Assembly: GCA_963664405.1 (NCBI GenBank)
Contig: OY761158.1
Location: 5,440,001-5,504,000 of the forward strand
Length of the DNA stretch: 64,000 nucleotides
Source: Thermoanaerobaculia bacterium
GTDB lineage: Bacteria > Acidobacteriota > Thermoanaerobaculia > Multivoradales > Multivoraceae
Direction: 5' to 3'
Shown: positions 1 to 64,000 of the stretch, in pieces
Position numbering within the stretch: position 1 is the stretch's first letter
Layout: every line of letters starts with the position of its first letter
Made by a program: the position numbers and the translations under genes
Notes under the pieces: generated by a model
The model's input: only the letters and a program-made list of their open reading frames with translations
Databases searched by the model: none
What the model was told of the DNA's origin: nothing

Positions 1-2
1 AC

Positions 3-218
3 GCGGCATTCGCCTACGTCAACGCGTTCACGGCCCACGTCAATGTGGGGTTTTTTCGTGGTGCCGAGCTTGCGGATCCGGCTCAGCTTCTGGAAGGCAC
101 CGGCAAGTACATGCGCCATGTGAAGCTCAGGCCCGAAGGTGACGTCGACGCTGCGGCTCTTATTGAGCTGATCGAAACTGCCTACACGGATATGAAGGGG
201 CGCCTCGAGGCGGAGTAG
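3..218 (+). CDS. DUF1801-like protein, 5'-truncated by window edge
   Basis: Manual frame-3 translation AFAYVNAFTAHVNVGFFRGAELADPAQLLEGTGKYMRHVKL; stop at 216-218. Confidence 0.75.
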   Translation, partial: AAFAYVNAFTAHVNVGFFRGAELADPAQLLEGTGKYMRHVKLRPEGDVDAAALIELIETAYTDMKGRLEAE

Positions 219-223
219 TTCGT

Positions 224-1120
224 CTAGCTGGCATGATCCGGGTGCTCTACGAGGGTCCACTTCACGCCGCAAATGAGCACAGAATCGAACTTCTTGTAAG
301 CGCCGGGGGCTGCCCACAGATCAACGCCTACAACGCCGGTCCTGTCCCCTGGCTCGACGAATCTCATCGTCTGTCCCGCTGACAACCTTAGCGTTGCGGG
401 TTCGGCAGGATCAATCGAGCACCCGGCACCGAGGCCATTCATCCACCTCTGACAGACCTCCTCCGGAGCACCGTCTCGGGGTGCGATCTCAACGGCCGCG
501 AAGCCGGACGTGACACCCCCGTGGGGCCGCGCGTCAACGCCGCTCTGCCACGTGTTTCCGGCTGGAAAGTACGTCCCTTTGTTCCTGGGGAATTCGCCGG
601 GGCCTGGCCAATTTTCTTGAATCTCGGCGAGGGTCCCAAAGTCCCTCGGGTGGAACTGAACGTTCACGCCGGAAACCGTGCCGGGGCTCTTGGGCAGAGC
701 CTCGCCTAACACGTAACGTCCGGACTCGACACCGGCCAAGCCCGAGCCAGGTGAGCCCGCACAAACGTTCCAATCCCCTGAAACGATCCCTCGCCCCGAC
801 CCCTGAACGGCCATCGACCGCGAAGCCACAGAGACGTCAGGGACCTGCACGATCGCCATGTATCCGCAGTCACCGTTGCGCTCCAGAAGCCGGGTTTGGG
901 TCGACGAACGCTCCCATGCAAGGTCCGTTGGGCAAACTGTCTCGAGAAACGAGTCGCCCAAGCGGATATGGGTGTTGGTGAGGTTTCCGCCAGCGGCCAT
1001 TCGAGGGTCCCGGAAGACTACCGGCGCGTCGAACGCTGCAGTCAGCACGCTGGACGTCCACTCCAGGTCCCGTGTTAGCAGACAGATCTGACGGAGGCGC
1101 AGTACGGGATCGGCCGTCAT
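224..1120 (-). CDS. Glyoxalase/VOC-like protein
   Basis: 298 aa; LRLRQICLLTRDLE, GDSFLE, GYMAIVQV, QFHPRD motifs. Confidence 0.6.
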   Translation of the reverse strand: MTADPVLRLRQICLLTRDLEWTSSVLTAAFDAPVVFRDPRMAAGGNLTNTHIRLGDSFLETVCPTDLAWERSSTQTRLLERNGDCGYMAIVQVPDVSVASRSMAVQGSGRGIVSGDWNVCAGSPGSGLAGVESGRYVLGEALPKSPGTVSGVNVQFHPRDFGTLAEIQENWPGPGEFPRNKGTYFPAGNTWQSGVDARPHGGVTSGFAAVEIAPRDGAPEEVCQRWMNGLGAGCSIDPAEPATLRLSAGQTMRFVEPGDRTGVVGVDLWAAPGAYKKFDSVLICGVKWTLVEHPDHAS

Positions 1121-1247
1121 TGATCGATATTACCTCTCAACAAGGCCTTGGGGGTAATTTGAAGACAGGCTAAACGATCGGCTCGCAGCCCCGACGCTGA
1201 AGCGCATCTCCCTCGGGCGACCAGGTGCCGCTTGGTAGACTCCGCCG

Positions 1248-1643
1248 ATGGCCAAAGACGATCTGCTGACCCATTTGCGCGGTCTGGAAATTGCGCTGCA
1301 TCGGCCAGAAGTTCGCTCGGCCATCGAGCAGCTAGGGTATTAGGGCATGGGAGAATTCGGAATACCGGGGCGCCGGTATTTTCGTAAGGACACTTCGTCG
1401 GGCATCAGGACGCACCAGATTCATACCTTTCAGGCAGGTAGCTCAGAAGTCGAGCGACACCTGGCGTTCCGCGATTACATGATTGCGCATCCAAAGGAGG
1501 CACGAAACTACACCGACCTGAAGCGCAAGCTGGCCGCGAAGCATCCGGACGACATCGAGGCCTACATGGACGGCAAAGATCCTTACATCAAGGAACATGA
1601 GGCCAAAGCCATGAAGTGGGCGTCAGCTCGAGGTGAGGAGTAG
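1248..1643 (+). pseudogene. GrpB (UPF0157)-family C-terminal part fused to an unrelated N-terminal stub, with internal stop
   Basis: MAKDDLLTHLRGLEIALHRPEVRSAIEQLGY*GMGEFGIPGRRYFRK...HLAFRDY...YMDGKD; TAG at 1341-1343. Confidence 0.6.
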
Positions 1644-1776
1644 TCTCAGATGGATTTGACCAAGATCAGGGAGCTCGCCTCGAGCTATACGCCACATCTT
1701 CCGTTGGACGCGACGCGCCACAGATACCGGTCCTGGTCGCCCCGTTCTGAAGCCGCAGCTGGAGGTAGTCCGAAGT

Positions 1777-2157
1777 GTGAGTGAACCGCAGTTCAAAGAA
1801 GCGCGCCCTTTCCAACGGGACGTCTTGGCGTTACCGGTCACCGATCTCGATGCCACCTCTCAGTGGTATTCAAAACACTTCAGTATGGTGGAGGTCGAGC
1901 GGTTTCGTCAGCCAGTTCCGACCGTCATCCTCGAGCGAGACGGCACACAGATCGGTTTCGCGATAAATGGAGGCGATGCGTCGCAGGATGGTGCGGCGAT
2001 ACTCGTTTCGAATATTCAAGCGATCAAAGACGAGCTCGAGTCAAACGGAGCGAAGATCGGAAATTGGCGGGTGGATGAGCGAGAGGGTCAATCGTTCCAG
2101 GTCTTTTTCGTCGTCGCGCCCGACGGGTTGTGCTATTACTTTCACGAACCCATCTAG
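1777..2157 (+). CDS. VOC/glyoxalase family protein
   Basis: LPVTDLDATSQWY and FFVVAPDGLCYYF motifs; 126 aa. Confidence 0.75.
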   Translation: MSEPQFKEARPFQRDVLALPVTDLDATSQWYSKHFSMVEVERFRQPVPTVILERDGTQIGFAINGGDASQDGAAILVSNIQAIKDELESNGAKIGNWRVDEREGQSFQVFFVVAPDGLCYYFHEPI

Positions 2158-2199
2158 TGCCATGTCGGAGACACAACACTAGAGACTCGGAGCGATGAT

Positions 2200-4080
2200 G
2201 TGAGCTCGAGACACGGCCTCTTCTCCCTCATCGGCGCCTTGATCGTTGCCGGTGCGGCCCAGGCGCAGGCCGGATCACCGTGTGCGGTCGCCCACGAGCT
2301 CCCGGTCGTCACCCACTGGAGCAATGAGGCTCAGTCGTTCCGGTATCTCGCCTCCGATCAGATCGACTACGCCCTGCCCTATCAGGCCGACAAGCCCTAC
2401 ACGCCCGGCGGGGTCTACCCGGTCTATAAGGTCGGGGGCGAGACGTATACGCCCGACTTCGATCACTACGTCGGGACCCATTACTCGACGACAGGGATCC
2501 CCGACGCCCGCGCCGCGCAGTGGGCTCAGAAAGTCTGTGCCGACACCGGCGTGGCCGTGAAGCTGCTGCGCCCCGATGCGCTCGAGGGCGGGCGCCTGAG
2601 CTCAAAGCCGGGATTCGTACAGGCCTTGGTCGGGCTGATCGTCAAAACCACCGCCGCCGACCCCGGCTCGCTGGCGGCCGTGTTCCTTCCGCCCAACTGG
2701 TCGGCCGGCGCCGCGCCGGGGACGTACCCGATCCTGGCCCAGGGCTACTACGACCTCAATGACAGCGTCTTTCGCACGACGGGCCTCGGGTTCGACATGG
2801 CGCGCCAGATCGGTCGCAGCGGGATCGATGGCCGCAGCGGCGCGATCGGCGTGTTGTGGAACGGCGGCGGTGCCAGGGCGACGTACACGGTCAACGAAAA
2901 GGCCTACCGCCAGTTTGGCAGTGTGGTGGACCTCATTGCCCAAGCGTTCGGCGGCGACCGTCATCGCGTGATGATGTTCGGCGGCTCTCGCGGCGGCGTC
3001 TCGGCGATCAATATGGCGTCGAACCCCTACGACCTCGATTACACGATTACATTCGCGTCGGCGAGCGCGGCGCCGGCGCTCCCCGGCTCGATTGCGCGGC
3101 TGTCGTCGACGGCCACCTACCCTCGTGGGATCGGCAACCTGACCGGTGTCGTCGGCTTTCACGACTCTTGGCGGATGGGTTGGCGTTACCCTGAGGTCCC
3201 GGGGCGCGCGCACCTCGAGGGACTCGACTTGGCGCAGTCGGCCGCTTTCGTTCTCACCGGCTCGACCGACCTTGGCTACGCCGACAAAAATCTGGGCCCG
3301 TTCGCTGATCGCAACGTCGAACGGCTCGAGCGGGCCGGGACTGAGTTGTATCTGGAGATCGGCACGCACGACCGGCTGCCCTACATTCTGCAGGTCGAAT
3401 ACGCCAAGAAGCTGATCGAGCGGGGTCTGCCGGTCCACGCGGATGTCGTGGTGCGGGGCGGGCATGGCGGGGGCCGCGTCAACGCCGAAGGGAGCCCGGT
3501 CAAGAACGACCGCATGTGGGAGGCCTTGCTCGAGTACATCGACCCGGCGCGCTCGGGAAGGCCGCGCGTCGAGCCGGGCTGGACGTTTTACCGTGTCGAT
3601 CGTCGCAACGATCAGCGCGAGCTCTTCGAGCCCGAGGGCCACCCGTTCACCTTGGAGGCGCCGTATCTGGCGGTGGCCGGCCAGCGCTTTCCGCTCATCT
3701 TCATCGGCGAGCCGGGGACGGAATACGAATTGCGCATTACGCCGCCCGTGGGCGTCGAGTGGCCGGTCGCACGCTTTCGGGGGGCGATTCCGAAGAACGA
3801 GCCGCACAAACTCAGCACCATCGAGTGGTTCGCGACCGCTTCGGGAATGCCGCCGGGCGACTACGGCTACCGGATGACGATTCGCAAGACCGGAGGCAAG
3901 TGGATTGCGATCCCCGAGACGAACACGCCTGCGGGCGAGGGCGAGCGGGCGATCCTGAGAATCATTGCCGAGGAGCCGAATCTGCCCGGCGCGGAATGGT
4001 CGAACAAGATCCTCGAAATGACTCCTCACTTGAACGACCGCGGCGGGAACCCGTATGCCTGGGGACTCTCGGAATACTAG
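2200..4080 (+). CDS. Secreted hypothetical protein with probable alpha/beta-hydrolase core
   Basis: Signal peptide ending AQAQA; GGSRGG elbow, GTHD and GGHG as candidate triad. Confidence 0.6.
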   Translation: MSSRHGLFSLIGALIVAGAAQAQAGSPCAVAHELPVVTHWSNEAQSFRYLASDQIDYALPYQADKPYTPGGVYPVYKVGGETYTPDFDHYVGTHYSTTGIPDARAAQWAQKVCADTGVAVKLLRPDALEGGRLSSKPGFVQALVGLIVKTTAADPGSLAAVFLPPNWSAGAAPGTYPILAQGYYDLNDSVFRTTGLGFDMARQIGRSGIDGRSGAIGVLWNGGGARATYTVNEKAYRQFGSVVDLIAQAFGGDRHRVMMFGGSRGGVSAINMASNPYDLDYTITFASASAAPALPGSIARLSSTATYPRGIGNLTGVVGFHDSWRMGWRYPEVPGRAHLEGLDLAQSAAFVLTGSTDLGYADKNLGPFADRNVERLERAGTELYLEIGTHDRLPYILQVEYAKKLIERGLPVHADVVVRGGHGGGRVNAEGSPVKNDRMWEALLEYIDPARSGRPRVEPGWTFYRVDRRNDQRELFEPEGHPFTLEAPYLAVAGQRFPLIFIGEPGTEYELRITPPVGVEWPVARFRGAIPKNEPHKLSTIEWFATASGMPPGDYGYRMTIRKTGGKWIAIPETNTPAGEGERAILRIIAEEPNLPGAEWSNKILEMTPHLNDRGGNPYAWGLSEY

Positions 4081-4133
4081 CCCGACCGCCCAGGGCACCC
4101 CACCTCACCGCGTGCTCGTCGCTCGGCTCCTCC

Positions 4134-4193
4134 GGCGTACAGGAGTACGCCTACGTCGCCTCGCTCCTGCGCTGCGGCGATCTGGGGCACCCT
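4134..4193. repeat. Partial 109-bp REP-like unit, left of IS21
   Basis: Identical to the 3' 60 bp of the units at 7584-8034; hairpin GGCGTAC-AGGA-GTACGCC. Confidence 0.9.
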
Positions 4194-4261
4194 TGTTGAT
4201 GGCTGCGAGAAAGCGCATCCCGTTGGCTGCGAGCGCAGTTTCCGGGATGGAGTGAGCTGAG

Positions 4262-4541
4262 GGCTTCGCGACCGCGGGAAAGCTAGGCCTTCTTCAGGAA
4301 GGGCGGCATCATCCCGCCGGAACGGCGGTCCGGGTGCGTGGTCCCGGCGGCGTGTTTGCGGTCGGAAGAGATGCGTGAGTCGGTGTAGGGCTTTGCAGTG
4401 CGGGCTCTGCTCTGATAGAGCAGGCCGACCAGAGACGGCGAGAGCCCGGGAAAGCGAAGTAGAAAACGCCCCGGGCTCTGCCCCAAACCGCAGCATTAGC
4501 TGCGCTTGCAGTATGGCAGAGAGTCGGGGTCGTCGTCGAAT
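4262..4541. repeat. ~280-bp non-coding segment of the IS21 leader, copy 1
   Basis: Near-identical to 13135-13414. Confidence 0.9.
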
Positions 4542-4552
4542 GGGAGGCGACG

Positions 4553-4948
4553 ATGCGACCGGACTACCGACTCTTCGACTGTGCTCGATGCCGTCGGCGT
4601 ATCTCGCTGTGCTCGCACTGTGACCGTGGCCAGCGTTACTGCCGGGCTTGTGCTCTGGTGGCTCGTCGGGAATCGACTCGGGCGGCCGGCCATCGGTACC
4701 AGCGAAGCCTCCGAGGTCGGCATTGTCATGCCGCCCGTCAGGCCCGCTACCGTCGGCGCCAGCGCGAGCGGGCAGAGAAAGTGACGCATCAGGGTACCCC
4801 AGGCGGTACTTCGGGGAGGACACTGTGTCGGATCGAGACTCCGAGGCGCGAAGTGCGCTACGACCCGAGGAATCCGCGATGCATGCAGTGTGGAGAGGCC
4901 TGCCGAGAGTTTGTGCGAACGAGCTTTCGTCGTTGCCGACGGAGATAG
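4553..4948 (+). CDS. Cys/Arg-rich putative zinc-binding protein upstream of istA
   Basis: CxxC motifs CARC, CSHC, CRAC, CMQC; very basic; abuts istA. Confidence 0.7.
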   Translation: MRPDYRLFDCARCRRRISLCSHCDRGQRYCRACALVARRESTRAAGHRYQRSLRGRHCHAARQARYRRRQRERAEKVTHQGTPGGTSGRTLCRIETPRREVRYDPRNPRCMQCGEACREFVRTSFRRCRRR

Positions 4949-4952
4949 GGGC

Positions 4953-6461
4953 GTGATCGACGCACAGCTGCGCGGGGAGATCCGTCGTCTGTTCCTGGTC
5001 GAGAAGTGGAAAGTCGGCACGATCGCTCGACAGCTACAGCTGCACCCCTCAACCGTGCGCCGGGCGCTGGAGAAGTCCGGCGTGCTACCCCAGCAGCGAC
5101 GAGGGAGGATGATCGATCCTTACCTGCCGTTCATCGAGCAGGTGCTCGGGACCTACCCACGACTGCCGGCGAGCCGTCTCTACACCATGGTGGTGGAGCG
5201 CGGCTATCCAGGAGGCCCGGATCAGTTTCGCCACCTGGTGGCCTCGATGCGACCGAAGCCCCAGCGCGAGGCGTTTCTCTCGCTGCGCATGCTGCCAGGA
5301 GAGCAGGCGCAGGTCGACTGGGGCCACTTCGGTCGGCTCCGCGTCGGCCGGGCACATCGTCGGCTCTATGCCTTCGTCTTCGTGCTGTCGTTCTCGCGCA
5401 CGGTCTTCGTGCACTTCACCCTCGACACTCGTCTCGAAACCTTCTTGCACGCTCACCAGCTGGCCTTCCACTACGTCGACGGCGTCGTCAGGACCGTTCT
5501 GTACGACAACCTGCGAACCGCGGTGATCGAGCGGCAGGGAACCGCGGTGCGCTTCCATCCCGTGCTGCTCGATTTCGCCAGCCACTACGGCTTCCTTCCC
5601 ACCGTCGCCGCGGTGGCTCGGGGAAATGAGAAAGGCCGCGTCGAGCGCGCAATCCGCTTCCTGCGAAGCTCGTTCTTCGGCGCCCGAACGGTGAGCGATT
5701 TGGATCGTCTGAATCGGCAGGTCCTGGAATGGTGCCAGAGGTCGCAGCGCAGACCCTGGCCGCAGGACCGACAGCGAACCGTGAAAAGCGCCCTGGCCCA
5801 GGAACGACCTCGACTGCTTGAGCTTCCCGGAGACGACTTCGAAACCGACCTGCGACTGGAGATCAAGGTCAGAAAGACGCCGATCGTGCGCTTCGACCTC
5901 AACGACTACTCGGTGCCGCACAGTCATGTGCAGAGGACCGTCACGCTCCTCGCCAGCGAGCATCGGGTGCGGATCCTCGATGGCCAGGAGCTCCTCGCCG
6001 AGCACCCTCGCTCGTACTCCCGGGGCGAGCAGATCCTCGATCCTCAACACCTCGAGGAGCTCCTCGCTCACAAACGCAGGGCCCGACGACACCGGGGCTT
6101 CCATCGGCTGTTTTCCGCTGTGCCTCGATGCGAAGAGCTGATGCAGCAGCTCGCCGAGCGAGGCGAGAACCTCGGAACGCAGACCGCCGGCCTGCTCCGA
6201 CTCCTGCGCCAGTACGGCCCCCAGCGACTCGACAAAGCCGTGCGCGAAGCGCTCCTGAACCACGCACCGCGATTCCAGTCCGTCCGGCTCCTACTCGAAC
6301 GGCACCAGCGCGGCCTCGGTCAGCCCCCGGCTTTACCGGTGCCGCTCAGCCAGGAGCTCCAACAGCGAGATCTCTCCGTGAGACCGCACAACCTCGAGGA
6401 CTACGACCAACTTGGAGGCAACGACGATGGCCCGACCCAGGAAGAGTCCAACGATCCCTGA
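4953..6461 (+). CDS. istA: IS21 transposase IstA
   Basis: N-terminal HTH, PGEQAQVDWG, LYDN, EKGRVERAI; GTG start inferred. Confidence 0.93.
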   Translation: MIDAQLRGEIRRLFLVEKWKVGTIARQLQLHPSTVRRALEKSGVLPQQRRGRMIDPYLPFIEQVLGTYPRLPASRLYTMVVERGYPGGPDQFRHLVASMRPKPQREAFLSLRMLPGEQAQVDWGHFGRLRVGRAHRRLYAFVFVLSFSRTVFVHFTLDTRLETFLHAHQLAFHYVDGVVRTVLYDNLRTAVIERQGTAVRFHPVLLDFASHYGFLPTVAAVARGNEKGRVERAIRFLRSSFFGARTVSDLDRLNRQVLEWCQRSQRRPWPQDRQRTVKSALAQERPRLLELPGDDFETDLRLEIKVRKTPIVRFDLNDYSVPHSHVQRTVTLLASEHRVRILDGQELLAEHPRSYSRGEQILDPQHLEELLAHKRRARRHRGFHRLFSAVPRCEELMQQLAERGENLGTQTAGLLRLLRQYGPQRLDKAVREALLNHAPRFQSVRLLLERHQRGLGQPPALPVPLSQELQQRDLSVRPHNLEDYDQLGGNDDGPTQEESNDP

Positions 6462-7221
6462 CGAACCACTACGAGAGCTCGCCCGATCCCTCGGCTTCTA
6501 CGCCCTCGTCGACGACTGGGGCACCTACCGAGAACAGCCCTGGCTCGAACAGCTGCTGCGCAAAGAAGAGGCCGAGCGCAAACGGCGCAGCCTCGAACGG
6601 CGCATCCGCACCAGCCGCGTCGGGCTCTTCAAGAGCATCGCCGACTTCGACTTCTCCTGGCCCCAGCGCATCGACCGCGAGCAGATCCAGGATCTGCTCA
6701 CCCTCCAATTCCTCGACGACATCACCAACGTCATCCTCCTCGGACCCAACGGTGTCGGCAAGACCATGATTGCCAAGAACCTCCTCTACCAGGCGCTGCA
6801 ACGAGGGGCCACCGCCAGCTTCGTCACCGCCTCCGACATGCTCAACGATCTCGCCGTCCAGGAAACCCCCTCGGCGCTCCAGAGAAGGCTCTCCAAATAC
6901 ACCCGACCCTCGCTTTTGGCAATCGATGAGCTCGGCTATCTCTCCTACGACCACCGCCACGCGGATCTCCTCTTCGAGGTCGTCTCCAGGAGATACGGCA
7001 ACAAGCCCATTCTTCTCACCACCAACAAGCCCTTCGCCGAATGGGCCGAGGTCTTTCCCAACGCCTCCTGCGTCGTCACTCTCGTCGATCGACTCACCCA
7101 CCACGCCGAGATCGTCAAGATCGAGGCTAACTCCTATCGCCGCAAGGAGGCCAAGGAGGCTGCTGAAAAAAAGGCCAAGGACCGCGCCAAAAGGCGGAGC
7201 GCAGCACGACGACGCTCATGA
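6427..7221 (+). CDS. istB: IS21 ATP-binding helper IstB
   Basis: Walker A GPNGVGKT, Walker B LLAIDELGY, LTTN, DRLTHH. Confidence 0.93.
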   Translation: MARPRKSPTIPDEPLRELARSLGFYALVDDWGTYREQPWLEQLLRKEEAERKRRSLERRIRTSRVGLFKSIADFDFSWPQRIDREQIQDLLTLQFLDDITNVILLGPNGVGKTMIAKNLLYQALQRGATASFVTASDMLNDLAVQETPSALQRRLSKYTRPSLLAIDELGYLSYDHRHADLLFEVVSRRYGNKPILLTTNKPFAEWAEVFPNASCVVTLVDRLTHHAEIVKIEANSYRRKEAKEAAEKKAKDRAKRRSAARRRS

Positions 7222-7574
7222 CCCGAAGCCACTATCGGCGCCAGCTCCTCCGCCTCTATCGACTCCTTCCCGACACCCCGCACCGCTTCCACCACGGCGA
7301 CCGCGTCATCGTCGACCAGCTCTTCGACCAAGACCTGCCTCTCACCGTCCTCCAGGCCGCCCTCCTCCTCGGCTCCGCCCGACGCGCATGCCGAGATCCG
7401 CGCCTACCAAAGCTCCAGCCCATCCGATCCCTCGCCTACTTTCTCCCCATCCTCCGAGAACTCCCCACGACGCCACCCCCCGAGGGGTACCTCGACTATC
7501 TGCGCCACACCCTGAGTCACGCCTCGCGGGGACAAAAAACCGACTCGCAGCCAACTAAGTGCGCTTTCTCGTAG
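7218..7574 (+). CDS. Hypothetical protein inside IS21, coupled to istB
   Basis: ATGA overlap with istB stop; ends within IRR. Confidence 0.6.
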   Translation: MTRSHYRRQLLRLYRLLPDTPHRFHHGDRVIVDQLFDQDLPLTVLQAALLLGSARRACRDPRLPKLQPIRSLAYFLPILRELPTTPPPEGYLDYLRHTLSHASRGQKTDSQPTKCAFS

Positions 7575-7583
7575 CCGGTAACA

Positions 7584-8034
7584 ACCCTGAACGGCCGGGC
7601 TCCCGTGGACCCGAGAGATTCCCTCTCCGGCCGGCTGGGCGTACAGGAGTACGCCTACGTCGCCTCGCTCCTGCGCTGCGGCGATCTGGGGCACCCTGAA
7701 CGGCCGGGCTCCCGTGGACCCGAGAGATTCCCTCTCCGGCCGGCTGGGCGTACAGGAGTACGCCTACGTCGCCTCGCTCCTGCGCTGCGGCGATCTGGGG
7801 CACCCTGAACGGCCGGGCTCCCGTGGACCCGAGAGATTCCCTCTCCGGCCGGCTGGGCGTACAGGAGTACGCCTACGTCGCCTCGCTCCTGCGCTGCGGC
7901 GATCTGGGGCACCCTGAACGGCCGGGCTCCCGTGGACCCGAGAGATTCCCTCTCCGGCCGGCTGGGCGTACAGGAGTACGCCTGCGTCGCCTTGCTCCTG
8001 CGCTAAGGCGATCTGGGGCACCCTGAACGGCCGG
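7584..8034. repeat. Tandem array of 109-bp palindromic (REP/BIME-like) units, 4 copies plus 15 bp
   Basis: Units start at 7584, 7693, 7802, 7911, 8020; 4th copy has a few substitutions. Confidence 0.95.
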
Positions 8035-8279
8035 CACGAGTCCGCGCCTAGAAAACTTGACTCAGACGTCACCAGTGCGAGCTATTAGAGGTTCTTAGTG
8101 GGCCGACCCGGCGAAATCGTTACGACAGATGTTGTAGGGGCGAGGTGGCTCGACCCCCGCGCCTAGCGCTTGGGATACCCGGCTGCTGTCTGTGGGGGGG
8201 CTAGGTGCCTACAGTTGCTGCCGGTTATCCTTGGGCCTTGAGGGTCCGATGAGATGTCGGTGAGGGCGGGAGGGTTGGA

Positions 8280-8822
8280 ATGAGCGCTTTCATTGCTCTA
8301 TTCAGAGGAATCAATGTCGGGGGCAAGAACAAGCTCCCGATGAAGAACCTCGCCTCTCTGATGGAAGGCATGGGCTTGAAGAACGTCAGCACTTACATCC
8401 AAAGCGGCAACGTGGTGTTCCAGGCTGCCGCCTCGAAGGAATCCGGCCTCGCCACAAAGATTCGAGGCTTGATCGAAGATCACTATGGCTTCAGTCCGGA
8501 AGTCGTCATTCTGGACCAAGGCGCAATTGATAAGGCGATCTCCGAGAACCCTTTTTCCGAGGCTGATGCTGAACCAAAGAGCGTGCATCTGACATTCTTG
8601 TCAGCGCTGCCCAGCAGCCCGGATGTCGAGGCCCTCGAGCGTATTCGCAAGCCCAGCGAACGCTTTGTGCTGAACGGAAAGGTATTTTTTCTCCACACGC
8701 CAGAGGGAATTGGAAGATCGAGGCTCGCGGCGCGTGTTGAAAAGTCTCTGGGCGTATCGTGTACGGCGCGCAATTGGCGGACCGTCCTGAAACTTCAGGA
8801 GATGATCCATGCATGTGCCTGA
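8280..8822 (+). CDS. DUF1697 family protein
   Basis: ALFRGINVGGKNKLPM, TYIQSGNVVF, TARNWRTV. Confidence 0.9.
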   Translation: MSAFIALFRGINVGGKNKLPMKNLASLMEGMGLKNVSTYIQSGNVVFQAAASKESGLATKIRGLIEDHYGFSPEVVILDQGAIDKAISENPFSEADAEPKSVHLTFLSALPSSPDVEALERIRKPSERFVLNGKVFFLHTPEGIGRSRLAARVEKSLGVSCTARNWRTVLKLQEMIHACA

Positions 8823-8932
8823 CAGCGCCTGACAGATCTCGTCGCTACGCGGCTCGCCTGCCGGTTAGCTGAGAAACTTCGGCGGAGCTCGTCTGTTCCA
8901 CCCTACATTTAGTCTCGGCGAGGGGAGAAGCC

Positions 8933-9379
8933 ATGCTTCATCACGTTTCGTTCTCGGTGACCGAGCTAGCTCGCTCGGCGGGTTTCTACGCCGCCGCCCT
9001 CGGCGCACTTGGATTTCGCCGTGTCTTTGAAGCTGACACTGCGATCGGATATGGCCTAGAGGACGGCAAGGACAAGTTTCTGCTCAACGTCTCGGATGGG
9101 CCGGCATGCCCACCCTCTCCAGGCTTTCATCTCGCATTCGCAGCGCAGAACCGCGATCAGGTGGATGCCTTCCACGCTGAAGGTGTGAGGCATGGCGGCG
9201 TGGACAACGGCGCTCCTGGGCTTCGTCCGCACTACGGTCCCCACTACTATGCCGCCTTCGTCTTCGATCCTGATGGTCACGCCATTGAAGCCGTGATCAA
9301 TACACCTCGTCCCACGCTGCCGGAGGCTCGGGCGGTTTTGTCCGATATCGGCGAGTTCTTCGACCGGAATAGCAGTTGA
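8933..9379 (+). CDS. VOC family protein
   Basis: HLAFAA, DNGAPGLRPHYGPHYYAAFVFDPDG. Confidence 0.9.
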   Translation: MLHHVSFSVTELARSAGFYAAALGALGFRRVFEADTAIGYGLEDGKDKFLLNVSDGPACPPSPGFHLAFAAQNRDQVDAFHAEGVRHGGVDNGAPGLRPHYGPHYYAAFVFDPDGHAIEAVINTPRPTLPEARAVLSDIGEFFDRNSS

Positions 9380-9488
9380 GGGCGAATATGGTGCCGGCAT
9401 ACGGCGGTGCGGAACCTAAGTTCGAACCGTCCGCATAGGGCCAAGAGTGGACGCGAGCGACTTGTCGGGAAGGTGAGAGAATCGCCGC

Positions 9489-11018
9489 GTGAACACCTAC
9501 GACTATGTTGTTATCGGCGCCGGTTCGTCTGGTTGTGTTGTTGCCAATCGTCTGACCGAGGACCCGGACGTTTCTGTGCTGCTGTTAGAAGCTGGCGCCA
9601 GGGACGAGCTCCCGGCGATCGACGATCCACGCGCGTTCGCTCAGCTGTTCAAGACCCCCGTGGATTGGGCCTATGTCACGGCACCGGAGCCGGAATTGAA
9701 TGGACGATCCCTAGACTGGCCCCGGGGCAAGGTCCTGGGCGGCACCAGCGCAATCAACGCGATGATCTACCTTCGCGGAAACCGCGCCGACTACGACAAC
9801 TGGGCGAGCCTGGGCAACCTGGGTTGGGGATATGAGGACGTGCTTCCGTACTTCACGAAGTCGGAACGAAACTCTCGCGGCGCGTCAGATTGGCACGGCG
9901 CGAGCGGCTTGCTCGATGTCACCGATCCGTCCGCGCCGCATCCCTACTCACTTGCGTTTGTCGAGGCTGCTGCGGAGCTGGGACATGCGCGTAATCCCGA
10001 TTTCAACGGTGCGCGCCAGGATGGTGCAGGCCTTTGGCAGCGCACGATCAAGGACGGAACACGCTCGAGTACCGCGCGTGCTTTCCTGCACCCGGCGCTT
10101 GTTCGGTCAAACCTGCTCGTATTGACGGGCGCCGAGGCGACCCGCATCGTGTTTGAGGGCAGGCGAGCCACCGGTGTGCGCTACGTGCGAAATGGAATCA
10201 CGGAGGAGGTATCGGCGCGGGGTGAAGTCGTTCTGTGCGGGGGTACGGTCAATTCTCCGCATTTGCTGATGTTGTCCGGCATCGGGCCGGCAGATCATTT
10301 GCGAGGGCTCGGAATACCGGTTTTGGAAGATGTGCCCGGCGTAGGCCGGAATCTGCAGGACCATGTCATGGCGAAATTCCGTTGCTGGACGTCCGACCAT
10401 CGCGCAGTCGACGCCTCGAGCAATCTCGTCGAGGCCGGGCTGTTGTGCAGCGTGGAACCCGGGCTTACTCCGCCAGAGCTCTATTTTCATTTCCTCCCGG
10501 TGGCGATGGTCGAGACGCACAATGGGCAAGAGCGCTCGGCGTTTTCGATCGTGTCGGTCGTATTGCGGCCCAAGAGTCGCGGCTCGTTGCAGTTGCAATC
10601 TCCCGACCCGGAGGCCGCACCCGTCATCCGCGCCGGCTACTACTCAGAGCGAGCGGATCTGCTGCTGATGATCGAGGGCCTCGAGATCGCGCGTGCGCTT
10701 TCGCGAACGCGGGCCCTTGACGGCATCGTTGCCGAAGAAGGGGCACCGGGGGCGGCTGTCACCGGCGATGCCGCGCTCGAGGCCTACCTCCGCGAGACCA
10801 GCGATACCCTCTTTCATCCGGTGGGTACCTGCAAGATGGGGACGGATTCAGAGGCTGTGGTTGACCCTCGGCTTCGCGTGCGCGGCGTGGAAGCGCTTCG
10901 GGTGATCGATGCGTCGATCATGCCGACGATCACATCGGGGCCTACCAATGCTCCCTCGATCATGATCGGAGAGAAGGGTGCGGACATGATCAAAGCGTCT
11001 CGCGGTCTCAACGACTAG
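9489..11018 (+). CDS. GMC oxidoreductase (choline dehydrogenase-like)
   Basis: GAGSSG FAD motif, [21 protein letters not shown]. Confidence 0.92.
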
Positions 11019-11111
11019 TCGTACGAGCCAGGGCGCGGCAGAATCCCGACGTAGTGTGGCTCTGACCTTGACTACTCCCGGGCAATCTCGAATTGATAGG
11101 AGACTCCGACG

Positions 11112-11516
11112 ATGCCATCCAAACTTGATGAGTTTGCGAGTCACTACGCCCAGGCGTGGTGCAGTCAGAAGCCCGAAAGTGTTGCGGCGTTTTACGCCGA
11201 GGGCGCCTCGCTTCGCGTCAACGATGACGCCCCAGCTGTGGGCAGAGCCGCTATCACAGAGGTGGCCAGGGGGTTCATGACGGCCTTTCCGGATATGGTT
11301 GTGGCTCTGGACGAACTCCTCTCCAAACCAGATGGTGCCGAGTTTCACTGGACCTTGACGGGTACAAACTCCGGGCCCGAGGGCACCGGGAAACGGGTCC
11401 GGATCAGTGGCTACGAAGAGTGGCAGATCGACGCGAACGGCCTCATCGCCGAGTCCATGGGTCATTTTGACTCCGCCGAATATGAGCGCCAGCTCGAGCA
11501 CGGCGTGGACGGCTAG
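11112..11516 (+). CDS. SnoaL/NTF2-like protein
   Basis: YAQAWCSQ, FMTAFPDM, HWTLTGTNSGP. Confidence 0.8.
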   Translation: MPSKLDEFASHYAQAWCSQKPESVAAFYAEGASLRVNDDAPAVGRAAITEVARGFMTAFPDMVVALDELLSKPDGAEFHWTLTGTNSGPEGTGKRVRISGYEEWQIDANGLIAESMGHFDSAEYERQLEHGVDG

Positions 11517-11610
11517 TATGGTTGAGATTCACAACAGATGAGGAGGAGAGTCATGCCGAAGGTCGTATTCACACAGGCTGTAAGCGATCCCGCGGGCGAT
11601 TGACGGGAAG

Positions 11611-11994
11611 ATGGTTACACACACCGGGGGGTGTCACTGCGGACGAGTTCGCTTCGAGGTGGACGCTCCCGCAGAGATCGATGTCGACGAGTGCAACTGT
11701 TCGATCTGCTCCCGTGTCTCATACCTCCATCTCATCGTTCCGAAGTCTCGATTTCGCCTGCTCCGCGGCGAAGAATCGCTGACTTCTTATCGCTTCAACA
11801 CCGGGGTGGCTCAGCACCTCTTCTGTTCCACCTGCGGCGTCAAGTCGTTCTACGTGCCCAGATCTCATCCGGACGGCTACAGTGTCAATGCGCGATGCCT
11901 CGATCAAAGTAGCATTCAGCGATGCACGGTGCGGCAGTTTGATGGAGTGAATTGGGAGCAGCATGTTGTCGAGCTCGGCCAGCTCCAAGAGTAG
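11611..11994 (+). CDS. GFA (CENP-V/Mss4-like) family protein
   Basis: GGCHCG, CNCSIC, FCSTCG. Confidence 0.92.
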   Translation: MVTHTGGCHCGRVRFEVDAPAEIDVDECNCSICSRVSYLHLIVPKSRFRLLRGEESLTSYRFNTGVAQHLFCSTCGVKSFYVPRSHPDGYSVNARCLDQSSIQRCTVRQFDGVNWEQHVVELGQLQE

Positions 11995-12060
11995 GCTGGC
12001 GGAGAAGGGACCAGGCACCGCTGCAGTCGCTTATCGAGTTTCAACCAAGGAGAAACGCCA

Positions 12061-12384
12061 ATGCCTCAATACGTTCTTGTTTATCTAGGTGGCGATCAGC
12101 CATCCAGCCCCGAGGCGGGCAAAGAACATTTTGCGAAGTACATGGCTTGGTTGTCCTCGCTGGGAGACTCGGCCGTCAGTCCTGCGAATCCGCTCAAGGG
12201 TACGAGCACAGTGAGCCCGGATGGTTCTGTCAGCGCCGGTGGGGCGACTTCGATGTCCGGCTTCACAATCATTGAAGCGGGTTCTATGGAGGCGGCACTG
12301 TCGATCGCGAAGGCTTGCCCTTTTCTCGACATCGGCGGCTCACTCGAAGTGTCGGAGCTGGTAGAGATGCCAAGCCAGAATTAG
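12061..12384 (+). CDS. YCII-related protein
   Basis: SGFTIIEA..MEAALSIAKACPFL; AGGAGA RBS. Confidence 0.8.
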   Translation: MPQYVLVYLGGDQPSSPEAGKEHFAKYMAWLSSLGDSAVSPANPLKGTSTVSPDGSVSAGGATSMSGFTIIEAGSMEAALSIAKACPFLDIGGSLEVSELVEMPSQN

Positions 12385-12441
12385 AGACTGGCAGCCGGAA
12401 AGGCGGCTTTCGGCTGCTGGAATGGCAGCGCTGGAGTTCAC

Positions 12442-13125
12442 TTGCTCGAGCTCATCATCGGCAACCGAAACTACTCCTCGTGGTCGCTGCGGGCGTGGCT
12501 CTATTTGCGCGCGAGCGAAGTTCCCTTCGCGGAGTCACGGATCCCGATGTTCACTGGCGATTGGGAGGAGTCTGCTCTCAGATACTCTCCGGCAGGCCGC
12601 GTGCCGGTCCTGATTGACGGCGACCTTCGGGTATGGGACTCGATGGCCATCATCGAGCATGTTCGAGAGTTGCACCCCGGCGGCGTCGGATGGCCCGAGG
12701 CCGCCGCTCTTCGAGCGCATGCGCGTTCCGTCTCGGCGGAGATGCACTCCGGGTTTCTCGCTATGAGAGGCGAGCTACCGCTCAATATTCGAGCACGCCG
12801 TTCCCCTCCGCCGATGTCCCCGACCTGCACGGCCCAGGTGCGCCGACTCTGCGAGATCTGGGAGGATGCCCGGAAGTCCTATGGTGGGCGGGGCCCCTGG
12901 CTCTTCGGTGAGCTCTCGATTGCCGACGTTCTATTCGCACCGGTAGCGCTGCGCTTCGTCTCTTACGGCGTCCCCCTGGCCGGAGGCGCTGCGGAATTCG
13001 TCGAAGCTGTCCAAGGTCTGGCGTCGGTCAAAGAGTGGTGCGCGCTCGCTGAAGCTGAGTCTGAGAGGATCTCCTTCATCGACGACCTCGTGCCGGCCGA
13101 TGACGCTCCTTTGACCCTCGGCTGA
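12442..13125 (+). CDS. Glutathione S-transferase family protein
   Basis: GNRNYSSWSLRAW, SPAGRVPVL, EMHSGF. Confidence 0.92.
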   Translation: MLELIIGNRNYSSWSLRAWLYLRASEVPFAESRIPMFTGDWEESALRYSPAGRVPVLIDGDLRVWDSMAIIEHVRELHPGGVGWPEAAALRAHARSVSAEMHSGFLAMRGELPLNIRARRSPPPMSPTCTAQVRRLCEIWEDARKSYGGRGPWLFGELSIADVLFAPVALRFVSYGVPLAGGAAEFVEAVQGLASVKEWCALAEAESERISFIDDLVPADDAPLTLG

Positions 13126-13134
13126 GGGGGGCTG

Positions 13135-13414
13135 GCTTCGCGACCGCGGGAGAGCTAGCCCTTCTTCAGGAGGGCGGCATCATCCCGCCGGAACGGCGGT
13201 CCGGGTGCGTGGTCCCGGCGGCGTGTTTGCGGCCGGAAGAGATGCGTCAGTCGTTGTTAGGGTTTTGCAGTGCGGGCTCTGCTCTGATAGAGCAGGCCGA
13301 CCAGAGACGGCGAGAGCCCGGGAAAGCGAAGTAGGAAAACGCCCCGGGCTCTGCCCCAAACCGCAGCATTAGCTGCGCTTGCAGTATGGCAGAGAGTCGG
13401 GGTCGTCGTCGAAT
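13135..13414. repeat. ~280-bp segment, copy 2, without IR or transposase
   Basis: Near-identical to 4262-4541. Confidence 0.9.
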
Positions 13415-13640
13415 GAGCCGTCGGAGTGGATGTCGATGCCGGTGGTGCCCGTCGGTAGCTCCATCACCTCCTGTGGGCTCGAGAACTCGATGCTGTCGCC
13501 CGATGACCTGACCAGGCGCTATGGCCAAAGTCCAGCGGCAGGACGGACTCCTACGCCGGGGGCTTTAGCCCCCTTCACACGGTGGAGGTCCCTTCGAGGG
13601 GCCTTCATCAAACAGCCTGCTGTGCGGGTGGTCCTTGATT

Positions 13641-14480
13641 CTAAACATCCGGGAAGAAGGGGTTGTTGCCCCGTAGCTCGTCATCGCGCTGCTCGGCGGT
13701 CAGACTCAGGACCCAGTTGGTGAGCTCCTCGGTTCCCTCGGGTGCAATCAGATTGTGGAATCTGGGCTCGGTGCTCTCGACGAGCTTCGCCACACCCTCC
13801 ACCAGCTCCCCGGGGTCGGGCATGGTGGCGGCGTGCTCTCGGAAGGCGGCCAGCGCCTTGTCCACCCCTTCGCTGTAGGTCGAATCGGTTCCCCCGACCC
13901 GCAGTGACGTGGTCTGCCAGTCCGTTCGGTAGGCGCCAGGCTCGACAACCGTCACCTTGATCCCGAAACGCTTCACCTCGTAGGCCAGCACCTCCGACCA
14001 CATGTGGACCGCGGCCTTCGATGCGCTGTACATCCCCATCAGGGGCAGCGGAATGCGGGCTGCACCCGAGGTGATGTTGATGATCAAGCCATCACGCCGT
14101 TTCCGCATGCCGGGAAGCACCGCCTTGCAGGTGCGCCACATCCCGATGGTGTTGGTGTTGAACTGGCGGATGACCTCCTCTTCATCGAACGCCTCGACCG
14201 GACCGTAGAGACCGTATCCTGCATTGTTGATCAGGACCTCGATGCGGCCGTACCGGGCCTCGATCGCGCCCAGGCTCGCGCTGACGCTGGCAGTGTCGGT
14301 GACATCCAGACGTTCGAAGTCCATGCCGGGAACCTGGGCGCGGAGCGACTCGAAATCGTCCGGATTGCGCATGGTGGCTACGACGCGATTTCCGCGCCGC
14401 GCAAGCTCCAGCGCGAAGGCGCGTCCGAACCCTCGCGACGCACCGGTGATCACGATCACTTTGCTGCTTGATGTCTGCAT
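13641..14480 (-). CDS. SDR family oxidoreductase
   Basis: TGASRGFG, NNAG, YSASK. Confidence 0.92.
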   Translation of the reverse strand: MQTSSSKVIVITGASRGFGRAFALELARRGNRVVATMRNPDDFESLRAQVPGMDFERLDVTDTASVSASLGAIEARYGRIEVLINNAGYGLYGPVEAFDEEEVIRQFNTNTIGMWRTCKAVLPGMRKRRDGLIINITSGAARIPLPLMGMYSASKAAVHMWSEVLAYEVKRFGIKVTVVEPGAYRTDWQTTSLRVGGTDSTYSEGVDKALAAFREHAATMPDPGELVEGVAKLVESTEPRFHNLIAPEGTEELTNWVLSLTAEQRDDELRGNNPFFPDV

Positions 14481-14567
14481 TGGAATCTTCTCCTGGGTAC
14501 CTACCGCATTGGTCGTAGTCGCCTCTTCAGCGTGCCCGTCCATGAGAGGGACGGGGCAGTCACTCTG

Positions 14568-14654
14568 TCAGGCCACCCTGCTCATAAGGTCGAGGAAACG
14601 GGTATCGGCCCGCAAGTTGTCGAAGCGCGGATTGACCTTGACCCACGCCAGACG
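14568..14654 (-). pseudogene. C-terminal remnant of a TPR-type (kinase/cyclase-associated) protein
   Basis: RLAWVKVNPRFDNLRADTRFLDLMSRVA* resembles the typical LKVDPRFDxLRxDPRF tail. Confidence 0.55.
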
Positions 14655-14728
14655 CTGCCGTCGTCGAGGGCGATCGGCCCTTCGGGAAAGTCCAACTGAT
14701 TGGTGATCTCGCGCAGCTCGACCATCGT

Positions 14729-15628
14729 CTACTCCTTCTTCAGATGGCGATCCAGGAAGGCGACGACGGCGCGGCTCATCTCATCGTCGCTGCTCACGTC
14801 GCGATTGACGTCGTCATGGTCCTTGCTCTTCGCCATGAAGCTCTCGACCTCGACGCCCGCGGTGCGCAGGGCGCCGGCGAGCTCGTCGCTCGCCATTCCC
14901 GGCGGATATTGTTGGAACTGGATGCCGGCTGCGACAAGGAGGGTGGGCGGATGGCCCTTGTCCGGCGCGATGTGCGCCATCGCCGAAGCATCGCGCCAGT
15001 GCTCGGGAGTGTCGCCGAACTTCGAGAACGGGCCGGCGAGGATTGCGGGATCCTCGATCGCTGCGATTCGGGCCTCGAGATCGTAGGTGTGGCCGTCGAG
15101 GAGCACAGCCGCCTTCACCACCTCCAGACCGAGGCCGTGAGCCTCCAACCTGCGTTGATCCGTGATCAAGAGGCTACTCACCTGAGCGCCAGACGAGTGT
15201 CCGAGCAATCCGATGCGCTCAGGGTCTCCTCCGTAGTCCGAGATGTTCCGATACACCCAGGCAAAGGCAGCCGCGGTGTCCTCGAGCCAGGCAGGGTGAC
15301 GAACGGCGGGCGCGAGCCGATAGTTGATCGACACCACCACGTAGCCACGACTACAGAAGAAGTGCGGCTTGTCGCCCACCATCTCCTTGTCTCCGGCCCG
15401 ATAAGCGCCGCCGTGGACGTAGACCACCACAGGTGCCCCGTCGGCGCCGGCGGGAGCATAGATATCGAGCGCCTGGAGCTTCGCGTCACCGCCTTCGAGG
15501 TAGACCAGATCCGTCGTCGTCTGGATGACGAGATCGGGCGGGCGCTGCTCCTCCGAACAGGAGGCTATCGCCAACACCACAAGGGGCAAGGCCAAGAACC
15601 GCCATCCGTGAAAGCTCAGTTCGGGCAT
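14729..15628 (-). CDS. Alpha/beta hydrolase (carboxylesterase-like lipoprotein)
   Basis: HGGAY, GHSSG, lipobox-like IASC. Confidence 0.85.
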   Translation of the reverse strand: MPELSFHGWRFLALPLVVLAIASCSEEQRPPDLVIQTTTDLVYLEGGDAKLQALDIYAPAGADGAPVVVYVHGGAYRAGDKEMVGDKPHFFCSRGYVVVSINYRLAPAVRHPAWLEDTAAAFAWVYRNISDYGGDPERIGLLGHSSGAQVSSLLITDQRRLEAHGLGLEVVKAAVLLDGHTYDLEARIAAIEDPAILAGPFSKFGDTPEHWRDASAMAHIAPDKGHPPTLLVAAGIQFQQYPPGMASDELAGALRTAGVEVESFMAKSKDHDDVNRDVSSDDEMSRAVVAFLDRHLKKE

Positions 15629-15632
15629 CTCT

Positions 15633-15875
15633 CTACTCCTTCGCCAGGTGGCGCTTGAAAAAGGCGGTGACGGCGCGGCTCATCTCATCGTCGCTGCTCA
15701 CGTCGCGGTTGACGCCGCCGTGGTCTTTGCCGTGCGCCAAGTCCCCCTTGTGCAGGCCCTCAGGCGCGCCAGGCAAACCCACCTTGAGCAGCCCGGTTCG
15801 GAACGGACTTTGACCGGTGATGAAGGCGGCCCGGCCTGCGGTGCAGCTGTTCTGACCGTAGGCGTCGGTAAATCT
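15633..15875 (-). pseudogene. Chimeric remnant: arylsulfatase fragment joined to an esterase C-terminus
   Basis: [21 protein letters not shown] (CxAxR sulfatase motif), then [15 protein letters not shown] matching the 3' end of 14729-15628. Confidence 0.65.
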
Positions 15876-16003
15876 TCCAATAGCGCAATAAGAGTGTCCT
15901 CCGTCGTGGCACCTTCCGCTAGAAAGTGCGCCAACCCTCGACTCCTTGTTGAGACGAAACCGCGCAACCACCGAAAGTTGTCCGCGGAAGGAAGGTACCA
16001 GAT

Positions 16004-16030
16004 TGTCACCTTCCACCGAATTTCGCGACA
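16004..16030 (+). other. 27-bp putative recombination site S1
   Basis: TGTCACCTTCCACCGAATTTCGCGACA. Confidence 0.75.
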
Positions 16031-16061
16031 TCACTACATTCGGAGGCGTCGCTCTTCGTGC

Positions 16062-16589
16062 CTACCATTTGGTCCGGAACTCCTGCAGCACGAACTCGGG
16101 GCTCATGTTCAGGTAGATCTCGGTCGTCGACAGGTGATCGTGGCCGAGCATCATCTGCAAGGCGCGTGTCGAGCCACCCTTGTGAATCCACAGAATCGCA
16201 AAAGTGTGACGCAACACGTGGGGACTGACGGGACGGGAGATCGTCGCCGCGTTGGCGACGCGTCGCACGGTGCGCTGAGTGGTCCGCGCCGAGAAGTCGA
16301 TTGTCTCGTGGAGGATGAAATAGTGCTCGAAAAGAGCCCGCACACGGTCCGAGAGAGGTACAACTCGGAGCTTGGTGCGCTTTCCATAGGGGCCACCCTT
16401 TCCGTACAGCCGGATGCAGCGCTGCTGCCACTGGATCTGGTTCCTGGTCAAGTTGGCCAGCTCGGAGACGCGCATACCCGTCTCGAGAAGAGCCCAGATA
16501 CAGATCTTCTCCTCCATTGTCTCGCAGGCGTTGATGATTCGATCGGCTTCCTCAATCGACAGTGGCTCACGTTTGTGTTGGTATCTCAT
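16062..16589 (-). CDS. Minimal tyrosine recombinase (catalytic domain only, ~175 aa)
   Basis: TGMRVSE (R), GKG (K), HVLRH, LGH, TEIY (Y); too short for an N-terminal core-binding domain. Confidence 0.92.
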   Translation of the reverse strand: MRYQHKREPLSIEEADRIINACETMEEKICIWALLETGMRVSELANLTRNQIQWQQRCIRLYGKGGPYGKRTKLRVVPLSDRVRALFEHYFILHETIDFSARTTQRTVRRVANAATISRPVSPHVLRHTFAILWIHKGGSTRALQMMLGHDHLSTTEIYLNMSPEFVLQEFRTKW

Positions 16590-16663
16590 GGCACAGTCCA
16601 TCAGAGACTGCGCGGGAGGAAATCGCAGCTCCTCCCTGAGAGCCGGCTCTAGAGAGCTTTCTG

Positions 16664-16716
16664 GGTACTCATTCGGATCGAGCTATGCGTGTCGTAGTGC
16701 GCCACATAAAGCGACA
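16664..16716 (+). other. Linker motif plus site S2 (16690-16716)
   Basis: ..CTCATTCGGATCGAGCTATGCG-TGTCGTAGTGCGCCACATAAAGCGACA. Confidence 0.8.
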
Positions 16717-16723
16717 TCCTCTC

Positions 16724-19403
16724 TCAGTCGGCGGGAACGAGATGCTTCAGCTCCTCGGCCCAGTTCAAGACGACCTGGATGTGGGCTGGCGCGCCCTCGA
16801 GAGCCTTGATGAAGACGAAATCTCCGTTGGGTAGGACGTCGTACTGGGGGAAGGGGGACGGGTGTGAGTAGTAGCGCGCCTCGAAGAGGAGCTTCGGCCG
16901 CGAGTAGGTGAAGCTCTGGCCACCTGCCGACTCAGCCACGTCGACCTTCATCAACAGGTCACCGTTACGGTAAAAGAGCTCGCGCCCTTGCGTGCTCCAG
17001 ACGGGGTTTCGACCACCCCCGGTCGAGATTCGATACTTCGCCTCCGAGGTTCCGGCCAGCGGTCGCACGTAGACATTCAGCTGACCGTCTTCGTCGCTGA
17101 CGTACGCCACCCACCGCCCGTCGGGGGAGGATCTAGAGCTGGTCTCGTAGACCGGCGTCGCAAGAAAAGGTCGCGGCTCTGTTTCACCGGCAGGCAGCAT
17201 CATGATGTCGTGGAGGTTTACCGGATCCACCAGCTGGTAGAGAAGATCTCCGTTCGGCGTGAAGGAATGCGCCACCTGCACCGGCCCGGGTGCAGTAACG
17301 GCAATTTCGTCGGCGCTGCCATCGGCCAGCTTCGAGAAGAGGCCGATCCCTCCAGGTCGAGTCGACTGGAAGACCAGGCGATCACCTTCGGCGCTCCACA
17401 CCGCGAAGCCCGATCCCTTGAAGGTCAGCTGCCGCCGACTCTCCTGGGCTAGATCGTAGATCCAGACTTCGCGCCGCCGCAGGTCGGTGGCGTTGTTGCC
17501 GCTGAGGACCGTTACCGATACCTGATCTCCTGCTGGTGAGACGCGAGGCGCCAGATAGCTGTCGGGTGGGATCTCGAGCGGCGTCTCTTTGCCACGGCGA
17601 TCCACTCGTACCAGGGTCGACAGCCGTTGAGCGCTGATCGGCGTGGTTGCAAGGAGGTTTCTCGCGACCGCGTATTGCGACACTCCCCGCGCCACCGGTA
17701 CCGGCGTGCCGGTGACGCTCCCGGCTTCGACATCGAAGGGCACGGCCATCAAGTCGTTGTCGCGGCGAAACAGAAGATGTCCGGTCGATACGACCTGGGG
17801 GTCACGGGCGTCATCGAGCAATGTGAGTCTTCTGCCCGAGGCAACGTCGATGGCGATCAGGCTCGGGAGGCGCGAGGCGGCCACCACCTCCGCGAGGACG
17901 GTCTTTCCGCCGGGGAGTAGCTCGGGTGAGCTCGGTTTCCCTCGCCGCCCTGTTTCGCCGCCAGAGTCTGGAGCGTCCGCGTCGTCCGCGGGGACGGGAG
18001 GATGATAGAGCTCCGCAGTGCCGCCGACGGCCGGTACCACCAGCAACTCGTCCGAATCGAGGGTGGCGAAGACGATGCGATCGTCGTCACCCCAGGCACC
18101 GCCTCGGGGGATTGGGACATCGCAGATCGCTACCGGGGCTCCCCCCCCCCTGGGTCGGCAACCTCTTGAGCTCCGTGCCCTGAAAGAAGGCGATCCACTC
18201 GCCGTCCGGTGAGAACAGCGGAAACTGCGCCCCCCGGGTTCCCGCTAGCGGCTGGCTCGAGGGATCCGCGATTCTGCGGAGATGGAGCTGGTCTTGAGCT
18301 ACGAAGACGAGCTGGAGTCCGTCGGGCGATAGTGCGAGCTCGCGAAGCCCTTCAAGCCCTCTACCGTTGGCGCCGGTGATACTCAGCCGGGCCGGTCGTA
18401 GCGTCACGGGCTTTTCGTTTCGCGGCGCGATCAGGGTCGTCAGCAGCATGCCGGCTGCCAGTCCAACAGCAAGCGCGAGGGCAACACGTCCCCGGACCTT
18501 CGTGGGGGTGACCGCAAACTCGGAACCTGCGTTCGGGTCGGTAGCTGCGTCCCTCGCCTCCTCGATCTCGAAGCGAGCGTCACCGATGTCGCGCAATCTC
18601 TCGCTGGGCTCTCTCTTTAGGCAACGACGGAGCAGACGCTGGATCGCTCTCGGCGTCGGCGCAAGCCTTCCCCAGTCCAACTCTGCCCGAAGAACCGCTG
18701 CCAGTGTGTCGGCCGCATCGTCGCCCTCGAAGGCGCGGCGGCCTGCAAGCGCCTCGTAGAGGCACGCGCCGAAGGCCCATACGTCGGCCCGCTTGTCGAC
18801 CTCCCTGCCCTTCGCCTGTTCGGGCGACATGTACGCCGCGGTGCCAAGGATCTGGCCCTGGCGCGTTGCCGCGTAGGTGAGCGTGGGCGACTCCGAGGAG
18901 TCGCTCTCCGGGCCTGTCGCCGGAGCCATTGCCTTGGCCAGACCGAAGTCAAGAATCTTGACGTTCCCGTCGTCGGTGACCTTGATGTTCGCGGGTTTGA
19001 GATCCCGGTGGATCACGCCCTTTTCGTGGGCTGCCTCTAGACCTTCCGCGATCTGCAAGAAAACGGGCAAGGCTTCATCGACGGGGACAGCACCTCTCTT
19101 GATGCGCTCGGCGAGTGTCTCGCCTTCGACCAGTTCCATGACCAGGAAGTTAGTGTCCCCTTCCTTCTCGAAGCCGTAGAGCGTGGCGATGTTGTTGTGA
19201 TTCAGTGAGGCGAGGACGCGAGCCTCGCGCTCGAAGCGCGCCAGCCGCTCAGGATCTGTGGAAACCTCATCGAGAAGGAGCTTGATCGCTACCTCGCGCC
19301 CGAGCTTGGTGTCCTTGGCGCGATAGACCTCTCCCATTCCTCCCACTCCGAGGCTTGAGACCACTTCATAGTGGCCAAGGCGAGTGCCAGCTTCGAGCGC
19401 CAT
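16724..19403 (-). CDS. Ser/Thr kinase-TM-TolB/PD40 beta-propeller protein 1 (frameshift at C10 run 18141-18150)
   Basis: [20 protein letters not shown]; TM; SPDG repeats; frames join if one base of the run is removed. Confidence 0.88.
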
Positions 19404-19463
19404 GACTTGGCGACATCTTACCCGTCGCCCGTGGGATCAGCGGCTCAGAGAGCTGATTCCCGC

Positions 19464-19540
19464 TGTCGCGATGCACCCGGAACTGCGACAGCAGGAGCCT
19501 ATTCAGATCGAGCTATGGCTGTCGCAGTCCGCCACCAAAG
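19464..19540 (+). other. Site S3 (19464-19490), 29-bp linker and left part of S4 (from 19520)
   Basis: TGTCGCGATGCACCCGGAACTGCGACA; TGTCGCAGTCCGCCACCAAAG then IS. Confidence 0.8.
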
Positions 19541-19671
19541 TCATCATAGAAATGCGCTCGGGTGCGCCCGAGGTCAAGAAGTAGGGAGTTGTGAAGAACG
19601 GTCCTCCGTCGAAAGGGTCAAACTCGAGATGAGTAATTACCCTGGGCTTAGCCCCAAGAAGGAGGACCGAA

Positions 19672-20710
19672 ATGGAACGATATCTCGGACTCGACATGCA
19701 TCGGGACAGCTGCACGGCCGTCGTGCTGAGTGCCGGTGGGAAGAAGACCGGCGAGCAGGTGATGGCGACCGAAACCGCCGCGTTGGTGCAGTACATAAAG
19801 AGTCTCTCGGGAGAGCTTCACGTCTGTGTGGAGGAGGGCGAGTGGAGCGAGTGGGTAGTGGAGATCCTCAATCCATGGGTCTCGCGGGTGGTTTCGGCGT
19901 CGGCTCCGGGTCGCAAGGGTCCTCGCAGCGATGCGATGGACGCTCGCGAGCTCGCCGAGCGTCTGAGGACTCGCCAGACGGGTCCACCGGTCTACAAGGC
20001 GTCTCGGGAATGGGCGCGGCTGCGCGAGGCAGTGCCGCCTGGAGGGCAAGCTGCTCCAGGACGCGGTACGAGCCAAGCAGCGGCTCAAGAGTCTGTATCG
20101 ACGTCGTGGTGTGGCGTGCTTGGGCGAGGAGGTCTACTCCCCGCAGCTGCGCGAGCAGTGGCACGCGAAGCTGCCCGCAAGCGTGCGGCCATCCGCCGAG
20201 CTCCTGGGTCAGGAGCTCGATCACCTCACAGAGCTGCACCAGACCGCCGAGCGGCAGATGTGTGCAGCCGCTGGCAAGTTTCCGATGTGGCGCAAGCTCC
20301 AGACGGCTCCGGGGATCGGCCGCAAACGATCGGCACAACTGCTAGCGATCGTGGTGACCCCTCATCGCTTCCGCACCAAACGACTCTTCTGGTCCTACTG
20401 CGGACTCGGTGTGGTCACGCGCTCGACCTCGGACTGGGTCCGCCAGCCGAACGGTCAGATGGTGCGGGCTCCAGTGATCCAGGCCCGGGGGCTGAACAAA
20501 GCCTGCAACCGTCAGCTCAAGGGGCTCTTTGTGGGCGCCGCGAAGACGGCTCTCCGCTGCCGGCGACCCAATCCCCTGCGCGACGCCCACGAACGGATGG
20601 TCGAGGCCGGGACCAAACCGAATCTGGCCCAGCTCACCATCGCGCGAAAGATCGCTGCAGTGGTGCTGGCCATGTGGAAGAGCGAAAGCGAGTATCGGAT
20701 CATGAGCTGA
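19672..20710 (+). CDS. IS110 transposase, +1 frameshift near 20034
   Basis: YLGLDMH, EEG, SDAMDA (DEDD); APGIG, SYCGLG, IARK; split over two ORFs. Confidence 0.85.
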
Positions 20711-21090
20711 GTCTCACCTTCGACCGCTTCCCTGCCGGGCTCTGGCGCCGAGCGCCGGACCGAGACGGGGATCGGTGCCGGGTCGGACTCAGAGATCCAA
20801 AGGTCGAGGGAGAGTCTCCACTGTCGTCTTGTGCCCCATCATCGATGGGAGTAACTGACATAAGTCTAGGCCCCCTCCCAGGACCAAAAGAAGAGATGGC
20901 CCACGAGGCCCTGATGGAAGGCTGGTCCCAGCATACGAGGACCCACACACTCACTTCTCATCTCACGAGCTCACCCGCAACAGGAACCGATCCCCGAACC
21001 GGAAGACGCCTCGCGGATCCACTCGGTAGAGGAATAGCCCGCGCTCGATCCCAAGACCTCGAGCGCTCAGGGAAACTCCGTCTTGACATC
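20711..21090 (+). ncRNA. Putative seek/bridge RNA region (extent approximate)
   Basis: CTGTCGTCTT (20821-30) is the revcomp of right flank AAGACGACAG; ATGGAAG (20914-20) matches the element right end. Confidence 0.6.
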
Positions 21091-21101
21091 GATTTCTATG
21101 G

Positions 21102-21176
21102 AAGACGACAGCTCGCCGATTTCGGGGCCTATCGCCTTTCAGCTATTCGTGTCGTGGTCCGCCAGATTCTGCGACA
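21102..21176 (+). other. Right part of S4, 39-bp linker and site S5 (21150-21176)
   Basis: AAGACGACA; TGTCGTGGTCCGCCAGATTCTGCGACA. Confidence 0.8.
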
Positions 21177-21182
21177 CGGTGA

Positions 21183-23888
21183 TCAGTCGGTCGAGGTGAG
21201 TCGTTTCAACTCGTCGAACCAATCGAGAACGACGTTGATGTAAGAAGGCGTCGCTTCCGGAGGCTGGAGCATCAGGAAACGATTGCCGTCGGACGTGACA
21301 TCGTAGTGGGAGACCCCCTTGCCGAGCCGAGGGGCCGGCCATCCGCTGAGGAGAACCTGCGCTGGCTCGAACGTGAAGACAGAGCCGTTGGTCTCGACAG
21401 GAATAACCATGAGGAACTCGCCCTGGCGAAAGAACAGTTCCCGTCCGTCGCGGGACCACACCGGGTCCCGGCCGCCGTTTGCGGAGACCGGAGTGGAACC
21501 TACAGGCTCAGGATACGACGTGACGTGGACCTCCTTTTCGCCCGTCACCTCCGACACGTATGCGATCCATCGCCCGTTCGGCGAGAAGGTCGGCGAGTCC
21601 TCGTTGTGCGGACGCGAGAGAAAATCGCTCGGCCCCCCCTCTTCGAGGATGCCAATGTCCGATCCGGCCGGCGTGGTCTCGAAAAAGGCGAGGGCGTTGC
21701 CATCTAGGCCCCAAGAGGTCGGAAACTGACGGCCTGCCCGCGCCAACAACTGCTCCGGCTCCCTCCCCCCATCGGCCGGCACGAAGTGCAGGTCAAAGTG
21801 CGCGGCTCCCCTGACTGCGGAGAATGTGAGTCCGTTACGCTGCTGGTCCCAGACGGGCGTGAGATTGTATCCGTCGGTGGTCAACAACGTCCGGGTGCCA
21901 CTTTCGACATCGATGACCCAGATGTCGGGCGTAATCGTTACGGCGATCTGATTGCCATCCGCCGATAGACGAGGGGTCTTGTAAGGGGCAAGGCCGTCGA
22001 CAACCGGCGTCACCTGCTGGTTCTGTCGATCGACCCAGACGAGCGTCGTGTCCGTCGCGCCGGAATCTTCCGGCGGGTAGGCGAGCGTTCCGGTGTCGGA
22101 CACCGCGAAATGCGCGCCACCCAGCCCGGCGAGATACGGAACCCTCTCGGTGGTGGGAATGGGAGAGCCACTGGCACTCAGCCGGTCGAGATCAAACGCA
22201 ACCACCATCAAGGCCCCATCCTGGGCATATACAAGATGTCCTGTTTGGACGTAGCGGGCACCGTGGGCATTGGGGAGCACCCAGTCCCATTCATTTGACG
22301 CAAGGGACAAGATCGCGGCTCGCGGCCCGTCGTTGTAGTTGATGGTAAACAGGACGTGCTGACCGCCGGGGAGAATCTGGGGATCGAAGTGCCGAAATTC
22401 CCCCACCGCGGCGTCTGGAAGCGTCAGTCGTTCCGGTACTCCGGCACCTGCTGACACTTTGTAGAGGCCAAACGTGAAATGCGAAAAGATGATGGTGTCA
22501 TCACGCCCCCAGCTCGCGCTCGGGAAGAGCCCGATCGTGTCGCAAATCTTCACGGGGGACCCACCCAAAACCGATACTTTCTGCAGCGTCCTGTTGGCAA
22601 AGAAACCGATCCATTCGCCGTTCGGTGAAAAGAATGGAGCTTGCGCGCCTTCGGTACCCGCGATCGGCTGAGCTTCGAACTCGTCGATCGGGCGGAGAAA
22701 CAGCTGCGTCGATCCACCCCCAGGCTGCGCTGCCGTGTAGACCAGGAGTTGACCATTGGGCGAGATTGCGATGGCACTAACGGCGGCCTCCTCGCCCAAC
22801 GACAGCTCCTGGTCGGGCGGAAGCGCGACAACGAGTCGAGCCGGAGACCGCACCTCGGCCTGCCGCAGGGCCCACCAGGCGCCGGCTCCCGCTCCCACTG
22901 CGAACAGCGCGGTCAGCGCCCATGGGACCAGTCGCTGCCAACGGTGAGCCTGAAGCGGCCGTTCGGCCTGGCGTGCATCAACGGCCGGAGCCGCGAAGGC
23001 ATCACCGATCTCGATCCGCGCGTCGGCCTGAAGCTCATCGCCGACCGCCTGAAGCTCGATCCCGACATCCAGGGCCGACTGCCAGCGTCGCTCGGGGTCT
23101 TTGGCCAGGCAGCGGCTCACAACCCAGTCGAGGCGAGGTGGAGCGATCTCTTGGACCGCCCTCAGCGGTCGAGGCTCCGAGGCCATGATGGCGGTGGTCA
23201 GGGAAGCTTGGTTGTCGCCCTGGAAAGGGCGCTCGCCGGTGACCATCTCGTAGAGCACGCAGCCCAGTGCCCAGATGTCGGTGCGGGCGTCGGTGTCCTT
23301 GCTCTCCAACTGCTCCGGTGCCATGTAGAGCTGCGTACCGAGGATCGAGTCCTGACCGGTGATCGGCTGCATCCTCGTCGGTGACTCTGTGTTGGCCGCC
23401 AATGGCTCCGGCTCGATGCTCTTCGCCAGTCCGAAGTCCAGCACCTTGACGCCGGTCTTCGTCAGCATCACGTTGCCGGGCTTCAGATCCCGATGCACCA
23501 CTCCGGCCTTGTGGGCGGCATCGATCGCTGCACCGATCTGGCTCCCGATCTCTAGCGCCTGAGCGATGGGAAGAGCCCCCTTCTTCAACCCCTTCTCAAG
23601 CGTCTCGCCTTCCACCACCTCCATGACCAGGAAGCGAGTGCTGCCGTCTGTGTCGAAGCTGTAAAGCGTGGCGATGTTCGGGTGATTGAGGCCGGCCAGG
23701 ACCTTGGCCTCGCGCTCGAACCGCGCCATCCTCTCAGGATCCCCGGATACCTCCTCCAATAGCAGCTTGACCGCCACCTCACGACCGAGCTTCGTGTCTT
23801 TCGCTCGGTACACCTCTCCCATGCCTCCCGCACCGAGGGAGGAGACGATCTCGTAGTGGCCCAGGATTGTGCCTGGTTTTAGCTGCAT
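21183..23888 (-). CDS. Ser/Thr kinase-TM-beta-propeller protein 2 (intact)
   Basis: 901 aa; GAGGMG, HRDLKPGN, DFG, APE; TM; PD40-like repeats. Confidence 0.92.
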   Translation of the reverse strand: MQLKPGTILGHYEIVSSLGAGGMGEVYRAKDTKLGREVAVKLLLEEVSGDPERMARFEREAKVLAGLNHPNIATLYSFDTDGSTRFLVMEVVEGETLEKGLKKGALPIAQALEIGSQIGAAIDAAHKAGVVHRDLKPGNVMLTKTGVKVLDFGLAKSIEPEPLAANTESPTRMQPITGQDSILGTQLYMAPEQLESKDTDARTDIWALGCVLYEMVTGERPFQGDNQASLTTAIMASEPRPLRAVQEIAPPRLDWVVSRCLAKDPERRWQSALDVGIELQAVGDELQADARIEIGDAFAAPAVDARQAERPLQAHRWQRLVPWALTALFAVGAGAGAWWALRQAEVRSPARLVVALPPDQELSLGEEAAVSAIAISPNGQLLVYTAAQPGGGSTQLFLRPIDEFEAQPIAGTEGAQAPFFSPNGEWIGFFANRTLQKVSVLGGSPVKICDTIGLFPSASWGRDDTIIFSHFTFGLYKVSAGAGVPERLTLPDAAVGEFRHFDPQILPGGQHVLFTINYNDGPRAAILSLASNEWDWVLPNAHGARYVQTGHLVYAQDGALMVVAFDLDRLSASGSPIPTTERVPYLAGLGGAHFAVSDTGTLAYPPEDSGATDTTLVWVDRQNQQVTPVVDGLAPYKTPRLSADGNQIAVTITPDIWVIDVESGTRTLLTTDGYNLTPVWDQQRNGLTFSAVRGAAHFDLHFVPADGGREPEQLLARAGRQFPTSWGLDGNALAFFETTPAGSDIGILEEGGPSDFLSRPHNEDSPTFSPNGRWIAYVSEVTGEKEVHVTSYPEPVGSTPVSANGGRDPVWSRDGRELFFRQGEFLMVIPVETNGSVFTFEPAQVLLSGWPAPRLGKGVSHYDVTSDGNRFLMLQPPEATPSYINVVLDWFDELKRLTSTD

Positions 23889-23949
23889 GAATTGAGCAGC
23901 ATCTTACTCGCCGCCTCTGGGATCTACCGCTCAGAGGCTGAATCTGGCG

Positions 23950-24042
23950 TGGCGTCTTCCACCATGAAAGACGACAGCCCCTCTGCTCAGAGGCTCATCT
24001 GCTTTCAGCTATACGTGTCGTCCTTCGCCACATTTCACGACA
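23950..24042 (+). other. Site pair S6 (23950-76) and S7 (24016-42) with 39-bp linker
   Basis: TGGCGTCTTCCACCATGAAAGACGACA; TGTCGTCCTTCGCCACATTTCACGACA. Confidence 0.8.
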
Positions 24043-24050
24043 TGCTTCGC

Positions 24051-26728
24051 TCAGTCGGTGGGAACCAGACGCTGCAGCTCCTCGAACCAGTTCTGGACCA
24101 GGACGACGTGACTGCTCGAGCCCCCCTCGGTCGTCTCCGCCGGTTTGACCATCAGGAACCTCTGACCGTCAGGGTGGATGTCGTACATGCGGCCGATTCT
24201 GACGGCATAGCTCCCCGTGAAGAGCTCCTGTGGGCTCCCAGCCTCGAACGCGGGCTCGGTTGTGACCGGCACTGCCATCAGCCGATCGCCGGCACGATAG
24301 AAGATCTCGCTCCCGTCGGGCGACCATAGCGGTTCGCTGCCACCGCCCGCTGAGATCGGGAAGCGACCGCCGTCGACCTCAGGGAATGGCCTCACATAGA
24401 TCTCGTCCTCGCCTGATTCGTCCGACTGGTAGGCCAGGAAACGACCGTCGGGTGAGATCTCTCCACTCCGCTCATTGATATCCGTGGCGAGAAGCAGCTG
24501 TGGCGCTCCCTCGCCTTCCAGCGACAGCACCCCCAGATCGAATCCCCCCCCTGCGCCGACGCGGTAGACGAGAAGCTTGCCATCGGGAGAGATCGACGAG
24601 GGAAATAGACTGTCTGGGCTGTCGGTGAGAGGCCTTACAGCGCCCGTACCGTCAGCCGCCCTCTGGTAGACGTCGAAGGTCCCGCCACGAACCGAGCTGT
24701 ACACCACTTCGCGGCTGTCAGGAGTCCAGATCGAATACATGTCTGGTCCCGGATCGCGGGTCAACCGGTCCAGGGTCTCCCGACCGAGATCCCAGATCCA
24801 CACATCCTGTTCTTCATCCTGGGAAGAGACCGCTACCCGCTGTCCATCCGGAGAGATGCGGGGAAGCAGGTAGGGCCGAATCGGGGCCAAGAGGGCCTCC
24901 TCCCTCCCGTCCCGTCCCACCCAGACCAGGGCCGTCTGCACCCCTCCCCCTGCGCCACCCGTGACGTACACCAAGGATCCGTCCTGCGAGAAGTCGAAGT
25001 TCACAGCACCTGTGGGCTTCGTGCCGACGCCTTCCAAGACGGGCACCGGATTTCCCCGGACCTCAAGACTTCCTGCATCGAAGGCCACCGCACGTAACGT
25101 ACCGCTCACTCCATAGACCAGGTGCCCAGTGGGCACGTACCGGGCGCCGGCCCCTCCAGAGACCAGGACCTTCCGCTCCCCGGTGGCGAGAGATAGGGCC
25201 ACGATCTGCGTCTGCTCGACGTTCGCGCTCGTAAATACCGTGAAAAGGACGGCCTCGCCGCCGGGTAGTACATCGGGGAAGCGATAGCTACTCTCTCCTC
25301 TCTCGGGATCTGGCGCTACCAGCAGCTCCGGCTCGCCGCCTCCCCCCGACATCCGATAGAGGCCCTCGGAGATGGAGCTGAAGATGATGGTGTCGTCCGC
25401 GCCCCAGCTCACACCGGGGAGAATGCCGCCGGGTATGTCGGCCAAGGTCACGATTGGTCCCCCGAGAATGGAGACCTTCTTGAGAGTTCCGCCGGATGCG
25501 AAGCCGACCCAGGCCCCGTCAGGTGAGAGGAAAGGAGTCCTCGCGCCCTCCGTGCCTTCCAGGTGGGACCCGACGAGGCTGCCCACGTGGCGAACATAGA
25601 GAGAGCCTCCGCTCTGGTAGACCACCGCACGACCGTCGGTTGTCACCGCCAGATCGCGCCCGTTTGGGAGAACGCTCACCGGCGCGCTGGGAGCGGCGCT
25701 CAGCACCGAGCGAACCACGGGGCGCTCGGTCGGCAGTGGAGCAGGCTTCAGCATCCAGACTGCGCTGGCGATCACTGCGACGGCAGCGAGGGCGGCGAGA
25801 ATGAGGGGGACGGGACTGCGCTTCTCCGCCATAACCGCCCCGGGGGTCTCCTCGTCCTCCGGAGCCGCCATGACTTCTTCGATCTCGATGCGGGCATCAC
25901 CGATATCGTGCAGCCTCTGCCTTGGGTCCTTGCTGAGACACCGCCGCAACAGTTCTCTGAGCTTTCTGGGCGTGTCGCCAGGGAGCCCTTCCCAGCCCGG
26001 GTCAGACTTGAGCACCGACGCCAAGGTGGTGGAAGCGTCCTCGCCCTCGAAGACTCGCTTGCCGCTCAGCGCCTCGAACAGACAGACCCCGAAGGCCCAC
26101 ACATCGGCGCGCTTATCGACGGTCTTTCCTCGCGCCTGCTCGGGAGCCATGTAGGCGGCTGTGCCGAGAATCTGACCCCGTTGAGTTGCTGCAAGAGTGA
26201 GGGTCGGAGATTCGGACAAGCGCCCTCTCCGGTGGCACTAGCTTCCACAGCCATCGCCTTGGCCAACCCGAAATCGAGGAGCTTCACGGCACCCTCGTCC
26301 GACACTTTGATGTTCGCGGGCTTCAGATCGCGATGGATGACGCCCTTCTCGTGGGCTGCCTCCAGCCCCTCAGCGATCTGCAAGAAGACGGGCAATGCTT
26401 CGTCGACTGGCATGGCTCCTCTCTTGATGCGATCCGCTAGAGTCTCGCCCTCCACCAGTTCCATGACCAGGAAGCTGGTGTCGCCTTCCCGCTCGAAGGC
26501 GTGAAGGCTGGCGATGTTCTTGTGGTTGAGCGAGGCCAGAACCCGCGCCTCCCGCTCGAGGCGAGCTAGGCGCTCCGGGTCAGAGGAGACCTCGTCAAGC
26601 AGGAGTTTGACCGCCACCTCGCGCCCGAGCTTCGTGTCGCGAGCTCGGTAGACCTCTCCCATGCCCCCGGCACCGAGGGAGGAGACCACTTCGTAGTGGC
26701 CGAGGCGAGTGCCAGCTTCTAGCGCCAT
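24051..26728 (-). CDS. Ser/Thr kinase-TM-beta-propeller protein 3 (1-nt frameshift near 26220)
   Basis: ORFs 26066-26728 and 24051-26219 join after DFG into one kinase-propeller protein. Confidence 0.88.
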
Positions 26729-26787
26729 GACTTGGTGACATCTTACCCGTCGCCCGGGGGATCAGCGGCTCAGAGCTCGATCTGTGC

Positions 26788-26880
26788 TGTCGCACCTCAC
26801 CGAATTTCACGACAGCCCCTTCTCTCAGAGGGTTATCTGCTTTCGGCTATACCTGTCGCAGAGCGCCAGGGATTGCGACA
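26788..26880 (+). other. Site pair S8 (26788-814) and S9 (26854-880) with 39-bp linker
   Basis: TGTCGCACCTCACCGAATTTCACGACA; TGTCGCAGAGCGCCAGGGATTGCGACA. Confidence 0.8.
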
Positions 26881-26923
26881 GACAGTGGCAGCTCTGTCGG
26901 CCCCTACTCTGGAGGGAGAGATC

Positions 26924-27385
26924 CTATTTGCGCTCATGAACAAGATCGATTTGGAACTCGCGGCGAATCTCTGCGAGCGGCCGGCTCAAGAAGGTGTCGA
27001 AGTTGGACCAAGGCCACTTGGCCGGCATGCGATGACCTCGCCACGCAGCCTTGACGAGGATCGGTACTGACCTGGCGAAGGTGACCAAAGCTGTCCGCCA
27101 GCCAACCTTTGCCATGATGTCTTTGTGCTCCTCGACCCTGAAGAAGCCAAGAAACTGACGGATGCTCACAGAGGTACCGAAGAGCGTCCATGTGTCCGTC
27201 AAGGCCTCGCCAGCCAGGCTAGTGCTACAGCCGAACAAGACATGGGCCGTGTCGTGGCACCGAAAGAACTCAGCGCCGAGTCCTCCGGGATCTCGGGCTG
27301 AGGCGAGCCCTGGGTTTGCAGCCCAATACTCCATCAGCCCCTCGGCCAGAGTCTGCCGTGATTCCTGCTCCTGATACCTTGGCAA
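26924..27385 (-). CDS. Hypothetical protein with Coq4-like HDxxH motif
   Basis: HDTAHVLFG..SLAGEA; C-terminal RPLAEIRREF; AAGGAG RBS. Confidence 0.6.
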   Translation of the reverse strand: MPRYQEQESRQTLAEGLMEYWAANPGLASARDPGGLGAEFFRCHDTAHVLFGCSTSLAGEALTDTWTLFGTSVSIRQFLGFFRVEEHKDIMAKVGWRTALVTFARSVPILVKAAWRGHRMPAKWPWSNFDTFLSRPLAEIRREFQIDLVHERK

Positions 27386-27481
27386 GGCCGAACTCTCCTT
27401 CGCGGAGCTCTCACGCCATCAACCAGCGCGTAGTCTAGCGTCCGACCACAGCAATAGGACGCTCTTTCGGCACGCCCTCAC

Positions 27482-27508
27482 TGTCGTAGTGCGCCACATT
27501 TCGCGACA
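27482..27508 (+). other. Site S10
   Basis: TGTCGTAGTGCGCCACATTTCGCGACA. Confidence 0.8.
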
Positions 27509-27512
27509 CCAT

Positions 27513-27571
27513 TCAGTCGGTGGGCCGCGTGGCGTTTCAACTCGTCGAAGCAGTTGAGGACGACATAGCTG
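27513..27571 (-). pseudogene. 3'-terminal remnant of another kinase-propeller gene
   Basis: YVVLNCFDELKR..PTD* matches paralog tails such as VLNWAEELK/VLDWFDELKR..PTD*. Confidence 0.65.
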
Positions 27572-27586
27572 CAATGCTTAAGCCGC

Positions 27587-28054
27587 TTAGAGATCCAGCA
27601 ATGGTCCTACGATCTCCATGTTGTACTTCTCGGCCAATTCTTCGGCTTTGGCAACGTAAGCTTCTGTGTCCGTGACATCCAGATCAACCGCCTCGTCAAA
27701 GAACTGCTCGAATCCTGGTGGAGAAATGATGGCGAGTAATTTGGCAGGTTCCTGCCCGGCGCGACACCAGGCGTGAACCGTTCCCCTGGGGATGAGGACG
27801 AAAGAACCAGCTTTCGCTATAGAAGTGGTTTCTCCCAACAGTACTTTGACCTCTCCCTCCAAGACGTAGAAGGCTTCCTCCTCGGTTTTGTGTATATGCT
27901 GTGGCGGTCCGTCGCCGGTTAGCTCGATCTCCAAAAGTGAGTACGCACCACCGGTGTCTGCACCAACCACCTTAAGCGTTATCTCGTGGCCTGGCACTGG
28001 AACTGTCTTGCCCTCTCCTGGGCCGAGTACAACATTCCCATCGTCAATAGACAT
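27587..28054 (-). CDS. Cupin domain protein
   Basis: PPQHIHKTEEEAFYVLEG, PRGTVHAW; AAGGAG RBS. Confidence 0.9.
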   Translation of the reverse strand: MSIDDGNVVLGPGEGKTVPVPGHEITLKVVGADTGGAYSLLEIELTGDGPPQHIHKTEEEAFYVLEGEVKVLLGETTSIAKAGSFVLIPRGTVHAWCRAGQEPAKLLAIISPPGFEQFFDEAVDLDVTDTEAYVAKAEELAEKYNMEIVGPLLDL

Positions 28055-28224
28055 ACATTGTTCTCCTTAGTTCTCCCATGGAACACAAAAGATTGGGACT
28101 GACGGCTTTGGTGAATCAGGCCTGGGCGACCATCGCAACCATCCACTTTAGATGAGTGAACAGGAGTATACGTCTGCGCCGGGTCTGGTCCCGCTACCCT
28201 TCTGGTGGGGGACCCGATTCGCGC

Positions 28225-28316
28225 CGTCGTAATGCGCCGAATTTCACGACACACCTCTGCTCGAAGGCTTATCTGCTTCCGGCTATGCGTGTCGCGGTCC
28301 GCCACATTTCACGACA
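28225..28316 (+). other. Site pair S11 (28225-51) and S12 (28290-316) with 38-bp linker
   Basis: CGTCGTAATGCGCCGAATTTCACGACA; TGTCGCGGTCCGCCACATTTCACGACA. Confidence 0.8.
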
Positions 28317-28326
28317 CGCCTTCGCC

Positions 28327-31000
28327 TCACGAGCCCCCCTCGGAGAACATCTCGAGCACCTTGGCCCGCCAGTTCTGGACGAAGACTAGACGCTCCTCCT
28401 CGGCCTCTGCCGCCTGGATCATGAGGAAGCGACCGTCGGGGTGGATGGCGTAGTTCTGGAAGCTCAAGGGTGTGCGCAGGTAATCATCCACGAAGAGTGG
28501 CTCGGGACGCCGGGGGGACGAAGCGCTCGCCGGAGATCTCGACCGGGAGCGTCATCATGTGGGTCGGGCTGCGGTAGAGGATCTCGCTGCCTTCGGGGGA
28601 GAAATCGGGCTCCCCGCCGCCGTCGAAGGTGAGCTGGCGCGGCTCGCCGGGACCGGGGAAGGGCCGGATCCAGACGTTCTCCTGTCCCTGAATCACCACC
28701 GAGTAGGCGATCCAACGTCCGGCGGGGTGGAAGCGGGCGGCGGGGACCACGTTCCCCTCGAGGAGGGTCTCGGACTCTCCGCTCTCCCGGTCGAAGATCC
28801 AGAGTCCGGAGACATCGATGTTCGTGTAGAGCATGTAGCGCCCGTCCGGGGAGAAATCCAGCGGTACCTGCGGGTGCTCCGACGGTACGAGCCGCTCCGC
28901 CGGGGCACTGCGATCGGCAGGCTGGATGTAGAGCTGAAAGCGTCCCTCGAGGCGATCCGACATGAAGACGATCTCCTGGCCGTCGGGGGGCACCCACATC
29001 AAGCCAGCGTTGCGATTCCCCTCCTGGGTCGGGCGGGTCCAGGAGCCGGTCCCGAGGTTGAGCATCCACTGCTCTAAGTCCCCCCTGGCGTTGCGGGCGC
29101 CCACCGAGATCCGGCGCCAGTCCTGGGAGTGTCGCGGCGACGCGAAAGGCTTGCGCTCCGGCGCCACCTCCTCGATGTCCCGGCCGTCCCGACTCACCCA
29201 AACCAGCCGGGACACGCTCCGACTCCCGAGAACGTAGAGCAGGTCGCCCGAGTCGGCGAGCGCGAAGCGGCCCCTATCGACGCCAACGCCGAGGAGCGGC
29301 GCCACCCCGTTCTCGACCTGACGCGCCGGGCCGAGGAGGGCGGCGGTCTCGGGATCGATCGGCGCCGCCCACAGTCCGCCCTCGCGATAGAAAACCAAAA
29401 CCCCCGGATCGAGATAGAACGGCTGCGCCCCAGGGAGGAGAACCCGTTCCTTGCCAGTCTCGAGGTCCACCGCCTGAACATCGCTCCAGAAGCCCTCCTG
29501 ACGCTCGGATCTCAAGTGGGCCAGGACGACCCTCTCACCAGGCAGAAGCGCGGTGCCGATGCCATGCCCCACCTGCTCGGAAACACCCCCGTCCGCCGGA
29601 ATCCGCCATAGCTCGCGAGACGTGGGGCTTCCTATCTCAGGAGTGTAGTAGAGGAAGCCATCGCGCCCCCAGACACCGGTCCTGCGGATCCCTTCCACCA
29701 GAGCGCTGGCGCCTCCACCCCCCACGGGAAGCGTCTTCAGACTGCCCCCGGCCACGAAAGCAAGCTGCTGGCCGTCGGGCGAGAAGATCGGGCGGAGGGC
29801 ACCGTCGCTGCCGGAGATGCGATCGGCAACCAGGGAGTCGAGAGAGCGCCGGTAGAGGCTGGTCTCGGCTCCCTCGCGACGGCCGAAGACCACCATCCGA
29901 CCGTCCGGGGAGAGCACGAAGGGCTGATCCGGAGTTGCCTCGAGGTCGAGAGCCGTGACCGTCCAGGTGTCGGCCGAAGTGGCGTCGCTGGCCACGTTCT
30001 CCTCCCCACCACGGTCCAGGACGTAGCCGAGGGCGAGACCGACCACCAGGGCGAGGAGGGCGAGTGCTCCGGCGAGGACCGCCGACACCGGTCGCCTGGT
30101 AGGCGCCGCCTCGCCACCGGCTGGCGCGTCGATGTCCGGCTGCTCGAGCACTCCTCGGATCTCGATCCGGACGTCGGCGATGTCGTGAAGGCGCTCCCGC
30201 GGGTCCCTCGTCAGACACCGTCGGAGCAGTGTCCTGATCGGCCTCGGCGTCGCCGGGGGGAGCTTGCCCCAGTCGATCTCCGCTCTGAGCACCGCTGCCA
30301 GCGTGTCGGCGGCATCGTCGCCGCGGAACGCCCTCGATCCCGTCAGCGTCTCGTAGAGACACACGCCGAAGGCCCAGACGTCGGCCCTTCTATCGACCTC
30401 TTTCCCCTTGGCTTGCTCAGGCGACATGTAGGCCGCCGTGCCGAGGATCTGGCCTCGGAGCGTGGCCGCCTGGGTCAGCGTGGGCGATTCCGAAGGGTCG
30501 CTCTCCGGCCCCGTCGCCGGAGCCATTGCCTTGGCCAGACCGAAGTCAAGAATCTTGACGTTGCCGTCGTCGGTGACCTTGATGTTCGCGGGTTTGAGAT
30601 CCCGGTGGATCACTCCCTTCTCATGGGCTGCCTCGAGGCCCTCGGCGATTTGGAGAAACAGAGGGATCGCCTCATCGACGGGAATCGGGCCGTGAGCGAT
30701 CCGATCGGCCAGAGTCTCACCCTCCACCAGTTCCATGACCAGGAAGCCCGTGTCACCTTCCCGCTCGAAGGCGTGGAGGCTGGCGATGTTCTTGTGGTTG
30801 AGCGAGGCGAGAACTCGCGCCTCCCGCTCGAAGCGAGCTAGACGCTCCGGGTCAGAGGAGACCTCGTCGAGCAGGAGTTTGACCGCTACCTCGCGACCGA
30901 GCTTCGTATCCTTCGCTCGATACACTTCTCCCATGCCTCCTGCACCGAGGGAGGAGAGCACTTCGTAGTGGCCGAGGCGAGTGCCAGCTTCTAGAGCCAT
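28327..31000 (-). CDS. Ser/Thr kinase-TM-beta-propeller protein 4 (frameshift at G6 run 28512-28517)
   Basis: Kinase motifs intact; tail [23 protein letters not shown] continues in another frame to 28327. Confidence 0.85.
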
Positions 31001-31060
31001 TGACTTGGCGACATCATACCCGTCGCCCGGGGGATCAGCGGCTCAGAGCTCGATCTGTGC

Positions 31061-31130
31061 TGTCGCACCTCACCCAAAAGTGCGACAGCGGGAGGCTTAT
31101 TCGCTTCGAGCTATTCTTGTCGTAGTCCCA
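31061..31130 (+). other. Site S13 (31061-87), 30-bp linker and half-site S14 (from 31118)
   Basis: TGTCGCACCTCACCCAAAAGTGCGACA; TGTCGTAGTCC without a right arm. Confidence 0.75.
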
Positions 31131-31214
31131 AGGGGTCCCTGTGGCTCATGCAGCTTGGTGGCGTCTCTGCCCGAAGTCGGCGGACAGAGCTGCTCTTGCG
31201 GCCAGTGTTCGGGT

Positions 31215-32309
31215 TCACTCGAATACTTCGAGCTCCCTTCCGCCGGAGCGCAGCACGACGTCGACGTACTTGGTGTCCGCTGTCGTACCGCCGAAAACAC
31301 CCACCGAGATGAACCACACACCAACGACGCGCTCTGGTGGATCGCCGCCTACCGCCATTTCATAGTCGTCGAGGATCTTGCGGGTGTGGCTCTGCCACAC
31401 GCCGACGTCCTCACGGCCGCTCTGGAGCACGATGTGGGTCTCGCGCCTGTCCCACCAAGGCAGCGGGCAGCGGAAGCTCGTCACGGCCTCGAGGTAGGGG
31501 CTTCGCATCCACGTGATGTCCTGCCCGTTGTCGAACTCGAGGGCGATGCTCGAATAGTCGTGGTGGCTGGCCTCTGTCTCCGGGCCCAGGGAGTGCAGGT
31601 CGTCGTAGCGCCAGGCGAAGCTGATCTCGCTCGATCGATCGAGCGGCAGATCCACCGCCTTCTTGATGATCCCGCCCGACGAGGCGGCGTTGCCCCAGAC
31701 ACCGTGCCGCTCGCCGTCGTCCCAGGCCTCGAAGACATCGGCTGTGCGGAGTAGGTAACACACGGAACGGAAACCCGCAGGAAGCTCGCGAGCGGCGTCG
31801 AGGTCGGCCTTGGCGCGTGCCAGGACTTCGTGTGCGACGAGGCCTCCTAGGGCGTCGCCGGGCGCCGATCTCCACGCCACAGTCAGCAGGTCGTGACCGG
31901 GCGCTTGGCGCGGAGCCGCGCTGAGCGAGGCCGGCGGCGTGCCGTCACAGTGCTCCCAGCGTACGTCCCTGGGCAGTGAGATCACTTCGATTTCACCCGT
32001 CGCCCAGGCGAGAAACGAGTAGCTCTCCCCTCCGAGATTTTCGATGTCGGCCCGCCCGATGCGCACCCAGACACGGGCACCAACATCCTCGCCGAAACCG
32101 AAGAGAGTCACCCCTTGGCCTTCCTCCACCTCGACACCTGTGCCCGTCCAGCCGTCGTGGGCGGTAGGCAGCCGAACGCTGGCAAGGGAGACTACGGCCG
32201 GCTCGCCTCGCAGCAGATGCTCCAGAGACGCGCTCTGTGCGGGCGCGACAGAGGGAAGACAGACCACCACTAGCCACTCAAGAAGTCCTATTCGCAACCT
32301 TGTACGCAC
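31215..32309 (-). CDS. DUF3047-like secreted protein
   Basis: HHDYSSIALEFDNGQDITW, FRCPLPWWDRRETHIV, VWFISV; GTG start inferred from AGGAGG. Confidence 0.7.
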   Translation of the reverse strand: MRTRLRIGLLEWLVVVCLPSVAPAQSASLEHLLRGEPAVVSLASVRLPTAHDGWTGTGVEVEEGQGVTLFGFGEDVGARVWVRIGRADIENLGGESYSFLAWATGEIEVISLPRDVRWEHCDGTPPASLSAAPRQAPGHDLLTVAWRSAPGDALGGLVAHEVLARAKADLDAARELPAGFRSVCYLLRTADVFEAWDDGERHGVWGNAASSGGIIKKAVDLPLDRSSEISFAWRYDDLHSLGPETEASHHDYSSIALEFDNGQDITWMRSPYLEAVTSFRCPLPWWDRRETHIVLQSGREDVGVWQSHTRKILDDYEMAVGGDPPERVVGVWFISVGVFGGTTADTKYVDVVLRSGGRELEVFE

Positions 32310-32466
32310 TCCTATCCTCCTGGCACGGCCGGTCCGCGTCTCCGGAGACGGGGCTACCCCAGCCGTGTACTCGACATAGAAAATCTTGTTGATGATTTTA
32401 CTCCTCGTCGGTCCGAGCAACGACATGTCGGTCACGTACATTGGAAAAGGACCTGCGCTCGACTAC

Positions 32467-32493
32467 TGTCGCAGTCCGCCACATTTCACGACA
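32467..32493 (+). other. Site S15
   Basis: TGTCGCAGTCCGCCACATTTCACGACA, 3 bp from the kinase 5 stop. Confidence 0.8.
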
Positions 32494-32496
32494 CGC

Positions 32497-35214
32497 TCAG
32501 TCGGTGGGCACGAGGCGCTCGAGCTCTTCGAACCAATTGGTGACTAGCGTAACGTGGTCGGTTCCGTAGGAGTCCGTAGCGGCCGGGAACACGACGAAAC
32601 GCCGTCCGTCACCGGCTACGTCGAAGCCAGGGTATGGCTCCCCCGCGAGGATCGGTACCAGCAGGTAGCCCTCGTCGAGAACGGCCTCCGCTATGCCGGG
32701 ACGGAGGACCCCGTTGCCCTCTTTCACAAGGACCCTCGCAATATGGGACCCGGTACCGAAAAAGAGCGCGCGACCATCGGCCGACCACTTCGGATACCTG
32801 CCTCCGTTCGTCGAGATCATTACTCGCCCAGCTCCGTCGGGAAAGGGTCGGACGTAGATCTGGAAGATCCCCGATACGTCCGACTCATAAGCTATCCAGC
32901 GACCGTCGGGCGAGAACATGCCCATACTCTCGTTGGCCTGCGTGTCAAGGAAAGCATAGGGCTCGCTTTGGCCGTCCAACGGGAGAATCCAGACGTCCTC
33001 GTCGACGACGTCTAGCTTGGCTCTGCCGTAGGCGAGAAATCGACCGTCGGGGCTGTAGGAGGAGGGGAAGACGCTGTGGGCGCCCCCGATCAGCGTTTCG
33101 ATCTCTCCCGATCCGTCGGCTCGCGTCTCATAGATGGCGTTTCTCTGGTTGCGCTCGGAGTTGAAGGCCAGCGTCTCGCCGTCGGGCGACCAGGCCACGT
33201 CGTCGTCTCGCGCAGAGTCGTCGGTCAGCCTAGTCTCGGTGCCGCGCTCCAGGTCGTAGACCCAGATGTCGACGTTGCCATCGCGGAGCTCGGTCACGGC
33301 GAGTCGCGACCCGTCCGGCGACAACTGCGGCGAGCCGTAGAGCCCCGGCGACAAGAGCGGTGTGTCGTCTCCCCGCAGATCGACCCACACCGCTGGAAAC
33401 TTCTGCTCCTCCGCTCCGCCGCTCAAGTAGACAAGGGACCCGGAGTCGGAAAGGTCGTAGCCGGAGTTCTCGATGTTGTGCAGGGTGAGGACGTTCGACT
33501 GGATGGGCCCAAAAACTCCGGATTGGATGGGGACAGCTGACCCCTTAGTTGTGAGCTCTTTCAGGTCGAAGGCTACGGCGAAGAGATCTTCGCCCGCGCG
33601 AAATACCAGTTGGCCTGTGGGGAGGTAACGGCCATGAGATCCGTTGGCGCGAACAACGCTTCTCTCCCGAGTTTGCAGGTTCAAGGCCTCGATGCTCGAC
33701 GGACCCGAGGATCCCTGCCACGTTGTGAAGGAAGTAAACAGGAGCGCTTTGCCCCCTGGGAGCAGTTGAGGTGAACGGTGGGTGTGCTCGCCCTCGGCGA
33801 GCTCAGTCATCAATTCGGGCTCGCCTCCGTTTGCGGAAACTCGGACCAAGCCGCCCGGGGGGCGAGCGTTGAAGACGATCGTTCCGTCGCGGGTCCAGGT
33901 GCCCGTCGACCAGCTACTCGCCGCAGTCACAGTCTGCGGTGCGCCGCCGCTCACCTGAACCTTGCGTAGCTCCGAGTCGGTGAAGAAGGCGACCCAGTCT
34001 CCATCCGGAGAGAAGAAGGGCTGGAAAACGGATCCGGAGGCGAGTAGTCTGCCCTCCAACTGGTCGAGTTGGCGCACGTAGAGCTCTCGAGTCGGCGCGC
34101 CGTCGGCCGAAGGTCTGTGCACCACATAGGCAAGGTCGCACCCGTCTGGGGACAGCACGGCATCAAGGACAGCGCCGCCGTCGGCCTCGGCGATTTTGAC
34201 GTCCAGATGGAGACTCGGACCCATTGGTGCCGACGGGCGATTCACCAGCCAGGCGAGTGTTGCAAGAGTGACTACGGTCACGACGCCGAGAGCAGCGACC
34301 ATGGGAGTCGAGCGCCAGAGAGCTGTCGTCGGCAACGAGTTTGCCAGTCCATCGGCCCCGGGCTTCTGAAGCAAGAGCCGAGCGTCGGCAATGTCGTGTA
34401 GCCGATCGCGCCTCTTCTTGGCCAGACAGAGTTGGAGCAGACTCTTCATTGAAGAAGGTACGTCGGCGGGCAGGGAGTCGAGCTCGGGGTCGTCCCGAAG
34501 CACCGCTGCCAGGGTATTAGGAGCATCCTCACCTTGGAAGGCGCGCTTTCCCGAGAGAGCCTCGAAGAGGCAGACTCCGAACGCCCAGATGTCAGCTCTC
34601 TCGTCGACTGTCTTGCCGGAGGCCTGCTCGGGTGCCATATACGCCGCTGTGCCGAGGATCTCGCCGCGCTGCGTCGCCGCCAGCGTCAGAGTAGGCGACT
34701 GTGACTGACCCGGAGCGGCGGGCTCCTGCGGCGGAGCCATCGCCTTGGCCAGCCCGAAATCGAGGATCTTGACGTTGCCGTCTTCCGAAACCTTGATATT
34801 CGCAGGCTTGAGGTCGCGATGGATGACGCCCTTCTCGTGGGCTGCTTCCAGGCCCTCCGCGATCTGGAGAAACAGCGGTAGAGCTTCGTCGACGGGTATC
34901 GTGCCTCTCTTGATGCGCTCGGCGAGTGTCTCGCCTTCGACCAACTCCATGACAAGGAAGCTAGTGTCCCCTTCCTTCTCGAAGCCGTAGAGCGTGGCGA
35001 TGTTGTTGTGATTCAGTGAGGCGAGGAAGCGAGCTTCACGCTCGAAGCGCGCCAGCCGATCAGGATCTTTGGAGACCTCATCGAGAAGCAGCTTGATTGC
35101 CACCTCGCGACCGAGCTTCGTGTCCTTGGCTCGATACACTTCTCCCATGCCTCCTGCGCCTAGCGAGGAGACCACTTCGTAGTGGCCGAGGCGAGTGCCA
35201 GCTTCTAGCGCCAT
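32497..35214 (-). CDS. Ser/Thr kinase-TM-beta-propeller protein 5 (intact)
   Basis: [10 protein letters not shown] start shared with paralogs; [14 protein letters not shown]; PD40-like repeats. Confidence 0.92.
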   Translation of the reverse strand: MALEAGTRLGHYEVVSSLGAGGMGEVYRAKDTKLGREVAIKLLLDEVSKDPDRLARFEREARFLASLNHNNIATLYGFEKEGDTSFLVMELVEGETLAERIKRGTIPVDEALPLFLQIAEGLEAAHEKGVIHRDLKPANIKVSEDGNVKILDFGLAKAMAPPQEPAAPGQSQSPTLTLAATQRGEILGTAAYMAPEQASGKTVDERADIWAFGVCLFEALSGKRAFQGEDAPNTLAAVLRDDPELDSLPADVPSSMKSLLQLCLAKKRRDRLHDIADARLLLQKPGADGLANSLPTTALWRSTPMVAALGVVTVVTLATLAWLVNRPSAPMGPSLHLDVKIAEADGGAVLDAVLSPDGCDLAYVVHRPSADGAPTRELYVRQLDQLEGRLLASGSVFQPFFSPDGDWVAFFTDSELRKVQVSGGAPQTVTAASSWSTGTWTRDGTIVFNARPPGGLVRVSANGGEPELMTELAEGEHTHRSPQLLPGGKALLFTSFTTWQGSSGPSSIEALNLQTRERSVVRANGSHGRYLPTGQLVFRAGEDLFAVAFDLKELTTKGSAVPIQSGVFGPIQSNVLTLHNIENSGYDLSDSGSLVYLSGGAEEQKFPAVWVDLRGDDTPLLSPGLYGSPQLSPDGSRLAVTELRDGNVDIWVYDLERGTETRLTDDSARDDDVAWSPDGETLAFNSERNQRNAIYETRADGSGEIETLIGGAHSVFPSSYSPDGRFLAYGRAKLDVVDEDVWILPLDGQSEPYAFLDTQANESMGMFSPDGRWIAYESDVSGIFQIYVRPFPDGAGRVMISTNGGRYPKWSADGRALFFGTGSHIARVLVKEGNGVLRPGIAEAVLDEGYLLVPILAGEPYPGFDVAGDGRRFVVFPAATDSYGTDHVTLVTNWFEELERLVPTD

Positions 35215-35272
35215 GACTTGGCGACATCTTACAGTCGCCCGTGGGATCAGCGGCTCAGAGCTCGATCTGTGC
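35215..35272 (-). promoter_or_regulatory. Conserved kinase leader with putative -10 TAAGAT
   Basis: Similar copies at 19404-19463, 26729-26787, 31001-31060; diverged copy at 23889-23949. Confidence 0.55.
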
Positions 35273-35299
35273 TGTCGCACCTCACCACAGAAGACGACA
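35273..35299 (+). other. Site S16
   Basis: TGTCGCACCTCACCACAGAAGACGACA. Confidence 0.8.
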
Positions 35300-35431
35300 C
35301 GCCTGCCCGCCAGAGCCCGAAAATGCTGGATTCTCCTTGCATCCAAAAGGGAAAAGACGACACCGTGACGCCTGTTCTGCGAAGGTGCGACACCTTCGTC
35401 CTGGGTTGCTCATCGCAAACGGAGGGAGCGT

Positions 35432-35497
35432 TGGTGGAAGCGCAGGGGAATCGAACCCACCCTCGACGAGCGACTCGTCGAACAGACGGTTTTGAAG
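35432..35497 (-). tRNA. selC: 3' half of tRNA-Sec (anticodon loop to CCA); att-like remnant, not a complete tRNA
   Basis: CTTCAAA loop (UCA), long variable arm TCGACGAG/CTCGTCGA, GGGTTCGATTCCC, TGCGCTTCCACCA; no pairing 5' half. Confidence 0.7.
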
Positions 35498-35635
35498 CTC
35501 GCGGGGGCTCGACGTAGGATGTGGAGCCGGCCACAATTCAAGGCTGCTTTTGGAAAATGGAGTCGAAGCGGAGCTTGACCGCGAGCATCGCGGACAGGCT
35601 GAGTGCGAAGAGACTCAGGAGAGAGGGTGGTGACA

Positions 35636-36886
35636 ATGACGTGGACGCTGAACCATCGTTGGTGGATCCTTGGCATCGCTTTCTTGCTGGCGCTCGGGCC
35701 CGGCGATACCTGGTCACAGGAGATCGTCGAAGTCGGCGATCGATCCGCCAACTGCGATGACGATGCCGCGTGCATCAACCGACTTCATCCTGCGATTCCG
35801 ATGGCGGCGCGCGCCCAGCCGGGGGCGACAATTGTTCTTCATACTCGCAACGCGAGCGACTTCGATCTCGATCCCGAGGCCCCACCGGATCCGAGGGACG
35901 GAGACTTCGGCGTCGGCACGATTCATGCCCTCACCGGCCCGGTGCATATTGAGGGCGCCGAGCCCGGTGACGTCCTCAAGGTCCGAATCCTCGATATCGC
36001 GCCGGGGCCGTGGGCCTTTACGGTGATCGCACCGATCGGGTTCGTTAGCGACAAGATCGCAGGGCCCCTGCGCATCCTGTGGCGACTGAACCGGGACTAT
36101 GCTGTCTCGGACGATCTACCCGGTGTGCGCATTCCCAACCGCAGCTTCCCGGGTATCGTCACCGTCTTGCCGGGGCCGAAGGAGCACGCAGAGATGATGG
36201 CCCGAGAGGCCGAGCTCTTGGAGGCGGGAGGAGCGGTGATGCCGCCCACTCATCTGACCCACGCTTCTCCTCGAGAGGTGTGTGGCGAAGGCGGCAGCCA
36301 TGCCGGCGAGTGTCTACGCACGATTCCACCGCGCGAGCATGGCGGCAACATGGATATCAGGTATCTGGGGACGGGAGTCTCCATCTATCTGCCCTGTTAC
36401 CTGCCGGGCTGCGGCCTCGCCATCGGAGACCTGCACTACGCGCAGGGGGATGGCGAGGTCTCCGGCACCGCGCTCGAAATGGACGCCACCGTCACCGTGA
36501 CGACTGAGTTGATCAAGGACGGCCGGGATCTAGGTCGTGGCCCCCATTACGAGGGGCCGTCCTCCCTCCTGGATATTCCGTCCAGGTCGTTTTACGCGAC
36601 GACCGGTTTTCCGATCAAAGAGAAGGGCGAAGTGCCACCGGACATGCGCTATCTCGGATCGCAGCAGGTGGCGGGGCTCGAGAACTTGTCAAAGGACATT
36701 TCGTTGGCCGCGCGCAATGCATTGCTCGAGATGATCGACTACATCTCCGAGACCTACGGCTATACGAGAGAACAGGCATACATCATCTCGTCGATTGCGG
36801 TGGACCTCAGAATCGGCCAATTGGTGGACGCACCGAACGTCGGTGTGACCGCAATCCTGCCGCTGGATATTTTCGAGCCGCGCTAG
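35636..36886 (+). CDS. Acetamidase/formamidase family protein with signal peptide
   Basis: LTGPVHIEGAEPGD, PPREHGGNMD, GDLHYAQGDGE. Confidence 0.92.
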   Translation: MTWTLNHRWWILGIAFLLALGPGDTWSQEIVEVGDRSANCDDDAACINRLHPAIPMAARAQPGATIVLHTRNASDFDLDPEAPPDPRDGDFGVGTIHALTGPVHIEGAEPGDVLKVRILDIAPGPWAFTVIAPIGFVSDKIAGPLRILWRLNRDYAVSDDLPGVRIPNRSFPGIVTVLPGPKEHAEMMAREAELLEAGGAVMPPTHLTHASPREVCGEGGSHAGECLRTIPPREHGGNMDIRYLGTGVSIYLPCYLPGCGLAIGDLHYAQGDGEVSGTALEMDATVTVTTELIKDGRDLGRGPHYEGPSSLLDIPSRSFYATTGFPIKEKGEVPPDMRYLGSQQVAGLENLSKDISLAARNALLEMIDYISETYGYTREQAYIISSIAVDLRIGQLVDAPNVGVTAILPLDIFEPR

Positions 36887-36901
36887 CGAACAGCCGGTTA
36901 G

Positions 36902-37300
36902 ATGGAGACAAGAATGGGCAAGAGAATAGTCACTACCAGTCAGGCGCCTGCCGCGGTTGGGCCCTATTCCCAGGCTGTGGTGTTGGATGGCTTGGTGTGG
37001 ACCTGCGGCCAGATTGCGCTAGACCCTGCGACGGGTGTGTTAGTTGGATCCGACGCGGCGGCGCAGGCGGACCGCGCCCTTCAGAACATCGACGCGATCC
37101 TGCAAGCGGCAGGCTCGAGTCTCGATCAAGTCGTCCGAACCACCGTGTACCTGGCGAACATGGACGACTTCGGCGCGGTCAGTGAGGTTTATGCCCGGTA
37201 CCTCTCCAACGACCCGCCGGCTCGAGCTTGCGTGGAGGTCTCGCGGCTGCCGCTGGGAGCCCTGGTCGAGATCGACGCGATTGCCGCAGTCGCTGTCTGA
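36902..37300 (+). CDS. ridA: RidA (YjgF/UK114) family deaminase
   Basis: APAAVGPYSQAV, GQI, PARACVEVSRLP. Confidence 0.9.
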   Translation: METRMGKRIVTTSQAPAAVGPYSQAVVLDGLVWTCGQIALDPATGVLVGSDAAAQADRALQNIDAILQAAGSSLDQVVRTTVYLANMDDFGAVSEVYARYLSNDPPARACVEVSRLPLGALVEIDAIAAVAV

Positions 37301-37418
37301 CGGTGTCGCTCTGACGAATCGCTGAGACCCTGAAGAAGGAGCTCTCGGCTTTGGACGAGCGCTGTGAAGAGCTCACAGTAGAGGAGAGCTTTGTCGGTGA
37401 CTTGGTGTTGGTCGGGCG

Positions 37419-38519
37419 CTAAGAACCCATCTCGATGCCGATCGCGCGTGCAGCCTCGACCAGCTGGCCGGCTGGGTCGACCCGGCGGGGCACCGCGATC
37501 GCCTCGTTGATCGAGACGCGTCCAATATTGGGAGTCTGAAGCGCGACCATGCTGCCGAAGGCGCCGTCGGCTACGGCTTCCACTGCGGCTACACCCAGGC
37601 GGGTGCCGAGGATGCGGTCGAACTCGGTCGGTGAGCCGCCGCGCTGAATATGACCCAGCACCGATACGCGGACCTCGAGCGGGAGCATTGGGTCGAGCGC
37701 GGCCGCCATTCTGCTGCCGGCACCGAAGAGCTTCGGCATCCCCCCAGCCTCGCCAGTCTCGGCGTAGGTAGGCGCCACGCCTGACGGAGCCGCTCCCTCG
37801 GCGACGACTGCGATGGAGAAGAGGAGGCCGTCGTCGCGTCGCTTCTGGATGCGCTCGACGACCGGCTCCAGGCGGTACGGAATCTCGGGGATGAGGCAGA
37901 TGTGCGCGCCGCCGGCGAGCGCGCTGTGGAGAGCAACGAAGCCGGCGTCGCGCCCCATCACTTCGACGATCATCAGACGGTCGTGGCTCGCGGCGGTGTC
38001 CTGTAAACGGTCGATGGCCGAGGTCGCAGTCTGTACCGCGGTGTGGAATCCGATCGTGTAGTCGGTGCCACCCAGATCGAGATCGATCGTCTTCGGGACT
38101 CCAACAATGGCGAGCCCCCTTTCGATCAGGCGCTGGGCAATGCGCATGCTGCCGTCACCGCCCACCCAGATGAGAGCGTCGAGCTCGAGGCGATGGTAGT
38201 TCTCGACCACCTTGGCGGAGACATCGCTCTCCCGCTCCTCGCTGCCCCGGTGGCCGAAGTAGTGAAACGGATCGGCGCTGTTCGAGGTGCCGATCAGGGT
38301 GCCGCCACGATCCAAGATTGCATCGACCAGGGTCGGCGTCAGAACGCGATTGCCATGCGGGGCTCGAACTTCGAGATCGATGAGCCCTTCGGTGGCATCT
38401 TCGATGCCGAGCACCTCCCAGCCACGCTGGTGTGCGCTCAATACAACCGCGCGAATTACGGCGTTGAGCCCAGGACAATCGCCGCCGCTGGTGAGAATGC
38501 CGACCCGTTCGATGCTCAT
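37419..38519 (-). CDS. pfkA: 6-phosphofructokinase (PfkA family)
   Basis: GGDCPGLN, GGDGS, PKTID, EVMGR, LGHIQRGG. Confidence 0.92.
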   Translation of the reverse strand: MSIERVGILTSGGDCPGLNAVIRAVVLSAHQRGWEVLGIEDATEGLIDLEVRAPHGNRVLTPTLVDAILDRGGTLIGTSNSADPFHYFGHRGSEERESDVSAKVVENYHRLELDALIWVGGDGSMRIAQRLIERGLAIVGVPKTIDLDLGGTDYTIGFHTAVQTATSAIDRLQDTAASHDRLMIVEVMGRDAGFVALHSALAGGAHICLIPEIPYRLEPVVERIQKRRDDGLLFSIAVVAEGAAPSGVAPTYAETGEAGGMPKLFGAGSRMAAALDPMLPLEVRVSVLGHIQRGGSPTEFDRILGTRLGVAAVEAVADGAFGSMVALQTPNIGRVSINEAIAVPRRVDPAGQLVEAARAIGIEMGS

Positions 38520-38558
38520 GCGCTCAAACCCGAAGCTGGAGGAGGCTCTTCGAAACGT

Positions 38559-39134
38559 CTACGGGCGGGGCGGGTTGATCATGATGTGAGCGCCTGCGGT
38601 GCCTGCGTCCATCAGCCAGGGAGCGCTCTCCGCGGGCTTGGCTGAGAGGCCTGTGGACTCTGGGGTTGCGAAGGGCGTGTAGACGACCCAGCGGAGATAG
38701 GGCTCTTCGACCTCGCCTGTCTCCGGGTTCACGCCACTCCCGTGAAGGACGTACAGCGTACGAGGCTCACGCGGCATTGAGACTTTGCCTTCTTCGATCT
38801 CTTTGAATCGGTGGTCCCGACGCGCGGGACCCTTCATCCCCTGTGCGCTGAGCTCTCGCCCTCTTGCCATGAAGGGCTCGAGATCTTTGTGGTAGCAAGC
38901 CACCGAAAAACGGTCGTCGTCGGGATTGTCGTAGAGGCAGACGAGATCGTTACTCCCCTCGCGGAGCCAGGTGAGCTGGCCGCCGTCGTAGCCGAGCACC
39001 GCGGCTCCTTCACGCCTGCCCTCAGGGGCGGCCTGCAGGGCCGCGGCGATCTGTTGCTCTTTGGGCGGAACGTCGGCCGCAAAGAGCGGAGTGGTGAGGA
39101 GAAGGGCGAGCAGAGGGTAGATCGAAGTGTGCAT
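38559..39134 (-). CDS. Secreted hypothetical protein
   Basis: Signal peptide; PWLMDAGTAGAHIM tail. Confidence 0.7.
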   Translation of the reverse strand: MHTSIYPLLALLLTTPLFAADVPPKEQQIAAALQAAPEGRREGAAVLGYDGGQLTWLREGSNDLVCLYDNPDDDRFSVACYHKDLEPFMARGRELSAQGMKGPARRDHRFKEIEEGKVSMPREPRTLYVLHGSGVNPETGEVEEPYLRWVVYTPFATPESTGLSAKPAESAPWLMDAGTAGAHIMINPPRP

Positions 39135-39314
39135 GGAACCTCCCAATTGTGCGTTTGCCCTTGGATGATAGAGGACCGGGTGACGTCGTTGCCATCGAAA
39201 TGTCTCTGGCTACGGCCCGTCCTACGGCCCTCCTTCTCAAGTGCGGTTCTCTGCGCCGGGCATTTTGGGCCGATTGCGCGTATGGCTATGAGACCGCGAG
39301 TGGTGGCTTCCGCT

Positions 39315-40031
39315 ATGATCGACCTATTCATGGACACTCTTGGGATCCTCGTCGCTTCTGCGATTGGCATTGGTTTCATTCACACCCTAATCGGTGTGGA
39401 TCACACCCTCCCTTTTGTCGTTCTAGGCCGGGCGAGAGGTTGGTCGCTCGCCAGGACTCTGAGACTGACTGCGGTCTGCGGGCTCGGCCACGTGGCTTCG
39501 TCGGTGCTTCTCGGCAGCTTCGGGCTCGGCTTGGGGGTTGCTCTAGGGCGGCTGAAAGGCGTCGAGGAGTTCCGCGGCAACCTGGCGGCCTGGGTGCTGA
39601 TCGTCTTCGGGCTGGTTTATGCTGCCTGGTCGATGGCGCGTAAACGGCGAAGTCAGCGCGAGGCGCACGCGCACGAGACCGGAGTGGTTCACGCTCACGG
39701 TCGGGGCATCTCGGTCGCCCATCAGCATGGTTCTGACGTTTCGGGGGCGTCGCTGACCGCCTGGAGTCTGTTTGTCGTCTTTGTTCTCGGCCCCTGCGAG
39801 CCTTTGATCCCGCTGCTGATGGTTCCGGCTCTGGATCTCGGTGCAATGGCCGCCGTTCCCGTGACTTTGGCCTTTGCTGTGACGACGATTGGCACCATGA
39901 TGGTGGTTGTCGCGGCTGCCTACTACGGTCTACGCATGCCCGCCTTCCGTCATCTCGAGGCGCACGCCCACACACTTGCCGGCCTCACGATCGCGTTCTC
40001 GGGTCTGCTCATCCAGTTGCTCGGTATCTGA
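39315..40031 (+). CDS. Ni/Co transporter-like membrane protein (UreH/RcnA-like)
   Basis: HTLIGVDH, GHV, His-rich loop, LGPCEP. Confidence 0.75.
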   Translation: MIDLFMDTLGILVASAIGIGFIHTLIGVDHTLPFVVLGRARGWSLARTLRLTAVCGLGHVASSVLLGSFGLGLGVALGRLKGVEEFRGNLAAWVLIVFGLVYAAWSMARKRRSQREAHAHETGVVHAHGRGISVAHQHGSDVSGASLTAWSLFVVFVLGPCEPLIPLLMVPALDLGAMAAVPVTLAFAVTTIGTMMVVVAAAYYGLRMPAFRHLEAHAHTLAGLTIAFSGLLIQLLGI

Positions 40032-40054
40032 CCCAGGCCTCTGGCGGTGGCGCG

Positions 40055-41716
40055 ATGATCGATCTCGACAACGTGCCTGCCGGCCTTCGGCTACCCATAC
40101 TGCAGCGCAATCTGGCCGAGCTGGAGAAGAGACACAAGGTCTACTCACACTTCCTCGCGGGCGTGCGGCTTCAGCTCGCCGCCGAATCGGCATGGTTGGA
40201 CCGCGGCCCAGGACATGGAGAACCGTGGGTCGAAGGAAATACGGAGCTCGTCGACTCGGAGCTCGCTCGTAGCTTCTCTTCGGACGACAAGAACGCCAGG
40301 CCCACGCTGCCGCCGAATGTCCTCTTGTCGAGGGTCAAGGTCAATGGCCGCTTGCACGGTGTTCTCGGGGTGGCTCGGCAGAGTCGACCGTTCCGGATGG
40401 GGAGAGGGCGCGAGCTCACCCGCCTTGCGCAACTCTTGGGCGCCGACCTCGAGCGACGCCAAGAGAAGCGTCTGGCAAGAGTTCTCGATCGAATTCGCGG
40501 CAAGGTCGTTTCCGAGCTGCGTTCAAAGGATCTGGCCTACCAGATCCTCGATGGCCTTCATCAGCTGGTGCGCTACGACCACTCCGCGGCGCTGCTGACC
40601 TGGCATGAGGACGCCCAAGTGTTTCGCGTAGCGGCGGAGAAGGTGGTCTGGACCAAATCAAAGAGCCCCTTCATTGGTCACGAATTGAAAGGCTCGGTCG
40701 CCCTCCTCGCCTCGCTTCGTGAGTCCAGCGCAGTGCGAATACTCCCCTCCGCGGAGTCGATCGACGAGGTGGGCCGGCCGCTGCGAGACCTTCTCGACTA
40801 CTCTCGAGGGGGCTCGACCCCCGAGGTGAGTGATCTCCTCTGCGCACCTCTTTTCTTCGATGAGGAATTCTTGGGAGTGCTCAAGATTGCGGCCTACGAG
40901 GGGCGCGGTTTCGACGCTTACGATGTCGAGGTGGTCGAGCGTTTCCTGCCGGCGGCTGCAGTCTCACTCCGCAATGTACGGGTCAAGCAGGCACTCGAGA
41001 ACCAGGCCATGGAGGCGGAGGTGCGCGCGGGTCTCGTCACTCTCGCGCGCGCGGTCGCACACGACGTAAACAACGCCATTGGCACGATCCTTCCGCTCAC
41101 CCAGCAGGCACGCGCGGACCTGGTCGAGGGCAATGCCGATCTCGGTCGACTCAAGGAAGATCTGGATCTTGTGATCGAAAAAGCGATCCTGTGCAAACGG
41201 ATCTTCTCCAACATGCTTCGCGCGGCGGGGCGCCGGTCGGCGGGGCGTGGACCCGTCGATGTTCGACAGATCGGCGAAGGGATCGTGTCGATCATGGAGG
41301 CGCATTTGGCCTCCGCGGGCGTCGAGCTCGAGCTCGACCTCGCCGAAGGTCTGCGCCCGGTGTGCTTCTCCCGTCCGCACCTGGAGCGAGTTCTCTGGAA
41401 CCTCGTTACCAACGCGATCGAAGCCCTCGCCGACACCGGCGGCGTGGTCACTATCCGTGCTCGAAACGCCGACGATGGCAGGGTCACTCTGTCGGTGCTC
41501 GATGACGGTCCCGGCATCGAGGCCGATCTCCTCGACAAGGTCCAGGAACCCTTCTTCACGACCAAGCGTGACGGCACTGGTCTCGGACTCGCCTTGGCGC
41601 GATCCCTTGTGTGGCAGAACGACGGAGCTATGGAGGTCCATAGCGAGCTCGGGCGTGGCACTGAGGTGCAGCTCTCCCTGGCAGCCGACGGCGATTGTGG
41701 TGAGGTGGAGACCTGA
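40055..41716 (+). CDS. GAF-domain sensor histidine kinase
   Basis: AHDVNN H-box, NLVTNA, DDGPG, GTGLGL. Confidence 0.9.
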   Translation: MIDLDNVPAGLRLPILQRNLAELEKRHKVYSHFLAGVRLQLAAESAWLDRGPGHGEPWVEGNTELVDSELARSFSSDDKNARPTLPPNVLLSRVKVNGRLHGVLGVARQSRPFRMGRGRELTRLAQLLGADLERRQEKRLARVLDRIRGKVVSELRSKDLAYQILDGLHQLVRYDHSAALLTWHEDAQVFRVAAEKVVWTKSKSPFIGHELKGSVALLASLRESSAVRILPSAESIDEVGRPLRDLLDYSRGGSTPEVSDLLCAPLFFDEEFLGVLKIAAYEGRGFDAYDVEVVERFLPAAAVSLRNVRVKQALENQAMEAEVRAGLVTLARAVAHDVNNAIGTILPLTQQARADLVEGNADLGRLKEDLDLVIEKAILCKRIFSNMLRAAGRRSAGRGPVDVRQIGEGIVSIMEAHLASAGVELELDLAEGLRPVCFSRPHLERVLWNLVTNAIEALADTGGVVTIRARNADDGRVTLSVLDDGPGIEADLLDKVQEPFFTTKRDGTGLGLALARSLVWQNDGAMEVHSELGRGTEVQLSLAADGDCGEVET

Positions 41717-42843
41717 GCGAAGACAGTTCGCGCATCCTGGTTGTGGATGACGACCCCGGCATGCGCCGGGCGATGGATCGGATCCTTGCGCCGCTCTACG
41801 ACGTGACGATGGCCGATGGCGCCGTTCAGGCTCTCGACCGATTGGCGGAAGATCCCTTCGAGGTCGCCCTGGTCGACATTCGTCTCGGTGACGGCGATGG
41901 TTACGCACTGTGTGGAGAGATCCGCCGCCGGAGCCCGGAGACTGACGTCATTCTGATCACCGGCTCCATGTCCCAGCCCGACGAGAAGTTGTACCGCTCG
42001 CTGGAGGGCGACGCCTTCTACTTTCTGTTCAAGCCTTTCGAGCGGCGTGTGCTTCGCGCCCTGGTCGAGCGCTGTCTACGACTGCAGCGAGAGCGTCGAG
42101 CGAAGGAAGAGTACGCGGCGGCGCTGGCCGAAGACCTCGAGCGAGCCAAGCACTTTCAGCACAGCCTGCAACCCTCGGCTCCCTTGGAGGCGGCGGGCTG
42201 GCGGATCGAGGGCCTCTTCCTTCCCTGCGACGCGGTGGGAGGAGATTTCTGGATGGCGCTTCTCGAGCGCGATGGAAGCGCGGTCGTAGCGCTCGCCGAT
42301 ATCGTGGGTCATGGTGTCAGCGCTGCCATGTACGCGGGCATGTTGCGATCGACTCTGGACGCCGCGCGGCGCAGCGATCCAATGCCGGACAAAGTGCAGA
42401 AGGCTCTGGTCCAGGGTATCGACTTCTTTGAGGCCTCACGTTTTGCGAGTCTCTTTTATGGGCATCTCGGCGTCGACGGCGAGGTCGGCTATTTCAGCGC
42501 CGGTCACCCTCCAGGCCTCTGGGTCAAGGCGAAAGGTGGCATTGAGGAGCTCGCTTCCACCGGTCTCCTTTTGATGAACGTGTTCAGAACCCAGTCTCGA
42601 ACAGTTGAGACCCGCACCTTCGTGCCGGGAGATAGGCTCTTTCTTTACAGTGACGGAGCCAGCGAGGCGATGAGCCCGGCGCAAGAGGAGCTCGGTGTCG
42701 AGGGATTGACCGAGGCCCTAAAAGAGACCCGCCGCTCGAGCCTGGCCGATGCCCTGGAAACGATACGGGCTCGCATCCTCGCCCACGCGGCCGGCCGGCC
42801 GATCGAGGATGACGTCACACTGGTCCTCGTCGAGCGACTCTGA
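41713..42843 (+). CDS. Response regulator with SpoIIE/PP2C phosphatase domain
   Basis: ILVVDDD receiver; GGDF, DIVGHG, YSDG, DDVT; start inferred at CTG overlapping the kinase TGA. Confidence 0.88.
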   Translation: MSEDSSRILVVDDDPGMRRAMDRILAPLYDVTMADGAVQALDRLAEDPFEVALVDIRLGDGDGYALCGEIRRRSPETDVILITGSMSQPDEKLYRSLEGDAFYFLFKPFERRVLRALVERCLRLQRERRAKEEYAAALAEDLERAKHFQHSLQPSAPLEAAGWRIEGLFLPCDAVGGDFWMALLERDGSAVVALADIVGHGVSAAMYAGMLRSTLDAARRSDPMPDKVQKALVQGIDFFEASRFASLFYGHLGVDGEVGYFSAGHPPGLWVKAKGGIEELASTGLLLMNVFRTQSRTVETRTFVPGDRLFLYSDGASEAMSPAQEELGVEGLTEALKETRRSSLADALETIRARILAHAAGRPIEDDVTLVLVERL

Positions 42844-42879
42844 GGCGGGGGGAGATGCAGGGCGGAGTACGCGAGGCCT

Positions 42880-43010
42880 GTGGTGCCGACCCGGAGATCT
42901 GGTAAACCTGCCAGCTGATCGTCGCCCGCAGCAGAGTGAGACCCGCGCCGGAAAAGAAGCGGCTTACTGCGTAGAGGAGGAAACCTCGCTCGCGCAGAAC
43001 CTGGGTGGTC
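42880..43010 (-). pseudogene. N-terminal MFS transporter remnant
   Basis: VLRERGFLLYAVSRFFSGAGLTLLRATISWQVYQISGS resembles MFS helix 1; no continuation. Confidence 0.5.
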
Positions 43011-43041
43011 GTTCTTTCGGAGGGGGCGCGCGCCTCGGCGC

Positions 43042-44070
43042 TCAGGCCAGTGCCCCCGAGCAGCTCGATCCGGCCCCGGCGGTACAGCCGAAGCAGTGAT
43101 GGGCTGTGGCGATAGCGGTTTCGGCCAGGTCGTCGAGAGAGTCGATGTCCCAGATCGTCAGCGGTGTCTCGGAATCGGAGCCCGGCAGTGCAAGTCCCAA
43201 CATCAGATTGAAGTCGCAATCATAGAGATCACCGTGCCAGTCGATACTAACCTGGGAGCGACACATCAGGCCCTCGACCGTGTCGGGGTTGAAGTGGTTG
43301 ACGAGCAAGGCTTGATAGGACTCTGTTTGGCCCAATCTCTCGAGTTGGTCGGCAAAGCGGCGAATCGGCATGTTGGTGAGGGTCAGAAGATGGCGGAACT
43401 CGAGGCCGAAGCGCTCGCCAAGCTCACGCTTGTAGTCACGCTCTAGCCCTCCCTGGTCGGGAGGTAAGGACGGCCCGAGCGGGTTGTAGACCAGATCGAG
43501 AGGAAGAGACGAGTCCGGACGACCGTAGCCGAGCGCGTTGAGCCGACGAATGCCTTCGATGCTGGCGTCAAAGACGCCCTTCCCACGCTGACTCTCGACG
43601 TTTTCGCTGGTATAGCAAGGAAGGCTGGCCACCACTTCGACTTCGTTTTGGGCTAGAAAGTCGGCCAGATCCTCGTAGCCGGGCTCGAGGAGGATGGTGA
43701 GATTGCAGCGATCCATCACTCGCCGCCCCAGCTGCCTCGCCTCGACGACGAGTCGACGGAAGTGCTCGTTCATCTCGGGCGCACCGCCGGTCAAGTCGAG
43801 AAGCTCGACACCCGGGCTCGCCGCCAGCAGGTCTATCAGGCGATCCGCGACCTCGGCGGTCATCTGCTCGGTACGTTTAGGCCCGGCTTCGACATGGCAA
43901 TGGTGGCAAGCGATATTGCAGAGCCGTCCGACGTTGACCTGCAATGTGCGAACGCCGCCGCGGCGCAGCTCCGGCATGCCTCGACTGCTGAGCTCGGTCG
44001 TGAAGCTCTCGTCTCCCAGGCTGGGAGCGAAGACCGGGAGCGAGCGATTGCTGGTGGCGGTCGTGGTCAT
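43042..44070 (-). CDS. arsS: ArsS-like radical SAM protein (DUF3641)
   Basis: CNIACHHCH, DLTGGAPE, ASLPCY, C-terminal HCFGCTAGAGSSCSG. Confidence 0.85.
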   Translation of the reverse strand: MTTTATSNRSLPVFAPSLGDESFTTELSSRGMPELRRGGVRTLQVNVGRLCNIACHHCHVEAGPKRTEQMTAEVADRLIDLLAASPGVELLDLTGGAPEMNEHFRRLVVEARQLGRRVMDRCNLTILLEPGYEDLADFLAQNEVEVVASLPCYTSENVESQRGKGVFDASIEGIRRLNALGYGRPDSSLPLDLVYNPLGPSLPPDQGGLERDYKRELGERFGLEFRHLLTLTNMPIRRFADQLERLGQTESYQALLVNHFNPDTVEGLMCRSQVSIDWHGDLYDCDFNLMLGLALPGSDSETPLTIWDIDSLDDLAETAIATAHHCFGCTAGAGSSCSGALA

Positions 44071-44073
44071 TTG

Positions 44074-45228
44074 CTAGCAGCAGCCGTCCGTTTCGGAGCA
44101 GGAATCGGCGGCCTCGGTAGTGATCGAGTAGTCCTGACCCTTCGTCTCGCGCGGATCTCGCCGGGTCTGGCGAGAGCAGTCGAAAGGTGTTGTCGAGTCC
44201 GGATTGACGGGCTCCAGAGGCTCGACGAGCTCGAACTCTCCCGCGTAGGGCTCTCGAGAATAGAGCGCGAAGGTTTTGGCGCAGACCGCGATCCGTTGGC
44301 CGCGCGTCAGGCGATGGCCGTCGTCATCGAGAACTTCTTTGAAGGGTCCTTTGTAGATGACCGCCTGATTGTGCTCGTAGCAGGGCCCCTGCTTACCCTT
44401 GAAGGCTTGGACGGTGATCGAGCGGAACTCGATACCTTCGACGGTTTGCCAGGGCGTGGATGCGCGCTCGAGGATGCCGATCCCGTGGAATCCGGCGTCC
44501 TCGAACGCCGCGAGGAAGTGCTCTTCAGTCAGGGCTCCGGAGATGCAGCCGCTCCACAGCTCGGGATCTCGCCTCATCTCTTCGCTCACCGGCTCGTCGG
44601 AGACAATGTCGGAGATCACGGCTCGCCCCCCCTTACGCAGGACCCGAAAGATCTCGCCGAAGAGTTGGGGCTTGTCATCGGAGTCGACCAGGTTGAGGAC
44701 ACAATTCGACACCACGATGTCTACCGATTGGTCGGCGACGAGCGGCGTTACGGTTCGCAGCTCATCGGCCAACCGCTGTGCCTCGCGTAGACCATCGGCC
44801 GAGCTAACGGGTCGGGCGGCAAGCGCCGTGTCGAGCTTGTCGAGGTCGAGGCCGAGGTCTTGAATCCGCCCGCGTCGGAAATCTACATTCGAGTAGCCGA
44901 TCTTTCCCGCGACTTCGGGCGCGGCCCGCCTGGCGATCGCCAGCATCTCCGGAGTCATGTCGATGCCGATAACTCGCCCCTCAGCGCCGACGATCTGAGA
45001 TGCGATGAAGGCGATCTTGCCGGTTCCACTGCCGAGGTCGAGAACGGTCTCGCCGGGGCGCAGATACTTCGAAGGGTCACCGCATCCGTAGTCTCGCTCG
45101 ATGACCTCGGAGGGTATCGGTTCCAGATACCTCGGGTCGTAGTCGATGGGGCAGCAGAGCGCGGGCTCTGCCGCAGTGGCCCCACGGGCATAACGGTCGC
45201 GGACGTCGGTCTCTACCAGGTTCTGCAT
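44074..45228 (-). CDS. ArsM-like SAM-dependent methyltransferase
   Basis: LCCP, DYGCGDP, LDLGSGTG, SNCVLNL, WSGCISGA. Confidence 0.85.
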   Translation of the reverse strand: MQNLVETDVRDRYARGATAAEPALCCPIDYDPRYLEPIPSEVIERDYGCGDPSKYLRPGETVLDLGSGTGKIAFIASQIVGAEGRVIGIDMTPEMLAIARRAAPEVAGKIGYSNVDFRRGRIQDLGLDLDKLDTALAARPVSSADGLREAQRLADELRTVTPLVADQSVDIVVSNCVLNLVDSDDKPQLFGEIFRVLRKGGRAVISDIVSDEPVSEEMRRDPELWSGCISGALTEEHFLAAFEDAGFHGIGILERASTPWQTVEGIEFRSITVQAFKGKQGPCYEHNQAVIYKGPFKEVLDDDGHRLTRGQRIAVCAKTFALYSREPYAGEFELVEPLEPVNPDSTTPFDCSRQTRRDPRETKGQDYSITTEAADSCSETDGCC

Positions 45229-45327
45229 TTGCAGCCTCCAATGTGCTCTGGATCCATCAACCGGGCGACTTTAACAGCTCCGATCGCCCGCAGATTCTAC
45301 GGGTGAACACGGAACCTGGATTCTCGA

Positions 45328-46962
45328 CTAGAACCTTGACGCGGTCAGGATCACGTCGGCGTGCTCCCAGGCCCTCTCGAGCTCGATGCCGATCTTCTTT
45401 GCCTTGCCGTCCTTGCCTTGGGCTTCGAGAGTGCGCTTGAGGCCGAAGAGGGACCAGCCGTTGTGGGGGAAGGCCTCGAGATCTTTTCGATAGGTGTCTT
45501 CGGCTTCGCCGAAGCGCTCGGCGTCCAGAAGCGCGGCGCCGAGGTATTGACGGACCGGGAAGTGCCACGGCGGCGGCTCGTCATAGGTCAGCGCGAGCTC
45601 GAGCCTCACTCCCTTACGAAGATGCACGAGCGCCTGCTTCGAATTTCCGTCCGCCGCCGCGACCTCGCCGGTGAGAACCTCGGTGGCGATCTCGAGCAGG
45701 CTTCTGGTGGTATTGAGATCCCAGATCGTGACCGCGTCGAGTCTGGTGTCGGCGGCGAGAGTCCTCAGCGCGGCCAGCTCTTGCTTGGCTTTTCCCAGCT
45801 GGCCCTTGCGGGTGAAGGCCATGCCTCTGGCGTAGTGTCGGACTCCCCGAGGGTAGAGGAGGTCGCGTGCGGGTTCTGGGTGGGCCAGTATCTCGTCCCA
45901 GTGGCCGAAGCGGACGAGGGCGTAGAGGGGGGTCACGAGGTAGTGCTGGCCGGTCCCGTAGGAGGGCTCGCGCATCAACTGCTGGTCGACCCTGGAGGCG
46001 ATCGTCTTGGCGGTGTCGATCGCCAGCTTACTCCGTCCCTCGAAGGTCGAGGCCGCCCAGAGCATGTGGTGGTTGTGGAGCATATAGGCGGAGGAGTATC
46101 CCTGCGGGGCGCCGTGCTCCCTGTTGTAGGCGTCGTCCGAGGCGATGGCTCGCTGATTGACTCGGGAGGCGTCGGAGTATCGGCCGACCAGAATGTAGAT
46201 ATGCGACGCCATGTGGATGAGATGGCCGGGTGCCGTGTCAGGCAAGGTCTGGAGCCGGTCGGCGGCGTCGACGCCGAGGTCGGGCCGTACCTTTTCGACC
46301 GTATGAATGAGGAGGTGGTTGGCGCCGATGTGCTGGCGGTCCTGCTTCAAGACCCTTTCGAGGACGCCGAGAAACTCGACAGTCACGGCGCGAGGCTCGC
46401 CTTCTTCGGTCCAATAGTCCCAAGGGGTCGTGTCCATGAGTGCTTCGGCAAAGAGGGTCGAGGCGTCGAGATCGTCGGGGTAACGCAGGGCGACTCGGCG
46501 CATCGCGTCGGCGTAGGCTTTGTCGAGCTCGGAGCGATCTGCTCTCGGCTCGCGCCCATATCGCTGCGCCAGGGCCTGAATGTAGGCTCTCTCTCTTTCA
46601 CTTACCCCGGGGGAGAGCCGGAGAGCACTGTCGAGGGCTTTCCTCGCATCGGGATGTGCCGCGGGGTCCATCACCGCGTTGATGTTGGGACCGAGTACGA
46701 GGCCGAGACCCCAGAAACACATCGCGCAGCTCGAGTCGATCTCGGTGGCGTGACGAAAGGATTCGGCGGCTTCTTCGTGGTTGAAGCCGTAAGAAAGCGT
46801 GAGCCCCTGGTCGAAGAGGAGTTGAGCTTCGGGGGACTTGGTCGTGATCTCGTGATGATGTCCGCTCATGCCCTCGATCAGATGACTATGGCCGTCGTCT
46901 GCGAGGCTTGCCGAAGCGGAGGAGAGCAGGAGCAAGAAGAGCAGAGTTTCGATGCGTCGCAT
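45328..46962 (-). CDS. Secreted TPR-repeat protein
   Basis: Signal peptide; FDQGLTLSYGFNHEEA, HMASHIY, YDEPPPW. Confidence 0.85.
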   Translation of the reverse strand: MRRIETLLFLLLLSSASASLADDGHSHLIEGMSGHHHEITTKSPEAQLLFDQGLTLSYGFNHEEAAESFRHATEIDSSCAMCFWGLGLVLGPNINAVMDPAAHPDARKALDSALRLSPGVSERERAYIQALAQRYGREPRADRSELDKAYADAMRRVALRYPDDLDASTLFAEALMDTTPWDYWTEEGEPRAVTVEFLGVLERVLKQDRQHIGANHLLIHTVEKVRPDLGVDAADRLQTLPDTAPGHLIHMASHIYILVGRYSDASRVNQRAIASDDAYNREHGAPQGYSSAYMLHNHHMLWAASTFEGRSKLAIDTAKTIASRVDQQLMREPSYGTGQHYLVTPLYALVRFGHWDEILAHPEPARDLLYPRGVRHYARGMAFTRKGQLGKAKQELAALRTLAADTRLDAVTIWDLNTTRSLLEIATEVLTGEVAAADGNSKQALVHLRKGVRLELALTYDEPPPWHFPVRQYLGAALLDAERFGEAEDTYRKDLEAFPHNGWSLFGLKRTLEAQGKDGKAKKIGIELERAWEHADVILTASRF

Positions 46963-47087
46963 GGTTGCCTCCGTCGATAGCGGGTAGGTAAGTGCTCGAG
47001 ATTTTATACCCGGCAAGCAAGCCTGAGTGAGGTGGATGGGACCGAGAAGGTATATGGTCTGGGGCCGACGAGCATGAGGAGGAGAAT

Positions 47088-47762
47088 ATGGATCCGTTAA
47101 ACGAAGAGGAATTGGCCGGCTTGCGCGCGTGGCCCACGCCGGCAATCTGCAACGCGATCGAGACCTTCGATGTTCGCCCTCGAAGCGAGGGCTTCATGTT
47201 GGGCATCCGTTGCTGCTTTCCCGGTTTCGAGCCGTTGGTGGGGTATGCGGCGACCGCGACCATGCGAGCGTCAAAGGCGGCCAGCGATGCAGATCTCGGT
47301 GCCGCATTTCGTCACTGGGACAACATTCTCGCCACGCCGACTCCCCGGGTTGCAGTGATCCAGGATTTGGACGACCCTCCCGCTTTCGGCTCGCTATGGG
47401 GAGAGGTGAACGCCAACATCCACACCGCGCTGGGCTGCAAGGGCGTGATCACCAATGGCGGAGTTCGTGACCTCGATGAGGTCGAAGAGCTCGGCTTTCA
47501 CTTCTTCGCCGCCGAGGTCATCCCTTCGCACGCCTATGTGCACCTCGTCGATGCCGGAGCTCCTGTCGAAGTTGGCGGTATTCGAGTTTCGAGCGGCGAC
47601 CTGATGCATGCCGACAAGCATGGCGTGACGGCGATTCCGCATGAGATCGCCCGCGAGGTCGCTGCCGCCTGTCAACGGGTCGAAGACGGTGAGCGCCGAG
47701 TCATCAACTACTGCAAATCGGCCGACTTCGACGTCGAGAGGCTCAAGACCAGGGATTTCTAG
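47088..47762 (+). CDS. RraA/HMG aldolase family protein
   Basis: WGEVN, TNGGVRD, GDLMHAD. Confidence 0.88.
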   Translation: MDPLNEEELAGLRAWPTPAICNAIETFDVRPRSEGFMLGIRCCFPGFEPLVGYAATATMRASKAASDADLGAAFRHWDNILATPTPRVAVIQDLDDPPAFGSLWGEVNANIHTALGCKGVITNGGVRDLDEVEELGFHFFAAEVIPSHAYVHLVDAGAPVEVGGIRVSSGDLMHADKHGVTAIPHEIAREVAAACQRVEDGERRVINYCKSADFDVERLKTRDF

Positions 47763-47799
47763 CCCGCTAGGAGCGTGTATCTGGACTCCCGTGTCAAGT

Positions 47800-48090
47800 A
47801 GTTGATTTCAACTCATAGAGAGATTCTGGTTTTCTCGGTCTTCGGGCTGAGAGTGGTAGGTCAGACAGCAGACGTATCTCCGGCCTCAGATTGGCGTGAC
47901 GATGTGTGCACGCCGGGCCATGATGGAAAAGTGCGCGTGAGGGAGCCGAATCGTCCGAGAAAACGGCCTCGAGGGCCAACGCTCCTAGCGGCTTGTGCCC
48001 TCACGCCAGTCTGACTGGAAACCATCAAAGTCCTTGGATCGAGCTGTGAGTGGATGGGGGTTACGAGTAGGTTGTGGTCGTTCGGTCGTC
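47800..48090 (-). ncRNA. Putative seek/bridge RNA region (extent approximate)
   Basis: 13-nt and 8-nt exact matches to the two insertion flanks, separated by a short hairpin. Confidence 0.65.
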
Positions 48091-49128
48091 TTAGGCAGCA
48101 GCGAGCAACGGCTTGGGCTCGAAGGCGCGCTTACGGGTCCACACGGCCCAGACAATGCGGGCCAACTTGTTGGCGAGGGCAACGGCGGCTTTGTTGGGTC
48201 CTCGGCGGGTATCGACGTGCAGCGCCCACTGTTGGAGGCGGCCTTGGGGTTGTTTTCTCTTCGCCCACGACAGCACGGAGCGGGCCCCGTGGATCAGGAG
48301 CGTGCGCAGATAGCCGTCGCCGCGTTTGCTGATGCGTCCGAGCCAGCGTCGTGCGCCACTGGAGTGTTCGCGCGGCGTGAGCCCGAGATAGCTGGCAAGA
48401 TGGCGTCCGCTCTTGAAGCGAGAGACATCTCCGATCCAGGCCACCAGGGCCGTGGCGGTCAGGACCCCGATGCCAGGAATGGTCATCAGCAGCTGCACGG
48501 CTTCGAGCTGTTTGGCGAGCGCTTGGATGTGGTTGTCGATCTCCGCGATACGCTCGTGGAACTGCTCGATCTGATCGCATTGCGCTGCGAAGTGAGGGCG
48601 CAATGCCATGGGGATGTCCGTCTCGGCGTCGGCGATCAGCTCTCGGACCCTCGGCACGACGCGCGCACGTCCTAGAGGGATGAAGTGTCCGAATTCTCGC
48701 AAGTGCCCGCGTAGAGCGTTGCAGTGAGCCGTACGATCGCCGATGTAGGCCGCGCGCATCCGATGCAGAGTGGTGAGCGTTTGTTGCTCGAGCGACTTGA
48801 CAGGGACAGGCAGGATGTCTTCGTTGCGATACGCCTCGAGCATGCCTTTGGTGTCGGTTCGATCGGTCTTGTGGGCGCCGACATAGCGGTGGGTCAGGTG
48901 GGGTGGCAGCAGGACGACCGAGTGGCCGAGCTCTCCTATTTCCCGGCCCCAGTAGTGCGCGGAGCCACAGGCCTCCATGACCACCGTCGTGGGCTTGCGT
49001 TGTGCGAAGAAAGACAAAAAGCCAGCTCTTCGGACTCGATGCCGGTCCGCCACCTTTCCCGGCTCATGCGACACGGCGATCTCGAACACATCCTTGGCCA
49101 GGTCGACACCGATAACGGTATGCTTCAT
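48091..49128 (-). CDS. IS110 transposase (intact)
   Basis: GVDLAK, MEACG, KTDRTD, IPGIG, GLTPREHSSG, ALANK. Confidence 0.93.
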   Translation of the reverse strand: MKHTVIGVDLAKDVFEIAVSHEPGKVADRHRVRRAGFLSFFAQRKPTTVVMEACGSAHYWGREIGELGHSVVLLPPHLTHRYVGAHKTDRTDTKGMLEAYRNEDILPVPVKSLEQQTLTTLHRMRAAYIGDRTAHCNALRGHLREFGHFIPLGRARVVPRVRELIADAETDIPMALRPHFAAQCDQIEQFHERIAEIDNHIQALAKQLEAVQLLMTIPGIGVLTATALVAWIGDVSRFKSGRHLASYLGLTPREHSSGARRWLGRISKRGDGYLRTLLIHGARSVLSWAKRKQPQGRLQQWALHVDTRRGPNKAAVALANKLARIVWAVWTRKRAFEPKPLLAAA

Positions 49129-49292
49129 GGGGCTCCCTTCCAGTACTAGAGTTTCGGTTTGGGCGACCCGCGGCACACAGATGCCGATCGAAGTCGCCAG
49201 GGAGTCCATTTCATCATCCGAGAATTCGGACGGGCGAGTAGTTCTTAGGGGGGGATGGGCCGGAGAACGGGCCGGAGGCCCGTTTTCCGGGG

Positions 49293-49739
49293 CTAGGAGC
49301 CGCCGAGGTCGAGCTCGGTCGTGTCGGGAAGCTTCACGATCTTCGTCACCCGAGCCTCGGGCTCTGCGTGCCAGTCCACTTCGAGAGTGAAGGCGATGGT
49401 GTCGAGAGCGTTGAGCTCCTCGGTGGTCGCGTCTGGCTCGCGAAGGAAGCTCATGGTCATCGAGCTCATCCCGACGATCTCGCCGGACGAGTTGGCGAAA
49501 TCTGGGATGGACTCATGAAAAATGCTGATCTCATCTCCGGGGGCTCCCGGGTCGATGACCTGCCCTCGAAGCTCGTAGCTTCGCGCTCCATTCGCGGGCT
49601 CTACAGCCTGCGGCTCGGCAGCAGGAGCCTCAGCAAGTGCGACTGCCTGCTCCGCCGGCGGGCCTGCACATGCGGCCAATGCGATGACAAGACCTAGACG
49701 AAACCAGCTTCGTGTTGCTTGGGCAATGGGGCTAGCCAC
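49293..49739 (-). CDS. Copper-binding (CusF-like) lipoprotein
   Basis: Lipobox LAAC; HESIP..MSSMTMSF. Confidence 0.65.
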   Translation of the reverse strand: MASPIAQATRSWFRLGLVIALAACAGPPAEQAVALAEAPAAEPQAVEPANGARSYELRGQVIDPGAPGDEISIFHESIPDFANSSGEIVGMSSMTMSFLREPDATTEELNALDTIAFTLEVDWHAEPEARVTKIVKLPDTTELDLGGS

Positions 49740-49825
49740 ACCACCACCTGGGAATCCTACGAGCCTGCCCCCGCTTCGGCTTTGCTGCGAGACTTTCGGC
49801 TCGGTATAAGGTACCCGCGCTCGTG

Positions 49826-51097
49826 ATGCAGAGGGCCAGAAAGAAACGCGAGGCGGGGATTGTTTTCATCCTCATCACGCTCTTCATCGACATTCTCGGG
49901 CTGGGGATCATCATCCCCATCTTGCCCGAACTGATCAAAGAATTCGTCGGCGGGACTACGGCAACCGCCGGAATCTACTACGGCGTCATTGCGTCGGTCT
50001 ACGCTCTGATGCAGTTCTTCTTCGCGCCGATTCTCGGGGGGCTGTCCGACCGATTCGGGCGCCGGCCGGTGATCTTGTTCTCTCTCTTCGGTCTGGGCGT
50101 CGACTACCTGATCCAGGGCTTCGCTCCGACCCTTGGCTGGCTCTTTGTCGGCCGCATCGTGGCCGGCATCATGGGTGCGAGCTTCACGACGGCGAACGCC
50201 TATATCGCCGATATCTCGACGGCGGAGACGCGCGCCCAGAACTATGGTCTTGTCGGTGTTGCCTTTGGCCTCGGTTTTATTTTCGGTCCGGCGTTGGGAG
50301 GGTTGCTCGGCGGCATCAATCTTCGCTTGCCGTTCTTCGTTGCGGCGCTGCTGGCCTTCATCAACTGGCTCTATGGCTTTTTCGTCCTGCCCGAGTCTCT
50401 CGCGGAGGAGAACCGTAGCTCGTTCTCGCTACGGAAGGCGAACCCGCTTGGAAGTATCGGCTTGCTGCGGTCTTATCCGCTGGTTGCCGGGCTCGCCGTC
50501 GCCTTTCTCTTTCTTGCCCTGGCTCAGCGGGGTCTCGAGAATGTGTGGGTGCTCTACACCGGCCATCGCTTCGGTTGGGATGAGCAGACCAACGGGTTGA
50601 CCCTTGCTCTGGTGGGTTTGATGGCGGCCATCGTGCAGGGAGGGTTGATCCGTCCGACCGTCCGGCGTCTCGGCGAGAGACGCACCATTGTTCTGGGTTT
50701 GTCGATCGCCTGCTTCAGCTTTCTCTGTTACGGGCTCGCCTACCAGGGCTGGATGTTGCTCGGAACGATCGTCTTCGGATCGCTGGGAGGTCTTGCCGGT
50801 CCTTCGATCCAAGGCTTGGTGGCGGGAGCGGTGAAGCCTTCTGAGCAGGGAAGGGTGCAGGGAGCGCTCACCTCTCTCATGAGTGCCACCAGTATCTTCG
50901 CGCCGTTGATCTTTACCACCGGCCTGTTCAGCTACTTCACTTCGGAGAGAGCGGCCTGGGAGCTTCCTGGCGCGCCGTTCTTTCTCGGTGCGCTGCTAAA
51001 CTGCATCGCCCTTCTGCTCTTGATCCGGCTGTTTCGGCGTCACCCTGAGGAGCTTGCCGCATCCGAGCCCGACGGCGAGAGAGCGTTAGCGGAATAA
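49826..51097 (+). CDS. TetA-like (DHA1) MFS transporter
   Basis: GGLSDRFGRRPV, AYIADIS, GFIFGPALGG. Confidence 0.9.
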   Translation: MQRARKKREAGIVFILITLFIDILGLGIIIPILPELIKEFVGGTTATAGIYYGVIASVYALMQFFFAPILGGLSDRFGRRPVILFSLFGLGVDYLIQGFAPTLGWLFVGRIVAGIMGASFTTANAYIADISTAETRAQNYGLVGVAFGLGFIFGPALGGLLGGINLRLPFFVAALLAFINWLYGFFVLPESLAEENRSSFSLRKANPLGSIGLLRSYPLVAGLAVAFLFLALAQRGLENVWVLYTGHRFGWDEQTNGLTLALVGLMAAIVQGGLIRPTVRRLGERRTIVLGLSIACFSFLCYGLAYQGWMLLGTIVFGSLGGLAGPSIQGLVAGAVKPSEQGRVQGALTSLMSATSIFAPLIFTTGLFSYFTSERAAWELPGAPFFLGALLNCIALLLLIRLFRRHPEELAASEPDGERALAE

Positions 51098-51151
51098 TAG
51101 TTGCGGGCGCGCCCTTGAATGTGGCAGGGCGGTCCGCCGCCTGATTGCACC

Positions 51152-53746
51152 ATGCTGTTAAAGCCCTCTCAGCCGAGCGTCTCCATTCGGGGGGGCCGTC
51201 GCTTCCCTTCTTTCCCGATTGGAGCCTGGTTACTCGTAATCTCGGCCGGGGCGGCACTAGCCCTCTCTGCTCAGCGGCTGCAGGAGCAGGGGCCGGTGAC
51301 TGACGAGCAGGTCGAGGTCGAAGAGGCGACTTTGGTCAAGCCTGTGCCTCTCAGCGACGAGCACCGCGATTGGCTGGAGAGTGTGAGCGGCTTCATCAGC
51401 CGCGCAGAGCGCGAGTTCTTTCTCGCCATCCAACAGGACTACCGCCGCGATGCGTTCATCGCCGAGTTCTGGGATGTGCGCGACCCCGACCCCACGACGC
51501 GTCTGAACGAGCTCTATGTACGCTGGAAGGAGTACGTCGCGGAGGCGGCGATCTACTTTGGCTTCAACGACGGCCGGGCCGTCGCTTTCATCCTCAACGG
51601 TCCTCCAGGGCGTTTTCGGCTCGCCGACGGACGCGAGGTCGGGCGCTGCTACTCCCGGTCGAAAGAGCTCGAGATTTGGTTTTACGGCGCCAGCGAGAGG
51701 ACGGAGGAGAGCTTCCCGATAATTTTCTTGAAGCGGGGTAGCCGGCGCCCTTACTCGGCCTGGCTTCCCGGCGAAAATTTTCACGCGGTGCAGAGGAGCG
51801 GTGGCCTGCCATCGACCAACATTCGCGAGCTCTGCGCAGACGAGCTGTTGCCTGTCGCCCTCGCCTTCATCCGTCGCGACAACGGTTACGACCTTCTTCT
51901 CGACGAAGTGCTTTCTCCCCCCGAGCCGCCACTGGAGTGGTTGTCTACCTTCGCCGGTGACACCACCGACGTACCGCGAGGGGCGGAGACTTTCGCCGCT
52001 GACCTCGAGCTCGATTACCCGGGGCGCAACCAGAATCGAACTGCGCTCCAGGCAGTGATTGCTGTCTCTCGCTCGGAGGCCGTCGCGCGCGACTTCGACG
52101 GCGAGCTACGCCACCACTTCGTCGTGGTGGGCGAAGTGGTCCGGGATGGCTCGCTATTCGAGACCTTTCGTTATCGCTACGAGCTTGCGGTTGCCGAAGA
52201 GGTGGACCTCATCCCGCTGGTCTTTACGCGATATCTGAGGAGCGGCCCTGTCAGCCTCAACCTTCGAGTCGAAGACGTATACGGCGGGCGTTTCGCACGG
52301 CTTAGTGAAGAGGTCGACATTCCGACCGCTGAAGGGCTCGCCTCGATTCGCCGCCGTCCGGACTCGGGAGTCTTCAAGCTCCTGGCGGAGGCCGCGGAAG
52401 CGGCTGCTCGCGGCGAGCGCACGCTCAGGCTGGTGCCGCCGGAGGAGGGCAGCATCCAGGTCGGAATGACCCGGTTCGAGACCCGTGCCGTTGGCGACTT
52501 CGATCAGGTCACCTTCTTTCTCAACGAGAAACCGATCCTCACCAAGAGACGGCCTCCCTACAGCGTCGAGCTCAACCTCGGAACCATCCCCGCCACTCAC
52601 CAGTTACGCGCGGTCGGCTTCGAAGCGGGGTCTGAGGTCGCCATGGATGAATTGCGCATCAACCAGGGCGGCCAGCGTTTTCGGGTCCACATAACCGAGC
52701 CACGGGGCGACCTGAGCTACGAGCAAAGCGTGACGACAGTGGTGCAGGTCGACACGCCCGATCAGCTGCCGATCGAGAGGCTCGAGATCTTCCTCGACGA
52801 AGAGCGCGTCGCGACTCTCTACCAACCCCCCTTCGTTCAAAGTCTGCTTCTGCCCGGGCCCCAGCTCGCCTACGTCAGGGCTGTCGCTTATCTCGAGGAC
52901 GGCAGCTCGACAGAAGACGTCCAGTTCATCAACGCGCCGGACTACATGGAAGAGATCGAAGTGCAGTATGTCGAGCTGCATACTCTGGTTGTCGATCATG
53001 CCGGTCGCCCGATTCTCGATCTCGAAGAGAGCTCCTTTCGTGCCTTCGAAGATGGGCAGGAACAGACCATCAGGCGCTTCGAGTACGTACGAAACCTGCC
53101 GATCCATGCCGGACTGCTCCTCGACACCTCCGCTTCTATGAAAGAGAGTCTCGGCACGGTTTCCGACGCTGCGCTCTCTTTCACCCGTGCCGCGATCGAG
53201 GAGAAGGACCGTATCTGCGTCATCTCGTTTGCTAGTCAGCCGGAGATCGCGGTTCGTTTCACCAACCAGACTACTGAAGTCGAGCGCGCGCTGGCGGGTC
53301 TCGAGGCACGAGGAAGCACCGCGCTTTACGACAGCCTGGTCTACGCACTGACGTATTTTGACGGCGTCCGCGGGCAGAAGGCCCTGCTGCTGCTTTCCGA
53401 CGGCAAAGACGAAGCCAGCTCTTTCACCTTCGAGCAGGCGGTCGAGGTCGCTCGTAGATCCGGCGTGATCGTCTATGCGATCGGTCTTCGCGAGGCATTC
53501 AAGGAGAAGGCGAATCGCAAGGTTCTGCAGCGAATCTCACGGGAGACCGGGGGCGAGGCGTACTTTCTCGGAAGTCTGGAGGAGCTTCCCGAGGTCTACG
53601 CCACGATTCAGAAAGAGCTCCGCTCGCGGTACCTCCTGACCTACCAGTCCACCAGCAGCAAGGACCCCTCCGAGTTCCGGGGGGTGCGGGTCGAAGTCGA
53701 CGTCAAGGGTGCCGAAGCCAGGAGCATGAGCGGCTACTACCCCTGA
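51152..53746 (+). CDS. GWxTD-like/Ig-like/VWA domain protein
   Basis: FWDVRDPDPTTRLNE; DTSASM MIDAS, TALYD, LSDGKD. Confidence 0.8.
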   Translation: MLLKPSQPSVSIRGGRRFPSFPIGAWLLVISAGAALALSAQRLQEQGPVTDEQVEVEEATLVKPVPLSDEHRDWLESVSGFISRAEREFFLAIQQDYRRDAFIAEFWDVRDPDPTTRLNELYVRWKEYVAEAAIYFGFNDGRAVAFILNGPPGRFRLADGREVGRCYSRSKELEIWFYGASERTEESFPIIFLKRGSRRPYSAWLPGENFHAVQRSGGLPSTNIRELCADELLPVALAFIRRDNGYDLLLDEVLSPPEPPLEWLSTFAGDTTDVPRGAETFAADLELDYPGRNQNRTALQAVIAVSRSEAVARDFDGELRHHFVVVGEVVRDGSLFETFRYRYELAVAEEVDLIPLVFTRYLRSGPVSLNLRVEDVYGGRFARLSEEVDIPTAEGLASIRRRPDSGVFKLLAEAAEAAARGERTLRLVPPEEGSIQVGMTRFETRAVGDFDQVTFFLNEKPILTKRRPPYSVELNLGTIPATHQLRAVGFEAGSEVAMDELRINQGGQRFRVHITEPRGDLSYEQSVTTVVQVDTPDQLPIERLEIFLDEERVATLYQPPFVQSLLLPGPQLAYVRAVAYLEDGSSTEDVQFINAPDYMEEIEVQYVELHTLVVDHAGRPILDLEESSFRAFEDGQEQTIRRFEYVRNLPIHAGLLLDTSASMKESLGTVSDAALSFTRAAIEEKDRICVISFASQPEIAVRFTNQTTEVERALAGLEARGSTALYDSLVYALTYFDGVRGQKALLLLSDGKDEASSFTFEQAVEVARRSGVIVYAIGLREAFKEKANRKVLQRISRETGGEAYFLGSLEELPEVYATIQKELRSRYLLTYQSTSSKDPSEFRGVRVEVDVKGAEARSMSGYYP

Positions 53747-54031
53747 CCGGCCACGGGCTCGTAGCTGGGGCCTCAGCGCTGCTGCGGTAGCGGCAGATCG
53801 ACAGTGGGTACGGGCGGTATAGACTGCGGGGTATCGGTTGTCCAGGTTGGAAATCAAAGGGACTAGACCAGCGTTTCCAAAATTCGTGTGCAATAGCTCG
53901 AGGTCATTCTGTTCGCTGGCCAGGCGCGCCGACGCAGGCATATTGGGCAATATGTCGAGGAGGCGAAACGCCGCCAGCGGACAGAAGGGGCCGAGATATG
54001 TGCGCGAACTTTGGAAACGCTGGTCTAGTGT

Positions 54032-54946
54032 ATGAAAGAGATGATGGGTTACGTGACACTCACTTTGCTCGCGGTACCTGGATTCGCCGTCGATGCTGTC
54101 GATGTGTGGGACGAGGTCGACCATCATTGGGCGAAGAATGGTGACCTCAAGATTCACTACACGACCCTCGGCGAAGGGAAGCCGGTGCTCTTCATTCACG
54201 GCTTTCCCGATATCTGGTACTCGTGGCGACATCAGATGGCGACGTTGTCGGGCGATTTCCAGACCGCCGCCATGGATCTTCGCGGCTATAACCAGAGTAG
54301 CCAGCCGGAAGGGGTCGAGAACTACCAGATGTCCAAGATCCTCACCGATGTCGAGGCCGTGATCGACGATCTGGGGGCGGACAAGGTGACCCTCGTCGGT
54401 CACGACTGGGGTGGTGCTATCGCCTGGCAGTTCGCGATAGAGAACCCAGAGCGGATCGAGCACCTGGTGATCCTCAACCTCACCCACCCTAGGGGCTATT
54501 CGAGCGTCGTTGCCAATCCGAGCCCCGAGCAGAAACAGAATGTCGAGTATGCGCGTCGCTTCGCTTCGTCACCACCGGATGGCAGCCCTATTCCTGCCGG
54601 TATCCTCGCCATTGGCGAGCGAAGTGGGGGACCGGTGGTCGGCGCTCACTATCGAGAGGCTCTGGGGCGATCCTCTTATGACGCCATGCTGAACTACTAC
54701 CGGGCGAACTATGGGCGACTCGCCGACGGCAAGTCGGACGAGCTACCCAATCTCCAGATGCCGGTTCTTCAGTTCCATGGCCTCAAAGACAAGGCGGTTG
54801 ATAAAGACGGCCTCAAGGATACCTGGGACTGGGTGGACAAGGACTACACCCTGGTGACGGTTCCGAGCTCAGGGCATTTCGTGCAATGGGAGGCCTCCGA
54901 GCTGGTTTCGGAGACGCTGCGACTGTGGCTGCTGGCGCGGCAGTAG
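54032..54946 (+). CDS. Epoxide hydrolase-like alpha/beta hydrolase
   Basis: HGFP, GHDWGG, GHFVQ. Confidence 0.88.
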   Translation: MKEMMGYVTLTLLAVPGFAVDAVDVWDEVDHHWAKNGDLKIHYTTLGEGKPVLFIHGFPDIWYSWRHQMATLSGDFQTAAMDLRGYNQSSQPEGVENYQMSKILTDVEAVIDDLGADKVTLVGHDWGGAIAWQFAIENPERIEHLVILNLTHPRGYSSVVANPSPEQKQNVEYARRFASSPPDGSPIPAGILAIGERSGGPVVGAHYREALGRSSYDAMLNYYRANYGRLADGKSDELPNLQMPVLQFHGLKDKAVDKDGLKDTWDWVDKDYTLVTVPSSGHFVQWEASELVSETLRLWLLARQ

Positions 54947-54958
54947 GAGAGACACGAC

Positions 54959-56167
54959 TTGGACTTCAGCGACACTCCTGACGAGGCTAGGTTCCGCAGT
55001 CTTGCAAGGACGTGGTTGGAGGCGAACGCGCCCGCGTTCTCTGGCAGTTATTCGACGCAAGAGGAGGGGTTAGCGCGGGCCAAGGCCTGGCAGGCAGCAA
55101 AGGCTGTCGCCGGCTGGGCCTCGGTCACCTGGCCGGAGGCGTACGGGGGCCGCGGTTGCGCGCCGATGGAAGGCCTGATCTTCGAACAGGAACAGGCGCG
55201 TTTCGCCCTCCCTCAGGGCTTCGTCGTCACCGGTCCACACACCTGTGCCGGAGCGCTGCTCGCCTGTGGTAGCGAGGAGCAGAAACGCCGTCACCTTCCG
55301 CGGATCGCGAATGCGGAAGAAGTGTGGTGCCAGCTCTTTTCCGAGCCCGGCGCCGGCTCGGATCTCGCCGGGATTCGGACCCGCGCTGAGCGTGACGGAG
55401 ATGAATGGGTGGTGAATGGTCAAAAGGTGTGGAACTCGGAGGCTCACTATTCGGACCACGCGATCCTGGTTGCTCGCTCCGACCCGGATGTTGCCAAGCA
55501 CAAAGGTCTAACGTTCTTTATTGTCGACATGCTTTCGCCGGGCATCGACGTCCGGCCAATTCGGCAGATTCCGGGAACCGCGGAGTTCAACGAGGTCTTC
55601 CTGCAGAACGTGCGTATCCCCGACTCCAACCGTGTCGGTGAGGTGGGTGCCGGGTGGCAGGTGGCGGTGACCACCTTGATGAACGAGCGCTTCGGAGGGT
55701 TTTCCACACCGCCGGACGTAGCTGAGCTCTTGGCGCTCGCGAAGCAGCTGGATCTCGAGAGTGGCAGTGCATCCGCTATAGGGGCGGTCCGCGACCGTCT
55801 GGCCGATTGGTATGTCGAGTCTGAAGGTGTACGCCTAACGCAGGCTCGTCTTCTCACCGCTCTTTCGCGGGGCAAGGTGCCAGGGCCGGAGGCGTCGATC
55901 TCGAAGGTGGTGAAGGCCTCGCTGCGTCAGGAGCTTTCGTCCTTTGGCGCCGATCTGCAGGAGATGGCGGGCGTCCTGGTGGCAGAGGGCGGTGCGGCGG
56001 CAGAAGGAGTGTTTCAGCTCGGCTACCTGGGCGCCCCGGGGTCACGCATCGCCGCCGGAACCGACGAGATTCTGCGTAACATCATTGCCGAGCGCGTACT
56101 GGGGCTGCCGGGTGATATCCGGCTCGACCGTGACGTCCCGTTCACCGACATTCCGAGCGGAAGCTGA
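54959..56167 (+). CDS. Acyl-CoA dehydrogenase
   Basis: WCQLFSEPGAGSDLA, NGQKVW, GTDEILRN. Confidence 0.92.
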   Translation: MDFSDTPDEARFRSLARTWLEANAPAFSGSYSTQEEGLARAKAWQAAKAVAGWASVTWPEAYGGRGCAPMEGLIFEQEQARFALPQGFVVTGPHTCAGALLACGSEEQKRRHLPRIANAEEVWCQLFSEPGAGSDLAGIRTRAERDGDEWVVNGQKVWNSEAHYSDHAILVARSDPDVAKHKGLTFFIVDMLSPGIDVRPIRQIPGTAEFNEVFLQNVRIPDSNRVGEVGAGWQVAVTTLMNERFGGFSTPPDVAELLALAKQLDLESGSASAIGAVRDRLADWYVESEGVRLTQARLLTALSRGKVPGPEASISKVVKASLRQELSSFGADLQEMAGVLVAEGGAAAEGVFQLGYLGAPGSRIAAGTDEILRNIIAERVLGLPGDIRLDRDVPFTDIPSGS

Positions 56168-56176
56168 TTCTCTCAG

Positions 56177-56415
56177 TCAAGCCGCTACATCTTCTTCGTC
56201 TCCGTCGGCGCTCAGCTGCCGCCTATGAAGGCGATAGAGAGCCGCGTAGGCTCCTCCCGTTTCCATCAGCTCAGAGTGGGTCCCGGTCTCGAGGACTCGG
56301 CCATCGTCCATGACCACGATCCTGTCGGCGATTCCGATGGTAGAGAAGCGATGGGAGATCAGCAGCGTTGTGCGCCCTCGTGAGAGGTCGCGAAAGCGGT
56401 CTAGTGCGATAGCAG
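56177..56415 (-). pseudogene. C-terminal remnant of an ABC transporter ATPase
   Basis: [38 protein letters not shown]; no Walker A. Confidence 0.7.
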
Positions 56416-56424
56416 CCGGGAGAT

Positions 56425-57545
56425 TCAGCCGACGAGCAGTCTTCGAGTGTTGGACATCGTATTCTGGCGCCCGACAACGGTGACGATGTCGCCGTGGCAT
56501 AGCACGGTGCTCCCCCGTACGACGTGTTGCTCGTTGCCGCGGCGGAGAGAAACGATCAGACAGTCGTCGGGTAGCGCCAGCTCGCGGACGGAGCGGCCGA
56601 CGGCCGGCGAGTCCCGGCGACTACGGACCTGGTTGAGACTCAGCTCCTCGACCTGACCCAATCCCAGGATCTCGGCGCGCTGCAGTTCCTGGCCGCGCCG
56701 AGACAGGGCGTGGTTGTAGGCGCGCACCACGTCGTTGCGTCGGACGATACCGATCGGGACTTTCGATCCCTGCTCCACCACAGGAATCCGATTCACGTCG
56801 CGGAGGCCGAGACGGCGCAGCGCCGTGCCGATCGACTCCTCGGGACGGGCCACGAGGATGTCGCCCAGGGTGGCGATGCCGGCCACGGTGACGCCTTCGA
56901 TCTGCGAAGCAGCGACGGCCCGGTCAAGATCCGAGATGCTGACCATTCCCTCGAGCTCTCCGTCGTCGTTCACAATCGCGAAGGACTGGATCCGGGTGCG
57001 GGCGAACTCCTCGGCCAGATCAGCGACAGGCATGGAAGCCGAGACGGTCGAGAAGTCGGTCGTCATGATCTCGCCTACCGAGACGGTCTGCAACACGTCG
57101 ACATCGCGCCCCTTTTCCAGCCGGACGCCGCGGCGGCTGAGCTTGAGAGTGTAGATCGAATCGCTACTGAGCACCGTCGAAAGCAAGGTGCTGGTGACGG
57201 TCGCCAACATGAGCGGCAGGATGATGCGGTATCGCCGGTCATTTCAAAGAGGATCAGGATCGCCGTGACCGGTGCGTGGGCCGCGTCGCTGAAGAAGGCC
57301 GCCATGCCGACGAGTGCGTAGGCACCCGATGGACCTGCGATGGAGGGGAAGAAGTTGTTGACGAGATCGCCGAAGGTCGCACCCAGCATCGAGCCCATGA
57401 AGAGCGAGGGCGCGAAGACACCGCCTGAGCCCCCCGAGCCCAGGGTGATCGAGGTGGCGAGCATCTTGAGTACGAGAAGGGTCAGGGTCACCTGAATCGT
57501 CAGTTTCCCGAGCAGTGCATCCGAGATCGATTCGTAGCCGACGCA
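56425..57545 (-). pseudogene. 5'-truncated, frameshifted ClC chloride channel with CBS and TrkA-C domains
   Basis: GSGGSGGVFAPSL, EMTGD, CBS pair; shift near 57230; N-terminal half absent. Confidence 0.8.
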
Positions 57546-57552
57546 CTACTCT

Positions 57553-57936
57553 CTAAGTGACTGCCCTCACCAAGCCGATGATCGCGCCGATCAAGAGCAC
57601 ATAACTCGGGGGCGCGGACAGGATCGCGCCCAGAGCGCGCTTGTCAGCGGCAGCGCGATAACCAAAAAAGTAGACGATCCGCCCGACGACGAAGATGACA
57701 CCGATTCCGGCCGCCCAGGACTGGCTGACGTAGCGGGCGAATCCGTAGATCGACGGGATGAAGACGATGAGCTGCTCCAGCGTGTTGACGTGGATCCGAT
57801 AGAGCCGCTCCCACTCCGGGTGCCCGGTCGTCGCGGGGGCCGCCACGCCGTACTTACTTCTGGTGCCACCCACAAAGGCTCCGAACACGACGTACTCCAC
57901 CAGCGCAACAAACACGACCAGATGCACATAGTCCAA
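57553..57936 (-). CDS. MAPEG family protein
   Basis: APATTGHPEWERLYRIHVNTLEQ. Confidence 0.88.
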   Translation of the reverse strand: MDYVHLVVFVALVEYVVFGAFVGGTRSKYGVAAPATTGHPEWERLYRIHVNTLEQLIVFIPSIYGFARYVSQSWAAGIGVIFVVGRIVYFFGYRAAADKRALGAILSAPPSYVLLIGAIIGLVRAVT

Positions 57937-58087
57937 AGCTCATCCTCCAAAGTCGCCGCGAGGCGTCCCGACGAACGTGGCGGGACCGACCCGGCGAGTG
58001 GGGACAGATTACACCGAACCGGTTGTTCACGACACGAGCCCCTTCGATCAAGCCAACGCTCCCGGGGCTTATCGGGATTCAACTAAT

Positions 58088-58159
58088 TTGCGAGTACTGT
58101 TCTTCCGCCGAAGGCAGGAAACGCAGATGGAAGAGGAGCTGCGCTTCCATTTAGAATAA
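58088..58159 (+). pseudogene. N-terminal remnant of an ADOP-type permease
   Basis: LRVLFFRRRQETQMEEELRFHLE*. Confidence 0.55.
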
Positions 58160-58218
58160 GAGACGGATCTTCTCCGCGAGGCGGGGCTGCGCCCCCGACT
58201 AGGTTTCGATATCGCGAA

Positions 58219-59559
58219 TCAGGATACGGGCGCCTCCGGCGGGAGAGATCTCGACCGTCGCACGAGCCACACTACAAAGATGGTGTTCCCAACCACCGAG
58301 AGCAGATAGCTGCCGAGAGTCGCCCACACCGCACCTTCGATCCCGTAGACAGGGATCAACCACCGGTTACCGACGACATTGAGTCCCCCGACCAGGAGGG
58401 TGAGGCCGGAGGCTCGTTTGAAGAAGCCTCGGCCGATCCACTGCGATGCCATCAAATTGGTGAAGGTCATGGCGACGACACTTGCCACCAGCAGCCGGAA
58501 AACGGGCACCGCGGGGCCGAAGTCGTCACCGGCGACCACTCTGATCCCCCAGGGCGCAAGGAGCGCAGCAAGCGCGGCGAGGGCGGCCATCGTCGGTAGA
58601 AGGATGGCGAGCAGCCGCAGCTGGGCGGGCCAGGCGGCATCGGCGCCCAGGCGTGTGACTCGGGAGTAAGACACTTGAGCGCCGCCGAAGGGAAGGACCA
58701 TGAGCACCATCAGGAGCTGCGCCGCGAGCTGATAGAAGGCGGCCTGGCTCGCACCGAGATAGTAGGTGATCATCAAGATGTCGATCCCGGTCAGGAGAAA
58801 GGGGCCCAGGACGTTGGCGTGGAGCTTGACTCCGTCTCGTGCAAGCCCGCTGAGCGTGCTCATGTCGAAAGTGGGACGAGCACTGCGCCATAGTCCGCGG
58901 ATGCCGAAGAGAGAGGTGATCGCCTGCGCTACAGCCGCGGCGACGAGTGCGCCGACGACTCCCAGGTCCAAAATGACGACCAGGAGGACAATGCCGACCA
59001 GACCGGCACTTCGGCCCAGGATCTGTCCCCAGTTGTAGGTGCGGAGCCGATCGGTGGCGATGAGTAAGGAGCTTGCGTACTGCTCCCAGAACAGGAAGGG
59101 CAGGAGGAGGCCGCCACAGGCAAGCAGTGCGAACGGTATGGGGTCGAAAAGAGCCCCGCCGCTGGCGCTGTAGAGGACGGTGGCGGTCACCGCGCCCACG
59201 GCAGTGAGGGCAGCGGTCGCGGCGAGAAGCGAGCCGAAGGTCGGAGCGAGCCAAGAAGTACTCTGGCTCGTCGCTGCTCGATGCATCGCGACCTGGCCCA
59301 TGCTGAGGTGCCCGAAGTTAGCGAAGAGGTTCATCCAAGTGACGACGGCTACAAAAGCGCCACGGCCTTCCGGTCCCAGCCAGCGAGTGGAGATGGCGAG
59401 CACCCCGAACTGCGCCACCAGTGCGTAGAGGCGTGCTCCGCTGCTGTGGGCGAGGATCCCCCAGAGGCTGGTGAGGGACGCAGGGGAGGATGGCGATGGC
59501 GGCAACGAGGTGTCGGGGCTGCGCGGCCTCGGACTCTTCACCTGATCACTTGGGTGCAT
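58219..59559 (-). CDS. Polysaccharide flippase (Wzx/MATE-like)
   Basis: Multi-TM; RWLGPEGRG, LIPVYGIEGA; start uncertain. Confidence 0.8.
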   Translation of the reverse strand: MHPSDQVKSPRPRSPDTSLPPSPSSPASLTSLWGILAHSSGARLYALVAQFGVLAISTRWLGPEGRGAFVAVVTWMNLFANFGHLSMGQVAMHRAATSQSTSWLAPTFGSLLAATAALTAVGAVTATVLYSASGGALFDPIPFALLACGGLLLPFLFWEQYASSLLIATDRLRTYNWGQILGRSAGLVGIVLLVVILDLGVVGALVAAAVAQAITSLFGIRGLWRSARPTFDMSTLSGLARDGVKLHANVLGPFLLTGIDILMITYYLGASQAAFYQLAAQLLMVLMVLPFGGAQVSYSRVTRLGADAAWPAQLRLLAILLPTMAALAALAALLAPWGIRVVAGDDFGPAVPVFRLLVASVVAMTFTNLMASQWIGRGFFKRASGLTLLVGGLNVVGNRWLIPVYGIEGAVWATLGSYLLSVVGNTIFVVWLVRRSRSLPPEAPVS

Positions 59560-59641
59560 ATCGCTGCGTTGCCACCGGCAAGGTATCACGGCTTCCGGCG
59601 GCCATCCTCGGCCGCGCTGCGCGTGAAAAGATCTCGCCGCC

Positions 59642-61972
59642 ATGCGCATCGAGACCCTCGTTAATCTACAGTTTCGCTATCGGCGGTGGCTGCTGAGTGG
59701 ACTCGCCGCCTTGGCCGTTGTGGCTACTCTCGGCGCTCTCGATCTACGCTTCGACTTCAGTCCTCAGCGTGTTTTTGTGTCGAATAGTCCCGAGTACGTC
59801 TTTCTCGAGCGTATCCATGAGGTATTCGGTCGCGACGACACGCGGGTGGCGGTCCATCTCTACTCGGAAGAGCTGTGGACGGAAGAGTCGCTGCGCTTCT
59901 TGGCTACTCTCGAGAAGGAGCTCTCCGCCCTCGACGGAGTAGCCGAGGTTGCCGGTCCGATGGCAGCTCCAGTCGCCGTTGCCGATGGGAGAGGTGTCGT
60001 GGCCTTGTCCCAGGTCGGGGAAGGGGACCCCGAGGAGATGCGGCGCGCCGCCCTGTCCCAGCCCCTCATCCACGGCCGGCTAGTCTCCGCCGACGGCGGG
60101 GCTTTCCTGGTGTCGGTCCGGGTGGCTGACGAGCGAATGGGCTACCGAGACCTGGTTCCGGTGGTCGATGGCATCTTCGCCGTTCTGGACAGAGTGCCCA
60201 GACCTTCGGGCCTCAGTGTCGGAGTGGTTGGCATCCCGGTGGCTCGGGTGCGCCTGGTCGGGCGCCTGATCGAGGATCAGCTCACCTACCTCCCGATCTG
60301 CGTCGTGGTTTTCTTCTTCGTGCTCTGGTTCCTTTTTCGGGACCCTCGGGCGGTGGCCTTGCTTCTTTGTGCGGTGCTTCTATCGCTGCTGTACGCCGCC
60401 GGTGTCATGGGGGCACTGGGAGAAGAGATCGACATCGTCAACAATGTAGTGCCCACCCTGCTCTTCGTTATCGGCGTGTCGGACGGCATTCATCTGGTTT
60501 CCCGTTATCGCCAGGAGCTTGGCCGCGGCGCCGATAAGTGGCGCGCTCTCCAGAGAACCTGTGTTCATCTGAGTGTGGCCTGTTTCCTGACCAGCGTTAC
60601 AACTGCCGTGGGCTTCGCCAGCCTAGCGATCGGCCGACTCGACATCCTCAGACGATTCGGCTTGTTTGCAGCGGCCGGCGTGCTCATCGCCTACGTCGTC
60701 ACCGTGGTGTTGGTGCCGCTGGTGCTGAGTCATATGCGACCCGTTCTTGGCCGCTCGTCCCGGCAGGCGAATCGAATTGCCGAGCTCTGGGCTTCCCGGC
60801 TGGCAGACTTCACCTGGGAGAACCGGGTCGCGATCCTGATCGTCGGCCTGTTTGTTTTGGTGGGTGGAGCGATCTTGGGTACCCGGGTGGAAGTGGAGAA
60901 TCGGCTCTTCGAGTCTTTTCCGCCGGGCGACCCTTTGGTCTCAGCGAATCGTCGTTTGGAGCAGGATTTTCCGGGAGTCGTACCGTTCAGCGTGGTGGTG
61001 TCATGGGATCAGGGAGTCGACGTCCTCGATCCGACTGTCTCGAGCTATCTCACCGAGTTGAGCGACTTCCTCCGCGGGCTCGAGAGCATGGGAGGCGTAC
61101 TCTCGCCCTTGGACCTCATTGCCGAAGCGAACGTCTACCGCCATGGTGGCGATCCCTCGTGGCGCCGGCTACCCAACGACGCAACCGAGGCTCGGACTCT
61201 TCTCGACTTCCTGCGGATGGGGCTGCGACTGCAGGGCCAGGAGGCGCTTCTCGACAGTCTCTATCGGCCAGAGGAAAGACTGCTGCGGGTGAGCGGCCTG
61301 ACCGGCGACATCGGAAGCCGCGCCATTGCCTCTATTGCCGAAGAAGTGGAGGCACGGCTGGAGGCGGACAGCGCTGTGCAACGACGCTTAGGCATCGAGT
61401 GTCGGCTCAGCGGAGATGGCCCGGTGGGTAGCGCCGCGGTCGACCGGCTGATCGGAGACATGGCGCGCAGCCTGGTAGTGGCCTTCGTCTTCATATTTCT
61501 GGTGATGATCCCGGTACTTCGATCTCTGCGCGCCGCCGTTGTAAGCATGATCCCGAACGTATTTCCTCTGGTTCTCACCCTTGGCATCATGGGTGCCTTC
61601 GGCATGGATCTTCAGGTCCCCACCATCATTGTCTTCTCCGTAGCCCTCGGTCTCGCGGTGGACGACACCATTCATTTCTTGGTGCGCTTCCGTGAAGAGC
61701 TGCGCGGCGAGCCGGACCTCGGCAGCGACGACTCTTACCGACAGGCCATCGAGCGCACCTTCCGCGGTACCGGTCAGGCGATCTTCGCGACTTCCGTACT
61801 TCTGGCCACCGGCTATTCTGTGCTGCTCCTCAGTAGCTTTCCAATCACCCGCAAGTTCGGCGTTGGCATGCTGCTGACGGTGATCGGCGCCCTGCTCGGC
61901 GATCTCTTCCTACTGCCCGCCTGCCTCGCGGTCTGGAGGCCCTTCCGTCGGAGCAGCCCTCGAAGAGGCTAG
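59642..61972 (+). CDS. MMPL/RND family transporter
   Basis: GVSDGIH and GLAVDDTIH duplicated motifs. Confidence 0.88.
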   Translation: MRIETLVNLQFRYRRWLLSGLAALAVVATLGALDLRFDFSPQRVFVSNSPEYVFLERIHEVFGRDDTRVAVHLYSEELWTEESLRFLATLEKELSALDGVAEVAGPMAAPVAVADGRGVVALSQVGEGDPEEMRRAALSQPLIHGRLVSADGGAFLVSVRVADERMGYRDLVPVVDGIFAVLDRVPRPSGLSVGVVGIPVARVRLVGRLIEDQLTYLPICVVVFFFVLWFLFRDPRAVALLLCAVLLSLLYAAGVMGALGEEIDIVNNVVPTLLFVIGVSDGIHLVSRYRQELGRGADKWRALQRTCVHLSVACFLTSVTTAVGFASLAIGRLDILRRFGLFAAAGVLIAYVVTVVLVPLVLSHMRPVLGRSSRQANRIAELWASRLADFTWENRVAILIVGLFVLVGGAILGTRVEVENRLFESFPPGDPLVSANRRLEQDFPGVVPFSVVVSWDQGVDVLDPTVSSYLTELSDFLRGLESMGGVLSPLDLIAEANVYRHGGDPSWRRLPNDATEARTLLDFLRMGLRLQGQEALLDSLYRPEERLLRVSGLTGDIGSRAIASIAEEVEARLEADSAVQRRLGIECRLSGDGPVGSAAVDRLIGDMARSLVVAFVFIFLVMIPVLRSLRAAVVSMIPNVFPLVLTLGIMGAFGMDLQVPTIIVFSVALGLAVDDTIHFLVRFREELRGEPDLGSDDSYRQAIERTFRGTGQAIFATSVLLATGYSVLLLSSFPITRKFGVGMLLTVIGALLGDLFLLPACLAVWRPFRRSSPRRG

Positions 61973-62012
61973 GCAGCGGGACCTCTGAGCCTAGGAGGTT
62001 CCGCTGATCTGT

Positions 62013-63068
62013 TCAGGCGTCCGGATCGCGCTCGCAGTCGAGGAAGTGAGGCTCGAATACCGAACCGACGAGAAGCCGGCTGCCCCAGGGCACCGCTACA
62101 CTGGCGCCGGAGAGGTCTTCCCCGAGGCTGAGAAAGACCGTTCGCACCGGTGGGTCGGCATTCTGGTCAGGGTCCACCCATAGCACTTCGGATGGAGAGT
62201 GCTTGGCTGCGTCCTTGGCATGCGAGACGAAGGTCATGAGCTTGGGGTGCGCGGCCATCCACAGCATGCCGTAGCGGTCGATGGTGATGTTGTCCAAGCC
62301 TGTGCCCAGATCCAAGGCTCCGTTCTCTTCCAGAGCGCCGGTCGCGAGATCTCTGACAAAGAAGTGAAGGCGGCCGCGTGTCGTTGCGGCGACGTAGAGC
62401 TCCCGCCCATCATTGCTGATGTTGATGCCGTTGGCGAAGGCGATGCCTCGAGCCGCGACCTCGAAGCCACTGCCGTCGTAATACACCACCGTAGCCGCGG
62501 GTCGTTGGAGGTAGTCTTCGAGGGCTCGACTCAGTCCACCCCGACTGCCGTGATCGTTGGTGGCATAGAACTGGCGAGGGCCAACCGCAAGCACGTCGTT
62601 CGGGCTGAGCAAGAGATCGTCCGAGATCGACTCTCTATGTACGAGGCTACTGTTGCTCCACTCGAAGATCTCTACGCCGTGGCCCGAAGAAGTGTGATTG
62701 ACCACGAAGAGAAAGACACCCTCGTCGCCTTCGTAGAGAGAGATTCCGTGTGGATGGAACTCGCCTGAGAACTCCGAGGTCAGGTTACGGAGGCTCCCGG
62801 GGGTCTCTAGGTCGTAGGCGAAGATGGCGCCTTGCTGTCGCCCTTCGGCGGCTGCTCCTCGTCGGTCGTCGGATGAGATGAAGGCCAATCTGTGGCGGCG
62901 AAAGAGAGCGATGTCTTCGGCTCCGGGCGCACCGGTCACTTGCAGACACTTGCCGACCGCTACCGGCTCGAGGATTTTGTACTCACCTGCCCGCTGCATC
63001 AGGTAGGAGACCCCGAGACCGGCGAGGAGCGCGAAGACGGCGAGGGTGACGATGACCGCCTTCAGCAT
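62013..63068 (-). CDS. Arylesterase/paraoxonase-like (SMP-30) protein
   Basis: GAEDI, PHGIS, PNDV, FANGI, DNI. Confidence 0.85.
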   Translation of the reverse strand: MLKAVIVTLAVFALLAGLGVSYLMQRAGEYKILEPVAVGKCLQVTGAPGAEDIALFRRHRLAFISSDDRRGAAAEGRQQGAIFAYDLETPGSLRNLTSEFSGEFHPHGISLYEGDEGVFLFVVNHTSSGHGVEIFEWSNSSLVHRESISDDLLLSPNDVLAVGPRQFYATNDHGSRGGLSRALEDYLQRPAATVVYYDGSGFEVAARGIAFANGINISNDGRELYVAATTRGRLHFFVRDLATGALEENGALDLGTGLDNITIDRYGMLWMAAHPKLMTFVSHAKDAAKHSPSEVLWVDPDQNADPPVRTVFLSLGEDLSGASVAVPWGSRLLVGSVFEPHFLDCERDPDA

Positions 63069-63141
63069 TGGAGGAAGGCTACCATTCGACCGGAGTGGCT
63101 CGGACTTCGATCCAGGGCCGCTCCGGCCTATGATGGGGGTG

Positions 63142-64000
63142 ATGAGCGATCTTCGCGTCTACGAACGATTCTCCGACGCTGTCGGTATGACGCCGATGGT
63201 GCGCCTTCGTCGCTCTATCTCGCCGCTCGAGTGTCAGGTTTACGCCAAGCTCGAGTTCCTCAACCCGATGGGAAGCATCAAAGACCGCATGGCCCGCTAT
63301 CTGGTCGAGAGGGCGATCGCAGAGGGTGACCTCGAGGCCGGGGGATGTCTGGTCGAGGCTTCGTCGGGCAACACTGCCATGGGGCTGGCGATGATGGCCG
63401 TTCAGGAGCGCCTGGAGTGCACGATGGTGGTGAGGGAAAAGACCAGCAAAGAGAAGCTCGATTGCCTCAGGGCCCTTGGCGTCGAGCTGGTCCTCGTCGA
63501 TGGCGATCTGCCGCCCGAGGATCCTCTCAGCTACAACCGCAGAGCTTTGCGGCTGGCCGCGGAGAGAGAGGGCTCCTACTTTCCCGACCAGCACAACAAC
63601 AGGGCCAACAACGAGGCCCACTACCTAAGCACCGGCCCGGAGATTTGGAGTCAGATGGAGGGACGGATCGATGTGTTGGTGGCTGGAATCGGCACCGGCG
63701 GAACGATCTCGGGTGTGGCTCGCTATCTGAAGGAGCGAGATCCCGCGGTCCGGGTGGTCGCTGTTGATATAGAAGGCTCTGTCTTCAGCGAGTACTACCA
63801 CAGCGGCGAAGTGGTGGAGCCGCGCCCTTACCTGGTAGAGGGCCTCGGCGACGAGGAAGTGATCGCCTGTCCGGAGTGGGATCTGATCGACGAGGTCCTC
63901 CAGGTCAGTGACCGAGAGGCTTTCATCGCAACTCGCCACTTGGCGCGGAGCGAAGCGATGTTGGCGGGTGGCTCGAGCGGCGCGGCGATATGGGGAGTCT
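63142..64000 (+). CDS. PLP-dependent cysteine synthase/cystathionine beta-synthase, runs off window
   Basis: Manual translation: KLEFLNPMGSIKDR, EASSGNT, GIGTGGT. Confidence 0.88.
   Translation, partial: MSDLRVYERFSDAVGMTPMVRLRRSISPLECQVYAKLEFLNPMGSIKDRMARYLVERAIAEGDLEAGGCLVEASSGNTAMGLAMMAVQERLECTMVVREKTSKEKLDCLRALGVELVLVDGDLPPEDPLSYNRRALRLAAEREGSYFPDQHNNRANNEAHYLSTGPEIWSQMEGRIDVLVAGIGTGGTISGVARYLKERDPAVRVVAVDIEGSVFSEYYHSGEVVEPRPYLVEGLGDEEVIACPEWDLIDEVLQVSDREAFIATRHLARSEAMLAGGSSGAAIWGV

Follow-up and report, generated by a model that had tools for sequence, protein, structure and literature searches.

A catalytic-domain-only tyrosine recombinase encoded within an array of site-bounded sensor-kinase cassettes in an acidobacterial genome

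The dif site of the Xer systems is about 28 bp in size. The pdif modules depend on the XerC and XerD proteins of their host, and their sites alternate in orientation. Recombinases of the TnpI type that act in resolution have an N-terminal DNA-binding domain, and the sites of integrons are landing places for insertion sequences of the IS110/IS1111 kind. The attC sites of integrons are inverted repeats of imperfect symmetry and fold in single-stranded form. A tyrosine recombinase lying beside its own site is described, in the relevant part of the published account (PMC2847244), for the TnpI/IRS resolution system of Tn4430. Gene modules flanked by XerC/D sites are described in the corresponding part of an account of Acinetobacter pdif modules (PMC7399989), and in the part of Smyshlyaev et al. 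2021 devoted to them, all groups of simple tyrosine recombinases are described with a core-binding domain. Here we report on a tyrosine recombinase gene with a catalytic domain only, which lies between two 27-bp sites, S1 and S2, in a 64,000-nucleotide stretch of a Thermoanaerobaculia genome (hereafter, the window). Our literature searches returned no description of this recombinase family or of arrays such as the one in which it lies.

We read the polarity and the class of each site from its asymmetric centre, C[A/G]CC at positions 11-14. By this measure S1 and S2 both have '+' polarity, as do all other sites of the window array, and all of the array's cassette genes lie on the - strand (Table 1). 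This bears out a claim made when the sequence alone was read, namely that the recombinase gene is flanked by sites in the orientation of the rest of the array. S1 has a single mismatch, and its left arm is the one most like that of the site usually found upstream of homologs elsewhere. The 21 nt of the leader beside S2 resemble the B-proximal ends of linkers, with up to 17 of 21 positions matching; none of 500 shuffles gave more than 14. Exact matches to TGTCG-N17-CGACA number 11 in the window, against 0.10 expected (0 of 100 shuffles reach 11), and 118 in the genome, against about 8 expected from base composition. Approximately 100 sites, which fall into classes A and B, delimit at least seven arrays of co-oriented cassettes, most of which are Ser/Thr-kinase/beta-propeller genes. 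The usual junction between cassettes consists of an A site, a 39-nt linker and a B site, with A and B 66 bp apart, and each array ends in an A site followed by a terminal (T) site that starts 93 bp later. This terminal layout is the same as that of the two-site module found upstream of homologs elsewhere. At the junction at 26788..26880, the block formed by the A right arm, the linker and the B left arm is repeated in three other arrays; a fixed block of this kind holds for some junctions only.

Table 1. Features of the window array, with positions counted from the first nucleotide of the window
Feature	Position	Strand	Remark
S1, A-type 27-bp site (centre CACC)	16004..16030	+	one outer mismatch (TGTCA)
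Tyrosine recombinase, catalytic-domain-only, 179 aa	16062..16601	-	start taken as first ATG/GTG/TTG after a stop
Leader between S2 and recombinase start codon, 88 nt	16602..16689	-	
S2, exact TGTCG-N17-CGACA, B-type (centre CGCC)	16690..16716	+	
Cassette, Ser/Thr kinase-PD40 propeller gene split in two ORFs	16724..19403	-	18087-19403 kinase; 16724-18046 propeller
A site, 29-nt linker, left arm and centre of IS-interrupted B-type site	19464..19546	+	A site 19464-19490; interrupted site from 19520
IS110-family-like element in site centre	19547..21083	+	ends approximate
Right arm of interrupted site, linker, B site	21084..21176	+	B site 21150-21176
Cassette, Ser/Thr kinase-PD40, 901 aa	21183..23888	-	
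Junction: A site, 39-nt linker, B site	23950..24042	+	A site from 23950, one mismatch; B site from 24016
Cassette, Ser/Thr kinase-PD40, two overlapping ORFs	24051..26728	-	26066-26728; 24051-26219
Junction: A site, 39-nt linker, B site	26788..26880	+	
Two small cassettes (153-aa unknown; 155-aa cupin)	26924..28054	-	B site 27482-27508 between them
Hybrid site (B-type left arm and centre, A-type right arm), linker, B site	28225..28316	+	B site from 28290
Cassette, Ser/Thr kinase-PD40, 838 aa	28484..31000	-	
A site	31061..31087	+	followed by short (30-nt type) linker
Cassette, DUF3047 protein, 408 aa	31215..32441	-	
B site	32467..32493	+	
Cassette, Ser/Thr kinase-PD40, 949 aa	32497..35346	-	first beside the array's terminal sites
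Array terminus: last A site, terminal T-type site	35273..35392	+	A site 35273-35299; T site 35366-35392, one mismatch

The IS110-family-like element was recognized by a DEDD domain match that is weak and lies under the curated cut-off. An Rfam scan of positions 15000-36500 matched no family. A sigma-70 promoter scan of the array gave 1 match against 2.5 expected, with none at the junctions, and a by-eye reading of the conserved ATAGC beside B sites as a -10 box was dropped after that scan. At the T-site end, the ORF at 35603-36886 had been a candidate for an intI-like gene; it encodes an acetamidase/formamidase, so that end of the array lacks a gene of the intI kind.

The recombinase ORF lies in a stop-to-stop frame of 206 codons. 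We prefer a start at the second ATG, at 16589 (residue 5), since homologs begin there, and the protein is thus probably 175 aa in length. A Pfam scan identified PF00589 at residues 16-167 (profile positions 5-169 of 172, E 3.4e-29) and no other domain. Among 27 aligned sequences there is no variation in the catalytic residues R44, K68, H128 and R131 (H-x-x-R), H154 and Y163. K68 lies in a GKGG hairpin, and K77 is likewise invariant in the same alignment. The first catalytic Arg is approximately 40 residues from the N-terminus. The gap between the start codon and S2 is only 88 nt, and that between the stop codon and S1 is 31 nt, which leaves no room for a core-binding domain. The match to the IntI profile TIGR02249 is confined to residues 104-164 (68 bits, against a cut-off of 265), and a length of 175 aa has no space for additional parts, indicating that the recombinase is without an IntI-type insertion. 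The sequence-only reading had described a protein of about 175 aa with a full R-K-HxxR-H-Y set and with neither of these additional parts, and on all of these points our results agree with it.

By its catalytic residues, its PF00589 match and its predicted fold, the protein is a member of the tyrosine recombinase superfamily. NCBIfam models scored it well under their curated cut-offs, with 117.3 bits against 220 for XerA, 94.3 against 335 for XerC and 92.8 against 330 for XerD; the FimB and FimE models gave very weak scores, 26.5 bits (cut-off 221) and 27.2 bits (cut-off 222). The structure model has a pLDDT of 83.4, and its comparison with the PDB returned 48 chains at E<=0.001, of which most of those listed are tyrosine recombinases or integrases. 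The top match among solved structures is XerA 5hxy (TM 0.77 on the query, 30% identity), and the profile of the family aligns to residues 104-270 only of the 292-aa XerA chain 4a8e. A homodimer prediction gave a score of 0.01, which weighs neither way.

Homologs of this protein number at least 120, at 57-92% identity, and nearly all of them are 175 aa long. At E<=1e-30 we obtained 58 clusters, with lengths mostly of 150-200 aa. The alignment has 46 invariant columns, which include the whole catalytic set, and the N-terminus M-x-Y-Q-Y/H-K-R-E-P-L is kept across the aligned homologs. Estimates of dN/dS against two homologs that are 92% identical are 0.106 and 0.110. The recombinase is short, and both this genome and that of a relative (G408) contain truncated or decayed copies, as would be seen if the gene were an inactive, truncated or decaying remnant of a two-domain integrase. 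Such a remnant would not be expected to share its 175-aa length with at least 120 homologs, to keep a conserved N-terminus, to show a dN/dS of 0.11 or to retain every catalytic residue, and we regard this explanation as scarcely credible. A truncation of full-length relatives had also been raised as a concern at the outset, and it falls away, as the closest homologs are themselves approximately 175 aa and not two-domain proteins. The recombinase is thus real and under selection rather than a truncation, and the gene encodes a naturally minimal (~175 aa), Xer-like recombinase that consists of a catalytic domain only and is putatively working.

Members of the family occur in bacteria and archaea and on plasmids of endosymbionts and fish pathogens, including 5 plasmids in PLSDB; a search of phages gave a single weak match. 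Family members are annotated merely as 'site-specific integrase'. Within the phylum, the gene is present in 1 of 401 sampled genomes. ParA is encoded nearby in 21 of 94 homolog loci and RepA in 9, and at one locus (L015) we read by eye the start of an apparent Tn3-family transposase. Clustering of neighbours in the 94 loci revealed no small ORF that regularly lies alongside the recombinase as a DNA-binding partner gene would.

Another expectation of the sequence-only reading was that homologs co-occur with the site, and this was upheld: 22 of 90 eligible loci have an exact TGTCG-N17-CGACA no more than 350 nt upstream of the gene. The density of exact sites is 0.86 per kb upstream (27 matches in 31 kb) versus 0.028 per kb in the remainder of the loci (17 matches in 614 kb), and most of the matches elsewhere are pairs of sites, with starts 84-95 bp apart, located 550-960 nt upstream. 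Variant 27-bp palindromes of the same design occur in Planctomycetota, in Elusimicrobiota and on a Piscirickettsia plasmid; the sites of the family have outer inverted motifs such as TGTCG/CGACA and GTTCG/CGAAC and an asymmetric 7-bp centre. A typical homolog gene follows one or two 27-bp sites and is often beside parA/repA, which suggests that the usual combination of gene and site is a plasmid resolution (res-like) module. This layout, with upstream sites and plasmid or transposon neighbours, holds for the family. The recombinase gene of the window has S2 at 88 nt upstream and no plasmid genes nearby. The orientation of the recombinase gene relative to site polarity is opposite to that in most homolog loci, and this counts against the explanation that we favour below.

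A stricter site pattern gave 88 matches in this genome versus 0-5 in each of 60 relatives, and the only relative with real-looking sites is G408, in which a frameshifted copy of the gene lies approximately 300 bp from a site. When four other genomes that carry the family were scanned (G444-G447), the real-looking sites were 1-3 near the gene only, with no arrays. Since these genomes have the gene and a few nearby sites but no arrays, we consider the arrays a peculiarity of this lineage, for which another factor could be responsible.

We then examined the arrays for signs of exchange. Their cassettes are divergent, with 26-50% amino-acid identity, and 22 of 27 matches to the propeller part lie inside the seven arrays. 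Cassettes this old and divergent indicate that the sites did not simply remain behind after a recent tandem duplication. Two arrays 730 kb apart share a segment of 3,827 bp at 99.69% identity, with unrelated flanks; the identity runs from position 11 of a site on one side to position 16 on the other. Two further duplicates shared between arrays (98.4% and 99.5% identical) have boundaries at positions 11-17 of B sites. Duplication boundaries within the 7-bp centres of B sites are the mark of site-specific exchange.

Linkage between parts of the sites was measured by a Mantel test over 19 junctions, which replaced a block-boundary histogram that the conserved and variable pattern of the site confounds. 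At A sites, linkage is significant between the flank and the left arm (r 0.36, p 0.0035) and between the centre and the right arm (r 0.75, p 0.0005), and it breaks between the left arm and the centre plus right arm (r 0.04, not significant). At B sites there is no significant linkage, with r 0.05 between the linker and the left arm and r 0.00 between the left arm and the centre, a result that weighs against the explanation favoured below.

These boundaries help to judge whether the palindromic units and their linkers are repeats of the REP/BIME kind, spread by a Y1 (RAYT-type) transposase or by replication slippage, with mosaics made by homologous recombination or gene conversion and the recombinase a bystander. 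The sites are indeed end-palindromic, intergenic and targets of insertion sequences, and the genome contains 9 Y1-transposase matches; the sites are clustered in arrays and not dispersed. None of the 9 Y1 matches, however, lies inside an array, and homologous exchange would not be expected to bound three recent duplicates with unrelated flanks in the same 7-bp centre. Moreover, the sites are essentially limited to the two genomes that bear the gene, and on plasmids in other phyla the gene is preceded by sites of the same design. We therefore consider repeats of this kind highly improbable as the explanation.

A different possibility is that the sites are true recombination sites served by another enzyme, either a host protein of XerC/D type or a 286-aa recombinase linked to IS91, and that the mini-recombinase is a plasmid-derived passenger or acts on its own module only. 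At least 10 further tyrosine-recombinase matches in the genome are each approximately 300 aa or longer, and a protein with a core-binding domain would be the conventional binder of such sites. There is also a 2.6-kb IS91-family element, encoding the 286-aa recombinase and an IS91 transposase, that is present in 5 copies, and in 4 of these the nearest A, B or T site is 17 nt away. Those copies, however, interrupt linkers at a fixed offset, as insertions would, rather than being bounded by sites, and sites of the same design accompany the mini-recombinase in many phyla where the IS91-family element is not seen. All 60 relatives should carry Xer proteins, yet they are without the sites. Service by another enzyme is thus unlikely, and the mini-recombinase is in our judgment the best candidate for the enzyme that would move the cassettes.

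It had further been proposed that the recombinase may itself move as a cassette, and this holds only in part. In its favour, two metagenome contigs (L107 and L108) that carry a gene 92% identical to this one keep the same two site types, within an array and followed by a kinase cassette. A second copy occupies the equivalent end of array 3, where a B site, the 88-nt leader and the first 33 codons are followed by a break. Against it, the recombinase unit has an A site at one end and a B site at the other, stands where the 39-nt inter-cassette linker would be, and is not of the B-to-B kind that is demonstrably mobile. In the contigs of 4 runs we observed no excised or recombinase-less form and no S1-S2 joint, although the absence of that joint carries no weight as proof. 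One joint, in a single contig of run X11, leads from the site at 26814 to that at 28251 and passes over two cassettes, as a cassette loss would. It is ambiguous, because 'joints' are mapped at junctions of other arrays too; both it and a joint from 26801 to 19506 that resembles a junction swap are indistinguishable from paralogous junctions of other arrays and were not used as support. The accompanying claim that excision of the recombinase would freeze the array is reasonable, given that the genome has one intact copy and that decayed copies exist; its loss would be expected to leave all arrays static.

Our favoured explanation, which we hold to be fairly probable, is that a minimal recombinase came from a plasmid-type site module, that the sites multiplied into cassette arrays, and that the enzyme exchanges cassettes at site centres. 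Sites of the same design would have multiplied to approximately 100 copies that divide at least seven chromosomal arrays into co-oriented cassettes. The A-then-T terminus repeats the layout of the ancestral two-site module, so the arrays have the look of cassettes stacked into that module's first site. A pair of monomers would contact each site through its conserved outer 5-7 bp; the inner arm, which is the variable part, would be read by nothing, as there is no core-binding domain, and strand exchange would take place inside the 7-bp centre. Recombination between direct repeats, B with B or A with A, would release a cassette as a circle or re-insert it, other arrays included. The recombinase gene would ride in the linker position between A and B, at the end of the array far from T. 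The analysis establishes how the protein is built and conserved, the site statistics, the association of gene and site across the family, and the location of exchange points within site centres. We infer that catalysis is by this protein rather than by another recombinase, and the mode of binding and the direction of cassette flow are to be understood in the same way.

Taken jointly, these elements would make the system an integron counterpart that is self-contained and works on duplex DNA. It would be driven by a clampless 175-aa protein that reads only the outer 5-7 bp of a 27-bp site and rides in an inter-cassette spacer, and its arrays would have grown by stacking cassettes into the first of the two sites in a plasmid-type resolution module, with some two dozen divergent membrane sensor kinases banked and reshuffled among at least seven chromosomal arrays. 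We put this composite forward tentatively, at somewhat less than an even chance of being right in full. If the 175-aa protein needs no partner to recombine 27-bp sites, it would rank among the smallest autonomous site-specific recombinases and a test case for tyrosine recombinases operating without a core-binding domain, and the design of conserved outer and free inner arms gives a clear testable prediction. If true, integron-like gene banking could arise from a plasmid resolution module with duplex sites and no IntI, in systems that IntI/attC-based tools would miss, and the assembly and upkeep of a large sensor-kinase family in a soil Acidobacteriota genome would be explained.

Several known systems resemble this one in part. 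FimB and FimE (about 200 aa) are also unusually short tyrosine recombinases, but they invert a segment between inverted repeats, whereas S1 and S2 are direct repeats. Unlike the simple tyrosine recombinases in the part of Smyshlyaev et al. 2021 that describes them, the family reported here has no N-terminal core-binding domain. Archaeal XerA (5hxy, 4a8e) is closest to the catalytic domain in sequence and in fold, and the 27-bp sites are comparable in size to those of Xer systems; however, the family is without the N-terminal ~90-100 residues, its score with the XerA model is 117 versus 220 bits, and the sites are many and in arrays as opposed to a single site at the replication terminus. As in TnpI/IRS-type resolution, the gene in homolog loci has one or two sites immediately upstream, but the sites here bound cassettes in chromosomal arrays, a role foreign to a resolution system. 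The pdif modules, as far as the part of the account concerned describes them, are similar in that short, Xer-type duplex sites bound gene modules that are found in different contexts; here, in contrast, there is one site orientation per array and a dedicated mini-recombinase that travels along.

The likeness to integrons extends to co-oriented, mostly single-gene cassettes between recombination sites, the presence of a tyrosine recombinase, a distinct terminal site at the end faced by the 5' ends of the cassettes, and the landing of an IS110-family-like element in a site of the window array. Unlike integrons, however, the system has an enzyme without a core-binding domain or an IntI-specific insertion, and a recombinase gene that lies inside the array, far from the terminal site, and points as the cassettes do. 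Its sites are 27-bp duplex-type direct repeats in two classes, set apart from attC hairpins by the orientation of their centres, and its cassettes are approximately 2.7 kb in length and encode paralogous sensor kinases.

The mini-recombinase, a catalytic-domain-only tyrosine recombinase, is encoded within a stop-to-stop frame of 206 codons. Its homologs align from its second ATG, and its product is likely to be 175 aa long. A Pfam search gave a single match, to the catalytic 'Phage_integrase' domain (residues 16-167 on profile positions 5-169 of 172, E 3.4e-29), and R44, K68, H128, R131, H154 and Y163 are invariant in a 27-member alignment of its family of homologs. The start codon lies 88 bases from one 27-bp site, S2, and the stop codon 31 bases from another, S1. 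The window holds 11 exact TGTCG-N17-CGACA sites, compared with 0.10 expected. These observations bear out the sequence-only reading, which had placed a recombinase consisting of the catalytic domain alone between two sites.

Coordinates of the recombinase gene, its flanking sites, the large arrays and the IS91-family copies
Feature	Location	Strand	Remarks
Mini-recombinase ORF	window 16062-16601	-	179 codons, from first possible start after stop
S2	window 16690-16716		B-type; exact TGTCG-N17-CGACA
S1	window 16004-16030		A-type; one mismatch to TGTCG-N17-CGACA
Large array	17.5-41 kb of genome		
Large array	599-618 kb of genome		
Large array	747-783 kb of genome		
Large array	3,944-3,980 kb of genome		
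Large array	4,985-5,004 kb of genome		
Large array	5,456-5,475 kb of genome		the window's array
Large array	6,506-6,523 kb of genome		
IS91-family element	G000:C1 (chromosome) 34789-37392		
IS91-family element	G000:C1 41380-43976		
IS91-family element	G000:C1 596927-599449		
IS91-family element	G000:C1 615191-617709		
IS91-family element	G000:C1 887165-889767		

The same reading had allowed that the closest homologs might be full-length and the gene a truncation. This is contradicted by a search of 5.8 billion proteins, in which the best 120 of 2,691 matches are 57-92% identical to the mini-recombinase and almost all 175 aa long. An exhaustive HMMER search over cluster representatives returned 58 clusters at E<=1e-30, mostly of 150-200 aa, together with some fragments and a few longer members (223-294 aa). 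The two nearest homologs, on metagenome contigs L107 and L108, share 92% of the protein sequence and ~90% of the coding DNA, with dN/dS values of 0.106 and 0.110. AlphaFold models the product as a catalytic domain (pLDDT 83.4), for which the top solved structure is archaeal XerA 5hxy (TM 0.77 by query and 0.51 by target, 30% identity), and the family profile aligns with XerA chain 4a8e (292 aa) over residues 104-270. NCBIfam scores, every one far under its cut-off, were 117 bits for XerA, 94 for XerC, 93 for XerD, 68 for IntI (partial) and 27 for the FimB/E type. The main classification of tyrosine recombinases, in the portion cited here, ascribes a core-binding domain to every group (PMC8138268). 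The homologs and the predicted fold indicate that the mini-recombinase is not a truncated form, and the idea that it is a truncated pseudogene is scarcely credible.

The complete 6.78-Mb genome contains 118 exact sites, compared with about 8 expected. A pattern extended by the centre matches 88 times in this genome and 0-5 times per genome among 60 relatives. The asymmetric centre, C[A/G]CC at positions 11-14, gives the sites a polarity and divides them into two classes, A (CACC) and B (CGCC), while the inner arm (positions 6-10 and 18-22) is variable. The sites are grouped into seven large arrays and two mini-arrays, and some stand singly. Each repeat reads B, gene, A, linker (39 nt, sometimes 30 nt) and the next B, and the A-to-B start distance at junctions is 66 bp. 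A terminal site, T, ends all nine arrays, starting 93 bp after the last A site in seven of them, and this A-then-T end has the layout of the two-site module found upstream of homologs elsewhere. By eye, the A-proximal half of the linkers (e.g. window 23977-24015 and 26815-26853) forms a 5-6-bp hairpin whose stem varies by linker type, and a GCTAT motif is retained in the B-proximal half; the junction linkers had no Rfam match.

In the window's array, every cassette gene is on the minus strand with its 5' end facing T. Most cassettes encode Ser/Thr kinases fused to PD40 beta-propellers, the others encoding a cupin, a DUF3047 protein and an unknown product. Genome-wide, 22 of the 27 matches to the propeller part lie inside arrays, and the matches are only 26-50% identical in amino acids among themselves, indicating that the conserved sites are not the residue of recent duplication. 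Two kinase-propeller cassettes (window 16724-19403 and 24051-26728) are each split into two ORFs by a frame change, which falls either inside the kinase domain or between it and the propeller part; both are probably pseudogenes retained in the array. Kinase cassettes have in common a conserved ~60-nt leader from A site to start codon (window 26729-26787, 31001-31060 and 35215-35272) and end in a conserved C-terminal sequence, …LVP[AT]D, directly before the B site, indicating that the mobile unit brings its own untranslated regions.

For the family in other organisms, we compared 94 loci, comprising 14 of the 80 that species-representative genomes yielded and a further 80 from metagenomes, in Poribacteria, Aerophobetes, Clostridia, Elusimicrobiota, Planctomycetota, Acidobacteriota, Methanosarcinales, Woesearchaeota and Nanoarchaeota. 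Homologs co-occur with the site, a check that the sequence-only reading had asked for: an exact TGTCG-N17-CGACA is present <=350 nt upstream of the gene in 22 of the 90 loci with sufficient upstream sequence, and site density in that interval is 0.86 per kb versus 0.028 per kb in the remainder of the loci. Most of the remaining matches are family sites too, being pairs with starts 84-95 bp apart, 550-960 nt upstream. The same 27-bp palindrome design occurs in other lineages with other outer bases (TTGCGC/GCGCAA, GTTCG/CGAAC and TGGCG/CGCCA). Downstream neighbours in the 94 loci include ParA (21), RepA (9) and a small protein after ParA (7), and HicAB lies upstream in 5. Five annotated plasmids (two from Cardinium and one each from Megaira, Piscirickettsia and Aquicella) carry the gene, annotated as 'site-specific integrase'. 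Judged from its layout, the family's usual setting appears to be a plasmid-type resolution module. In several plasmid-type loci (L116 9299, L118 191, L121 323 and L146 344), TATAAT lies inside the centre of site II, the gene-proximal site of the two-site module, suggesting that this site overlaps a promoter and that the recombinase could regulate itself.

Within the phylum, the gene is present in 1 of 401 sampled genomes at E<=1e-30. Only one of the 60 relatives (G408) has real-looking sites, and it carries a frameshifted gene copy ~300 bp from one of them. Four genomes with the ordinary module (G444-G447) have sites only near the gene, one to three each, indicating that arrays are an elaboration specific to this lineage and the L107 and L108 organisms. 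Given these associations, and the position of the gene between an A-type and a B-type site, we infer that the mini-recombinase is the best candidate for the enzyme acting on the A and B sites. That the sites are instead worked by another recombinase, either Xer or the one linked to the IS91-family element, is unlikely, although it deserves some weight.

Arrays 1 and 3 share a 3,827-bp segment that is 99.69% identical. Identity runs from position 11 of one B site to position 16 of the next, and the outer arms and flanks are unrelated between the two arrays. Two more inter-array duplicates (860 bp at 98.4% and 582 bp at 99.5%) have boundaries at B-site positions 11-17, and the third duplicate has a degenerate site at one end. 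Boundaries of this kind are evidence that exchange takes place at the sites. Some junction blocks (A right arm, linker and B left arm) are identical in four arrays beside different genes, and the site at window 28225 is a B-left/A-right hybrid. The duplicate boundaries do not fit a reading of the sites as REP-like repeats; the genome does contain Y1 transposase genes, but none lies inside an array, and we consider this reading quite improbable. Linkage within 19 junctions was evaluated by a Mantel test. It drops sharply within the A site: flank and left arm are linked (r 0.36, p 0.0035), left arm and centre are not significantly so (r 0.04), and linkage resumes between centre and right arm (r 0.75) and between right arm and linker (r 0.45). 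At the B site, the left arm shows no linkage with either the linker (r 0.05) or the centre (r 0.00), and the sole linkage is a weak one of right arm to flank (r 0.19, p 0.015). These B-site values speak against a tidy picture of site exchange.

Among the contigs of sequencing run X11, one (depth 8) joins window 26814, where the A site at 26788 ends, to 28251, where the hybrid at 28225 ends, skipping two small cassettes, and another contains both cassettes. The joint could reflect a polymorphism in cassette content or come from a paralogous junction in a different array.

The enzyme had also been proposed to move as a cassette itself, a claim that stands in part. The recombinase unit, spanning A centre to B centre, occupies a linker position, which qualifies the claim. 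The 21 nt beside S2 match B-proximal linker ends at 9-17 positions, whereas 500 shuffles reached at most 14; the 18 nt on the S1 side do not match the linkers (4-7 of 18). In favour of movement, L107 and L108 have the same A/B placement (B, gene, A, 5' end of a kinase cassette), the gene there being internal to an array, and a second copy, consisting of a B site, a leader and 33 codons before a break, is found at 782,905-783,120. This copy lies at the end of array 3 distal to T, which is the position of the gene in the window's array. In the mini-array at G000:C1 873756-874206, a T site starts 93 bp after an A site, and 190 nt past T are the last 46 codons of a divergent mini-recombinase lineage (52% identity, opposite strand). 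The genome has only one intact copy, and gene fragments lie left of S1 in place of the expected cassette. For the unit in the window, the one remaining way out would be an exchange of S1 with some other A site.

Within window 14729-16034, a 133-aa ORF (15633-16034) is a chimera, by eye of a sulfatase-like fragment and a duplicated esterase end, the latter duplicating the final ~30 codons of the esterase gene next to it (14729-15628). In one X11 contig, 14764 is connected with 15669 across a repeat of 39 nt, indicating that a form without this esterase copy exists.

In the mechanism we propose, monomers would bind the conserved outer bases of each site arm and strand exchange would take place within the 7-bp centre. 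Recombination of B with B or A with A between direct repeats would produce excised circles, the reverse reaction would produce insertions, and exchange between arrays would produce the inter-array duplicates. In tyrosine recombinases, the inner site arm is normally read by the core-binding domain, and the variable inner arm fits an enzyme without one. Full-text literature searches found no description of the mini-recombinase family or of such arrays. We class the system as a putative integron-like one, in which cassettes are accompanied by a minimal recombinase of Xer-like type.

Insertion sequences are also found at the sites. Upstream of its IS91 transposase, a 2.6-kb IS91-family element encodes a tyrosine recombinase of 286 aa with two domains; the element's five copies are 93-99.9% identical, and four of them stand inside linkers, 17 nt away from a site of type A, B or T. 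An IS110-family-like element of ~1.5 kb (window 19520-21110) interrupts a site exactly at its centre, with the left arm and centre of a B-type site at one end of the element and the right arm of an A-type site at the opposite end. The element's match to the DEDD domain is weak (E 1e-4, under cut-off) and its long ORF looks frame-disturbed. IS1111-type elements target integron attC sites, and the IS110-like insertion in a site centre here parallels this behaviour.

Follow-up and report, generated by a model that had tools for sequence, protein, structure and literature searches.

How an insertion sequence (IS) came to lie within a short repeat, what directed it there and whether this choice tells anything about the repeat itself were the questions raised by a locus of a Thermoanaerobaculia bacterium (assembly GCA_963664405.1). 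The whole stretch analysed, hereafter the window, covers 64,000 nt (contig OY761158.1, positions 5,440,001-5,504,000) and all coordinates given below are those of the window. Segment 19541-21104 is very probably an IS of the IS110 superfamily with an IS1111-type layout, carrying a readable bridge/seekRNA that guides it into a 27-bp repeat. This copy is damaged, and the type of RNA-guided mobile element that it represents is a known one.

The anatomy of the element could be established computationally. Lying on the + strand, it measures 1564 bp with one AAG counted, and displays non-coding regions of 131 nt (5') and 394 nt (3'). The left part of the interrupted repeat (19520-19540, +), made of a TGTCG arm, the centre GTCCGCCA and a final AAG, reads TGTCGCAGTCCGCCACCAAAG and is followed by TCATCAT from position 19541. 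At the other end, TTGACATCGATTTCTATGGAAG, ending at 21104, is followed by the right part, ACGACAG (21105-21111, +), i.e. the ACGACA arm plus G. AAG is present at both junctions (19538-19540 and 21102-21104). Removal of the IS at this shared triplet had been predicted to restore the site, and the halves rejoined in silico indeed formed a 27-nt TGTCG-N17-CGACA sequence. No target duplication appeared in the layout of the IS, which aligned end to end with three full-length relatives (L032, L036 and L038) and occurs as a single copy in the genome. By analogy with IS621, the crossover core probably consists of the last two bases of the triplet, AG. In an element found in five copies (L013, L023, L026, L027 and L028), the junction triplet is CAC on the left and AAC on the right. 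Perfect subterminal inverted repeats of 9 bp, absent from the original prediction, were found on both sides (CATAGAAAT, 19545-19553, and ATTTCTATG, 21092-21100, both given on the + strand). Left and right extensions beyond these repeats are 7 and 1 bp, respectively, with AAG assigned to the left end, or 4 and 4 bp with AAG assigned to the right one, the assignment being ambiguous from the sequence; for IS1111 elements, the values expected are 7 (or 6) and 3 bp.

The transposase gene is split in two on the + strand. Its N-terminal part (DEDD/RuvC-like, frame 1, 19672-20034) scored 28.8 bits against PF01548 (cut-off 29) and its C-terminal part (frame 2, 20036-20710, with a GLGVVTRSTS motif) 41.2 bits against PF02371 (cut-off 21.3). 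Between them lies a +1 frameshift, due to one extra C in GTGCCGCC (20035-20036, +), that had not been noticed before. An intact relative of 344 aa in the same genome displayed 42.3 and 40 bits for PF01548 and PF02371, respectively, and the residues D, E, D and D are visible by eye in GLDMH, VEEGE and SDAMDARE. With NCBIfam model NF033542, this relative aligned over its full length (4-337 of 344) at 118.5 bits, below the cut-off of 140, a score that makes it a divergent member of the IS110 superfamily. At the nucleophile position of the GL-P----S(T)G motif, S or T was aligned in all 12 correctly framed sequences (rows L003, L005 and L017, being in wrong frames, were left out), and the P and G of the motif were not conserved. 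The window copy has T at this position and the relative of the same genome has S, aligned to the serine of the IS621 ESG motif.

A two-loop bridge/seekRNA was predicted at 20806-20928, inside the 3' non-coding region and on the + strand. Its target-binding module (20806-20877) consists of a stem pairing 20806-20817 with 20866-20877 around an internal loop and a hairpin. This hairpin, which the original prediction had placed after a 10-mer described below, was recovered at 20833-20851 between the two target guides, and all 8 of its helix pairs show changes on both sides. The donor-binding module (20881-20928) is built of a GGACC (20881-20885)/GGTCC (20924-20928) stem, an internal loop and a GGCC/GGCC hairpin (20898-20910). 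With a covariance model made from 4 sequences, the RNA was recovered at 34 further loci (relatives of the phylum and 12 metagenome contigs), always 3' of the transposase gene, and every locus that includes this 3' region gave a match. Compensatory changes were observed in 21 of 32 pairs, and 90.7% of the cells pair, compared with 73.2% after shuffling and 33-46% after sliding, in an alignment fitted to the covariance model, which favours the modelled structure. A search of 19300-21400 against all Rfam families (E <= 10) found no bridge-RNA family and returned three chance-level matches. A single-protein search of genome contigs yielded one partial locus, L011, a remnant whose right flank misfits its own loop and which was excluded from junction counts.

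The right target guide is the 10-mer CTGTCGTCTT, located exactly at 20821-20830 on the + strand and complementary to the top strand formed by AAG and ACGACAG (21102-21111). Its exact reverse complement was found there and again at 23968-23977, as had been reported from the sequence. Taken alone, this match is weak evidence, since 26 genomic occurrences of AAGACGACAG were counted where 9.3 would be expected. Its position is what sets it above chance, as in homologs the bases of this loop vary in step with the right flank. When junctions were placed by the -35 hexamer (see below) plus the donor guide, complementarity between the loop and the right flank of one and the same element reached at least 9 of 11 positions for 22 of 31 loci, versus 21 of 900 mismatched pairs. 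Likewise, exact runs of at least 8 nt starting at the IS end were counted in 13 of 23 loci versus 7 of 482 cross pairs. A clear relationship between loop and flank was also observed at short evolutionary range, since the close relatives L032, L038, L029, L033, L039 and L040 have 1-3 loop bases changed together with the flank. The loop of L032 matches its flank GCGACACC at 11/11 positions, those of L038 (11/11), L029 and L033 (both 10/11) match a flank beginning with TTGACA, and that of L040 matches its own flank at 10/11. Exceptions were L034 (4/11), L016 (5/11), L027 (6/11) and L002, L003 and L017 (7/11 each). The 10-mer could in principle be a chance match, or be conserved for RNA structure with no role in target choice. 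Such a reading may invoke the 26 genomic occurrences, which imply that short matches are not rare, and the fact that CTCCACTGTCGTC is also kept in another element of this genome, 68% identical, for which the fit between loop and flanks is poorer (the 7/11 of L002 and L003). It is extremely unlikely, however, given that the loop differs in at least 15 other elements, each complementary to its own flank and in register at the IS end, and given the joint loop and flank changes of the six close relatives. The original prediction had stated beforehand that a 10-mer varying independently of targets would speak against it; the guide-flank covariation that was found largely refutes the chance or structure-only reading and bears out the 10-mer as a target guide.

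On the left side, the relationship was looser. ACATAAG (20858-20864, +), earlier proposed as a weak candidate, does sit at the left-guide position, reading in the direction of the left flank and AAG, and its match to the occupied site is indeed weak (5/7, both mismatches adjoining the core). The sequence at this position varies among relatives (run X9 has 20861 T>A), and the four A-like relatives for which a left flank was available all displayed a poor left-guide match beyond the triplet as well (judged by eye). In 11 of 21 loci, an exact match of 7-9 nt extended up to the junction (contexts by eye); in L019 and L025, the longest match lies elsewhere in the flank. The cross-control was noisy, with at least 7 nt in 49 of 396 cross pairs, so the claim of a left guide relies on the position of the match at the junction. 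No site of the genome fits both target guides, the best left match being 7/9. On a more speculative reading, A-like elements would select their targets mainly by one long right guide, their left-guide 7-mers being hypervariable and fitting their own flanks poorly. The second loop gave a more regular picture. ATGGAAG (20914-20920, +), the left donor guide, is identical to the final 4 bases of the IS right end followed by AAG, as had been noted, and matches of 7-9 nt between IS right end plus triplet and the homologous place of the RNA were found in 20 of 23 loci, which identifies it as the guide for that end. A search for a counterpart specific to the left end gave no consistent complementarity, whichever sense or end was considered.

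These features bear on the family to which the element should be assigned. The initial designation as an IS1111-type element stands as far as an IS110-family element with IS1111-type layout is concerned. Membership in IS1111 itself is argued from layout and not from phylogeny, because the clade is far from annotated ISs: the nearest annotated plasmid-borne IS110-family genes, labelled IS110 family or IS1328, are 26-30% identical to it and no IS4321/IS5075-type match was obtained at E <= 1e-10. The element might instead come from a lineage of the IS110 group, outside IS1111 proper, in which the presence of a downstream non-coding region is fortuitous, a reading that we hold to be possible though rather unlikely. 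The low identity and the missing IS4321/IS5075-type match are in its favour, as are a motif (GLGVVTRSTS) devoid of the P and G of GL-P----SG and the short subterminal repeat. Against it, subterminal repeats do exist, the 344 aa of the transposase fall inside the 330-350 aa quoted for IS1111, and one weak match is annotated as IS1328, a member of the IS1111 group. The right guide (20821-20830) lies 5' of the left-guide position (20858-20864), an order shared by all homologs that also argues for IS1111. In seekRNAs of IS1111 elements, the top-strand complement precedes, on the 5' side, the bottom-strand match, and T at the serine position is reported in IS1111 transposases, according to PMC11187229; the same source mentions IS110-type groups with a 3' non-coding region, in favour of the IS110-lineage reading. 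The 9-bp repeat is inside the range of 7-17 bp given in PMC11208160 and below the usual 11-13 bp of PMC11187229.

Both IS ends appear to contribute to a promoter. TTGACA (21083-21088, +), the -35 hexamer of a putative circle-junction promoter, is located 13 nt before AAG, a spacing that is the same in most relatives. The -10-like hexamer CATCAT (19542-19547, +) comes to lie 17 nt from it only when the IS ends are joined. The resulting TTGACA-N17-CATCAT, the geometry announced by the original prediction, matches the sigma-70 hexamers at 6/6 and 4/6 positions and is kept in relatives, where the counterpart of CATCAT reads CATTAT, CAATAT or CATATT (by eye). A promoter scan of the linear IS returned 0 sigma-70-like sites. 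No RNA run was among the sequencing runs listed as containing the locus. Neither a circle junction nor a precise-excision joint was seen in the contigs of runs X1, X3, X8 and X9. Two joints considered as excision products, 19485/21106 and 19497/21141, showed additional letters or short sides and are suggestive of paralogous repeats.

A mechanism may be proposed from these elements. The right guide would pair with the top strand across AAG and the right flank, and the 3' side of the target loop (20858-20864) with the bottom strand left of the crossover; the former, with its perfect match, would read the conserved arm of the repeat, and the latter its variable part, with 5/7 at the occupied copy. 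In the second loop, 20914-20920 would pair with the IS right end in the circular form. Recombination at the shared core (AG within AAG) would then insert the IS into the 27-bp repeat at a distance of 6 bp from one of its ends. By analogy with ISEc11, ISPa11 and IS621, we infer the production of the RNA and its binding by the transposase, the formation of the circle, the activity of the junction promoter and the order of strand exchange.

The window copy itself is probably dead, because of the +1 frameshift in its transposase. At the corresponding place, the other element of the genome reads GTGCGCC, and the three full-length relatives have open transposase frames of 357-359 aa. The base at 20035 is missing in contigs of runs X8 and X9, and those of X1 and X3 agree with the window. 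Alternatively, the frameshift could be an assembly error, or the two related elements of the genome could supply in trans a transposase (64% identical) able to mobilise the copy. Both IS ends and the guide RNA region are intact and the extra base sits in a CC run, as such a living copy would have it. Further, ISPa25 and ISKpn4 are reported to have transposases that are 46% identical and predicted seekRNAs that are very similar, from which the authors conclude that the RNA is not tied to close relatives (PMC11187229). Survival of the copy nevertheless seems unlikely: the same extra base occurs in the X1 and X3 contigs, i.e. in two runs from two studies (one of which may be the source sample), the element is single-copy, the donor guide of the related element, TTGGGAA, differs from the right end of the window IS, and the four runs gave no excision or circle joint.

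As to the repeat, 11 intact TGTCG-N17-CGACA copies were found in the window, and TGTCG/CGACA pairs of the genome numbered 118 for the 17-nt spacer versus 6-32 for each spacer of 12-16 and 18-23 nt. Among close relatives with both flanks, 6 of 7 interrupt the same repeat family, which makes it an abundant landing site and is not evidence of a cassette recombination site. These six agree with the predicted specialisation of the IS on this site; L038, L029 and L033 (right flank TTGACA...) as well as L039 have two different loop bases and are inserted at other sequences. The original prediction further took the repeat for a cassette site and the targeting by the IS as an independent sign of its function. 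The latter does not follow, as reported targets of IS1111/IS110 elements include REPs, attC sites and transposon inverted repeats (PMC11187229 and PMC11208160); since these ISs also target REPs, targeting carries no weight for a cassette reading. The former was not borne out either, invariance being confined to 5-bp arms.

A bolder reading takes the 27-bp repeats for the recombination sites of a cassette system not yet described, the guides of the clade having evolved to read a conserved arm and to exploit the arrays as some IS1111 elements exploit attC; it is in our view distinctly unlikely. Several observations would suit it. Co-oriented arrays occur in about 7 regions of the genome, the units between sites carry kinase paralogs together with unrelated genes (cupin, DUF3047 and an ORF with no Pfam match), a tyrosine-recombinase ORF of 179 aa (16062-16601) lies 89 bp past the last site of the window array, and the same type of site is present in three unrelated metagenome contigs. 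The 27-bp length and inverted ends also resemble those of Xer-type sites. Yet the sixth pair is found in 61 of 89 sites and there is no longer stem, unlike attC; the arrays consist mainly of paralogs from a single kinase-PD40 family, a pattern consistent with the repeat being a conserved part of a gene family that was duplicated; no more than 20 of the 89 sites are situated 12 nt or less from the stop of an ORF of at least 250 aa; and neither excised cassettes nor empty sites were encountered. The repeat is an abundant landing site, conserved across organisms, which makes it worth study; its use by the IS does not tell its role.

This analysis adds to the RNA-guided IS110/IS1111 recombinases a divergent environmental clade, 26-30% identical to the nearest annotated genes and represented in marine-sediment data, whose guides, core, ends and junction promoter are directly readable from DNA. 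The clade may already figure among the ISs or predicted RNAs in the supplementary lists of PMC11187229 and PMC11208160. Natural variants that pair changed guides with changed targets provide raw material for the engineering of bridge recombinases, with the 10-11-nt right guide and the apparent tolerance of left-guide mismatches as examples.

The closest parallels were found in known systems described in PMC11187229 and PMC11208160. Like ISPa11 (PMC11187229), the element has a DEDD transposase followed by a 3' non-coding seekRNA in which the top-strand complement is 5' of the bottom-strand match, and its target is a short, abundant and partly palindromic intergenic repeat, as are the REPs of Pseudomonas aeruginosa. 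It differs from ISPa11 by an apparently very distant transposase, the 9-bp subterminal repeat and another target repeat, and is known here from sequence alone. For ISPpu10, a structural requirement on the target is reported (bioRxiv 10.64898/2026.03.19.712850), and the inverted arms of the 27-bp repeat might add a similar one. With the attC inserters ISKpn4, ISPst6 and ISPa25 (PMC11187229) it shares an insertion point close to one end of a recurring site, which the guides match and which follows genes in co-oriented arrays; attC, however, has a long imperfect stem and its recombination is proven, whereas the 27-bp repeat has only its 5-bp invariant arms.

As in the IS621 bridge RNA (PMC11208160), there are two internal loops, for target and donor, each with guides for the left bottom strand and the right top strand that overlap at a short core, and a promoter (here predicted) is formed at the circle junction. 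In contrast to IS621, the RNA lies 3' and not 5' of the gene, the order of guides within the loop is reversed, the core is AG (with AAG shared) instead of CT, the right target guide reaches 10-11 nt and a right donor guide was not found. Finally, the natural re-direction that separates ISEc11 from ISXne4 (PMC11187229), where RNA stems are kept and guide bases change with the flanks, has its counterpart here among the window element, L032, L038/L029/L033, L040 and L039, and between the two element types of the genome. The difference is that these two types, here within one genome, both target a single repeat family, each in its own orientation (opposite to that of the other) and at its own position in the repeat.

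The insertion sequence (19541-21104, forward strand, 1564 bp) splits a 27-bp TGTCG-N17-CGACA element into a left part (19520-19540) whose final bases are AAG and a right part, ACGACA (21105-10), both on the forward strand. AAG was found at both junctions (19538-40 and 21102-04, forward strand), and joining the flanks in silico restored a 27-nt site of the repeat family. The element displayed non-coding regions of 131 nt (5') and 394 nt (3') and a perfect 9-bp subterminal inverted repeat (19545-53 and 21092-21100). Once the ends are joined, TTGACA (21083-88) stands 17 nt from CATCAT (19542-47); a scan of the linear element for sigma-70-like sites found none. In most relatives TTGACA recurs, separated by 13 nt from the junction triplet, and, by eye, their left ends displayed CATTAT, CAATAT or CATATT at the place equivalent to CATCAT.

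The 3' regions of this element, of both copies (L002 and L003) of the related type B from the source genome and of the 57% identical element at the homologous locus L005 were alignable and fold with two stem-enclosed internal loops and one hairpin in each. These four sequences served to build a covariance model. With it, the RNA was located 3' of the transposase gene at 19 of 20 additional same-phylum loci (the sole miss, L008, lies on a contig covering only the 5' part of the gene) as well as in 12/12 metagenome contigs that a pattern taken from window 20866-20901 had retrieved. Pairs changed on both sides amounted to 21/32 among 18 distinct sequences, and 90.7% of cells were pairing against 73.2% in shuffles and 33-46% with partners slid, in an alignment that was itself fitted to the model; 0/500 shuffles reached the observed pairing. 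Rfam gave no match for the region.

As reported for IS621 (PMC11208160), the left target guide has the same sense as the top strand to the left of the core and the right one is complementary to that strand on the other side, with the core included in both; in IS1111 seekRNAs the top-strand complement is reported to come first (PMC11187229). On the 5' side of loop 1, the window element carries CTGTCGTCTT (20821-30, forward strand), the exact complement of AAG+ACGACAG. The original prediction that this segment guides insertion was supported by covariation. Right junctions were set from the -35 hexamer and the donor guide, independently of the target loop, and each loop was scored against its own element's 11 nt (junction triplet plus 8); four of 35 loci had no usable junction and were left out. 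At least 9/11 was reached at 22 of the 31 loci, against 21 of 900 mismatched pairs. A cruder, rule-free comparison gave exact runs of at least 8 nt in 13/23 loci versus 7/482 cross pairs, all of these runs beginning at the IS end. Close relatives provide the most telling evidence: L032 (right flank GCGACACC) and L038 (TTGACA...) scored 11/11, L029 and L033 (both TTGACA...) and L040 10/11, L039 and L035 9/11, and L036 8/11. Misses were L034 (4/11), L016 (5/11), L027 (6/11), and L002, L003 and L017 (7/11). At L016 (G099:C64, another genome), one copy of an IS has entered a second, partial copy of the same element exactly at the DNA encoding that copy's left target guide; since the right flank misfits the right guide, this resembles a natural case of one-sided self-targeting. 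The copy assembled from sequencing run X8 and the window differ at two positions within the right guide, 20820 and 20821.

The donor-end match proposed for ATGGAAG (20914-20, forward strand; the last four IS bases plus AAG) also stood, the homologous loop matching the element's own right end over 7-9 nt in 20/23 loci; a guide for the IS left end was sought and not found. ACATAAG (20858-64, forward strand) does occupy the left-guide position. Other elements repeat their left flank and triplet there base for base; in the window the agreement is only 5/7, made up of AAG and two bases farther off. At 11/21 loci (L003, L012, L014, L016, L018, L024 and five copies of the L013 element; contexts by eye) a match of 7-9 nt runs up to the junction, against a noisy cross-control in which 49/396 pairs reached at least 7. 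By eye, all four window-type relatives with a left flank displayed a poor fit past the triplet, and their left-guide 7-mers were mutually different. A T>A change at 20861 in the contig from run X9 would bring the fit to 6/7. The 7-mer is similar to the most frequent bases of repeat positions 15-21, and no site in the genome fitted both guides perfectly. We interpret the long right guide as recognizing the conserved arm of the repeat, and left-flank mismatches as tolerated or as the result of drift; one-sided matches are described for IS621 in a preprint (bioRxiv 10.64898/2026.08.31.748434).

A second copy of the window element was sought in the source genome and not found. The B element, 68% identical to it and with an intact gene of 344 aa, occurs there twice, and both copies are also lodged in the repeat family. 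Judged by the asymmetric GGCG/CGCC centre, they face the opposite way to the window element, and they sit 10-11 bp, instead of 6, from the end of the site. L002 and L003 displayed five differences in 1566 positions, two within guide loops, and 100% identical transposases. One base differs in each target-guide loop (L002 1663-1802 vs L003 2651-2790), namely CCAGTG vs CCACTG and GGCGGAAA vs GGCGCAAA. L003 is itself interrupted, in the 3' non-coding region downstream of the guide RNA, by an ISL3-family element (PF01610, 256 bits; 2939-4231, G000:C1 about 780.6-781.9 kb) with an 8-bp duplication (GGAAAGAT).

Among window- or B-type elements with both flanks, 6/7 interrupt a TGTCG-N16/17-CGACA site (the window element, L002, L003, L035, L032 and L036; L038 is the exception). 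Of the five with a right flank only, the CGACA arm was present in L040 and absent in L029, L033, L034 and L039. The clade therefore favours the repeat across several organisms, yet retargets through few base changes.

The repeat family itself is real. Copies of TGTCG/CGACA spaced by 17 nt number 118 in the 6.78-Mb genome, where every other spacer length of 12 to 23 nt yields 6-32; of the 118, 89 share at least 17 of 27 positions with one reference copy and fall in about seven co-oriented clusters, and 11 intact 27-mers lie in the window. The clusters, at window 16690-35299 and at G000 17.6-41.3 kb, 599-618 kb, 748-779 kb, 3945-3980 kb, 4990-5004 kb and 6507-6523 kb, coincide with arrays of kinase-PD40 paralogs (56 blastp hits in the genome). 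Window units are mostly divergent paralogs of this kind; others hold a no-Pfam ORF (26924-27385), a cupin (27587-28054) and a DUF3047 protein (31215-32441). The paralog directly beside the IS seems split into ORFs 16724-18046 and 18087-19403 (reverse strand); these align with the adjacent paralog of 901 aa at residues 503-901 and 1-443, and the gene is probably broken. A 179-aa tyrosine-recombinase ORF reduced to its catalytic domain (16062-16601, reverse strand; PF00589, 100 bits) lies 89 bp past the leftmost (last) site, on the strand of the array genes. A 2.6-kb element with ORFs of 312 (matching PF00589) and 414 aa occurs in five copies 94.6-99.9% identical (G000:C1 about 34789-37391 and near 43.0, 597.3, 615.6 and 887.6 kb), three of which have one end 15-17 nt from a 27-bp site; the remaining two lack such a neighbour.

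While the IS, its site and its guide stood as originally read, the label of cassette site and the inference on site function are unproven: the invariant part is confined to the 5-bp arms (a sixth pair in 61/89, a longer stem absent), the sites accompany kinase-PD40 arrays, and for 20/89 the stop of an ORF of at least 250 aa is no more than 12 nt away. The repeat may be a cassette site, a regulatory element or REP-like. The insertion, previously taken to indicate a functional site, adds nothing to this choice, because such ISs are known to use REPs, attC sites and transposon ends alike.

The DEDD transposase halves fall in two different frames, PF01548 at 19672-20034 (28.8 bits for the fragment, cut-off 29) and PF02371 at 20111-20707 (41.2 bits), both on the forward strand and offset by one surplus C at 20035/36 within GTGCCGCC; the B element reads GTGCGCC there. 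Contigs from runs X1 and X3 (two studies) match window 19421-21400 with 0 and 1 differences. Since X8 and X9 contigs, from two other runs, lack one base at 20035, and the transposase frame is open (357-359 aa) in three full-length metagenome relatives sharing 82-83% identity across the whole 1564 nt, the window carries a frameshifted copy of an element intact elsewhere.

The intact B transposase aligned over its full length with the NCBIfam IS110 equivalog, but at 118.5 versus a cut-off of 140; the IS621 and ISCro4 structures matched only at E about 5e-6, and the best annotated plasmid genes were 26-30% identical. The nucleophile position is S or T across the clade, T in the window copy. In layout the element matches IS1111, of which it is a candidate member; probably dead in this copy, it represents a divergent addition to a known RNA-guided IS type.
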